A program made the position numbers and the translations under genes. From positions 1 to 33,898 of the forward strand of contig CAYNTC010000001.1 of assembly GCA_964399795.1 (NCBI GenBank): a stretch of DNA of 33,898 bases, read 5' to 3'. Each line of letters starts with the position of its first letter. Positions within the stretch are counted from its first letter, which is position 1. This DNA comes from an uncultured Pirellulales bacterium (GTDB lineage Bacteria > Planctomycetota > Phycisphaerae > Sedimentisphaerales > Anaerobacaceae). Positions 1 through 33,898 of the stretch are shown piece after piece. Below the pieces are notes generated by a model. It did not search any database. It had not been told where the DNA came from and worked only from the letters and a program-made list of their open reading frames with translations.

Positions 1-3000
1 TGATTCCGGAGGCCTTTGGGCCCAAATATCATATCAGCACCGACAAGCGAGCGTTTTACGAATACCATTCTGCGATAATGGAGCCGTGGGATGGCCCGGC
101 GGCAATGGTATTTAGCGATGGCAGGTTATTGGGAGGGATGCTCGACCGAAATGGATTACGACCTTGCCGGTACCTGGTGACTACCGACGGCCTGGCAATT
201 ATTGCCAGCGAGACGGGAGTTGTGGAATTTCCGCCTGAGAAGATACGTACCAAAGGACGTTTGCGGCCTGGCCGAATGTTCCTCGTCGATACTATCGAAG
301 GGCGGATAATTTCTGATAATGAAATAAAAAGTAAAATTGCCCGGCAAAGACCTTATCGGCGATGGCTGGATGAGAACAGAATTGAGCTTCGTGGTTTGTT
401 CGATACGCCCAAACTCGTCAAGAGCGACCCGCGGACGATAGCCCAGAGGATGAGAGCATTCGGGTACACACGGGAAGAACTAAAGATGATACTGACGCCC
501 ATGGCGGTCAACGGCCAAGAGCCAGTGGGATCGATGGGTAATGATACGCCGCTGGCAGTACTGTCGGATAAGCCAAAGCTTCTATTCGATTATTTCAAAC
601 AGCTTTTTGCCCAGGTGACAAATCCGGCGATAGATCCGCTTCGCGAGGGCTTAGTTATGAGCCTGATGGTCTTTACGGGCAGGAAGCAAAACATCCTGGA
701 TGAAAGTCCTCGGCACTGTCGGCAGCTTAAGTTGCCGCATCCGATTTTGACCAACGAAGATATCGAGCGGCTTCGTGCGGTCAGCAGAGATGATTTCAAG
801 GTCGCTACCATTTCTGCGTTATTCGATGCCGACGCAGAAAAGCCAGCAGAAGCTTTGCGTCGTGGTCTCGATTCGCTAATCGACTCGGCTGAGAAGGCTA
901 TTAAAGATGGAGCGTCGCTACTTATCATAAGCGACCGTAACATTTCGCAGACAAAGGCACCGATTCCATCACTGCTGGCTACGGCGGCAGTTCATCATGG
1001 AATGCTTAATCGAGGACTTCGTAACGAAGCAGGCTTGATCGTCGAGAGCGGCGAGCCGAGAGAGATTATGCACTTTTGCCTTCTGTGCGGATATGGTGCT
1101 AACGCTATCAATCCGTATCTTGCGTTTGAGTCGCTCGATGAGTTGTATCGGCAGGGAGAACTGCCTGCCGATGTGGAGCCGATCCAGATAGCGGACAATT
1201 ATATCGCGGCAATCAAAAAGGGTATTCTCAAAACCATGAGCAAGATGGGTATTTCGACACTTCGCAGCTATACCGGTGCGCAGCTTTTTGAGGCGATAGG
1301 TCTTAACCTCGCTATTGTAGATGAGTATTTCACCGGTACCAGCTCACGTATCGGTGGTATTGGTCTTTCTGAAATTGCGCAAGAGGCTCTTGCCCGTCAT
1401 ATATCAGGTTTTCAGCAGCGCCCTTCTGGGGCGCTACAGTTAGATTTTGGCGGTGAGTATCATTTTCGTCATTCGGGTCAGCGACATCTATGGAACCCGA
1501 CGACAGTCTCGCGATTGCAACACGCGGTGCAGAACAATGATGCCGAGGCTTACTCTGATTATGCCAAGGCTGTGAATGAGCAGGCAAAAACGCTGTGCAC
1601 TTTACGTGGCCTGTTTGAGTTCATTTCAGGAGAAGCTGTTGATATAGAAGAGGTCGAGCCAGCCAGTGAAATTGTCAAAAGATTCTGTACCGGCGCTATG
1701 AGCCATGGCTCTATCAGCAAGGAAGCTCACGAGTGCATCGCTATCGCCATGAATCGGTTGGATGCAATGAGCAATACCGGCGAGGGCGGCGAAGACCCAG
1801 AGCGGTATACCAAGGAGGCGAATAGCGACTCCAAAAATTGTGCTATTAAACAAGTTGCAAGCGCGAGGTTCGGTGTCACGTTAAATTATTTGGCTCATGC
1901 CCATCAGCTACAGATAAAGATAGCTCAGGGCGCCAAGCCGGGTGAGGGCGGACAATTGCCTGGGCACAAGGTGACAGAAGAAATTGCCAAGCTTCGTTAT
2001 TCGACGCCAGGCGTCACATTAATATCTCCGCCACCTCATCATGATATATACTCGATCGAGGACCTGGCTCAGCTTATATACGACCTCAAATGCAGTAATC
2101 CAGGTGTGACGGTATCGGTCAAGCTCGTTGCGGAAGTCGGCGTCGGTACTGTTGCTGCGGGCGTGGCAAAAGGCAACGCCGATGAGGTTCTTATCAGTGG
2201 ACACGATGGCGGTACAGGCGCAAGCCCGCTGTCGTCGATCAAGCACACAGGTTGTCCGTGGGAACTGGGATTAGCTGAAACTCAACAGGTACTTTTTATG
2301 AACAATCTGCGCGACCGTATCCGGGTACAGGTGGACGGCCAATTAAAAACGGGCAGGGATGTTGTCGTAGGCACTTTATTAGGCGCGGAAAGGTTTGGTT
2401 TCGGTACCGCAGCTCTTGTGACGCTGGGTTGTACATTACTGCGCAAGTGTCACGAAGGGGCTTGTCCTTTTGGGATCGGAACACAGGATCCGGAACTTAG
2501 AAGACGCTTTGCCGGCAAGCCGGAATATCTGCAGAGGTTTATGTACTTTGTAGCTGAAGAAGTTCGTCAGCTTATGGCAAAGCTTGGCTTTAGAAAATTC
2601 GAGGATATGGTGGGCAGGGCCGATAAGTTACAGACGAATCGGGCAATTGACAACTACAAGGCAAAAAGACTGGATTTTTCTGCCATATTCTGTCAGCCGG
2701 ATGTATCCGATGGTAGAGCCGTCAGGTGCGTTAAGGCTCAACCGAATAAATTAGAAGATCATATTGACTGGGAGATTCTAAAACAGGCTCAGCCTGCGCT
2801 CGAAAGAAAAGAAAAAACTGTAATTGAGATGCCGATTCACAACACCAACCGGACCATCGGCGCAATTCTTAGCAACCGCATAGTCTCGAAGTATGGCCCA
2901 GCAGGTCTGCCCGAAGGAACGCTGGAGATTGTCCTTCATGGCTCAGCGGGGCAGAGCTTTGGTGCGTTCCTTGCGCCTGGCGTGACGCTCAGGCTCATCG

Positions 3001-3599
3001 GTGGCAGCAACGACTATTTAGGCAAAGGGCTATCCGGAGGCAGAATAGTTGTCTCTGTACCGGAAGGGTCACCATTTATGGCTCACGAGAATATCATTGT
3101 GGGTAATACCCTACTCTATGGCGCTACCAGTGGCGAGGTGTTTATCAATGGTGTTGCCGGTGAGCGGTTTGCGGTTCGTAACAGCGGTGCCATAGCAGTT
3201 GTTGAAGGTGTGGGCGACCATGGGTGTGAATATATGACAGGCGGAACGGTTGTTGTTCTTGGCAAGACCGGCTGCAATTTTGCTGCCGGCATGAGTGGCG
3301 GCATAGCGTATGTCCTGGATGAGATGCAGCTATTCGACACGATGTGCAATCTCGACATGGTTGAGTTGGAAAGCGTCTGGCAAGAACATGACAAACAACT
3401 ATTACGTGATTTGATTAGCCAGCACCTGAAGTGGACAGCAAGTACACGTGCAAAGTACATCTTAGATGCCTGGCCGGATATGATAGGCAAGTTTGTAAAG
3501 GTTGTCCCGATAGACTATCGCAAGGCCTTGCAGAAGATGCGAGCGGCTGAGCAGCGTGATACGGAAACTACGCCTGCAACAGAAGAGGTCTTTAGCTAA
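1..3599 (+). CDS. gltB: Glutamate synthase (NADPH) large subunit, 5'-truncated at the window edge
   Basis: The frame is open from nt 3 (IPEAFGPKYHISTDKRAFYEYHSAI precedes the track's MEPWDGPA), so the track's ATG at 78 is internal. Hallmark GOGAT motifs are present: MEPWDGPA, GEGGEDPERY, KIAQGAKPGEGGQLPG, ISPPPHHDIYSIEDLAQLI, and the C-terminal GXGXG domain (HGSAGQSFGAF, GDHGCEYMTGG). The amidotransferase N-terminus lies upstream of the window. Confidence 0.95.
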   Translation, partial: IPEAFGPKYHISTDKRAFYEYHSAIMEPWDGPAAMVFSDGRLLGGMLDRNGLRPCRYLVTTDGLAIIASETGVVEFPPEKIRTKGRLRPGRMFLVDTIEGRIISDNEIKSKIARQRPYRRWLDENRIELRGLFDTPKLVKSDPRTIAQRMRAFGYTREELKMILTPMAVNGQEPVGSMGNDTPLAVLSDKPKLLFDYFKQLFAQVTNPAIDPLREGLVMSLMVFTGRKQNILDESPRHCRQLKLPHPILTNEDIERLRAVSRDDFKVATISALFDADAEKPAEALRRGLDSLIDSAEKAIKDGASLLIISDRNISQTKAPIPSLLATAAVHHGMLNRGLRNEAGLIVESGEPREIMHFCLLCGYGANAINPYLAFESLDELYRQGELPADVEPIQIADNYIAAIKKGILKTMSKMGISTLRSYTGAQLFEAIGLNLAIVDEYFTGTSSRIGGIGLSEIAQEALARHISGFQQRPSGALQLDFGGEYHFRHSGQRHLWNPTTVSRLQHAVQNNDAEAYSDYAKAVNEQAKTLCTLRGLFEFISGEAVDIEEVEPASEIVKRFCTGAMSHGSISKEAHECIAIAMNRLDAMSNTGEGGEDPERYTKEANSDSKNCAIKQVASARFGVTLNYLAHAHQLQIKIAQGAKPGEGGQLPGHKVTEEIAKLRYSTPGVTLISPPPHHDIYSIEDLAQLIYDLKCSNPGVTVSVKLVAEVGVGTVAAGVAKGNADEVLISGHDGGTGASPLSSIKHTGCPWELGLAETQQVLFMNNLRDRIRVQVDGQLKTGRDVVVGTLLGAERFGFGTAALVTLGCTLLRKCHEGACPFGIGTQDPELRRRFAGKPEYLQRFMYFVAEEVRQLMAKLGFRKFEDMVGRADKLQTNRAIDNYKAKRLDFSAIFCQPDVSDGRAVRCVKAQPNKLEDHIDWEILKQAQPALERKEKTVIEMPIHNTNRTIGAILSNRIVSKYGPAGLPEGTLEIVLHGSAGQSFGAFLAPGVTLRLIGGSNDYLGKGLSGGRIVVSVPEGSPFMAHENIIVGNTLLYGATSGEVFINGVAGERFAVRNSGAIAVVEGVGDHGCEYMTGGTVVVLGKTGCNFAAGMSGGIAYVLDEMQLFDTMCNLDMVELESVWQEHDKQLLRDLISQHLKWTASTRAKYILDAWPDMIGKFVKVVPIDYRKALQKMRAAEQRDTETTPATEEVFS

Positions 3600-3660
3600 T
3601 ACTCGATTCTGGATGCTCGATACTTGATGAGCATCGAGAAACGAGGAACGAGATTCGAAA

Positions 3661-5079
3661 ATGGGCGAAGTGAAAGGTTTTATAAAATATAAACGTCGGG
3701 ACGTCGAACATCGGCAGGTCGAAAAGCGCATACACGATTTCAATGAGTTTGATTTGCCATTAACACCTGATGCAATCCGTCAGCAGGCGGCTCGCTGTAT
3801 GGATTGTGGAATTCCGTTTTGTCATGGCGTCGGCTGCCCATTGAATAATGTAATACCCGACATTAATGACCTGATTTATAAAGGCCGATGGGAGCAAGCC
3901 TGCCAGATGCTCCATGCGACTAACAATTTCCCCGAAATTACGGGTCGTGTCTGCCCAGCACCGTGCGAATCGGCGTGTACGCTTTCGATCAATGATGAAC
4001 CTGTTCTGATCAAGCACATAGAATATCAGATAGTCGAACGCGGGTTTGAGCATGGCTGGATTAAGCCAATGCCTGCACCTGAGAAAACGGGCAAGCGAAT
4101 TGCAGTGATAGGTTCCGGTCCCGCGGGCCTTGCGGCTGCTCAGCAACTGGCAAGGGTGGGGCACGATGTTGTTATCTTCGAAAAAGATGAGCGAGTAGGG
4201 GGCATGCTGCGGTATGGCATTCCCGATTTCAAACTTGAAAAACGGATTATTGGCCGCCGGCTCGACCAGCTTGCGGCTGAGGGTGTTGAATTCGAGACTG
4301 GTGTTGAGGTTGGAGAGGATATCTCAGCCCGATATTTGCACAAGATGTTTGACTGCGTATGTCTGGCGATGGGGGCGCGACAGCCTCGGGACCTCGCTGT
4401 GACAGGCAGAGGATATGAGAACATCCTATTTGCGATGGATTATCTGACAGCTCAAAACAAGCTGTGCTCGGATGAGCCAATCGAGCAGACAAAAGTTGTT
4501 ACGGCGAAGGATAAAGTGGTGGCTGTTATAGGTGGCGGTGATACGGGCAGCGACTGCGTCGGTACTGCTCGACGACAGGGTGCTAAGAAAATATATCAGT
4601 TTGAGATTCTGCCAAAGCCGCCAGAAAATCGCTCACCGGATACACCATGGCCCATGTGGCCACGAGTTATGCGAACATCTACATCTGTCGAGGAAGGCTG
4701 TGAGCGGCGATGGAGCATTATGACAAAGAAATTTTCCGGTTATGAAACCAGAGTCGGACGACTACATGCTTGCGAGGTCGAGTGGATTGAAAAAAATGGC
4801 GGCTGGAAAATAAAGGAACTACCTGGCACAAATTTCGTCCTTGATGTTGATCTTGTTATTTTAGCTCTGGGATTTCTGCACGTTGAGCACGAAGGTCTGG
4901 TCGGAGACCTTGGTTTGCAGCTTGACGAGAAAGGCAGTGTGACTGTTAACGAATGCCAGACAAGCGTGCCTTGGGTATTTGCCGCGGGCGACACTGTCAG
5001 TGGGGCTTCATGGGTTGCAACTGCGATTAACAGTGGTCGTGGAGCAGCAGCGGCTATCGATAAGTGGTTGCGTCATTAA
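3661..5079 (+). CDS. gltD: Glutamate synthase (NADPH) small subunit
   Basis: The start MGEVKGFIKYKRR is typical. There is an N-terminal Cys cluster (CMDCGIPFCH, CPLNN, RVCPAPCESAC) and dinucleotide folds IAVIGSGPAGLAAAQQL and VIGGGDTGSDC. It sits 61 nt downstream of gltB. Confidence 0.93.
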   Translation: MGEVKGFIKYKRRDVEHRQVEKRIHDFNEFDLPLTPDAIRQQAARCMDCGIPFCHGVGCPLNNVIPDINDLIYKGRWEQACQMLHATNNFPEITGRVCPAPCESACTLSINDEPVLIKHIEYQIVERGFEHGWIKPMPAPEKTGKRIAVIGSGPAGLAAAQQLARVGHDVVIFEKDERVGGMLRYGIPDFKLEKRIIGRRLDQLAAEGVEFETGVEVGEDISARYLHKMFDCVCLAMGARQPRDLAVTGRGYENILFAMDYLTAQNKLCSDEPIEQTKVVTAKDKVVAVIGGGDTGSDCVGTARRQGAKKIYQFEILPKPPENRSPDTPWPMWPRVMRTSTSVEEGCERRWSIMTKKFSGYETRVGRLHACEVEWIEKNGGWKIKELPGTNFVLDVDLVILALGFLHVEHEGLVGDLGLQLDEKGSVTVNECQTSVPWVFAAGDTVSGASWVATAINSGRGAAAAIDKWLRH

Positions 5080-5131
5080 CTAAAGTCATGTTTCTCTGCG
5101 AATTAAAAGGGCGGTAGAGCGCGAAATAATA

Positions 5132-8100
5132 ATGCCGAAGCGAAAAGACATCCATAAAATACTGATAATAGGTTCGGGCCCTATCGTCATAGGCCAGGGC
5201 TGTGAATTCGACTATTCCGGCACTCAAGCCTGCAAAGTCCTCAGGAAGCAAGGCTATAAAGTAGTGCTGGTCAATAGCAACCCTGCAACGATAATGACCG
5301 ACCCGGAGATGGCTGACAGAACCTATATTGAACCAATCACACCAGAGGTTGTCGAGAAGGTAATCCGAAAGGAAAAGCCCGATAGCCTTTTGCCAACGCT
5401 GGGAGGACAGACGGGCTTGAATACTGCGGTGGCACTGGCTGAGAGTGGGGTCTTAAAAAAATATAAAGTCAAGCTGCTTGGTGCCAACTTGCGGTCGATC
5501 AAAAAAGCTGAAGAGAGAGATAAATTCAAGAGCACGATTGAAAAGATAGGTTTGCAGGTACCCAAGAGTGGCTATGCCCACTGCTGGGAAGAGGCACAAA
5601 GAATTATCGAACACATAGGATTTCCAGCTATCATCCGGCCATCATATACGTTGGGCGGAACCGGTGGAAATGTAGCTTATAACACAGAAGAATTTGAAAA
5701 ATATATCAATTGGGGTCTAAGCCTCAGTCCAAAGAATGAGGTTCTTATCGAAGAGTCTGTCATCGGCTGGAAGGAATATGAACTCGAAGTAATGAGAGAC
5801 AGAAAAGATAACGTGGTAATCGTATGCTCTATAGAGAACCTTGATCCGATGGGAATCCACACAGGCGATAGTATTACGGTTGCTCCGGCTCAGACGCTTA
5901 CCGACAAGGAATATCAGATAATGCGTGATGCTGCGATCAAGATTATAAGGGCAATTGGTGTGGAAACCGGCGGTTCTAACATACAATTTGCGGTCAATCC
6001 TCACAATGGCAAGCTCTACGTTATCGAGATGAATCCTCGCGTTTCACGAAGCTCGGCACTTGCCTCGAAGGCGACCGGTTTTCCAATTGCAAAGATTGCT
6101 TCGCTGCTTGCCGTAGGTTATACGCTGGATGAGATACCTAACGATATCACAAAGAAAACGCCAGCCTGCTTTGAGCCGACAATCGACTATTGTGTCGTAA
6201 AATGGCCGCGTTTTACGTTCGAGAAATTTCCACAGACCAGCGCCGAACTTACGGTGCAAATGAAATCGGTCGGAGAAGCGATGGCTATCGGCCGAACATT
6301 CAAAGAGGCACTGCAAAAAGCAATAAGGTCTTTGGAGATCGACCGCTATTCGCTCGATGGCAGGTATATTCAGAACGGGCTTTCACTACGAAAGCTTAAA
6401 GAAAAACTCCGAACGAACTGTTGGGATAAACTATGGTATGTTGCTGAGGCGCTGCGAAGGAAGGTGCCGGTCAAGGATATTCACGAACTGACCAGGATCG
6501 ATCCCTGGTTTCTCAATAATATAAAAGACATTATCAAGCTCGAACAGAAGGTAAGCTCTCAAAAGCCTTTAGATATGAGCCATGATCTGATGCTAAGGGC
6601 TAAGGAGAACGGTTTTAGCGACGAGTATTTGGCGTCTTTGTCAAAGGTGTCGGAGCAAAAGCTCCGTGAGCGTAGGCAGAATCTTGGCATAAACGCCGTG
6701 TATAAGATGGTTGATACATGCGGCGCCGAATTTGAAGCGAGTACGCCGTATCTTTATTCAACTTTTGAGCGGGACTGCGAGGCGAATCCAAGCAGTCGCA
6801 GAAAGGTCGTTATTCTCGGTGGCGGGCCTAACCGCATCGGCCAGGGAATCGAATTTGATTATTGTTGTGTGCACGCTGCTTTTGCTCTGCGCCAGATCGG
6901 TATCGAGTCGATAATGGTCAATTGTAATCCGGAGACGGTGAGTACGGACTATGATACCTCCGACAGGCTTTATTTTGAGCCGCTTACTTTCGAGGATGTT
7001 ATCTCTATCGTGCAAAAAGAAAATCCTGATGGTGTCATCGTGCAGTTTGGCGGACAGACGCCGCTGAAACTGGCGGTGCCGCTGGAAAAAGCTGGAGTAA
7101 AAATAATCGGTACTTCGCCCGACAGCATCGATCGGGCAGAGAATCGCGAGCGTTTCAACAAGCTGGTTAAAAAGCTGGGACTTCGCCAACCAGAAAGTGG
7201 TACGGCAACTACGTACTCTGAAACGGTCAGAATTGCCAGCAGACTTGGGTATCCTTTGCTAATTCGTCCTTCCTTTGTGCTGGGCGGCAGGGCAATGGAA
7301 ATTGTTTATGATGAGCAATCTCTGAAAGCGTGTGTCAGCAATGCGATCGCAGCTTCGGGAGAACACCCGGTATTGATTGATAAATTTCTGGATGATGCTA
7401 CGGAGCTTGATGTTGATGCTATAAGTGACGGCAAGAAAGTTGTTATCGGCGGGATTATGGAGCACATCGAAGAAGCCGGCGTCCACTCAGGAGACAGCGC
7501 ATGTTCCCTGCCGCCTGTCTCTATAAGCAAAAAGACGTTGGCAGAGATTAAAAAACAAACGAAATTGTTGGCGCTCGAATTGAATGTGAAAGGCCTGATA
7601 AATATACAGTACGCTGTTAAAGACGGTCAGGTTTATATCCTGGAAGTCAATCCACGTGCATCCCGAACAGTACCATTTGTTAGTAAAGCTATCGGAGTTC
7701 CTCTGGCTAAGCTGGCTGCGAAGGTAATGGCCGGCATGACGTTGGACGAATTGGATTTTACAAAAGAAGTTCAGCGGGATCTCTTTGCTGTTAAAGAGGC
7801 GGTATTTCCGTTCTTAAAATTCCCGGGCACGGATACGCTTCTTGGGCCGGAGATGCTCTCGACCGGTGAGGTCATGGGGATATCCGATGATTTTGGGACA
7901 GCTTTTGCTAAGTCTCAGATGGCTGCCGGTAATAGTTTGCCGACCACGGGTACTGTACTTTTTAGTGTCAAGGATGCCGATAAGCCGAAAGCCATCGAGC
8001 TTGCCCGCAAAATGCACGAGATGGGCTTTAAAATAGTCGCGACAAAGGGAAGCTGCATTGAATTTATCAAAAATAATATTCCTTCTGAATTTGCGCTAAA

Positions 8101-8341
8101 AATGACAGAGGGCAGACCCAATATCGTTGACTGGATAATAAACAGCAAGATCGATCTGATAATAAATACAACTATCGGCAAGCAATCAATCGTGGATTCT
8201 TTTTCAATAAGAAGAAACGCTATAGAAAGGCAGATACCATACGTGACGACAATAAGGGGCGCAGCCGCCGTGGTTAAAGCTATCGATGCAATAAGTCAGA
8301 GAAAAATTAGTGTGAAGCCTTTACAGTCATACTATCAGTAG
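5132..8341 (+). CDS. carB: Carbamoyl-phosphate synthase large subunit
   Basis: [30 protein letters not shown] is repeated in the second half as [21 protein letters not shown], the known internal duplication of ATP-grasp halves. Also present: [32 protein letters not shown] and a C-terminal MGS-like domain. Confidence 0.97.
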
Positions 8342-8355
8342 CGGAAATTGTAGAA

Positions 8356-9486
8356 ATGAAAGCTATTTTGTTATTGGAAGACGGTACTATATTTGAAGGC
8401 AGAGCTTTTGGTTCGAAGGGCCAGGAGTGTGGGGAAGTAGTATTTAACACCAGTATGACAGGCTATCAGGAAATATTAACCGATCCTTCATACCATGAGC
8501 AGATAATCACAATGACTTACCCTCTCATCGGCAACTACGGCACAAATCAGGAGGACGCCGAATCAGGAAGAATTTACGCAAAAGGCCTTGTTGTTAAGGA
8601 GAACTGCAATTACCCGAGCAGCTGGAGAGGCGGTCAGACGTTGGATGACTATCTAAAGAGAAACAATATGGTTGGCCTTGAGGGTATTGATACTCGAATG
8701 CTTGTACGCCATATTCGCATCAAGGGAGCGATGAGGGGGATAATCTCTTCAGCGGAATTAAATACAAAAAGACTTGCTGAGAAGCTAAGTGAATATCCCG
8801 GCCTTGTAGGGCGAGACATCGTAAGCAACGTGACGGTTGATAAACCTTATCCTTGGAAAGAAGGGTTGATTGACAGAATCGGCGACCTCGCCCAAAGGAG
8901 GCAAGATAAAAAGCCTGTCGCCAAATTCAAAGTTGTCGCTTTTGACTTTGGCATTAAGCGCAACATTCTCAGGCTCCTTTGTGCTCATGGCTGTGACGTA
9001 AGGGTGGTGCCTGCTCAAACATCTGCGAAGAAAGTGCTCTCCTATAAGCCTGACGGAGTGTTCCTTAGCAATGGTCCGGGTGACCCCGCGGCAGCTACCT
9101 ATGCGGTCGATACAGTAAAAACGCTTCTGGGCAAAGTACCTATATTCGGGATATGTCTCGGTCATCAGCTTCTGGCTCTTGCTTTGGGAGGAAAGACTTA
9201 TAAACTAAAGTTTGGCCATAGGGGCGCTAACCATCCGGTGAAGAACTTAAAAACCGGTAAAATCGAAATCACCTGCCAGAATCACGGTTTCTGTGTCGAT
9301 CTAAATTCTTTAAAAGACAAGGATGTTCAGCTTACGCACCTGAATCTGAATGATAATACGCTCGAGGGCATTCATTGCGAGAAGCTGTCTGCTTTTTCGG
9401 TTCAGTATCATCCCGAGGCGTCACCTGGCCCCCACGACTCAAACTATCTCTTTGAGACCTTCGTAGAGTTGATGGCTAAGCCTTAA
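8356..9486 (+). CDS. carA: Carbamoyl-phosphate synthase small (glutamine amidotransferase) subunit
   Basis: MKAILLLEDGTIFEG start, FNTSMTGYQEILTDPSY, catalytic-Cys motif GICLGHQLL, HRGANHPV, QYHPEASPGPHD. It lies 14 nt after carB. Confidence 0.96.
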   Translation: MKAILLLEDGTIFEGRAFGSKGQECGEVVFNTSMTGYQEILTDPSYHEQIITMTYPLIGNYGTNQEDAESGRIYAKGLVVKENCNYPSSWRGGQTLDDYLKRNNMVGLEGIDTRMLVRHIRIKGAMRGIISSAELNTKRLAEKLSEYPGLVGRDIVSNVTVDKPYPWKEGLIDRIGDLAQRRQDKKPVAKFKVVAFDFGIKRNILRLLCAHGCDVRVVPAQTSAKKVLSYKPDGVFLSNGPGDPAAATYAVDTVKTLLGKVPIFGICLGHQLLALALGGKTYKLKFGHRGANHPVKNLKTGKIEITCQNHGFCVDLNSLKDKDVQLTHLNLNDNTLEGIHCEKLSAFSVQYHPEASPGPHDSNYLFETFVELMAKP

Positions 9487-9528
9487 TAAGCCGGCACACA
9501 ACAAAGACCTTTTGTGCGTAACCTTTAT

Positions 9529-10361
9529 TCAGAATTGCTTTACCAAACAGACACCCATTATCTGAGTACCAATAGTTGGTGTAAAGGGTATTATATTAAA
9601 GCCTGCTACTTCGGGACTTTGGTATTTGCTTGCTATCGAATGGCCAACGACCCAGCCAAGAGTGGCACCGAAGACTATATCGCTTGCCCAGTGATCGCCG
9701 GTATCCATCATTCTATAAGCTACCAGCGAGGCCATAATGTAAGCTGGTATGCCGACTTTCGGCCCATAGAACTCATGCAGGACAGATGCAGCCGTGAAGG
9801 AACTTGATGTGTGTGCGCTTGGCCAGGCCCAGTTTTGGCCATTTGGAGAATCATTTTGCCTGATGGCTTTAAGGCCAAATGTCGCTGTTGAACTTACTGA
9901 AAGTGCGGTGAGCATTGTCCATGCTCGTTCTTTACTGAATTCGTTTTGACTCTCGGCGCTAAGTATCCCGAAGTACTTCGGGATTGTGAACCGATGATGT
10001 TGAGGCTTTCATCTTCAAAGCCATGTAGAGCTGGGTGCCTGCGGAAATAATCGGCGATATGGTCATCAGCGTCGCTATTGTGCATGATGATGCTGACGTG
10101 GCCAGCTAATAACAATGCTGCTATATTGTTGGTGTTAAGGAATGTATGTTCCGAGTCTTCAAGCAGCCTGTCCGGGCGATCAGCAAGGTCTTGCTGTGCA
10201 GATTCCAGCCAGAGAGCTTTTCTGGGTTGATCTTCTGCTGTTGCTAAGCTCGTTAATAAGATAAGGCATATGAAGAACCTGCTAAAGAATTTACTCAGAC
10301 CAAAAAGACATAAGATAGAGCTTGAGATTGTAAGTATTAACTCTGGTTTATGGTTTTGCAT
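9529..10361 (-). pseudogene. PAP2-family (acid phosphatase / lipid phosphatase-like) gene split by a -1 frameshift
   Basis: Two overlapping ORFs, 10361..9894 and 9915..9529. The first has a signal/TM-like N-terminus (ILCLFGLSKFFSRFFICLILLTSLATA). The second carries degenerate PAP2 motifs: KAIRQNDSP (for KxxxxxxRP), WPSAHTSSSF (for PSGH), and YRMMDTGDHWASD (for SRxxxxxHxxxD, one residue longer). My hand translation shows the second frame is open back to a stop at 10009..10011 (KPQHHRFTIPKYFGILSAESQNEFSKERAWT-M), so the frame switch must lie within 9897..10008. Confidence 0.55.
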
Positions 10362-10390
10362 TTTCCGGTTGCAGTTTTACACTTTATTGC

Positions 10391-11932
10391 TTATTCCCAT
10401 TCGATCGTTGCCGGCGGTTTGCTCGAGATATCGTAGACGACGCGATTGACGCCACGAACTTCGTTTATGATTCTGCTTGATATGACCTCGAGCACATCGA
10501 ATGGTATCTGTGAAAAGTCTGCGGTCATAAAATCGGAAGTCTCCACTGCGCGAATGGCAATAACGTTTTCATAACTTCGCTCATCGCCCATAACACCGAC
10601 CGTCGAGACAGGCACAAGCACCGTTAACGCTTGCGATATTTTTCTGTAGAGCCCGGCTGATTTTATTTCATCGATTAAAATCTCGTCGGCTGAGCGCAGG
10701 ATTTCGAGCCTTTGGGGCGTCACTTCGCCGATTATTCGTACAGCTAAGCCCGGCCCTGGAAAAGGATGTCGCCAGACAATTTCTTCCGGAAGGCCCAGAT
10801 ACTCACCGACAAGGCGTACCTCATCTTTGAACAGATCTCTCAACGGCTCAATAAGTTCGAAGCCAAGCTCGGAAGGTAGTCCGCCGACATTATGATGAAG
10901 TTTTATGCTTGCGGCTAAGTTGCCATCCTTGGAGCCTGATTCAATTACGTCGGGGTAAAGTGTTCCCTGGGCAAGAAATTTAGCGTTTGGGATTTTCGAG
11001 GCTTCGGACTTGAAAGCCTTGATGAACTCGGCTCCTATTATTCTGCGTTTTTGCTGTGGGTCTGTCACGCCAGCAAGGGCAGTTAAAAACTGTTTTGACC
11101 AATCAACCACACGCAAATCGATGTGAAAGTGATCACGAAAAGTTGAGATTACATTTTCGCGTTCGTTTCTGCGAAGTAAACCATTGTCAACGAAGATGCA
11201 AACAAGTTGATCGCCTATTGCTTTGTGCAGTAGCGAAGCCACGACCGAAGAGTCTACTCCACCGCTTAAGCCGCATATTACCGCAGCCTGGCCGACTTGA
11301 CAGCTTATCGCATCAATGGCGTCGGCGACAAAGTCGCTCATCTTCCAGTCGCCGCTGCAACCACAGATATCGTAGAGAAAGTTCTTCAGTATGACAGGGC
11401 CTTTGGGTGTGTGAGTGACTTCCGGGTGGAACTGGACACCGAAGAATTTCTTTTTTTTGTATCTGACGGCTGCGTAAGGGCAGGTGGGCGAAGAGGCCAA
11501 TTTTTCGAAGTCGCTGGGTAGTTTGCTTACCTGGTCGCCGTGGCTGGCCCAAACCATTGTTGAATCCGGCAAATCAACAAACAAATCGCTTTTATCAAGG
11601 ATTATCAGGCTTGTCCTTCCGTACTCATGCCTCTCTGCTCTGGCGATATCTGCACCGAGTATCTGGCATCCAAGCTGCATCCCATAGCAAATGCCCAAGA
11701 TCGGAACGTCAAGCTCGAATATCTTACTATCACATCGAGGAGCATTATCCTGGTAAACGCTTGCAGGTCCACCAGAGAGTATTATGCCTTTGATCGGTAA
11801 TTTCGATAGTTCGGAAGCAGAAATCCGGGCTGAGAATATCCTGGAATAGACGTTATGTTCGCGGACGCGCCTGGCTATGAGCTGGCCATATTGACTGCCA
11901 AAATCCAGGATTGCGATAATCTCGCGAACCAT
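10391..11932 (-). CDS. guaA: GMP synthase (glutamine-hydrolysing)
   Basis: [25 protein letters not shown], GATase catalytic [17 protein letters not shown]-PPase loop SGGVDSSV, and the canonical C-terminus ATIEWE. Confidence 0.97.
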
Positions 11933-11997
11933 AATTCGTATTTCGTATCACGTCGTGCGTATTGTGTAAACAGCCAAAATAACCAGTCCGTAGTGCG

Positions 11998-12051
11998 TAG
12001 GGTGGGCTTTAGTCCACCAGATCGGATATGGTGGGGCAAGCCTCACCCTAC
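11998..12051. repeat. Paired inverted hairpin-forming repeat units (GTAGGGTG...CCACC type) in the guaB-guaA spacer
   Basis: GTAGGGTGGGCTTTAGTCCACC (11998..12019) and GGTGGGGCAAGCCTCACCCTAC (12030..12051) are inverted copies. They match at 16 of 22 positions by hand, with conserved termini, and each unit is itself partly self-complementary. Translation through it gives the spurious ORF peptide VGFSPPDRIWWGKPHPT. Confidence 0.6.
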
Positions 12052-12067
12052 AACTCTCGAATCATGG

Positions 12068-13540
12068 TTAGTCCTCAAAAGGTAAACTTGCTGAGTAGTT
12101 CGGCGCCTCTTTAGTTATTTGTATATCGTGCGGGTGGGATTCATTTACCGATGCAGCACTTACCCGAACAAATCGAGTCTTGCTCATAAGCTCTTGAATG
12201 CTCCGCGCGCCGCAATAGCCCATACCGGCGCGAAGTCCGCCGACGAGTTGGTAAACAAAATCGCTCAAGGTGCCACGGTACGGTACGCGGCCTTCAACGC
12301 CTTCCGGTACGAGCTTGCCCTGCTCGGTCGTGCTACTCTGGCTGTATCTTTCGGCAGAACCCTTTACCATCGCTCCTAAGGAGCCCATGCCACGGTATTC
12401 TTTGAACTGTCTGCCTTTGTAAATGACCAACTGGCCCGGACTTTCCTTAAGGCCCGCAAACAGTGAGCCTATCATCACGCTTGAGGCCCCTGCTGCGATC
12501 GCCTTTGTGATATCACCCGAATGTCTTATTCCACCATCGGCGATAACCGGAATATTGTTTTTTCTTGCAACATTAGAACATTCCATAATCGCCGATATTT
12601 GCGGCACGCCTACGCCGGAGATTACTCTTGTGGTGCAAATTGCGCCAGGTCCAATACCGACCTTCACGGCATTTGCACCGGCTGCAATCAAATCTTCTGC
12701 GGCCTCGGCTGTAGCAATATTTCCGGCAATTACATCAATCTTGTAGGTCGCTTTGGTTTTCTTGACCGTATCGATGACATTTTGTGAGTGGCCGTGAGCC
12801 GTGTCTACGACGATGATATCAACATCGGCTGCGATCAATGTCTTGATGCGTTCATAGTCGTGCACACCGACCGCGGCGCCGACGCGGAGCCTGCCACGCT
12901 CGTCTTTGGCAGCCCTGGGATATTGCTGGACACGGTCGATGTCTCGCATGGTAATCAAGCCGGCCAACTTGTCATTTGAATTGACCAGCAGCAGCTTTTC
13001 AATCTTGTGCTGTTGAAGGATTTCCTTTGCCTGCTCCAGTGTCGTGCCGGCCGGGCCTGTAACGAGACTTTTTTTTGTCATCACGGAACTAATTTGGACA
13101 TCATAGTCTTTGAGGAACTTCAGGTCTCTACGTGTCAGAATGCCGACGAGCTTTTTACCTTCAACGATGGGAATGCCGGAGACGTTGTGCTCATTCATGA
13201 GCTCCTGGGCACGTTTGACGGGTTCCGTTGGCGATAGGGTCACGGGATCGCTGATAACTCCGTGCTCGGAACGCTTTACCTTGGTGACTTCTCTTGTTTG
13301 GGCCTGGATAGTGAGATTCTTATGGATTATTCCGATCCCACCTTCCTGGGCGAGCGCTATAGCTAATGCTGCTTCTGTAACGGTGTCCATAGCTGCCGAT
13401 ACGATGGGGATGTTTATTCGGATATTGTCTGTTAGCTGTGTGCTGGTGTCGGCCTGGCTTGGAACGAGATCACTCTTGGCCGGCAACAGCAGCACATCGT
13501 CAAAGGTTATCGCTTCCATCGCGATTTTGCCCGTTTCCAT
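12068..13540 (-). CDS. guaB: IMP dehydrogenase
   Basis: [10 protein letters not shown], a CBS pair, catalytic loop [23 protein letters not shown]. The start is re-set to ATG 13540 ([15 protein letters not shown]). A GGAG (complement of 13547..13550) sits 6 nt upstream of it, and the resulting 490 aa is typical for IMPDH. The track's start at 13573 would be only ~5 nt from the predicted transcription start. Confidence 0.94.
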
Positions 13541-13584
13541 TTTATGCTCCTGATTATTAGACATTTTTTTCATATAAAACTTCG

Positions 13585-13613
13585 AGTATAATCACCATTG
13601 AAAAAGCTGTCAA
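13585..13613 (-). promoter_or_regulatory. Sigma70-like promoter for guaB-guaA
   Basis: On the minus strand: TTGACA (13613..13608), a 17-nt spacer, then TATACT (13590..13585). The predicted TSS is near 13578, giving a ~38-nt leader to ATG 13540. Confidence 0.5.
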
Positions 13614-13802
13614 ACCCATTTTTGGGACCGCAGTTTTTATGAGATGAATCCTGCAGATATATGTAGAACAGAATGCAAGCTGAAATCGTAGTACCGGCAA
13701 AAAGTAGTGTTGCAAAATTGCGAGATAGTATCTACCATTTTGCTGCTGCACAGGTCTTTGATATTGTCCAGTCGAGTAAATCGTAAGTAGGCTCGCAATA
13801 CG

Positions 13803-15635
13803 ATGAGTTTTAGACGAGAACTTAATCTGTTCGGTGTATTTTGCATCGCGTCTGGCGCAATGATAAGCTCCGGGCTGTTTATTTTACCGGGCCTTGCCTA
13901 CGCCAAAGCAGGTCCTGCCGTTATCATCAGCTATCTTCTCGCCGGACTGCTTTCACTGCCAGGGATGTTGAGCATTGCCGAGATGACTACGGCAATGCCC
14001 AAAGCAGGAGGTGACTGTTTTACCATCATCCGCAGCATGGGACCAGCAGCAGGTACCGTTGCGGGCTTGCTTAGCTGGTTCTCTCTGGCTATGAAAAGCT
14101 CCTTTGCCCTGATAGGTATGTCGGTTTTTACTGTTCTTATTGTGGACATTGACATACACATAATCGCGGTCACGTTCTGTATTGCATTTCTGATAATCAA
14201 TCTCGTTGGTATCAAAGAAGCCGGTAGAATTCAGGTGATCCTCGTTGTCGGTTTGCTGGCACTTATGGTTCTGTACTTAGTTACAGGCCTGCCTGCTGTG
14301 AAGATCGAGAACTTATCTCCCTTTGCACCCAACGGATTGGCAGCGATATTTTTCACTACAGGTTTTGTCTTCGTCTCTTATGCCGGGCTGTTAAAAATCG
14401 CCAGTGTTGCTGAGGAGATTAAGAATCCCACCCGTAATATACCTCTGGGTATGATTCTTTCGCTTTTAGTTGTGAGCATCTTGTATACACTTATGGTTTT
14501 TGTGACCACTGGTGTGCTTGAGCCAGCCGAATTGAGTCATTCACTTACTCCAATTTCCGATGGTGCTGCTGTCTTTTTAGGTTCCTGGGGCAGAATCGCA
14601 TTGGCGGTGGCTGCCATCTTAGCTTTTCTATCGACGGCTAATGCCGGTATCATGACTGCAGCAAGGTCACTTGTGCCACTGAGTCATGATGGTCTGTTGC
14701 CTGCCTCCATCGGGAAGATCAACGTTAGATTCGGAACTCCGCATGTATCCCTTCTGGTTACCGGCTTATTTATCATTGTATCCCTATTCTTTAAGCTTGA
14801 GATCCTCGTAGAAGCGGCCTCTGTGGTGCTGATCCTGACGAACATTCTATCGTGTGTATCTGTTATCATTTTAAGAGAAAGCCGGATTCAAAATTATCAA
14901 CCGTATTTTCGCACACCTTTGTATCCCTGGATACAAATGATAGGAATTGTGGGCTTTGGTTTCTTGCTGTTTGAAATGGGCAAAGAAGCACTATCCATAA
15001 GCTTTATACTTATCATCTGTGGTCTCTTCGTGTATTGGTTCTATGGCCGAATTCGAACAAACCGCGAGTATGCCTTGTTGCACCTTATTGAAAGAGTCAC
15101 AGCAAAGGAACTCACAACCTACTCACTGGAGGCAGAACTCAGAGAAATCATCCGAGAAAGAGATGAGATCATCAAAGATCGATTCGATAACATAATTGAA
15201 GAAAGTATAATCCTTGATATACAAGGCCCCATGTCAGCAGGAAAATTTTTTAAAATGGTAGCTGATGAAATGGCTGACAGAGTCAAAGTGGAGCCGGCAT
15301 TATTATTGAAGTTGTTTGTAGACAGAGAACAGCAAAGTAGCACGCTATTAAGTCAAAATTTGGCAATTCCGCATATAATCATCGAGGGACAGCATAAATT
15401 TGATATTCTCATCGCTCGTTGTCGCATGGGGATTGAGTTTTCCAAATCAGAGTCAAATGTCACGGCCGTTTTTATCATTGTCGGTACTAAAGATGAAAGG
15501 AATTTTCATCTCCATTGCCTAGCGGCAATCGCGCAGATAGTTCAGGATCCGGGCTTCGAAAAGAAATGGACGGAAGCGAGAAATAAGGAGGCGTTGCGTG
15601 ACATTGTTCTGCTGGGTAAGCGAAGGCGGCGCTAA
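13803..15635 (+). CDS. APC-superfamily amino acid/polyamine permease with a C-terminal PTS EIIA type-2 (PtsN/Fru-like) domain
   Basis: About 410 aa of multi-TM permease (LFGVFCIASGAMISSGLFILPG, typical of the APC N-terminus). This is followed by a ~190-aa soluble tail with DREQQSSTLLSQNLAIPH (His codon at 15372..15374), VTAVFIIVGTKDE and HLHCLAAIAQIVQD. These are colinear with the EIIA-2 signatures RE..gsT.ig.G.AiPH and HL..La.la..l. Confidence 0.85.
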   Translation: MSFRRELNLFGVFCIASGAMISSGLFILPGLAYAKAGPAVIISYLLAGLLSLPGMLSIAEMTTAMPKAGGDCFTIIRSMGPAAGTVAGLLSWFSLAMKSSFALIGMSVFTVLIVDIDIHIIAVTFCIAFLIINLVGIKEAGRIQVILVVGLLALMVLYLVTGLPAVKIENLSPFAPNGLAAIFFTTGFVFVSYAGLLKIASVAEEIKNPTRNIPLGMILSLLVVSILYTLMVFVTTGVLEPAELSHSLTPISDGAAVFLGSWGRIALAVAAILAFLSTANAGIMTAARSLVPLSHDGLLPASIGKINVRFGTPHVSLLVTGLFIIVSLFFKLEILVEAASVVLILTNILSCVSVIILRESRIQNYQPYFRTPLYPWIQMIGIVGFGFLLFEMGKEALSISFILIICGLFVYWFYGRIRTNREYALLHLIERVTAKELTTYSLEAELREIIRERDEIIKDRFDNIIEESIILDIQGPMSAGKFFKMVADEMADRVKVEPALLLKLFVDREQQSSTLLSQNLAIPHIIIEGQHKFDILIARCRMGIEFSKSESNVTAVFIIVGTKDERNFHLHCLAAIAQIVQDPGFEKKWTEARNKEALRDIVLLGKRRRR

Positions 15636-15784
15636 AATCCAGCGACTTCTCGCTCAGCCTTAAAAGATCTTCATACACGCATGGCCTGTCTGATAAATTT
15701 ATGCAAAGGACGCCCTTATCAATCATTTACAGCTGTCCTTCGAATATACAATTTTACAAAGAGTAATAGCATTGACCTTTCAAC

Positions 15785-15814
15785 TTGACAAATTAGTAGT
15801 GCATATCATACTAT
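15785..15814 (+). promoter_or_regulatory. Orphan sigma70-like promoter in an AT-rich non-coding region
   Basis: TTGACA (15785..15790), an 18-nt spacer, then TACTAT (15809..15814). No convincing CDS follows for ~400 nt until dxr. Confidence 0.35.
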
Positions 15815-16109
15815 CAACCGTAACGCTAACCGATTCGAACTGCGGCTAATTTCATGGCCTGGAGTGTGCTTAGCAGTATACTTTAACAGGTATGTGAGTA
15901 CTAACCAGCTAAGAAGGTGTTGTTTAAATGAAGAAAAAGACTCCATTTGCCGAGAAGAAATAAAGGGTAGCGATAAAAAAGTGCACTTAACAAATGTGCC
16001 CTTACGATCGACACAGAGGTAGGTTGTGCTTTGCACAACGGTTATCCTACGCGTCTGAGGAAAAAGATTGGGTAAGAGATTAGTAGTCTTTCAAATTCAA
16101 TTAGTTGGG

Positions 16110-16181
16110 TTGTCATTCCGCACTTGATGCGGAATCCAGTCTATTAATAATTTTGGATTCCCGCCTTCGCGGGAATGACAA
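16110..16181. repeat. Palindromic repeat element with TTGTCAT...ATGACAA termini, made of two inverted hairpin units
   Basis: The left unit is TTGTCATTCCGCACTTGATGCGGAATCCA. The right unit is TGGATTCCCGCCTTCGCGGGAATGACAA, whose reverse complement is TTGTCATTCCCGCGAAGGCGGGAATCCA. Each unit folds on itself (ATTCCGC/GCGGAAT; ATTCCCGC/GCGGGAAT). The track's dxr ATG at 16175 lies inside the right terminus. Confidence 0.6.
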
Positions 16182-16216
16182 GCCACAAAGAAAATTTTGA
16201 CAGAATATTAGAGCTT

Positions 16217-17407
16217 ATGTCAAGAACTATTGCCATTTTGGGTTCGACAGGTTCAATCGGGAAAAACGCTCTGCGCGTAGTTGATGCGCTCGGGTCTGAC
16301 TACTCGGTTTTTGCTCTCAGTGCCCATAGTAGCGTTGAGCAGTTGGCAGAGCAAGCACGACAGCATAAGCCGAGATTCATCGCTATTACCGATTCTAACT
16401 ATGAAGGGCAGATTCGTGAATTGGTCGGTGATCAGCCGGTTGAGGTTCTGGCTGGTCCGGAAAGCCTGGCGGAAATTGCGCAGATGCCGGACGTAGACAC
16501 CGTTTTGACTGCTGTAGTTGGGGCGGCTGGCCTTTCACCCGCTGTTGCTGCGGTTCGGTCTGGCAAAAGACTTGCAATTGCAAATAAAGAACCACTTGTT
16601 ATTGCAGGTGAACTACTTACAAAGACCGCTGAGCAGAATGGCAGTACCATCCTGCCGGTGGATAGCGAGCACTCGGCGATCTGGCAGGCCTTGCGTTCGG
16701 GCTCTTCCAAGGAAGTTTGCAGAATTATTTTGACTGCTTCGGGCGGGCCATTCAGGAAAGCGACGATAGAAGATATTCAAAATGTAACGCTCGAGCAGGC
16801 TCTGGTGCATCCGGTCTGGGATATGGGCCCTAAAATTACTATTGACTCAGCGACGATGATGAACAAGGCCTTTGAAATCATTGAGGCGCACTGGCTTTTC
16901 GGCATAGCTGTGGAGAAAATCGAGGTACTTATTCACCCCGAATCAATAGTCCATTCCCTTGTGGAGTTTGTGGATGGCTCGATGATAGCACAGCTTAGTG
17001 AGCCTGACATGTGTCTTCCAATCCAGTATGCTTTAACGTATCCTGCACGTGTTGCCGGGATTTCAAAGGGTCTGAGGCTCGAAGAGATAGGACAACTTAC
17101 ATTCGAGAAACCGAACTTAGAGATATTCCGAGCATTGACACTGGCCTACGAGGTATGTCGCATTGGTGGTACTGCTGCGGTGGTTTTCAATGCGGCAAAC
17201 GAGGCTGCCGTCGAAGCGTTCTTAGCCGGCGGAATCAAATTTGCCGACATAGTACCGCTCATAGAATACTGTCTGAACAAACATGAAGTCAAACACTGCA
17301 GTCCCGTAAGGGATGGCCAAGCTCAGTGCCTTGAGGAAATACTCGAGGTAGACGCTTGGGCCAGAAACGAGGTTAAAGCGAAAGTCCAAAATTGCTCAAA
17401 TGTGTGA
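16217..17407 (+). CDS. dxr: 1-deoxy-D-xylulose 5-phosphate reductoisomerase
   Basis: MSRTIAILGSTGSIGKNAL (NADPH loop at the extreme N-terminus, as is usual), ANKEPLV, PVDSEHSAIWQ, LTASGGPF, NKAFEIIEAHWLF. The start is re-set from 16175, which is inside the repeat, to ATG 16217. Confidence 0.93.
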   Translation: MSRTIAILGSTGSIGKNALRVVDALGSDYSVFALSAHSSVEQLAEQARQHKPRFIAITDSNYEGQIRELVGDQPVEVLAGPESLAEIAQMPDVDTVLTAVVGAAGLSPAVAAVRSGKRLAIANKEPLVIAGELLTKTAEQNGSTILPVDSEHSAIWQALRSGSSKEVCRIILTASGGPFRKATIEDIQNVTLEQALVHPVWDMGPKITIDSATMMNKAFEIIEAHWLFGIAVEKIEVLIHPESIVHSLVEFVDGSMIAQLSEPDMCLPIQYALTYPARVAGISKGLRLEEIGQLTFEKPNLEIFRALTLAYEVCRIGGTAAVVFNAANEAAVEAFLAGGIKFADIVPLIEYCLNKHEVKHCSPVRDGQAQCLEEILEVDAWARNEVKAKVQNCSNV

Positions 17408-17493
17408 GAACAGAAATCGTGTATCGTTACCTGCGAACTGCCGAGCGAACAGCAAAGTATATGATACTTATCTACTCAAACGGACCGATTTTA

Positions 17494-17622
17494 TTGTCAT
17501 GCTGAGCCGAAAGGCGAAGCATCTGGCTTTAGCAAAAGAAAACCCATATTTTCTCTGGCCAGATTCTTCGCTTCACTTCGTGGAGTTTACCCTTGAGCGG
17601 AGCGAAGGGCTCAGAATGACAA
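17494..17622. repeat. MITE-like palindromic element with TTGTCAT...ATGACAA termini
   Basis: Terminal inverted repeats TTGTCATGCTGAGCC (17494..17508) and GGCTCAGAATGACAA (17608..17622) match at 14 of 15 positions. Inner inverted repeats GCGAAGCATCTGG (17514..17526) and CCAGATTCTTCGC (17559..17571) match at 12 of 13. The right arm carries a ~31-nt insertion. There is no coding capacity; the track ORF 17400..17687 is a translation artefact of it. Confidence 0.55.
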
Positions 17623-17718
17623 GGCGATATATGTCTTTGCAAATAAAAGAATTATCAATAATAATGTTAGTAAATAGGTCAGTTTGAGTTATCTAATAAG
17701 TGTATAAGAGGTAGCTTG

Positions 17719-19908
17719 ATGCCCAAATCAAAGGTCATTTTTAATAGGAATCTTCGTGCATTATTCTGGGTTGTCGTTCTTGCTGGGGCTGTATATCTGA
17801 TCCTGCGAAACATTAATGTCTTTAGCAATGTGCTTATAGTCTTGCTCGGATTTGGTGCGGTGGTCTTAGTTCATGAGTTCGGCCATTTCATTGTTGCCAA
17901 GCTCTCCGGCATTAAGGTCGAGGCCTTTTCAATTTTCATGCCGCCGCTTTTTCTTGGTGTTCGTAGGACAAGCGAAGGATATCGATTTCGGATATTGCCC
18001 TGGCTATTTCCGAAAGAAAACGACGAGTCAGGCGATGGTTTGCTGAGCTTTACGCTCGGCAGGATAAACCAAAAAGAAGGAGAAACCGAATATCGTATTG
18101 GTCTTATCCCATTTGGTGGCTTCGTCAAGATGCTGGGCCAGGATGACACCGGACCGGTAAAGGCCATAGATGATCCTCGTTCGTTTGCAAACAAGCCGGT
18201 CAGCATTCGCATTCCAGTGATTGCAGCAGGTGTCACGTTCAATGTAATTAGTGCCTGCATTATTTTTATGATAGTATTTCTTGTTGGTATAAAGTTGCCA
18301 CCACCGATGGTTGGAGCGGTCGTTCCGGATTCGCCTGCAGCACGGGCCGGCTTGAAGCCGGGCGATGAGATAATTGAAATAGCCGGCAAAAGCAAGAACC
18401 TTGACTTCAGCAACATTCTGATAGCTGCAGCTTTGTCAGATGTTAAGCAAGCGGTTCCAATTAAGGTAAGGCACGAGGATGGCACTGAAGAGAGATTAAG
18501 CCTCGTGGCAGAGCAATTGCCCGGTGGGTCAATGCGAGATTTTGGCATTGATCAGCCTTTGAGTTTAACCGTAGCTAAGGTTTCGGATGCGAACACGCTG
18601 CGCGAGCTAACCAGTCTATTGCCCGGTGACAAGATAAAGTCTGTAAACGGAGAACAGGTGCAAACTCATTGGCAGTTTGAACAAATATTACAGACTACTT
18701 ATGCACCTGAAGCAACATTAGTTGCCGAACGACACCAAAGCAAAGGAACTACGGAGCTAATTGAAACAAAAATTCGGCTGAATCTTAGCTACGCCAACAA
18801 AGTGGAAGTCGATTCTGAGTCAGACCTCTGTCATCTCTATTCTATGGTACCGCGCCTGCGAATAACCGCTGTCGCACATAACTTAGACCTTGCGGAGCAA
18901 AAGCAGACATCTGCCCTCGACAAGCTGAAGAGTTTGTTCGCTAAATCAACGGAGAAGGAAAGTGAGGTAGATACCGAACCAACGTTACAATCTGGTGATA
19001 TTATTCTTGCGATTGGTGATATCGAGAATCCAACATACAAGGAAATGCGCGATGTCACCAAGAAACATAAAGATAAGAAACTGACAGTTCGAGTATTGCA
19101 TGAAGTTGAAAATGGTGTTGAAAAGAAACTTGACATCGACGTTATTCCCAGACGGCCACCTGGTAGTGACAGGGTAATGATTGGAATAGTAGTAGCCCTC
19201 GACGCCAAGCATCCTGTTGTGGCTAAGACTATCTCTGGTGGTGCTGGGCTGTCCCCGCTGGATATTCCGCGTGGCGCTACGATCACAGCTATTCAAGGGC
19301 GGGCGGTATCAGACTTCTACGATGTTATTCATCAACTCCGTCAAAATCATGGTCAAAAAGTACAGATTGGCTATCATCTTGAGGATGGAACTACAGGCAG
19401 AGTCATATTAGATACAACCGTTGCCCGAGAATCTATCGCTGTCATATCCTTTGCAGAGTATATTCCATTTGCGAGCCTGGAGAGACTTTATCAGGCGCCT
19501 GGTCCGGTTCAGGCGATTGCGATGGGATACAGAAAAACAGTAATGTTCATTGCGCAAACCTATGTGACATTAAAGCGCCTTATTGACGGAATTATCAGCC
19601 CAAAGGAGCTAATGGGCCCGGTTGGGATAATAGCATTTAGCTATCGCATTGTTACTGAGCAACCGATAGTTTACTATGTATACTTTCTCGGATTGATAAA
19701 TGCCAGTATAGCAGTGATAAACTTCCTGCCTGTGCCACCTTTTGATGGAGGTTTGGTTGTTCTATTGCTGGTTGAAAAAGCTAAAGGTTCTGCACTAAGT
19801 GAGCGTACACAAGGCGTTATAGCTTACACCGGCTGGGTTCTTATCGGAACACTTCTTCTTTACGTTACTTTCAATGATATTTTAAGGAATTTTTTCAGTT
19901 CAGTGTGA
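17719..19908 (+). CDS. rseP: RseP/RIP-type zinc metalloprotease (M50, site-2 protease) with an expanded PDZ region
   Basis: HEFGHF zinc motif in TM1, the C-terminal NFLPVPPFDGG motif, and four PDZ-like segments (LKPGDEIIEIAG, LLPGDKIKSVNGEQV, LQSGDIILAIGD, IPRGATITAIQGRAV). The ATG at 17719 is preferred over the track's TTG at 17716, with AAGAGG 8 nt upstream. dxr-rseP synteny is classical. Confidence 0.9.
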   Translation: MPKSKVIFNRNLRALFWVVVLAGAVYLILRNINVFSNVLIVLLGFGAVVLVHEFGHFIVAKLSGIKVEAFSIFMPPLFLGVRRTSEGYRFRILPWLFPKENDESGDGLLSFTLGRINQKEGETEYRIGLIPFGGFVKMLGQDDTGPVKAIDDPRSFANKPVSIRIPVIAAGVTFNVISACIIFMIVFLVGIKLPPPMVGAVVPDSPAARAGLKPGDEIIEIAGKSKNLDFSNILIAAALSDVKQAVPIKVRHEDGTEERLSLVAEQLPGGSMRDFGIDQPLSLTVAKVSDANTLRELTSLLPGDKIKSVNGEQVQTHWQFEQILQTTYAPEATLVAERHQSKGTTELIETKIRLNLSYANKVEVDSESDLCHLYSMVPRLRITAVAHNLDLAEQKQTSALDKLKSLFAKSTEKESEVDTEPTLQSGDIILAIGDIENPTYKEMRDVTKKHKDKKLTVRVLHEVENGVEKKLDIDVIPRRPPGSDRVMIGIVVALDAKHPVVAKTISGGAGLSPLDIPRGATITAIQGRAVSDFYDVIHQLRQNHGQKVQIGYHLEDGTTGRVILDTTVARESIAVISFAEYIPFASLERLYQAPGPVQAIAMGYRKTVMFIAQTYVTLKRLIDGIISPKELMGPVGIIAFSYRIVTEQPIVYYVYFLGLINASIAVINFLPVPPFDGGLVVLLLVEKAKGSALSERTQGVIAYTGWVLIGTLLLYVTFNDILRNFFSSV

Positions 19909-19973
19909 AAGCGATGCAACTGTAGTATATCATGGATGAATTTCTGATAGTCGAAAGGATTTGAGGCCTATAA

Positions 19974-21389
19974 ATGTTGGTTGATAAAGATATAAAAGAC
20001 GGCGTCAAGCAAAAGCCCAAGCAGTTGTATCAAGCAGTTGAATCAATCGGTCATGCGCCGCAAACAAGCGAAGAATATCACAAAGCGACACTCGATGTTC
20101 TACAACAGTCAGACATTGACGTTTATCGCTTAATCACACAAGAGTATGAACGACTGCAAAACAGCTTACAACTTATTGCGGCAGAGAATCTATGCTCACG
20201 AGCGGTCCTGGCAGCCCTTGGGTCTGTTGTACAAAACAAAACAACGGAGGGCTTTGTCGGGGCGAGGTGGCATGGCGGCTGTGAGGTTGTCGACCGCATA
20301 GAAATCCTGGCTGTTGAACGGGCTTGCCAAGCCTTTGGCGCACAATATGCAAACGTCCAGCCGCATTCGGGCAGCACAGCCAATCAAATCGTTTTCAAGG
20401 CCTTGCTCAAACCTGGCGATACGATTTTGAGTCTCGATGCTGGCCACGGAGGACATCCGTCACACGGCGGCGGCGATTCGCTTGCTCGGGAGATTTACAG
20501 GGTGGAATCTTACGGCGTCGAGCCGACGAGTTTTGTCTTTGACTATGAAAAAATCCTCGCAAAGGCCAAAGAGATTCAGCCCAGGCTCATTATGTGTGGT
20601 GCAAGCGCTTATCCGCGTATAATCGACTTCAAGAGGTTCCGTATTATCGCTGACGAGGTCGGCGCATATCTGCTGGCCGATATTTCTCACATTGCAGGCC
20701 AAGTGATATCTGGTGTTCATCCATCATCGATAAACGTTGCTCATGTCACTACTACCAGCACGTACAAGGCTGGCGGGCCTCGCGGCGGGCTGATACTTTC
20801 AGGAAATGATTATCAAATGCCAATTGAAACCGCATCCGGCAAGATCCCGCTTTCCGAAGCGTTGAACAGATCAACTTTTCCTGGATTACAGGGGACGCCA
20901 TATTTCAATAACATCGCGGCCAAGGCGGTATTTTTCAAGGAGACTTTGTCAGATACTTACCGGCAAAGGCAGTTAAAGGTCGTCGAAAACGCCAAAGTGC
21001 TGGCTCATAATCTAATCGCCAGCGGTTTTGACGTTCTTACCGGCGGCACGGATAATCACATGATTCTTGTTGATATTTGTCGCTCAGAGCCTGGCTTGAA
21101 TGGCATTATCGCCCAAAGAGTGTTTGAAGACTGTGGCATCGTTACGGATTCTTATCGCTTGCCTTATCAACGGCTCGACATACCACCTGGGGGTTTGCGT
21201 CTGGGCACGCCCATTGTCACGGTACGCCGAATGGGAGCAGAGCAGATGAAAACTATCGCTGCTTTTGCAAAGGCAGTGCTCGGGAATGTGCAAGCCACCG
21301 GCCCGGACAGTTTTGAAATAAACGCTTCTGTAACAGCACAAATTAAACAACAGGTAGCCCACTTCTGTAATGAGTTTCCGCTGGGTTAA
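19974..21389 (+). CDS. glyA: Serine hydroxymethyltransferase-family PLP enzyme, divergent
   Basis: Colinear with SHMT: LIAAENLCSRAV, GGCEVVD, ANVQPHSGSTANQ, GHGGHPSHGG, ADISHIAGQV, TTTSTYKAGGPRGGLIL, GGTDNHMILVD, GLRLGTP. GAGG lies 7 nt upstream of the ATG. See the findings for the non-canonical active-site residues. Confidence 0.85.
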   Translation: MLVDKDIKDGVKQKPKQLYQAVESIGHAPQTSEEYHKATLDVLQQSDIDVYRLITQEYERLQNSLQLIAAENLCSRAVLAALGSVVQNKTTEGFVGARWHGGCEVVDRIEILAVERACQAFGAQYANVQPHSGSTANQIVFKALLKPGDTILSLDAGHGGHPSHGGGDSLAREIYRVESYGVEPTSFVFDYEKILAKAKEIQPRLIMCGASAYPRIIDFKRFRIIADEVGAYLLADISHIAGQVISGVHPSSINVAHVTTTSTYKAGGPRGGLILSGNDYQMPIETASGKIPLSEALNRSTFPGLQGTPYFNNIAAKAVFFKETLSDTYRQRQLKVVENAKVLAHNLIASGFDVLTGGTDNHMILVDICRSEPGLNGIIAQRVFEDCGIVTDSYRLPYQRLDIPPGGLRLGTPIVTVRRMGAEQMKTIAAFAKAVLGNVQATGPDSFEINASVTAQIKQQVAHFCNEFPLG

Positions 21390-21585
21390 GAATTTTCGCT
21401 GCCCGATTGTGACACGGCGGGTAACACCCGAATTCGTCAAGAGTTTTTTGCCATCTCTGGGTCAATGCCCAACCGATTTGATAAACAGTCCCTACGGCTG
21501 CCAGAACAATTCCGTTTGAGAAAACAATTGTGGAAAATAACAAAACGGTGAGGCCGGCCACGCTATATTTGGTTATGGTTTTCAT
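21343..21585 (-). CDS. Possible small membrane protein (hypothetical)
   Basis: The N-terminal 40 aa are strongly hydrophobic (YSVAGLTVLLFSTIVFSNGIVLAAVGTVYQIGWAL). There is no SD, no recognisable family, and its 3' 47 nt overlap the convergent glyA-like gene. Weak call. Confidence 0.25.
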   Translation of the reverse strand: MKTITKYSVAGLTVLLFSTIVFSNGIVLAAVGTVYQIGWALTQRWQKTLDEFGCYPPCHNRAAKILNPAETHYRSGLPVV

Positions 21586-21648
21586 GAGTGTAAACTATCT
21601 TGTGCCGGAATTGGTGATTGATAGCAGAGTTTTCCTGATAATAGACTA

Positions 21649-21677
21649 TTGTCAAATCAGCAGAGAAATGCTATACT
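21649..21677 (+). promoter_or_regulatory. Sigma70-like promoter with extended -10, upstream of the nucleotidyltransferase-PLP fusion gene
   Basis: TTGTCA (21649..21654), a 17-nt spacer ending in TGc, then TATACT (21672..21677). This would give a ~345-nt leader to ATG 22029. Confidence 0.35.
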
Positions 21678-22028
21678 TCGCGGAAAACCCCGATAAGATA
21701 GACAGGATTTCATGGTCGGGCGAGCTATAATAAGAGGTTGCTGTAAGAGCAGGACCAAATGGTGAGCTGCGATGTGAAAAATATTAAATTGTAGAGTGTG
21801 GACGCGCTTAAACCCGGCCGTCTAAACTGCTGCGGATACGACCGGGTCGAAACCAGAGGAATAGACGAAGTTGCTGTAGATGGTGCTGTATTTGGACGTT
21901 ATATAGGCATTTTCTGGATTATCCGGTTTGTTAGATGGCGGTAATTAGAACCATAAGACATAACAGCAGACGGTTAGAAGCAAGTATCCCGGCTTTTATT
22001 GCAGCCGCAGTGTACAAGAGACGATAAT

Positions 22029-23900
22029 ATGCAAGCAGTGATCTTGGCAGCAGGCAGAGGAAACAGACTACGGCCAATCACCGACGAGAAACCCAAATGT
22101 CTTGTCGAAGTAAATGGAATCCCTTTGCTTATCAACGCTCTGGAAGCGTTAACGAAACGACCGGAAATAAAAGAGGTAATAATTGTCATCGGATATAAGG
22201 GAGAATTGATAGAACAGAGAGTCGGCCGAAAATACAATGAGACGGATGTAACTTATGTCACCAATAAAGACTGGAACACGACAAACAATATTTACTCATT
22301 GTGGCTGGCGATGGACAAAATCAAAGAGGACTTTTTACTGTTGGAAGGAGATATCTTTTTCGAGCATAGTATCTTGGACTTTGCATTTAGGACGAGAGAC
22401 AAGAATATAGTGTTCCTGTCGAAGTACCACTCGAGCATGTCGGGAACGGTAGTTGAGATTGGAGAGAGGGGCAGCAAGATAGCCTCCGGTACCTTGGTTG
22501 AAGCAGAGGACAGGGGCACGGCGATAAAAAGGTTGATTTCAGGCAGTGAACAGGGCCTGGATTTCGACTACTCTGACAAATTTAAGACCGTAAACATTTA
22601 CTACCTCAACTACGATTTCTTCGAGAAATACTTTCGGCCAAATCTGGACCTCTATATCAAAACACATGGCTCCGGCAGCTATTATGAGTTAATTCTCGGC
22701 TTACTCATTTATTTAAACACGCCTGACATTTATGGCTGCGTTGTGGATAACAAGAAATGGTATGAAATCGACACCGAGAACGACTTGGATATGGCCGATT
22801 ATCTATTTTCCAAAGGGGAAAAGGCGGATAAGCTTGCGAATTTGTACGGTGGTTATTGGCGATTCGATTTTCTGGACTTCTGTTTCTTGTTCAATCTTTA
22901 CTTCCCGCCTCAACATCTATATTCAAAACTGGGGTACGAATTGCCGCTGCTGATTAACAATTATCCCTCTGCTCAAAGCAGAATAGCCAGCCTTCTGTCG
23001 CAGTGGTACGCCGAAGAAGGTTTTGACAAGGAAAACATACTTGTGGGGAACGGAGCTTCAGAATTCATTAGAATCTTTAATAGGCATTTTGTGAAGACCG
23101 TAACCATACCGGTTCCCACTTTCAACGAATACGAAGACCTTGACCCTTCACAAGTCAACCTTGTCCAACTGCGGGAAGACAATGGATTTTCCCTGAATGC
23201 GGATGAGTTTATCAGTTCCGTTATTGAGTCAAACAGCAACTTCGCGGTTTTACTCAATCCAAACAACCCAACTTCGACGGTGACAGAAAGGGAGGATATT
23301 GTAAAAATATTAGAGAATCTGAAGCATTTAGACGGGGTTGTTGTTGACGAGTCATTCATAGATTTCACTGGGGACAGGGGACGATATTCGGTCCAGCCCT
23401 TAATAACCCGGTATTCAAACTTAATCGTATTAAGAAGCCTCAGTAAGGAATTCGGTATTCCAGGACTAAGGCTGGGATACGTTCTCTCTTCGAATGAGGA
23501 ATTTAGAAAGAAAGTGCGGAAATATCTGCCAATATGGAATATTAACTCGATTGCGGAACGGTTCATAGAACTATTTCCGAGGTACCAGAAGGAGTATGAA
23601 CAATCTATAAGACGGATAATGGACGACAGAGAAAACTTTTATCGCCAGCTAAGTGACACGGAAATATTGGAGCCCACCGACAGCAAGGCCAACTTTATTT
23701 TCTGTAAAGTGGTAAGCGACGGTATCGACAGTACAGAGCTAAGAAACAGACTTTTCACGGCTCATAATATTTTAATAAAGGATTGCTCTAATAAAACATC
23801 ACTGGGGAATAAATTCGTAAGAATAGCAGTACGAAGACAGGAAGAAAATAACTTGCTGGTCGAAGCATTGAGGCAAATCAAGCACGATATAGGTGGATGA
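22029..23900 (+). CDS. Bifunctional fusion: LicC-like (phospho-alcohol) nucleotidyltransferase plus CobD/HisC-like class I/II PLP enzyme (probable phospho-amino-acid decarboxylase)
   Basis: N-terminal domain: MQAVILAAGRGNRLRPITDEKPKCLV, NNIYSLWLA, LLEGDIFF, WYEIDTENDL. C-terminal domain: ILVGNGASE, LLNPNNPTS, VVVDESFIDF, VLRSLSKEFGIPGLRLGY (PLP Lys), VRIAVRRQEENNLLVEAL. The start is re-set from the track's TTG 21999 to ATG 22029, so that the Gly-rich loop sits at the N-terminus. Confidence 0.85.
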   Translation: MQAVILAAGRGNRLRPITDEKPKCLVEVNGIPLLINALEALTKRPEIKEVIIVIGYKGELIEQRVGRKYNETDVTYVTNKDWNTTNNIYSLWLAMDKIKEDFLLLEGDIFFEHSILDFAFRTRDKNIVFLSKYHSSMSGTVVEIGERGSKIASGTLVEAEDRGTAIKRLISGSEQGLDFDYSDKFKTVNIYYLNYDFFEKYFRPNLDLYIKTHGSGSYYELILGLLIYLNTPDIYGCVVDNKKWYEIDTENDLDMADYLFSKGEKADKLANLYGGYWRFDFLDFCFLFNLYFPPQHLYSKLGYELPLLINNYPSAQSRIASLLSQWYAEEGFDKENILVGNGASEFIRIFNRHFVKTVTIPVPTFNEYEDLDPSQVNLVQLREDNGFSLNADEFISSVIESNSNFAVLLNPNNPTSTVTEREDIVKILENLKHLDGVVVDESFIDFTGDRGRYSVQPLITRYSNLIVLRSLSKEFGIPGLRLGYVLSSNEEFRKKVRKYLPIWNINSIAERFIELFPRYQKEYEQSIRRIMDDRENFYRQLSDTEILEPTDSKANFIFCKVVSDGIDSTELRNRLFTAHNILIKDCSNKTSLGNKFVRIAVRRQEENNLLVEALRQIKHDIGG

Positions 23901-23901
23901 C

Positions 23902-25155
23902 ATGAAAAAAGAAAACCTTATATTAGTGACGATGGATGCTGTTAGGCCGGACAGGCTCAGTTGCTACGGATATGGAAAGATAAAAACGAAAGGTATTGAC
24001 TCTATAGCTGCTGAAGGGGTGCTTTTCAAGAACGGTATTGCCACCTCTTGTTTAACGCCGGTCGCCTGTGCTTCCATACTTTCCGGCAAATGCCCTGATA
24101 AAACTAAACTCAGAGACCCTTTTGGCGTGGTCGAAACGACGATAATCTCAGAGATGCTCAACCAGTATGGATATAAGACGGCGGGGTTCGTCGGTGTAGA
24201 CTTAATAGATTCGCGGCACCATTTCCACAAAGGTTTTGATTTATTCGATGAGCCCACTGAGGCAGACAGTTTTCACACAATGTGGTTCAGGGGGGACAAA
24301 AAAGAGCTTAAGGCCACGTTGGGGAGCTGGTGGATTGACAGAATGTTCAAATGGCTAAAAGATAACGCCAATGAAAATTTCTTCATCTGGTGCCACTATT
24401 TCCATGTGCACTTTCTGGCGGAGAAGGAACTACTCTACTCGGGAAAACTCAATAGTGACGAGTTGTCTGATTATGCGTATTATGACGCTAAAGTAAAGTA
24501 CATGGACGAACAGTTGTTTCAGCCTCTGGTTGATACTCTGAAAGATTTGGACATTTGGCATAATACCACCGTGGTGGTTACAAGCGACCACGGAGAAACT
24601 TTGGGGACGAAACAGCCTACCTGGAAAACTTTTTACATCGAATACCCGCAACATAAGACGATGTACGAGGCTGACTTAAAGGTGCCGCTGATAATCAAGA
24701 ATAGCAATTTGCAGAGCATGAAGATAGACCATACTGTCAGATCCATAGACATAGTGCCAACTCTTGTTGACTTACTGGATATTCCGACCGCTGAGACATT
24801 TGATGGCATAACTTTAACACCGCTGTTCAAAGGACAGAAATTGCCGGAACCGATCGCTTACTGTGAAGAATTATTTGAGAACAGAGGTGCCGGTTCCCTA
24901 CAAGCTGTTCGAACAGTATGCTATAAGTTGATACGTAACCTTACGAGAAACAAGCTGGAATTCTACAACTTGCAGAAGGATGCTGAAGAAAAACAGAATA
25001 TTATAGAAACATGTTCCCCAAAGGAAAAAGAAACCGCTCAGCAATTCGAGAAAATCATGGACAAGCTTCTTGCCGGTTATGTGGCTGGTTCAGTTCTTAG
25101 CAAGGAAGATAAAAAGCAAGTGGAAGAAAGGCTGCGCTCTCTGGGTTATATATAA
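23902..25155 (+). CDS. Sulfatase-family (alkaline-phosphatase superfamily) enzyme, no signal peptide or TM, non-canonical nucleophile motif
   Basis: LVTMDAVRPDRLSCYGYGKIKTKGIDSIAAEGVLFKN is colinear with sulfatase N-termini (D..lgcYG...i.TPnlD.LAaeGv.F.n), and VVVTSDHGETLG is present. The ATG at 23902 is 2 nt after the stop of the fusion gene, with AGGTGG 5 nt upstream, which indicates translational coupling. The track's GTG at 23893 is less likely. Confidence 0.8.
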   Translation: MKKENLILVTMDAVRPDRLSCYGYGKIKTKGIDSIAAEGVLFKNGIATSCLTPVACASILSGKCPDKTKLRDPFGVVETTIISEMLNQYGYKTAGFVGVDLIDSRHHFHKGFDLFDEPTEADSFHTMWFRGDKKELKATLGSWWIDRMFKWLKDNANENFFIWCHYFHVHFLAEKELLYSGKLNSDELSDYAYYDAKVKYMDEQLFQPLVDTLKDLDIWHNTTVVVTSDHGETLGTKQPTWKTFYIEYPQHKTMYEADLKVPLIIKNSNLQSMKIDHTVRSIDIVPTLVDLLDIPTAETFDGITLTPLFKGQKLPEPIAYCEELFENRGAGSLQAVRTVCYKLIRNLTRNKLEFYNLQKDAEEKQNIIETCSPKEKETAQQFEKIMDKLLAGYVAGSVLSKEDKKQVEERLRSLGYI

Positions 25156-25276
25156 AACCCCCAACTTTTCTTGAGAACTCGTGTTCAAAACCGGAAACCG
25201 GGCATCTGTTTCTGGAGGACGAAAGCCGAACACGGGCGGATGTTTCTCGCAGCCCCATGTCAGCTAAGCATCTATT

Positions 25277-26278
25277 TTAGGCGGTGCTTTTTTTCTGTTT
25301 AGTCAGCCAATAAAGCTGACAGGCAGCCCCGACAAGGGCCATGAAGACCAACCTCGAGAACAAAATCATCGACATCAATAAGGCAGCCGATTTCTCAACC
25401 CCATATAAAGACAAAAGACTCACCAGCAAGGATTCTCTTATGCCAAGATTTGCAATCGACATGGGGACCCGTCCCAAAACATAAACCAAAGCAGCGAGCC
25501 AAACAAATACACCAATAGGCGCGACCAAGTTCGCTCCTTTGGCAGAAAGAACATACACAACGATGCCCATAACCGGTGTTGCGATTATCGTAATAACCGT
25601 CACGAGCAGGTGAAAGCTTGCGCCGGCTGTCTGGAATATCCCCACCTGTTCAAGAATCTCTTCACCTTTTTGACGCATTTTCGAGGGAAACGGTCGGATC
25701 AAGACCTTAAGTGCTGCAACTATCTTGCTGCCAATCTGCCTGTTCAGTAACAGAAAACAAGCAATGATTATTGCTGTCGCGACAGCTCCGCAGATAGCCG
25801 GCAAAAGCCAGCTTCTCTTTATTCCGGCTAAAGATGTCGGGTTACTAACCACCAACGCAACCAGGCCGAAAATACCCATAACGATGATTGTTAATAACTG
25901 GTTGTATACCAGTGCGCTGAAGACATTAGTCCCTTTACCAGTATCTTTTTTTAGAATGTACCATTTTACTCCGGTGCTAAGCAGGCCTGGCATAACCATA
26001 CTGTAAAGTGAAGTCACTGCACTTGCACAGAACACCGTACCGACGCTCACGATACAGTTCTGTCGCCTTAGAATGAATTGCATCTTGATTGAGCGTATCC
26101 AGAAACGGATTAGAGTCGTCACCCAGACCGCCAAAAGAAATTCCCATCTCGCGGTCTTGGCAGCTAGCCAAAATTCCTTAAAGTCTATTTGGCTAAAAAC
26201 CCAGAGCAGCAAACCAGAAGTGATTACTATCCTGAAAGCAAGCTTGATGATTTTCACGTTTTTATTCGAGGATTCCAC
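25277..26278 (-). CDS. Lysylphosphatidylglycerol-synthase-TM-like / 'flippase-like domain' (UPF0104) integral membrane protein
   Basis: About 8 TM segments. The N-terminus KIIKLAFRIVITSGLLLWVFSQIDFKEFWLAAKTARWEFLLA has the pattern I associate with the TIGR00374/UPF0104 family. GTG start with AGGA 7 nt upstream. It is the last gene of the minus-strand string. Confidence 0.7.
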   Translation of the reverse strand: MESSNKNVKIIKLAFRIVITSGLLLWVFSQIDFKEFWLAAKTARWEFLLAVWVTTLIRFWIRSIKMQFILRRQNCIVSVGTVFCASAVTSLYSMVMPGLLSTGVKWYILKKDTGKGTNVFSALVYNQLLTIIVMGIFGLVALVVSNPTSLAGIKRSWLLPAICGAVATAIIIACFLLLNRQIGSKIVAALKVLIRPFPSKMRQKGEEILEQVGIFQTAGASFHLLVTVITIIATPVMGIVVYVLSAKGANLVAPIGVFVWLAALVYVLGRVPMSIANLGIRESLLVSLLSLYGVEKSAALLMSMILFSRLVFMALVGAACQLYWLTKQKKSTA

Positions 26279-26318
26279 GGACGTATCCTATTAAATTCGA
26301 CGGGGTCTTTTCGTCTCT

Positions 26319-27542
26319 CTAGACGATACTCTTAACAAAATCCATTATTCTTTGGCGAGCACAACTATCCTGATACTTGAAGCGCAGATTTTTGACAAAC
26401 AGTCTTTCTTTGGCAAAGTAATTCTTGTCATTGAGCAACTTAATAAGCTGCGTCTTGAAATCCTTGAAGCTGTTTACCTTTGGCCCGGGCGTTACACTAT
26501 CGTAGTCGAACAGAAATCCGGCCTCAGACTCGTATTTCTCCAAATCATATGGTATGAACATAAGTGGCTTATCCGTCAACAGGAAATCAAGAAATACAGT
26601 GGAGTAGTCGGTTATCAAAAGGCTGCACTTGTTAAACAGGGTGTTTACGTCAGTGAGTCTGTCATGATTAATGATTTGTACGTTCTTAAGGCGAGCAAAT
26701 TCGTCCGGTTTCCAATGCCTGTTGTAGAGTTTTCTGGCTTTTGAAACTGTAGTTGCACGATGCCCCCTGAGTATGAACAACATATTGTTTTTTACAAGAA
26801 ATTCCTCCAGCTCAGACGAGTCAAAATCGTCAAAAGGGAAAAATCTTGGAGGCTCGCTGTGTCTAAAAGTCGGAGCATAAAGAACAACCGACTTGTAACT
26901 GTCAAAATCCGCAAGACTTTCCTCAAGAACATCCTGGTTTACGATGTCATTCCTTGGTATGCCGGTAACAATTACCCGCTCAACTGGCAAATTGAAGCTC
27001 TTGGAGAGCAGGAACTTCTCAACTGTCGAAGAGGCCAGCAGATAGCTAACTTTCTTCTTGTGGAAAAATCTGGCAAGAGAAAACGCCAAATGACGCCTTG
27101 TCTTGCGGCACTGGCCAACTCTCTTCCAGTGCAGTCCGTGCCAAAGATTAATAATGAGATGTCTTTTCGTTAAAAAGTAGTAGACATCAGTTATATGGTC
27201 GGATACAAAAACAACCTTCGCCCTTAATATCGTCCAGCACCCTTGTAATGACTTCGCATATATCACATTCTCCGGGAATCTACGTTTCAATTCTAAATAT
27301 AATTGCTTGTTCGCGGTCACCCAGTAGTGTTTAATCTGAGGCTCATTTTTAAGAGCATACTCAAACATAAAACGGCTGTTTTCTCCGTATAGGTCACCTG
27401 CAAACGCGCCATATAGGAAGATGTTTTTTTTCTTTGGTACAAGCCAGTCCAGAAGAAGCAAAGGTACTAACCTCGCAAACTCTGTCCTGACAAGCCGCAG
27501 CAAAGCTTTTAATTCAACCTTCATGTTCAACTGTGCGGACAT
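26319..27542 (-). CDS. TagB/TagF-family CDP-alcohol (glycerol/ribitol-type) phosphotransferase
   Basis: PF04464-type signatures: NLWHGLHWK (catalytic His region), VTGIPRNDIV, VLYAPTFRH, LLITDYSTVFLDFLLTDKPLMFIPYDLEKY. Confidence 0.85.
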   Translation of the reverse strand: MSAQLNMKVELKALLRLVRTEFARLVPLLLLDWLVPKKKNIFLYGAFAGDLYGENSRFMFEYALKNEPQIKHYWVTANKQLYLELKRRFPENVIYAKSLQGCWTILRAKVVFVSDHITDVYYFLTKRHLIINLWHGLHWKRVGQCRKTRRHLAFSLARFFHKKKVSYLLASSTVEKFLLSKSFNLPVERVIVTGIPRNDIVNQDVLEESLADFDSYKSVVLYAPTFRHSEPPRFFPFDDFDSSELEEFLVKNNMLFILRGHRATTVSKARKLYNRHWKPDEFARLKNVQIINHDRLTDVNTLFNKCSLLITDYSTVFLDFLLTDKPLMFIPYDLEKYESEAGFLFDYDSVTPGPKVNSFKDFKTQLIKLLNDKNYFAKERLFVKNLRFKYQDSCARQRIMDFVKSIV

Positions 27543-27599
27543 AATCTACATCACTTAATCTTTCACCCAAAACCAAATGACCGCAAGTATCGGGCGTAT

Positions 27600-28853
27600 C
27601 TACTCTAGGCAAAGTAATCTTTTGAACAATCTTTCACATGATTTGCCGTCCTGAAATTTGTTGAATTTATTCTTAAACCGTTGGTAGTTCGCGGTGTATG
27701 CATCATCATGTGACCAAATGTCAACATTTTTCATCAAAGCCATCAATTCACTCGGCTTATAAGCAAACGGACCGGGCATTTCTCGGTCATAGTCTTCAAA
27801 CATTCCCTCAGGGGCTTTGTATACATCACGGTCGTACGGGAAAAAAATAATAGGATTGTTTGTAAGGGTGAAATCGAAAACCACGCTCGAGTAATCACTG
27901 ATTAGCACGTCGACACAGATTAACATTTCCTGTATGTCCTGGCTGCTCTCAGATACATCTATAATATTAGTGAACCCGCCAAGGCCTGTTATTTTATCGG
28001 CATAAGGATGCTGCTTTATCAGTAGAACATGGTTTTCTTTGATAAGCCACCTGTCAAGTTCGCTGAGAAATCTCTCGTCGAACGGATTTACCGTTTCACC
28101 AATCTTACGAAATGTAGGAGCGTACAAAAACACTTTCTTGTAGTTTGACAGCCTGAACCTGTTGGAAATGTCCTCACAGCTAAATAACTCCGGCCGGAAA
28201 AGAATGTCATTCCTTGGAGACCCAACCTCCAAAATCAGTGCATTGGTGAAAAGTTTCCTGAACACCTCGGTTGTATGATTGCATGATGACAACGCACAAA
28301 AGAATTTCTTCATCTCTATTCTTTTTATTCTCTTCCATAGTTCACGACGCCTGGAATGGACATTCTTGAAAGGTGTTGCGTGCCAACACTGGATTATCTT
28401 GAAACGGCCGATGAGAAACGACGCATTTGGATTAAGGAAGTTGTTGTTATCGACAAAGAGATATTTGGCCCTTAGCATATACCAGAACGCCCTCAGGCCT
28501 TTTGTCGGCTTTATTCCCAAACCTGCAATTTGGCCGAAGAGCTTTTTATTTGGTACATGAAAAATGCTGACAAAATCGTCAAGTCTCTTAGCCGCGTATA
28601 TCGCCAGGTACTTCGGGCACTCTTTAAATTGAAAGTCTATTTCGTTCATCCAAATGGGAAAGTTATAATTCCCTACAGAGCTGAAGAACAGTATTCTTTT
28701 ACTTTTGGGAACCACATAGCTGAGTGGAAAAAGCAAAAGTTTGAGCAAGGCGTTGCGAGCCAGGACAACGACGATCAGGAACAGGCCGATTGACCTGGCC
28801 ACTTTGTTTTTGCCCAGTAACTTGCTGTTTAAAATCGCATAGTTTTTAAGCAT
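27600..28853 (-). CDS. TagB/TagF-family CDP-alcohol phosphotransferase, second divergent paralogue
   Basis: IQCWHATPFK, EVGSPRNDILF, FLYAPTFRK, VLISDYSSVVFDFTLTNNPIIFFPYDRDVY, plus an N-terminal hydrophobic anchor SIGLFLIVVVLARNALLKLLLFPL. Confidence 0.85.
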   Translation of the reverse strand: MLKNYAILNSKLLGKNKVARSIGLFLIVVVLARNALLKLLLFPLSYVVPKSKRILFFSSVGNYNFPIWMNEIDFQFKECPKYLAIYAAKRLDDFVSIFHVPNKKLFGQIAGLGIKPTKGLRAFWYMLRAKYLFVDNNNFLNPNASFLIGRFKIIQCWHATPFKNVHSRRRELWKRIKRIEMKKFFCALSSCNHTTEVFRKLFTNALILEVGSPRNDILFRPELFSCEDISNRFRLSNYKKVFLYAPTFRKIGETVNPFDERFLSELDRWLIKENHVLLIKQHPYADKITGLGGFTNIIDVSESSQDIQEMLICVDVLISDYSSVVFDFTLTNNPIIFFPYDRDVYKAPEGMFEDYDREMPGPFAYKPSELMALMKNVDIWSHDDAYTANYQRFKNKFNKFQDGKSCERLFKRLLCLE

Positions 28854-28926
28854 AATAACCCGTCACACGCGACCTCATTGACTGCCTCGCTCTTACTTGG
28901 TAATCACTTCGGTCGAATTTCTGGTG

Positions 28927-30069
28927 TTAGCTGATTCTAATCCTATGCGAAGTCTGAAGAAGATTGGCATATAGCTCAAGGTATCGCTGCGTAATATTAG
29001 TCCAGCTATATTTCTGCACCCGTTCCAAGGCCTTTTCTGACAGACGACGTCGCAATTTTTCAGAAGCGACCAAGCTCTCAAGATTCTTTTCTATTCCGCT
29101 TACATCTCGTGGTTCAACCGTCAGCGCCGCATCACCTACCACCTCAGTGCAGCCCCCGGCGGTACTCGTGATTATCGCCGTTCCTGCGGCCATCGCTTCT
29201 AATAAAACCGTGGGGAAGTTTTCAGCTTCAGATGGAAAAATGAAAATGGCGCTTTTTTTGAACAATTCGTAAAACTGTGGGTCGGCTTTCCCAAGCCAGC
29301 CCCAGAATTTGACCGGGGTTTTCGAGCCCTCTGCAAGGCGTTTCAATTCAGCGAGATACGGTCCTTCGCCGACGACATTTACCTGCCAATCCAGTCTTAT
29401 ATTTCTTATAGCCTCGATAGCATACTGGAAGCCTTTTCGTCGCATGATTCGGCTGCACATAAGTATTTCGTTTTTTTTGACATCAGGTTTGTACGGCTCC
29501 GGATATATTCCGTTGGTCACCACCTCAAGGTTGGCTTTTTCGCAATGTTTCAAAATCAACTCCTTGAGCGATTCGCTCGGCGATGTCAGCAGCGGAGTTC
29601 GACGGACTAAAAAACGCCATGCGGGCAACAGCAATTTGTGTATCGTCTTGAAACGGTCAGGATTATACCCCGGTACATCTGTGCCGTGACAGGTGATCAA
29701 GAAAGGGGTACTTGTCAATTTGCTTATTATCCAGGCTAATAGACCGCCGGGGATAATAAAATGACAATGTACAATGTCATATTTTTTGCGGCGTGCCAGG
29801 TACAGCGTCTTTATAAGCGCCCCCGGGACATATGTTGCCAGTTCGTGAGTATGGCAGATATTCGGCCTTTTACGAAGCGCAGGTGTCCTGTAGATGTTGA
29901 CGCCCTCTACGGTCTCAAACCGCGGCAGGTTATCGTAGTGCATCGTTACCACATCGACGTGATGTCCCTTGCATACAAGGTGTCTGCTTAGTTCAAAGCT
30001 GACCGGTGCGGCGCCGCCTCCTACAGGTGGAAACTCATGATTAAGCATCAGTATCTTAAGTGTAGTCAC
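28927..30069 (-). CDS. GT4-family (GT-B, retaining) glycosyltransferase
   Basis: KILMLNHEFPPVGGGAA N-terminus and the EX7E region FIFPSEAENFPTVLLEAMAAGTAIITS. GTG start at 30069; an ATG alternative lies 7 codons in. Confidence 0.88.
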   Translation of the reverse strand: MTTLKILMLNHEFPPVGGGAAPVSFELSRHLVCKGHHVDVVTMHYDNLPRFETVEGVNIYRTPALRKRPNICHTHELATYVPGALIKTLYLARRKKYDIVHCHFIIPGGLLAWIISKLTSTPFLITCHGTDVPGYNPDRFKTIHKLLLPAWRFLVRRTPLLTSPSESLKELILKHCEKANLEVVTNGIYPEPYKPDVKKNEILMCSRIMRRKGFQYAIEAIRNIRLDWQVNVVGEGPYLAELKRLAEGSKTPVKFWGWLGKADPQFYELFKKSAIFIFPSEAENFPTVLLEAMAAGTAIITSTAGGCTEVVGDAALTVEPRDVSGIEKNLESLVASEKLRRRLSEKALERVQKYSWTNITQRYLELYANLLQTSHRIRIS

Positions 30070-30077
30070 AATTGTAG

Positions 30078-31976
30078 CTACCCTGAATCACTCAAGCTGG
30101 TTTTACGTTCAAACAACACATGCTCGCCGAACATCGAAACGATTCGATAATTCGTCATCACGAATTCCCTAAAGGGTTTCAGAACCCTGTAACGCTCAGC
30201 TTCATCCTCGCCAAAGTTATCCGCCAGCAACTTGGCCCATTCACGGTCGTACAAATTAATGGCCTCTTTATTTAGCGGCAGGAATGTTCTTTCCTTCAAG
30301 CCCATAAACCCCTTCGGCACTATTGGCCATAACTCATAGGGCGGCCTCTCCGTAGGGATGTGTCGCTTCCGCGAGTCAACGATGAACTTGGGCCTCTCAC
30401 TTTGGAACTCTGCCAGGAGCTGCTCGACTGTCTGGGCCAGCCGCGCTGGCGCAGGCCGGGGCATACAGAACGCCTTTGAAGCCGAACTGAACCGCTGGGC
30501 CTGGACATATATGCCCGGGTACCATCCCCAGACGTAAATTTTGTCGTTCGGTTCTGAATGGTTTCTGATATATTCACCTGCAACTTCCCAAGGACCTTTG
30601 AGGTTTCTTTGTCGTCGCAGTGAGATTTCCCGATACTTTTGAACATAACCGCGATTTCTACTGCCATAATTAACGCCTGAGTGCGGGCTTGTTTTTATCC
30701 CCGCAAATATATGCCAGGACATGATTAGCATGACCAGTAAAGCCCCGATTCCGGCTGCCGACCAGGTCCGTTTATTGCCACCGCTGAGTTTTCGCTGGTA
30801 TAATGTCACTATATACCCACCAAGCATTGCAGCAGATGCGTTTAGCGGCAGGTAGTATTGTTCATAGGAGCGCGGGCTAATCCACACGAAAGCCATATCC
30901 AGCAGCCACCATATCGCTAATAGCAATACGAACCGGTCGTATGAGACTGTCATAACCTTGCTGGCCTTGCGCCTTCGTAGTGCACCACGCACAATTCTTA
31001 CGACTATGGCGCAGACCGCCAGAGATATTGGTAATATAAGTTTGCTGTAGTATCGCAGGACGATGGGCCATTGCTCTGAAAAAGGCACAATTTTTCGGCT
31101 TCGACCAATATAGTCCGAGGCTGTTTTTGCCTGATCTATAGTGGATTTTGCCGGGACGAATTTCGCTAATGTTTGCCACACGAACATGTAAGGAAGATTC
31201 AATTGTACTTTCCAAGCCAGTATCCATATATAAAGTGGCGCAAGTGCCGCTATTGACCCTGCCAGCAGAAGCGCGATATCAAAGCCTGTTTGCCTGAAGG
31301 TCTTGTTCTTCAATACTGGTTGTAGCACGACAAATAGGCCCACTGCTCCGATAGCTGAAACTCCTGTTGGTTTAAAAAGCGGCGCCCAAATCAGAAACAC
31401 GCCGGCCAACATTGCCTGCCACCATTTGCTGTCGAGTTGGTACAAAATGAAACAGCTAATCCCTATCACCATGCAGGCGATCATATACTGTTCTTTGACG
31501 TTACCGAACTTAGCAATCAGCGGCGCAGAAAGATACACTGATGCAACGATGACCCCTACGGCAGCAGCTAATGCACCAAAGAGCCTTCGCATTGCCACGA
31601 ACATGAGCACTAACGCCGCTGCTTGAAGGATCATCTGGATTAACTTAGCCCCTGTTTCATTGAAACCAAATAGCCAAACACCCAACATGTTGACCAGTAG
31701 TGTTCCCAGCCGAGCACTTGGCTTTTCTTCAACGCCGATTTTTGCGCCAGATAGTATATGCGCAGAAGAGTAGACGTATGCGCCGCTATCGAATGGGCCG
31801 GGAGAGTTGAACTCAAAGTATTTACCAAGAGAAAAAGGAATGCCCGCCAGAATGACTATCACCACAAGAGCAAAAATGTGCATTTGCTTTCGGCTTTTAG
31901 GTCGAGTCGTGATATGAGTATCATGCGGTGCTGCCTTTTTGTGTGGAGGTTTCTTTTGTCGGCTGGGCTTGCTCAT
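30078..31976 (-). CDS. GT-C fold, ArnT/PMT (GT39/GT83)-like polyprenyl-phosphate-sugar-dependent glycosyltransferase with a C-terminal soluble domain
   Basis: About 11-13 TM segments. The first extracytoplasmic loop has FDSGAYVYSS (the Asp-containing motif position of GT-C enzymes). The C-terminal ~200-aa domain has IYVWGWYPGIYVQAQRFSSASK, typical of PMT_2-type proteins. Its start overlaps the upstream GT2 stop as ATGA. Confidence 0.75.
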   Translation of the reverse strand: MSKPSRQKKPPHKKAAPHDTHITTRPKSRKQMHIFALVVIVILAGIPFSLGKYFEFNSPGPFDSGAYVYSSAHILSGAKIGVEEKPSARLGTLLVNMLGVWLFGFNETGAKLIQMILQAAALVLMFVAMRRLFGALAAAVGVIVASVYLSAPLIAKFGNVKEQYMIACMVIGISCFILYQLDSKWWQAMLAGVFLIWAPLFKPTGVSAIGAVGLFVVLQPVLKNKTFRQTGFDIALLLAGSIAALAPLYIWILAWKVQLNLPYMFVWQTLAKFVPAKSTIDQAKTASDYIGRSRKIVPFSEQWPIVLRYYSKLILPISLAVCAIVVRIVRGALRRRKASKVMTVSYDRFVLLLAIWWLLDMAFVWISPRSYEQYYLPLNASAAMLGGYIVTLYQRKLSGGNKRTWSAAGIGALLVMLIMSWHIFAGIKTSPHSGVNYGSRNRGYVQKYREISLRRQRNLKGPWEVAGEYIRNHSEPNDKIYVWGWYPGIYVQAQRFSSASKAFCMPRPAPARLAQTVEQLLAEFQSERPKFIVDSRKRHIPTERPPYELWPIVPKGFMGLKERTFLPLNKEAINLYDREWAKLLADNFGEDEAERYRVLKPFREFVMTNYRIVSMFGEHVLFERKTSLSDSG

Positions 31977-32971
31977 CCCTTATCCCCACGATCCTTAATC
32001 GATTCGAGTATTTCCTTTATCACATACGTAGGGCGGTTCTGTGACTCATGGTATGTTCGCACTAAAAGCTCCGCAAGCAATCCCATTAGTACGAACTGAA
32101 TTGTAGCCGTGATCAACAGCGCAGTCAGGACTAATAGTGGATTCCTGTTCATAGACAGATGCGAAGGAGAGATAAACTTTTGATAGAGTACTACAAGGCC
32201 CGATGTCACAGCCACAAGTGCACTTGCTGCTCCTAAACCGCCAAAGATGTAGATCGGCTTAGTTGAAAACGAACCTAAGAATTTGACCGTGATAAGGTCT
32301 AGTATTACCTTGAGTGTCCGTCCCAGACCGTATTTTGGCGCGCCCGAGGTTCTGTGTCTGTGGTTTACCTCGATCTCAACGATCCTGGCACCGCTCCAGC
32401 TTGCCAGCGCTGGTATGAAGCGGTGCATTTCACCGTACAATTTCGTCTCGGCTAAGACCTCTCGACGATATGCTTTGAGCGTGCAACCAAAGTCATGCAG
32501 CCGGACACCTGTAATTCTGGCAATCAGCCAATTGGCGATTTTAGATGGTACAATCCTTGTTATGAGTTTGTCGTGTCGATTTTTTCGCCAGCCACTAACA
32601 ACATCGAATCCCTCATTAAGTTTAGTGAGCATCTTAGGTATATCTGCCGGGTCGTTCTGCAGATCAGCGTCGATCGCAACGATGATTTCGCCCCGCGCGT
32701 GCTCGAAGCCGGCACTAAGTGCGGCTGTTTGGCCAAAGTTCTTACGGAAGCGGATTATCCGGATTCTTGCATCCTTCTTTTGCAACTGGCTCAGTATCTC
32801 GAAACTATTGTCTGTGCAACCATCGTCAACGAATACTATTTCGTAATCATATTTATCGGCCAGGGTTTGTGTGATCTGCTCATGGAGTGGACCGAGATTG
32901 TCCTGCTCATTCAGAACCGGTACCACTACGGAAACCTCACAATGCGTATGCTTAGTATCTTTTTTGGCCAT
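31973..32971 (-). CDS. GT2 polyprenyl-phosphate glycosyltransferase (GtrB/ArnC/DPM1-like)
   Basis: VSVVVPVLNEQDNL, VFVDDGCTDNS, AIDADLQNDP, and two C-terminal TMs with PIYIFGGLG and LMGLLAELLVRTYHESQNRPTYVI, the hallmark of this family. The start is re-set from the track's GTG 32992 to ATG 32971 (MAKKD), which has GGAG 6 nt upstream. Confidence 0.88.
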   Translation of the reverse strand: MAKKDTKHTHCEVSVVVPVLNEQDNLGPLHEQITQTLADKYDYEIVFVDDGCTDNSFEILSQLQKKDARIRIIRFRKNFGQTAALSAGFEHARGEIIVAIDADLQNDPADIPKMLTKLNEGFDVVSGWRKNRHDKLITRIVPSKIANWLIARITGVRLHDFGCTLKAYRREVLAETKLYGEMHRFIPALASWSGARIVEIEVNHRHRTSGAPKYGLGRTLKVILDLITVKFLGSFSTKPIYIFGGLGAASALVAVTSGLVVLYQKFISPSHLSMNRNPLLVLTALLITATIQFVLMGLLAELLVRTYHESQNRPTYVIKEILESIKDRGDKG

Positions 32972-33003
32972 ACTTTGCTCCGTATGTATCACTTTGTCGC
33001 ACT

Positions 33004-33032
33004 ATACTAATGCCTGCGTTGGCATTTTGCAA
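33004..33032 (-). promoter_or_regulatory. Sigma70-like promoter for the minus-strand glycopolymer operon
   Basis: On the minus strand: TTGCAA (33032..33027), a 17-nt spacer, then TAGTAT (33009..33004). The predicted TSS near 32997 gives a ~26-nt leader containing the GGAG ahead of ATG 32971. Confidence 0.4.
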
Positions 33033-33235
33033 TAACGCCGGTCACCTTCCCCTAATAGAATATCGGCTGTAATACCAGGCTATGTAAGTCAAAAATGTCA
33101 GAAGGCATGTGTAAGACTGCTAATTGTTGAGTATAATGTGGCTATAGTCATTTTCAGTAACATGTGGGCTTGATTACAAAGTTAGAAGGGAAATTTCCGT
33201 AGTGGGTTAAAAGAAGAAACGAAAGGGCAATAAGC

Positions 33236-33895
33236 ATGTTATATGACGTCTTTTATTTGATTGGCATTGTAGGCATTGTCATATTGGCATTTATCATTGG
33301 CAAGAGGTTCTCCGCTACAAGCAAAACCCAGTCTAAGGCAACCACATTCATGCTCAAATCCATCCAGGCAATTGCTGAGCTGGCCGTCCTGGAGTATATC
33401 ACCGAAGGTGTCGCAGAAATAAAAGAAAAAAAGACCAGCTTAATTACGGTTCGTTGGAAGAGAGGCCTTTTAAGATACACTGCCAAACTCAAGGTTGGCT
33501 TTGATCTGGACCGGCTGGATTATGCGGTTGATGATGTCCAGAAGGTAATTCGGATTGCACTGCCCAGCCCGAGAATATTGAGCTGTGAAATTTACAATAG
33601 AAAGTTCTACAAGCTGCCTCTGGAAAAGGCTGAGAACGTACCTTGGAAAGTTGACATAATCCAGGACTTCAGCTCGGATGAGGTTCTTGCTCTTGATGAT
33701 GAAGCCAGAGAAAGCGCTCTGCAAAATGTCAAAGAGTTCTACGTATTGGACTTGCTCCAGGACAAAACTAGGCTGGCCTTTAAGAAAATTTTTTCGCTAT
33801 CCTATCCTGACTATAGCACAGATATATCAATCACAGGCCAAACCCAGGAGCAGCCGGCTGGTCAACTTCCCGAGCAAACAGCCTCAGAAAGTTGA
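33236..33895 (+). CDS. N-terminally membrane-anchored hypothetical protein, possibly DUF4230 family
   Basis: Single TM (VFYLIGIVGIVILAFIIG) followed by IQAIAELAVLEYITEGV ... LRYTAKLKVGFDL. This resembles the DUF4230 pattern as I remember it. A TATAAT at 33132..33137 is a possible -10. The stop codon is complete at 33893..33895. Confidence 0.5.
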   Translation: MLYDVFYLIGIVGIVILAFIIGKRFSATSKTQSKATTFMLKSIQAIAELAVLEYITEGVAEIKEKKTSLITVRWKRGLLRYTAKLKVGFDLDRLDYAVDDVQKVIRIALPSPRILSCEIYNRKFYKLPLEKAENVPWKVDIIQDFSSDEVLALDDEARESALQNVKEFYVLDLLQDKTRLAFKKIFSLSYPDYSTDISITGQTQEQPAGQLPEQTASES

Positions 33896-33898
33896 GCT

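Follow-up and report, generated by a model that had tools for sequence, protein, structure and literature searches.

The gene at positions 22029-23900 (+ strand) of a 33,898-nt stretch of DNA from an uncultured Pirellulales bacterium, here called the window, encodes a 623-aa fusion of a LicC/PntC-like nucleotidyltransferase to a CobD/SMUL_1544-like PLP enzyme. Our preferred reading, to which we give a probability of about 0.6, is that this protein is a bifunctional maker of a CDP-activated 2-amino-alcohol phosphate, likeliest CDP-ethanolamine, starting from a central metabolite. The PLP domain would decarboxylate O-phospho-L-serine, an intermediate of serine biosynthesis, to phosphoethanolamine; the LicC/PntC-like domain would convert phosphoethanolamine and CTP into CDP-ethanolamine and pyrophosphate; and cytoplasmic CDP-alcohol phosphotransferases would transfer the phosphoethanolamine to an acceptor, either a glycan or a lipid. 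Homology suggests the first two steps, and gene neighbourhood the third. An initial annotation of this DNA had proposed three candidate products, and the evidence narrows them towards CDP-ethanolamine, with CDP-serinol and CDP-aminopropanol less favoured.

The fusion reading frame is open from 21999 to 23900 (+ strand), and the internal ATG at 22029 gives the 623-aa protein. This start is favoured because the fusion homologs all start with MQA[VI]ILAAG. The open reading frame and the Pfam matches confirm the joining of a nucleotidyltransferase and a PLP domain in one gene that the initial annotation had described, the domain families are those it had named, and all the motifs it quoted are present in the translation. 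In the N-terminal half these are (by residue) AAGRGNRLRP 7-16, KPKCLV 21-26, NNIYSLWLA 86-94, LEGDIFF 105-111 and WYEIDTENDL 244-253; in the C-terminal half, GNGASE 340-345, NPNNPTS 410-416, DESFIDF 440-446, RSLSKEFGIPGLRLGY 469-484 and RIAVRRQEEN 598-607. Pfam assigns residues 1-125 to NTP_transferase (1.2e-11), NTP_transf_3 (7.8e-11) and IspD (1.1e-6), and residues 313-614 to Aminotran_1_2 (9.1e-31), in both cases well past chance. Both halves fall under the cut-offs of curated NCBIfam equivalog models (188.8 vs. 290.55 bits for CobD, 170.3 vs. 276.55 for hisC). Scores under the CobD and hisC cut-offs mark it out as a subfamily of its own, and its specificity may not be theirs.

The N-terminal nucleotidyltransferase domain (residues 1-270; 22029-22838, + strand) was characterized by a PDB sequence search, an AF2 model, Foldseek and alignments. 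Its best sequence match in the PDB is LicC (1jyk, 5.1e-14), with PntC (6pd1) at 1.5e-9 and MurU at 1.2e-8. When the model (pLDDT 88.6) is searched with Foldseek, the best match is PntC-AEPT (6pd2, E-value 1.2e-16, TMq 0.75), which occupies ranks 1-5, and the sugar-1-phosphate enzymes GMPPB and MurU appear at about 1e-14, only one to two orders below PntC and LicC. These comparisons support, by a modest margin, a domain nearer to LicC in sequence and to PntC in predicted fold than to the sugar-1-phosphate enzymes, as the initial annotation had it from motifs. The key residues are G9xG11xR13, K23, T85-N86-N87, E106/D108 (LEGD), E220 and W244/E246/D248. Within the signature ILAAGRGNRL (residues 5-14) and beyond it, G9, G11, R13, L14 and K23 do not vary across 28 sequences, and the WYEID..DL motif resembles the YEID of LicC and the WREID of PntC. 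E106 is aligned with Glu104 of PntC (LESD) and is invariant among fusions; E220 (YYE), which is invariant in the fusion alignment, is probably the equivalent of PntC Glu196 (DYE), judging by its spacing to the W.EID motif. In PntC, Glu104 and Glu196 bind the primary amine of 2-aminoethylphosphonate (AEP), whereas in LicC both of these amine contacts are Asp residues, alongside an aromatic box that accommodates its quaternary amine (PMC6697681); the fusion has Glu at both. That the nucleotide is CTP is an assumption taken from homology.

The C-terminal fold-type-I PLP domain (residues 273-623; 22845-23900, + strand) was placed by a PDB search, a motif table and a bootstrapped tree. Its closest solved relative is 6oux (1.7e-40), which is 100% identical to the protein named by NCBI 'norcobamide biosynthesis serine-O-phosphate decarboxylase' (SMUL_1544, from Sulfurospirillum); an ethanolamine linker is a feature of norcobamides (PMC6759758). 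This phosphoserine enzyme scores 142 bits against the domain, compared with 101 bits for Salmonella CobD. In a neighbor-joining tree the fusions are monophyletic with 100% bootstrap and group, again at 100%, with 6oux and one stand-alone protein; CobD, 3fkd and 3ftb join next (56%), and HisC stands apart.

The key residues of this domain are Y273-G274-G275, GNGASE, D440-E-S-F443, the Schiff-base K473, R481, W503 (IWNIN), K584 and R598. Three roles were tested at the PLP site, the Schiff-base Lys, the Asp to the pyridine nitrogen and the Arg to the PLP phosphate, and K473 (SLSK), D440 (DESF) and R481 (GLRLG) align respectively with K216, D185 and R224 of CobD and are invariant. Judged by discriminating residues drawn from the few references at hand rather than from a published rule, the fusions differ from HisC in having DESF where it has DEAY, IWNIN in place of PYNV, and a GNGASE that is without the HisC Asp; at the N-terminal [H/Y/F]GG motif, the window has Tyr in first position. 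W503 and DESF are found in 51 of 51 aligned fusions and the HisC Asp in 0 of 51, and the Glu is kept in 50 of 51 (the exception, P0055, has DNGASA). SMUL_1544 and Salmonella CobD (1lc5), which among characterised proteins stand closest to the PLP half, share with the fusion the DE(S/A)F motif, the Trp of (P/L/I)W.(V/I)N, the Lys that forms the Schiff base and the Arg that binds phosphate. The fusions differ from CobD in having Lys at the position of Arg323, in a first residue of the HGG motif that can be H, Y or F (with GG invariant), and in their score under the CobD cut-off. Both relatives are stand-alone enzymes encoded in cobamide operons that feed CbiB, and the fusion is without cobamide context. 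We rejected HisC on its score, its motifs and its separate clade, and cobamide CobD (TIGR01140) on its score and on the absence of CbiB, CobQ or other cobamide neighbours; here too the initial annotation, which had named a place inside either group as grounds for refutation, is supported.

PntC-AEPT is itself a fusion (Tde1415 of Treponema denticola, 6pd1/6pd2) and makes CMP-2-aminoethylphosphonate (Rice et al. 2019, PMC6697681). Both proteins combine an N-terminal LicC-like cytidylyltransferase with a C-terminal PLP enzyme that supplies, or in our case would supply, a 2-aminoethyl-P substrate for activation by CTP; beyond the best fold match and the retention of Glu104 (and probably Glu196), a Thr-type partner family is common to the two. 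They differ in the C-terminal domain, which is a class V transaminase (Aminotran_5) in PntC-AEPT and a predicted decarboxylase of the class I/II, CobD-like type (Aminotran_1_2) here, so that membership in PntC-AEPT was rejected. They also differ in the predicted precursor (phosphoserine vs. PEP) and in the predicted activation step, which takes a phosphate ester (phosphoethanolamine) to CDP-ethanolamine rather than a phosphonate (AEP) to CMP-AEP. By analogy, the fusion is in its logic the phosphate-ester counterpart of PntC-AEPT.

Other known systems resemble parts of this scheme. With LicC, the CTP:phosphocholine cytidylyltransferase of S. pneumoniae, the fusion has in common the signature, the TNN and EID motifs, and a predicted role in providing the donor for LicD. 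LicC relies on imported choline and the LicA kinase, unlike the fusion, which would produce its own substrate. The predicted product is also that of the eukaryotic Kennedy pathway (ethanolamine kinase, PCYT2, EPT/CEPT), where CDP-alcohol phosphotransferases consume CDP-ethanolamine. The fold of PCYT2 is another one (CTP_transf_like), and it receives phosphoethanolamine derived from free ethanolamine, whereas the phosphoethanolamine of the fusion is predicted to come from the decarboxylation of phosphoserine. In the C. jejuni capsule, Cj1436 and Cj1437, PLP enzymes of the same superfamily as our PLP half, produce ethanolamine phosphate from phosphoserine and serinol phosphate from DHAP, respectively, for glycan decoration (Riegert et al. 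2021, per the summary in PMC11800397). There an ATP-dependent ligase joins the amino-alcohol phosphate to glucuronate through an amide bond, the phosphate is then removed, and the route, unlike the one proposed here, does without nucleotide activation (PMC11800397). A locus in Aliarcobacter has an unfused arrangement similar to that of C. jejuni, with a single PLP paralog. The C. jejuni proteins are not among the best 120 matches of a search with SMUL_1544. Our tree was built without Cj1436 and Cj1437, and since the DHAP transaminase Cj1437 is missing from it, transamination is still allowed by the phylogeny.

How common is this architecture, and what accompanies it? There are more than 100 full-length homologs of the fusion, and the family amounts to 897 clusters at 50% identity (E-value <=1e-30) in bacteria and archaea, CPR bacteria and DPANN archaea among them; two of the carriers, Mogibacterium timidum ATCC 33093 and Hoylesella timonensis DSM 22865, are in culture. 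Among named homologs, one from a Planctomycetota MAG is the closest, and the usual annotation of the family is a generic 'aminotransferase'. No published description of the fusion was found in the full-text literature of the library we could search, and we regard it as widespread but apparently unstudied.

A LicD, TagF or CDP-OH_P_transf gene lies within 10 kb at 27 of 34 fusion loci and at 1 of 42 control loci (p = 4.6e-13). By family, LicD is found at 17 of the 34 loci, and TagF and CDP-OH_P_transf at 7 each, so the link to TagF that the initial annotation had raised is present as one part of an association with CDP-alcohol-consuming transferases in general. Use of CDP-ethanolamine has been demonstrated for a LicD-family enzyme (PMC11982090). 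The fusion is also found joined to LicD, GT4, SAM methyltransferase, GNAT and Octopine_DH domains, and its tailoring domains are of amine-modifying types; PDB matches of the joined methyltransferase have the phosphoethanolamine N-methyltransferase PMT (5wp4) near the top at 8e-7, alongside unrelated SAM methyltransferases. In a split form, the nucleotidyltransferase, a CDP-OH_P_transf, the PLP enzyme and a TagF-like protein are separate genes of a single operon, and at one Treponema locus (L023) the fusion and the PntC-AEPT fusion are adjacent. No histidine genes were found accompanying the fusion at the fusion loci. Sulfotransferase and PAPS-synthesis genes recur beside fusion homologs, an observation that CDP-ethanolamine synthesis leaves unaccounted for.

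In the window, the candidates for the third step are the two TagF-family enzymes that the initial annotation had reported as convergent with the fusion, and Pfam Glyphos_transf recovers both: a TagF-like CDP-alcohol phosphotransferase of 407 aa (26319-27542, - strand, 1.4e-57) and a second one of 417 aa (27600-28853, - strand, 1.5e-62). The first is under the NCBIfam TarF/TarL/TarB cut-offs and groups with TagF-like proteins from other fusion loci, and we take it as a candidate consumer of the fusion product. The same convergent operon encodes, all on the - strand, a GT2 glycosyltransferase (31973-32992, Glycos_transf_2 5.6e-34), probably of the polyprenyl-phosphate glycosyltransferase type to go by its length and hydrophobic C-terminus; a PMT_2 membrane glycosyltransferase of the GT-C, ArnT-like type (30078-31976, 3.2e-8); a GT4 glycosyltransferase (28927-30069, Glycos_transf_1 and Glyco_transf_4); and, as its last gene, a flippase-like LPG_synthase_TM membrane protein (25277-26278, 8.1e-28). 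The acceptor glycoconjugate would be made and exported via these gene products. Among the ORFs of at least 120 aa that we scanned there is no second nucleotidyltransferase domain, and the fusion is, as had been claimed, the sole nucleotide-activating enzyme, a statement that applies to the 34-kb window and not to the genome.

Directly downstream of the fusion lies a partner gene of 417 aa (23902-25155, + strand), an alkaline-phosphatase-superfamily protein of 'sulfatase' fold (Pfam Sulfatase 6.5e-37) with Thr52 at the formylglycine position. Its ATG is 1 nt past the fusion stop, with a Shine-Dalgarno AGGTGG, and it is predicted to be co-translated with the fusion. Aligned with true sulfatases, it has lost CxPxR, with Thr for Cys, no Pro and no Arg, and Thr occupies the formylglycine position in all 118 of 118 partner homologs. 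An identity as S1 formylglycine sulfatase, which has the C/S-x-P-x-R motif that is missing here, was rejected. The partner adjoins the fusion at loci L004, L094 and L095, downstream of it at the last two, and in L096 an ortholog with 64% identity comes after a full set of AEP-pathway genes (Ppm-NT, Ppd, PntC-like NT, AEPT). It is probably a Thr-nucleophile enzyme acting on an aminoethyl-phosph(on)ate unit as transferase or hydrolase. The phosphoethanolamine transferases known from bacteria (EptA, BcsG, OpgE) are membrane-bound and take their donor, phosphatidylethanolamine, on the periplasmic side. A more ambitious proposal, tentative and in our estimate rather unlikely, is that the fusion makes CDP-ethanolamine from phosphoserine and the partner is a soluble phospho(no)ethanolamine transferase of a new class, the two forming a self-contained cytoplasmic two-gene system without a described precedent. 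The partner would then move aminoethyl-phosph(on)ate from a CMP-linked donor (CDP-ethanolamine or CMP-AEP) via a covalent Thr intermediate.

Classical TagF substrates are CDP-glycerol or CDP-ribitol, and serinol phosphate differs from glycerol phosphate in carrying an amino group at position 2. Because phosphoethanolamine is non-polymerisable, the presence of two TagF-like genes suits a diol such as serinol better. The fusion would in that case be a CDP-serinol synthase, with a Cj1437-type transaminase converting DHAP and glutamate to (S)-serinol phosphate, the N-terminal domain cytidylylating it, and the TagF-like enzymes priming and polymerising poly(serinol phosphate) or adding units; in a bolder variant, the polymer that the two may assemble is a zwitterionic poly(serinol phosphate). 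Cj1437, of the same HisC/CobD superfamily, does perform DHAP transamination (PMC11800397), and the SMUL_1544-like clade includes glycan-cluster enzymes without a known reaction type. We nevertheless find CDP-serinol unlikely, given the decarboxylase-type residues common to the fusions, CobD and SMUL_1544, the fully supported grouping with a phosphoserine decarboxylase, the partner gene shared with the AEP pathway, the PntC-type Glu pair kept in the N-terminal domain, and a commonest neighbour that is LicD rather than TagF. The closer match to the phosphoserine enzyme, in bits and in the tree, also makes it quite unlikely that the fusion is a CDP-aminopropanol synthase, in which a CobD-type L-threonine-O-3-phosphate decarboxylase would provide (R)-1-amino-2-propanol phosphate for cytidylylation. 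In its favour are TIGR01140 (CobD) as the top-scoring NCBIfam model, motifs of CobD type and the place of CobD next after SMUL_1544 in the tree, but the score is under the CobD cut-off and the parallel to the AEP pathway favours a two-carbon unit. Threonine phosphate requires a dedicated PduX-type kinase, and there is none among the recurrent fusion neighbours.

The two remaining alternatives dispense with an activated amino alcohol. In one, a sugar-1-phosphate nucleotidyltransferase and a sugar or amino-acid aminotransferase would carry out unrelated glycan-precursor steps. The glycan-cluster context agrees with such an amino-sugar nucleotide enzyme, as do the proximity of sugar-1-phosphate enzymes in the fold search and the top NCBIfam matches for residues 1-143 (AglF, archaeal GlmU and MurU types); those matches, however, cover the shared nucleotide-binding half only, while the whole domain is best matched by LicC and PntC, with which the WYEID..DL motif also agrees. 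Sugar aminotransferases are typically DegT-type, unlike the CobD/HisC-type PLP half. With CDP-alcohol transferases as the enriched neighbours, we consider this reading very improbable. The other combines CobD, as threonine phosphate decarboxylase, with a CobY-like NTP:adenosylcobinamide-phosphate nucleotidyltransferase into an enzyme of the cobamide nucleotide loop. CobY belongs to the MobA-like NTP transferases, the PLP domain resembles CobD, and JGI names several homologs '.../GTP:adenosylcobinamide-phosphate guanylyltransferase'. It is a role that we find scarcely credible and rejected on gene context: stand-alone CobD-like genes at control loci adjoin CbiB and CobQ, yet cobamide-gene homologs of the 75 control-locus neighbours occur at none of the 34 fusion loci, where the neighbours are glycan and lipid genes, and the fusion is carried by CPR bacteria and DPANN archaea.

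On surface glycans, phosphoethanolamine and phosphocholine affect charge and immune recognition as well as how cells withstand antimicrobial peptides. The known bacterial routes to these decorations are choline import (the Lic pathway) or the use of phosphoethanolamine from membrane phosphatidylethanolamine outside the cytoplasm. If the fusion does make CDP-ethanolamine from phosphoserine, prokaryotes would have a nucleotide-activated donor made de novo in the cytoplasm. Such a donor would account for what supplies the numerous genes for LicD, TagF-like and small CDP-alcohol phosphotransferases in organisms that show no obvious choline or glycerol-phosphate pathway, among which are Bacteroidales of the gut and mouth, Clostridia, Treponema, CPR bacteria, and DPANN and Asgard archaea, and it would call for the re-annotation of many genes in the family of 897 clusters. 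Variant pathways are hinted at by the fusions to LicD, GNAT, opine dehydrogenase and methyltransferase domains, the last of which would lead to a choline-like product.

Upstream of the fusion, a serine hydroxymethyltransferase gene (SHMT, 19974-21389) was considered as part of the pathway and found unsupported: its neighbours are housekeeping genes (dxr, rseP), and SHMT is not among the clusters that recur around homologs. A scan of 21300-25400 for promoters and terminators gave counts comparable to those of shuffled sequence. Just 5' of the fusion, at 21777-21893 (+ strand), is a pseudogene remnant of a sulfatase-fold N-terminus, which tblastn aligns to residues 7-45 of the partner with 44% identity and an in-frame stop (E-value 5e-8), and BLASTP with 50% identity (E-value 2e-12).

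The fusion gene lies in an open reading frame at 21999-23900 (+), and we place its start at the internal ATG at 22029, giving 623 aa, because more than 100 homologs begin with MQA[VI]ILAAG. The initial annotation had described an N-terminal nucleotidyltransferase joined to a C-terminal PLP domain. Pfam recovers both (NTP_transferase, NTP_transf_3 and IspD in aa 1-125; Aminotran_1_2, 9.1e-31, in aa 313-614), and all the motifs quoted for them are found where expected. The two convergent TagF-family genes are indeed there on the minus strand, and the claim that this is the only nucleotide-activating enzyme holds in that no further nucleotidyltransferase occurs among the window's larger ORFs. The G+C content of the fusion (42.5%) and of the gene that follows it (43.5%; together 22029-25155) is below that of the upstream housekeeping block (47.7%; 78-21389), with the convergent glycan operon in between (45.8%); lower values are common for surface-glycan loci and compatible with lateral acquisition.

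The proposed placement of the N-terminal domain in the LicC/PntC group agrees with a sequence search of the PDB, where LicC is the top match (5.1e-14) and the PntC domain of PntC-AEPT comes second, the latter being the characterised cytidylyltransferase/PLP fusion that makes CMP-2-aminoethylphosphonate (CMP-AEP). Using a confident AlphaFold model of aa 1-270 (pLDDT 88.6), the five top Foldseek matches are all PntC-AEPT (E 1.2e-16, TMq at most 0.75), and inositol-1-phosphate cytidylyltransferase and LicC also rank high. This outcome speaks for the assignment without proving it, because sugar-1-phosphate enzymes trail by just one to two orders of magnitude; that the domain is itself a sugar-1-phosphate enzyme seems unlikely. 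According to Rice et al. (PMC6697681), PntC contacts the aminoethylphosphonate primary amine through Glu104 and Glu196, and both residues are Asp in LicC. The invariant E106 of the N-terminal domain aligns with Glu104 (LEGD vs. LESD), and the invariant E220 is, judging from spacing, probably the counterpart of Glu196.

For the PLP half, which had been likened to CobD, the NCBIfam scores for CobD (188.8 bits) and HisC (170.3 bits) are both under the curated cut-offs, and therefore it is a subfamily of its own. The closest solved structure is 6oux (1.7e-40), that of SMUL_1544, an L-serine-O-phosphate decarboxylase of Sulfurospirillum; Salmonella CobD and all HisC structures rank behind it. A sequence with 100% identity to 6oux carries the NCBI name 'norcobamide biosynthesis serine-O-phosphate decarboxylase [Sulfurospirillum]', and in norcobamides an ethanolamine linker replaces aminopropanol (PMC6759758). 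In an alignment of 101 sequences, including the deposited CobD sequence and E. coli HisC, all fusions match the decarboxylases wherever these and HisC differ. The fusions have an N-terminal [H/Y/F]GG, DESF (DEAY in HisC), IWNIN (PYNV in HisC), and a GNGASE without Asp. Specific to them are Lys584, at the position of CobD Arg323, and a variable first residue of HGG, Tyr in the window protein. A neighbour-joining tree with 100 bootstraps, built leaving out Cj1436 and Cj1437 (the C. jejuni capsule PLP enzymes giving ethanolamine-P and serinol-P), recovers the fusions as monophyletic (100%), with SMUL_1544 and one stand-alone Desulfobacteraceae protein as their sister (100%); CobD, 3fkd and 3ftb join next (56%), and HisC is separate. 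The likeness to CobD stands as far as the nearest NCBIfam model and the decarboxylase residues go, but the score is below the CobD cut-off and SMUL_1544 is closer. A HisC identity is ruled out by score, motifs and tree.

An exhaustive search returned 897 representative clusters at E ≤ 1e-30, and among the best 150 of these, full-length fusions roughly 600 aa long predominate. Homologs with a named source come from, among others, Planctomycetota, Cloacimonadota, Elusimicrobiota, CPR bacteria, and DPANN and Asgard archaea. In species-representative genomes, the fusion is also present in Bacteroidales, Clostridia and Treponema, and in cultured strains, for example Mogibacterium timidum ATCC 33093 and Hoylesella timonensis DSM 22865. 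Database names of the homologs are generic only, and a literature search found no account of this nucleotidyltransferase-PLP fusion. Some homologs carry an extra domain: SAM methyltransferase (five clusters), LicD, GT4 glycosyltransferase, GNAT acetyltransferase, or Octopine_DH (the 946-aa protein of locus L035). The tailoring domains are amine-modifying types, and in the LicD fusion the enzyme is physically tied to a CDP-alcohol transferase. L097 shows a split form: a nucleotidyltransferase (41% identical to the N-terminal domain, E 9e-29), CDP-OH_P_transf, a PLP enzyme (50% identical) and a TagF-like gene follow one another in one operon.

CDP-alcohol donors serve the LicD, TagF and CDP-alcohol phosphatidyltransferase families alike. 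In 34 non-redundant loci, ORFs up to 10 kb from the fusion were clustered label-free and the recurrent clusters then annotated. Seven loci show the suggested co-occurrence with TagF, 17 contain LicD and 7 a CDP-alcohol phosphatidyltransferase. One or more of these families is present in 27/34 fusion loci vs. 1/42 control loci, those with stand-alone CobD/HisC-type relatives only (Fisher p = 4.6e-13, with the caveat that the search profiles came from fusion-locus members). Phosphoethanolamine transfer from CDP-ethanolamine has been demonstrated for a LicD-family enzyme (PMC11982090).

The gene directly 3′ of the fusion differs between loci: Octopine_DH (8 loci), OCD/mu-crystallin (5), sulfotransferase (2), or a sulfatase-fold partner. 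The Octopine_DH/fusion set comprises L035 (10001-12841, a Muribaculaceae MAG), L016, L018, L019, L021, L024, L027, L029 and L038. Octopine_DH or OCD/mu-crystallin in this position suggests reductive N-carboxyalkylation of the amine, and the Octopine_DH association brings to mind the 2-[(1-carboxyethyl)amino]ethyl phosphate groups that certain O-antigens are reported to carry.

In the window, the partner is a 417-aa protein annotated as a sulfatase (23902-25155, +). Its ATG comes one base after the fusion's TGA (23898-23900), with AGGTGG within the final codons of the fusion. Aligned with true sulfatases, its Thr52 occupies the formylglycine site, and neither the Pro nor the Arg of CxPxR is present. 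All 118 homologs have Thr there and retain the metal-site SDHG, while the CxPxR Arg becomes His, Met or Cys. With Thr for formylglycine and SDHG kept, the partner is therefore predicted to belong to the alkaline-phosphatase superfamily as a Thr-nucleophile enzyme and to be no sulfatase; its subfamily is distinct, widespread and mis-annotated. Some homologs (P0172, P0175) carry a fused HD domain. A partner homolog adjoins the fusion in L004, L094 and L095. Just upstream of the window's fusion, 21777-21893 (+) holds a degraded sulfatase-fold N-terminus with an in-frame stop, 44% identical to aa 7-45 of the intact partner. Since in L004 the intact partner is also upstream, the gene may have been duplicated or relocated in the window lineage.

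The analysis establishes the architecture, family relationships, conserved residues, distribution and gene associations of the fusion; its two reactions, nucleotide, step order and acceptor are inferred. Most likely it combines two activities, phosphoserine decarboxylase and CTP:phosphoethanolamine cytidylyltransferase. The PLP half would convert phosphoserine to phosphoethanolamine, and the N-terminal domain would use CTP to turn this into CDP-ethanolamine, making the fusion the phosphate-ester counterpart of PntC-AEPT. The product would go to the TagF-like enzymes encoded in the convergent operon for the glycoconjugate, with the Thr-type partner as a possible second user. Two serious residual alternatives concern the product: CDP-serinol, by Cj1437-type transamination, for which it counts that a diol such as serinol would suit TagF chemistry, and CDP-aminopropanol, from threonine phosphate. 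The strongest independent clue to CDP-ethanolamine is the shared partner. In L096 (Thermoplasmatota), a 64%-identical partner ortholog comes straight after a full aminoethylphosphonate pathway (Ppm-NT, Ppd, PntC-like NT, AEPT), and one partner family serving either the CMP-AEP route or the fusion hints at the phosphate analogue of CMP-AEP as the fusion's product. A cobamide role (CobD plus CobY), implied by some JGI names, is contradicted by gene context: cobamide-type stand-alone genes adjoin CbiB and CobQ, and among their 75 neighbours, no cobamide gene has a homolog in any fusion locus.

Sulfur genes occur near several fusion homologs (L094 1-3361; L006 8777-9838; L011 4319-7400 and 11877-12893; L004 12706-15462; L096 1131-1931), and none of these lies within the window. 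In L094, the operon of the closest homolog, a sulfotransferase is accompanied by PAPS synthase and a CysQ-like gene; CysD/CysN-like genes are present in L004, and in L006 and L011 a sulfotransferase is immediately downstream of the fusion.

The family's PLP domain also occurs in other settings. The nearest stand-alone relative (8024-9220, within L042 7143-12026, from Desulfobacteraceae MAG JAUVVL010000031.1) has a SAM methyltransferase on each side and then an aldehyde dehydrogenase, a set that could lead from phosphoserine through phosphoethanolamine to choline or betaine. P0397 (614 aa) joins the PLP domain to a C-terminal Peptidase_C26/class-I glutamine amidotransferase, with the nucleotidyltransferase absent. 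In Aliarcobacter butzleri (L098/L099, 6662-11149), a SMUL_1544-like PLP enzyme has two CapK-like AMP-ligases on one side and a HAD phosphatase on the other, and two UDP-glucose dehydrogenases adjoin; this is similar in logic to the uronamide decoration of C. jejuni Cj1435-Cj1438, but the ligase family differs. Finally, in Treponema sp. (L023 10001-19949, from WQSW01000001.1), a CTP_transf_like-PEP mutase (Ppm) fusion and a PntC-AEPT fusion come after the fusion, all three inside about 6 kb. Next are a TagF-like gene, which is divergent, and a gene for a membrane protein of 886 aa whose N-terminus holds a YidC/60KD_IMP domain. Phosphate and phosphonate head-group routes therefore share one cluster here.

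Follow-up and report, generated by a model that had tools for sequence, protein, structure and literature searches.

A rare TagF-bearing version of a planctomycete surface-sugar locus built on a conserved GT2/GT-C pair

A string of six genes in a salt-marsh planctomycete of the Phycisphaerae/Sedimentisphaerales type is a rare TagF-bearing version of a surface-sugar locus that is common to many Phycisphaerae-type planctomycetes. The first two genes, for a GT2 polyprenyl-phosphate glycosyltransferase and a GT-C fold membrane glycosyltransferase, are a fixed pair across Planctomycetota genomes, and the GT4 and TagF-family genes lie in a cassette that varies between species. Rather than a classical teichoic acid, the locus most likely makes a short glycan that is decorated with phosphate and carried on a lipid. 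We tentatively read the string as an envelope-glycan locus in which a short phospho-alcohol-decorated lipid-linked glycan would be flipped and then transferred by the GT-C enzyme.

Results

The window, the whole stretch of DNA analyzed, comprises 33,898 nt (contig CAYNTC010000001.1, GCA_964399795.1, positions 1 to 33,898), and the string occupies positions 25277 to 32971. Its six minus-strand genes encode the GT2, the GT-C, a GT4, two TagF-family proteins, and a PF03706 flippase-like protein. The open reading frames (ORFs) lie at 25277–26278, 26319–27542, 27600–28853, 28927–30069, 30078–31976, and 31973–32971/32992, separated in ascending coordinates by 40, 57, 73, and 8 nt; the last two overlap by 4 nt, ATGA in a direct reading of the sequence. 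A further 121 nt (25155 to 25277) separate the string from a convergent plus-strand unit. This layout is as given in the original prediction, whose gene identities also proved right on Pfam, NCBIfam, motif, and alignment evidence. Every junction was reproduced by independent contigs from other samples; contig L004 is 99.99% identical across 17600–31302, and L006 spans 25670–33898 and further. The independent contigs show only housekeeping genes on either side, with DUF4230, cobO, and a true ispD in the ∼2.4 kb past the window. Neither the Pfam-scanned window ORFs nor this ∼2.4 kb contained TagO/WecA/WbaP, TagD/TarIJ, TagGH, or Wzx/Wzy, the canonical wall teichoic acid, capsule, and O-antigen partners predicted to be missing, and no exporter for long polymers was found in either region. 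Genes for CDP-glycerol synthesis are absent from the window. The host, as a planctomycete, is diderm, as had been loosely suggested.

The first gene of the string (31973–32971, minus strand) encodes an ArnC/GtrB/PgfS-like GT2, which matches Glycos_transf_2 (PF00535, E 5.6e-34), carries a DAD motif, and has two C-terminal hydrophobic transmembrane (TM) helices (249–271 and 284–312). Its start at 32971 matches the public gene call (332 aa), and its nearest NCBIfam models are ArnC-type (4.6e-64) and PgfS (4e-51), both under their equivalog cut-offs. The GT-C gene (30078–31976, minus strand), the start of which overlaps the GT2 stop, encodes ∼12 TM helices and a C-terminal extracytoplasmic domain of ∼200 aa, and its product matches PMT_2 (PF13231, 3e-8, 34.4 bits versus a cut-off of 26.1). 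The best Foldseek match of its AF2 model (pLDDT 77.6) was STT3/AglB (E 1e-8), followed by ArnT (1.5e-7), Pmt4, DPY19, and PglB. That en-bloc oligosaccharyltransferases are among the best matches, alongside ArnT, counts in favor of the explanation preferred below. However, the matches to the monosaccharide-transferring ArnT, Pmt, and DPY19 enzymes are almost equal to those to the oligosaccharyltransferases, the Pfam family is PMT_2 rather than STT3, and the motif YVWGWYPG is not the oligosaccharyltransferase motif WWDYG, all of which weigh against it.

GT-C homologs of 50 to 79% identity are present in 262 Planctomycetota species genomes. Gene order was compared across 80 species genomes, with counts taken over assessable loci (72 for the pair, 62 for the GT4, 46 for the PF03706 protein), and this comparison changed the reading of the string to one of a fixed pair and a variable cassette. 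A GT2 (63 to 96% identity) adjoins the GT-C gene on its upstream side in 72 of 72 loci. The genes downstream form a cassette that differs between species and encodes tailoring enzymes of the cytoplasm: GT4s, methyltransferases, amidotransferases, and pyruvyl transferases. A tally of 89 ORFs in the cassettes of 21 species gave 29 GT4s, ∼26 methyltransferases, 8 AsnB-like amidotransferases, 3 pyruvyl transferases, and 3 GT2s; Wzx, Wzy, ABC exporters, and initiating phosphoglycosyl transferases were absent from the 25 commonest cassette families of these species. Since these families include no initiating phosphoglycosyl transferase, the GT2 is the sole carrier-charging enzyme of the locus and the GT-C its sole extracytoplasmic transferase. 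Conservation of both around a variable middle is the pattern expected if the pair handles an invariant reducing end, and it favors the GT2 as initiator and the GT-C as final transferase of the whole glycan.

The cassette begins, 8 nt past the GT-C gene, with the gene for a cytoplasmic GT4 of the GT-B fold (28927–30069, minus strand; PF00534, 4.7e-31; PF13439, 9e-24), for which the NCBIfam search gave no equivalog. A GT4-type gene is found downstream of the GT-C gene in 59 of 62 loci, and orthologs of the window type (at least 45% identity) in 9 of the 62; the other loci carry a different GT4 (25 to 30% identity). In several loci with mapped start codons the first cassette gene starts only ∼4 to 85 nt past the end of the GT-C ORF, which suggests that the GT-C and GT4-type genes are co-transcribed. 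A conserved pair beside a variable cassette could also simply mark a recombination hot spot, a point that counts against the explanation favored below.

Of the two TagF-family phosphotransferases, B (27600–28853, minus strand; 417 aa; Glyphos_transf, PF04464, 1.5e-62) has a hydrophobic N-terminal anchor and the motifs WHA/GSPRND/YAPTFR/DYS, and aligns with TagF (PDB 3l7i, 1.9e-27). Its paralog A (26319–27542, minus strand; 407 aa; PF04464, 1.4e-57), 27% identical to B, has the motifs WHG/GIPRND/YAPTFR/DYS and matches TarL in the PDB (4.5e-19). Both thus carry the predicted motif set (WHG/WHA, G.PRND, YAPTFR, DYS), and both retain the two catalytic histidines, aligned to the TagF/TarL positions. 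Roughly 25 relatives share more than 44% identity with TagF B, and each comes from a metagenome or from Planctomycetota. A GT4 gene immediately precedes its ortholog in L010 and L013/14, and a PD40-like gene and a second GT4 intervene in L011/12; in L010, cytidylyltransferase-like and glycerol-1-P-dehydrogenase-like genes follow. Among the 80 genome loci TagF A has a single ortholog (L078, 67% identity), and TagF genes occur in this locus type in 1 of the 80 genomes. With the GT2/GT-C pair fixed and the GT4 and TagF genes in a variable cassette, the string is not a single evolutionary unit.

The last gene (25277–26278, minus strand) encodes a polytopic membrane protein of the MprF flippase-domain/UPF0104/AglD C-terminal type, with hydrophobic segments and a match covering the full LPG_synthase_TM model (PF03706, 8.1e-28). 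PF03706 proteins are predicted flippases, which in archaea lie beside AglD-like GT2 and PMT/STT3-like enzymes (PMC5898192). Homologs (33 to 56% identity) end the cassette in 19 of the 46 loci with at least 8 kb downstream, and a convergent glyA comes after the homolog in 8 of the 19.

The convergent unit on the plus strand begins with a gene (22029–23900) for a fusion protein that joins a LicC-like nucleotidyl(cytidylyl)transferase to a CobD-type PLP enzyme of the phospho-amino-acid decarboxylase fold (Pfam NTP_transferase and Aminotran_1_2; PDB 6oux, 4.4e-40; LicC 1jyk, 3.5e-14; best NCBIfam model CobD, 188.8 bits, under cut-off). The 623-aa protein (counted from 22029) has an invariant lysine, K473, in the segment expected to contain the PLP lysine (SLSKEFG). 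The fusion is a portable donor module, and elsewhere its gene adjoins genes for LicD (7 loci), TagF-like proteins, and CDP-alcohol phosphatidyltransferases (CDP-OH_P_transf, PF01066). Because these neighbors all use CDP-alcohols, its product is probably a CDP-aminoalcohol, and the data are consistent with the proposal that it may supply a donor. The second gene of the module (23902–25155, plus strand), 1 nt from the fusion, encodes a cytoplasmic alkaline-phosphatase-superfamily (AP-like) protein matching the sulfatase Pfam family (PF00884, 6.5e-37). In alignments to 9fo1 and 3ed4, a threonine replaces the formylglycine Cys/Ser (T-P-V-A-C versus sulfatase C/S-x-P-x-R); orthologs in L178 (71% identity) and L017 (48%), also adjacent to a fusion gene, have the same threonine. 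No signal peptide was found in these three proteins, in contrast to the canonical sulfatases of neighboring loci, which have one. A second AP-superfamily gene has left a relic of its 5′ end just upstream of the fusion (21777–21893, plus strand), 39 codons long and interrupted by an in-frame stop; a tblastn search of 21390–22030 with the AP-like protein gave 44% identity, 79% positives, and E 3e-10.

Discussion

In the explanation we tentatively prefer, the GT2 would charge polyprenyl phosphate with a sugar, giving polyprenyl-P-sugar, the GT4 would extend the chain, and TagF B and TagF A would add polyol-phosphate or aminoalcohol-phosphate from CDP-activated donors. The donor of TagF B is plausibly CDP-glycerol, and one of the TagF enzymes may use the fusion-made CDP-aminoalcohol, most simply CDP-ethanolamine from phosphoserine. 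The PF03706 protein would then flip the short phosphate-decorated lipid-linked glycan, and the GT-C, translationally coupled to the GT2 and acting at the outer face of the cytoplasmic membrane, would pass it to an envelope acceptor (protein, LPS, or peptidoglycan). Carrier, order of steps, donors, en-bloc transfer, chain length, and acceptor are all proposals of this scheme. It is supported by the genes that follow the TagF B ortholog in L010, and its short glycan by the lack of a long-polymer exporter. A long poly(alditol-phosphate) chain is unlikely, because the only candidate is of the lipid-flippase type and an ABC exporter is absent. Several observations weigh against the scheme: a fusion gene was not found near the TagF A ortholog in L078, the window lacks a CDP-glycerol synthesis gene, and the donor module of a related single-cell genome is found, together with a Wzx-like gene, on a separate contig (L178 versus L043). 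To our knowledge, it is in archaea rather than bacteria that polyprenyl monophosphate is an established carrier for oligosaccharide assembly. Also against the scheme, no more than 19 of 46 loci have a PF03706 gene at a distance of up to 10 kb, and bacterial PF03706 proteins have so far been tied to glycerolipid head-group pathways (gpgSDF; PMC12713373).

In a somewhat unlikely alternative, the original hybrid model taken as a glycolipid or polymer pathway, the GT4 and TagF enzymes build a phospho-alcohol glycolipid or oligomer on another anchor (diacylglycerol or phosphatidylglycerol, compare GpgS/HexS, or Und-PP, its initiator then being encoded elsewhere), this lipid is flipped by the PF03706 protein, and the GT2/GT-C pair adds single sugars outside from polyprenyl-P-sugar, like CsbB/YfhO and GacI/GacL on teichoic acids and rhamnan. 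All characterized bacterial GT2/GT-C pairs that we know of transfer monosaccharides, in keeping with the PMT_2 and ArnT matches of the GT-C. Phospholipids with modified head groups are moved by the flippase domain of MprF. PF03706 proteins pair with glycerolipid-glycosylating GT4 enzymes in gpgSDF and hexSDF (PMC12713373). The window GT4 weakly matches glycolipid-anchor and GlcNAc-PG synthases (2e-10 and 7e-9), but far under cut-off (35 to 40 versus 460 to 480 bits). Moreover, the GT4, here the first lipid-acting enzyme, is variable, the GT-C is highly conserved although its acceptor would differ between species, and two lipids would have to be flipped with one flippase candidate. Cytoplasmic, flippase, and extracytoplasmic steps in one envelope-glycan pathway fit the data, with the pair favored as initiator and final transferase over a role in adding extra sugars only.

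An unlikely alternative makes the pair a housekeeping Arn- or Pmt-like modification system (lipid A/LPS core or proteins) with no functional tie to its neighbors, and the cassette a separate glycan island at a recombination hot spot, its TagF and GT4 enzymes making a teichoic-acid-like capsule or exopolysaccharide with initiator and exporter elsewhere. Consistent with this, the GT2 is nearest ArnC and the GT-C resembles ArnT, the gene content of the cassette changes from one species to the next, as in O-antigen loci that lie between conserved genes, cassette and donor genes have a lower G+C content (0.42 to 0.46) than the GT2/GT-C genes (0.48 to 0.49), and in L178 and L179 a Wzx-like gene accompanies the donor module. 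However, the pair and cassette share a strand and, where starts were mapped, lie only ∼4 to 85 nt apart; no exporter or initiator is among the commonest families of the 21 sampled cassettes, and a glycan island without its own export and initiation genes across dozens of species would be unusual.

It is improbable that the TagF enzymes rely solely on CDP-glycerol or CDP-ribitol produced elsewhere while the AP-like enzyme moves aminoalcohol-phosphate from the CDP donor via a covalent threonine intermediate, in the manner of EptA and LtaS, which use lipid donors. In favor of this reading, the AP-like gene is the fusion's tightest partner, its threonine takes the nucleophile position as in phosphoryl-transferring superfamily members, the TagF-like genes beside the fusion are non-orthologous between loci (∼25% identity), and the L078 ortholog of TagF A lacks the fusion. 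Against it, all three AP-like loci also have a TagF-like gene, most fusion loci have LicD, TagF, or PF01066 genes instead of an AP-like gene, and we know of no cytoplasmic AP-superfamily transferase with a CDP donor.

Such a locus in a diderm is less atypical than first stated. TagF-family enzymes are already known in diderms from group 2 capsules, and glycosyl-alditol-phosphate capsules of Gram-negatives, which also lend support to the separate-island alternative, are polymerized by pairs of a glycosyltransferase and a TagF-like enzyme (PMC5974469).

Gene Order and Integrity of the Locus

Six long ORFs occupy the minus strand at 25277-32971 in an ORF scan of the window. Pfam assigns them, in gene order, to a GT2 glycosyltransferase (Glycos_transf_2, PF00535, 5.6e-34), a GT-C protein (PMT_2, 34.4 bits vs. 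a cut-off of 26.1), a GT4 glycosyltransferase (GT4 domains, 5e-31), two TagF-type proteins (PF04464 Glyphos_transf, 1.5e-62 and 1.4e-57) and a PF03706 protein (LPG_synthase_TM, 8e-28). In order of increasing coordinate, the gaps in the string are 40, 57, 73 and 8 nt, and direct inspection of the sequence revealed that GT2 ends and GT-C begins within one overlapping 4-nt ATGA; a further 121 nt separates the string from a convergent gene pair on the plus strand. The order, strand and spacing described in the original prediction, including the ATGA overlap, were all reproduced.

An exact-protein look-up located independent contigs from other samples. One (L004) is 99.99% identical across 17600-31302, from rseP into the GT-C gene, and a second (L006) spans 25670-33898 and extends past the window end. 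Because these contigs together span the region, every junction is reproduced and an assembly chimera is ruled out. Comparison with L006, and also with contigs L001-L003, L007 and L008, showed 128 differences clustered in ~1.4 kb at 31500-32900, with identity over 26.0-31.5 kb. GT2 and, at its 5′ end, the GT-C gene fall within the divergent tract, their proteins retaining 94% and 97% identity, respectively; the pattern resembles that of recombination, or of alleles of the GT2–GT-C pair that co-exist. The DNA runs that hold the window sequence are salt-marsh metagenomes, no RNA run was found to hold it, and promoter and terminator scans gave the same counts as shuffled sequence.

The canonical partners of TagF-type enzymes, which the original prediction had reported missing, were found neither among the Pfam-scanned window ORFs nor in the flanks (TagO/WecA/WbaP, TagD/TarIJ, TagGH, Wzx and Wzy), and the ~2.4 kb of flank beyond 33.9 kb, where it had been suggested that initiating and export genes might lie, contains none. 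Over the same ORFs and flank the canonical wall teichoic acid (WTA) set of TagO/WecA, TagA, TagD/TarIJ, TagGH and an LCP ligase was likewise not found. Instead, housekeeping genes lie on both sides: glyA, rseP and dxr upstream, on the other side of the string, and, past 33.9 kb, genes for a DUF4230 protein, CobO and a 246-aa cytidylyltransferase. An ordinary WTA locus was rejected on the lack of TagO, TagD, TagGH and LCP, the planctomycete host and the housekeeping genes on both sides. The cytidylyltransferase was considered as TarI, a source of CDP-ribitol, and was also rejected, as it scores above the cut-off of the IspD model (202.5 vs. 181.3) but below that of the model for ribitol-5-P cytidylyltransferase (130 vs. 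166).

Three genes outside the string have unusual features. At 9529-10361 (minus strand), a frameshift may have broken a PAP2 phosphatase gene in two: the ORFs at 9529-9915 and 9894-10361 overlap in different reading frames, and the downstream one covers just the C-terminal portion of the PAP2 model (positions 45-121). The gene at 13803-15635 (plus strand) joins an amino-acid permease to a PTS EIIA-2 domain at its C terminus, an unusual and regulatory-looking arrangement. The RseP/site-2 protease encoded at 17716-19908 (plus strand) is unusually long (730 aa), with several PDZ-type domains interrupting M50, and this long form is also found in related planctomycete loci.

A Fixed GT2–GT-C Pair Followed by a Variable Cassette

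Proteins annotated as ArnT family or GT39 in MAGs of Sedimentisphaerales, Phycisphaerales and Planctomycetota share 50-79% identity with the GT-C protein, and when one genome per GTDB species was scanned, 262 genomes contained a homologue. The 80 such genomes retrieved are all Planctomycetota MAGs or SAGs, labeled Sedimentisphaerales, Phycisphaerae, Phycisphaerales or, generically, "uncultured Pirellulales". Close relatives of the first TagF protein of the string (TagF B) are metagenomic, and the named ones are from Planctomycetota. The planctomycete envelope is of the Gram-negative type. As the relatives of both proteins are from Planctomycetota, the host is therefore diderm, which the original prediction had raised tentatively.

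The ORFs of all 80 loci were searched with the window proteins. In all 72 loci that could be assessed, GT2 (63-96% identity) lies directly upstream of GT-C. Downstream, 59 of 62 loci carry a GT4-type gene, with the GT4 type of the window itself (≥45% identity) present in 9/62, and a PF03706 homologue (33-56% identity) is located within 10 kb downstream in 19 of 46; in eight of those 19 the PF03706 gene is directly followed by a convergent glyA, frequently with rseP and dxr after it. The first cassette gene (that is, the first gene downstream of GT-C) starts ~4-85 nt past the end of the GT-C ORF in the loci with mapped start codons (8 nt in the window). By contrast, a search for TagF genes by BLAST and an HMM built from 114 TagF homologues found one in only 1 of the 80 loci (L078), an orthologue of the second TagF protein (TagF A; 67%). 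Orthologues of TagF B (48-53% identity) are confined to a few metagenome contigs, where they again follow GT2, GT-C and GT4.

A Pfam census of the 89 ORFs between GT-C and PF03706 in 21 species counted 29 GT4s, ~26 SAM methyltransferases, eight AsnB-like amidotransferases, three pyruvyl transferases and three GT2s; Wzx, Wzy, an ABC exporter and an initiating phosphoglycosyl transferase do not occur among its 25 commonest families. Thus, in the gene-order comparison the six-gene string of the original prediction does not behave as one evolutionary unit. The string is a fixed GT2–GT-C pair, followed by a species-variable cassette of cytoplasmic tailoring genes with a frequent PF03706 terminus, and the TagF content of the window is a rare variant of this locus. 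The evidence for this anatomy and distribution is solid. The cassette and the neighboring plus-strand donor genes have a G+C content of 0.42-0.46 vs. 0.48-0.49 for GT2 and GT-C, which fits turnover by horizontal exchange.

Two other observations were made in the homologous loci. Other cassettes hold AP-superfamily proteins (L023, 16061-18732, and L072, 13967-14998; weak "Sulfatase" matches and a type I phosphodiesterase), so phosphate chemistry may occur in this locus type without TagF. In two loci with TagF B, genes for DUF1573/HYDIN-like Ig-domain proteins lie a short way upstream of GT2, divergently adjacent in L010 (3876-5428) and one gene further off in L013 (1674-2795); these proteins may be secreted or surface exposed and are possible candidate acceptors.

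The GT2, GT-C and PF03706 Proteins

The GT2 protein has a DAD motif (within AIDADLQND) and hydrophobic segments at residues 249-271 and 284-312, toward the C terminus. It fits the GtrB/ArnC-type class, in which a GT-A domain with a DXD motif is joined to C-terminal TM helices, and its nearest NCBIfam models are ArnC (4.6e-64; 216 bits vs. a cut-off of 529) and then PgfS (4e-51).

The GT-C protein contains ~12 hydrophobic segments followed by a soluble domain of ~200 aa. An AlphaFold (AF2) model built on 28 homologues (pLDDT 77.6) gave 28 PDB matches at E ≤ 1e-3, all of them GT-C enzymes. The best were the oligosaccharyltransferase (OST) catalytic subunits STT3 and AglB (E ∼1e-8, TM 0.46-0.54), with ArnT (1.5e-7) and then Pmt4, DPY19, PglB, ALG9 and Emb next, and the C-terminal domain weakly matched the C-terminal globular domain of AglB (E 0.02-0.06). 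The first loop of the family contains E55 and D63, both invariant, and an SYEQYY and a YVWGWYPG segment are invariant as well; YVWGWYPG is reminiscent of the OST motif WWDYG without being identical to WWD(Y/W)G, and no STT3 Pfam match was found in the protein. The multi-TM module, the acidic residues of the first outer loop and the structural likeness all fit the GT-C superfamily. Taken together, the family match and the predicted fold indicate that the protein is a GT-C enzyme and a member of Pfam PMT_2 rather than of the OST family. The modeled structure alone would be compatible with transfer of either one sugar or a whole glycan.

The PF03706 protein matches its family over model positions 3-300 of 302 (98.2 bits vs. 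33.4). It has multiple hydrophobic segments and no aminoacyl-PG synthase domain, and is a candidate flippase. Members of PF03706 are predicted flippases homologous to the MprF flippase domain (Makarova et al., PMC5898192). In archaea the family forms the C terminus of AglD and shares a conserved neighborhood with an AglD-like GT2 and a PMT/STT3-like enzyme (PMC5898192), the same trio that is found in the window. In bacteria, predicted PF03706 flippases accompany GT4s that glycosylate glycerolipids, as in gpgSDF of Pseudomonas aeruginosa and hexSDF of Clostridioides difficile (PMC12713373). Both precedents bear on the window protein, and they point toward different lipid substrates. A further literature search on PF03706 returned nothing relevant.

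Two TagF Paralogues Retain the Catalytic Histidines

TagF B (27600-28853, 417 aa) and TagF A (26319-27542, 407 aa) are only 27% identical to each other. Both are single-domain proteins that match PF04464 over its full length (one at 195.8 and the other at 212.1 bits, vs. a cut-off of 22.1), and their match to Cps3D is limited to the TagF-like domain of that enzyme. The WHG/WHA, G.PRND, YAPTFR and DYS motifs are present in both translations. In the alignment with Staphylococcus epidermidis TagF, the WHA of TagF B coincides with the WHG His of 3l7i (the deposited variant 3l7j reads Asn there), and its KQHP aligns with RMHY, which contains the second catalytic His; these histidines are H444 and H584 of the S. 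epidermidis enzyme. The WHG and RGH of TagF A fall in the same columns, via TarL and the pairwise alignment of TagF A and TagF B. Hence, both catalytic histidines, the loss of which would have overturned the original prediction, are kept in each protein by alignment. The nearest NCBIfam models are TarF and TarL, and the TarB/TarF/TarL equivalog level is far from reached (best 81.5 and 112.1 bits vs. cut-offs of 500-1000).

From gene context, the candidate donor for these enzymes is a CDP-activated alcohol: the gene of a putative CDP-alcohol-making fusion protein is adjacent, and a second locus has a suggestive gene pair. In that locus (L010), the gene after the TagF B orthologue encodes a cytidylyltransferase similar to inositol-1-P cytidylyltransferase (7.5e-22), and the best match of the next gene is the glycerol-1-phosphate dehydrogenase model (248.6 bits, below cut-off). 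These neighbors suggest CDP-glycerol as the donor for TagF B; cytidylyltransferase and glycerol-1-phosphate dehydrogenase genes of this type are not encoded in the window. Group 2 capsule systems combine a multi-domain polymerase (GT, TagF-like and TPR) with KpsMT/KpsDE/KpsSC export and priming genes; the two window proteins have one domain each, and the Pfam scan of the window ORFs revealed no ABC exporter and no Kps-type gene. Literature searches on planctomycete TagF found nothing relevant.

A Putative Donor Module Inserted Beside the String

The convergent plus-strand pair begins with a gene (22029-23900) for a 623-aa fusion protein that has a LicC-like nucleotidyltransferase domain, matching PDB 1jyk (LicC; 3.5e-14) and also 6pd1, of the Tde1415 type, and a PLP domain of the CobD type. 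The best PDB match of the PLP domain is 6oux (4.4e-40), a serine-phosphate decarboxylase, and its best NCBIfam models are CobD (TIGR01140; 188.8 vs. a cut-off of 290.55) and HisC (170.3 bits); K473 is an invariant Lys. Among relatives in this PLP family, Cj1436 decarboxylates serine-P to ethanolamine-P for a capsule, and its relative Cj1437 transaminates DHAP to serinol-P for the same purpose (PMC11800397).

Full-length fusions at 41-70% identity form >120 clusters of relatives from Planctomycetota, Cloacimonadota, Elusimicrobiota and CPR bacteria and from DPANN, Asgard and Thermoplasmata archaea; one relative (P0226) also bears a methyltransferase domain. Fusions occur in loci L015-L017, L098-L126, L141, L178 and L179, and gene neighbors were tallied over ∼30 loci. 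Most of the relatives that the fusion profile retrieved from metagenomes are distant, at 32-36% identity, and are fit for neighbor statistics and not for close synteny. The recurrent neighbors belong to three unrelated classes of CDP-alcohol-using phosphotransferases: LicD in seven loci, with an opine-dehydrogenase-like gene; TagF-like genes in L105, L108, L115, L126, L112, L017, L178 and the window; and PF01066 CDP-alcohol phosphatidyltransferases in L015, L016 and L099. The neighborhoods thus give good evidence, by context, for a CDP-activated aminoalcohol as the predicted product. Since the Pfam-scanned window ORFs include no threonine kinase and phosphoserine is a normal metabolite, the most economical guess would be CDP-ethanolamine, with CDP-aminopropanol and CDP-serinol as alternatives. 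Fusions beside PF01066 enzymes could feed a Kennedy-type phospholipid route. Literature searches on the fusion, and on CDP-ethanolamine with LicD or a decarboxylase, found no such cytidylyltransferase-decarboxylase fusion described. Sulfation genes (PAPS synthase or CysDN, APS kinase, PAP phosphatase and sulfotransferases) were observed beside close fusion homologues in four loci (L016, 8777-9838; L017, 10706-13462; L178, 1-3361; L179, 939-4524 and 10666-11703), with a sulfotransferase gene overlapping the fusion stop codon in L016 and L179; none were found among the scanned window ORFs.

The second gene of the pair (23902-25155, plus strand) starts 1 nt downstream of the fusion and belongs to the Pfam "Sulfatase" family. 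A true sulfatase was rejected, as the protein has Thr (LTPVAC, T-P-V-A-C) where the aligned sulfatases show the formylglycine motif C/S-x-P-x-R. It lacks a signal peptide, as do its orthologues in L178 (71%) and L017 (48%), which have the same Thr motif position; canonical CSPTR sulfatases in related loci are secreted, with a signal peptide. Among members of the alkaline phosphatase (AP) superfamily, a Thr nucleophile is associated with the transfer of phosphoryl and not sulfuryl groups, and this cytoplasmic AP-like protein may be a phosphodiesterase or phospho-alcohol transferase. The gene is a tight partner of the fusion, kept in L178 and L017.

Neither gene of the pair was found in the 80 GT-C loci. 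In some of these (for example, L069, L079 and L092) a convergent glyA lies within ∼25-60 nt of the end of the PF03706 ORF, and in the window 3.9 kb is inserted between the two. In the single-cell genome AM-311-F19 the module, consisting of fusion, AP-like, divergent TagF-like, Wzx-like and PAPS-synthesis genes, is on a different contig (L178) from the GT2–GT-C locus (L043). Its absence from the 80 loci, the 3.9-kb insertion and this separate location indicate that the donor module is portable and was recruited in the window. Just upstream of the fusion, 39 codons from the N-terminal end of a second AP-superfamily gene survive as a relic (21777-21893, plus strand). The relic contains an in-frame stop, is 44% identical to the intact gene, and is a trace of how the module was inserted or rearranged between the PF03706 gene and glyA. 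A search for repeats bordering the module found only short, chance-level matches.

A Proposed Route and Its Alternatives

From these data we infer, tentatively and at somewhat below even confidence, a route in five steps. GT2 would charge polyprenyl phosphate, GT4 would extend the glycan, TagF B and TagF A would add phospho-alcohols from CDP donors, the PF03706 protein would flip the product, and GT-C would transfer it to an envelope acceptor. We prefer this route because GT2 is the only enzyme of these loci able to start a lipid-linked glycan and GT-C the only one able to act outside the membrane, because the two are conserved and the genes between GT-C and the flippase gene vary, and because the cassettes never carry an initiator or exporter of their own. 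There is also precedent in the Arn pathway, in which a polyprenyl-P-sugar can be modified before flipping. With no ABC-type exporter and TagF proteins of TagB/TarF size, a short decorated glycan would be expected, and a long poly(alditol-phosphate) polymer appears less likely on the same grounds. An oligomer alternating GT4 and TagF B products is possible by analogy with TagF-like capsule polymerases (PMC5974469).

The hybrid model of the original prediction, with glycosylation added outside the membrane, gives these enzymes another division of labor: GT4 and the TagFs would decorate a glycerolipid or other anchor, the PF03706 protein would flip it, and GT2 and GT-C would add single sugars outside. 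It parallels LTA/WTA glycosylation and gpgSDF, but its supposed first enzyme, GT4, is the variable element and GT-C is conserved despite what would be a variable acceptor, and we regard it as unlikely, though the likeliest of the alternatives. The fixed pair and changing cassette could also be read as an Arn- or Pmt-like housekeeping system beside an unrelated hot-spot island, with initiator and exporter elsewhere; we consider this improbable. That the Thr-type AP-like enzyme, a possible phospho-alcohol transferase, would transfer the aminoalcohol-phosphate in place of a TagF enzyme seems very improbable.

Extending the five-step route, locus-bearing Phycisphaerae-type planctomycetes might possess an archaeal-type general surface glycosylation system, with GT2 starting on polyprenyl monophosphate, serotype-like tailoring by the cassette, MprF-type flipping and en-bloc transfer by an STT3/ArnT-like GT-C to envelope proteins or LPS; in this lineage, TagF and phosphoserine-derived CDP-ethanolamine (or CDP-serinol/aminopropanol) would yield a zwitterionic glycan. 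We offer this as a speculation that is doubtful as a whole. If the five-step route holds, the locus would be a bacterial counterpart of the archaeal polyprenyl-monophosphate glycosylation route, with TagF enzymes at work outside the teichoic-acid and capsule pathways. The zwitterionic reading would imply that phospho-aminoalcohols are added in the cytoplasm from CDP donors, in contrast to the EptA-type route, which is periplasmic and depends on phosphatidylethanolamine. Understanding of planctomycete envelopes is poor, and this locus, conserved in at least 262 species-level genomes, is a likely determinant of surface-glycan diversity. The fusion, widespread in bacteria and archaea, points toward a de novo CDP-aminoalcohol pathway from phospho-amino acids, with a bearing on zwitterionic glycans and possibly phospholipid synthesis.

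Comparison with Known Systems

TagF in diderm group 2 capsules, GT2/GT-C/flippase triads and the archaeal GT2, GT-C and PF03706 trio, as a prediction, are already known. In the literature searches and family libraries used, we did not find a conserved planctomycete locus with a variable cassette, TagF within such a locus without teichoic-acid or capsule partners, or the use, likely in the window, of a CDP-aminoalcohol from a fused cytidylyltransferase-decarboxylase.

The three-component polyprenyl-P-sugar systems GtrA/B/C, CsbB/GtcA/YfhO, ArnC/ArnEF/ArnT and GacI/K/L share with the locus a DXD GT2 with C-terminal TM helices that charges polyprenyl-P, an outside-acting GT-C, a dedicated flippase (here a candidate) and coupled GT2/GT-C genes. 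They differ in the flippase, which is GtrA, SMR or Wzx rather than PF03706/MprF type, and in lacking the two to eight cytoplasmic tailoring enzymes encoded between the GT-C and flippase genes (GT4, methyltransferases, amidotransferases and, in the window, TagF); the locus GT2 and GT-C are below every curated equivalog cut-off.

The WTA enzymes TagB, TagF, TarF and TarL and the group 2 capsule enzymes Cps3D and Bcs3 share PF04464, both histidines and the PRND/PTFR/DYS motifs with the window TagFs (PMC5974469). The window proteins are of the size of primase/oligomerase members (TagB, TarF), have a GT-B glycosyltransferase gene directly upstream of TagF B, as in glycosyl-alditol-phosphate polymerases, and, like the capsule enzymes, come from a diderm host. 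Unlike the WTA and capsule systems, however, they lack TagO/TagA/TagD/TagGH/LCP or KpsMT/KpsSC partners and are embedded in a GT2/GT-C locus with a likely unusual donor, a CDP-aminoalcohol; they are single-domain proteins, in contrast to the multi-domain polymerases, and score 78-112 bits vs. equivalog cut-offs of 500-1000.

The gpgSDF and hexSDF operons resemble the locus in pairing a cytoplasmic GT4 with a predicted PF03706/COG0392 flippase, and modify a membrane lipid head group (PMC12713373). Unlike the locus, they include a deacetylase and have no GT2, GT-C or TagF, and the window GT4 scores 34.9 bits against the GlcNAc-PG synthase model (cut-off 480). For the fusion, the nearest kin of its C-terminal and N-terminal domains are the CobD/SMUL_1544/Cj1436 decarboxylases and the LicC-type cytidylyltransferases, respectively, whereas the window protein would combine both activities, with Ser-P, Thr-P or DHAP (by transamination) as candidate substrates.

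In the Haloferax dolichyl-monophosphate Agl pathway, a GT2 begins the glycan on a polyprenyl monophosphate, soluble GTs and a methyltransferase modify it, and a GT-C carries out the transfer. The archaeal AglD-like GT2, PMT/STT3-like (arCOG00563) and PF03706 (arCOG00899) genes place the same three classes adjacent to one another as the locus does (PMC5898192); the planctomycete locus differs from this trio and from Agl in its bacterial host and in a GT-C that is without the WWDYG motif.
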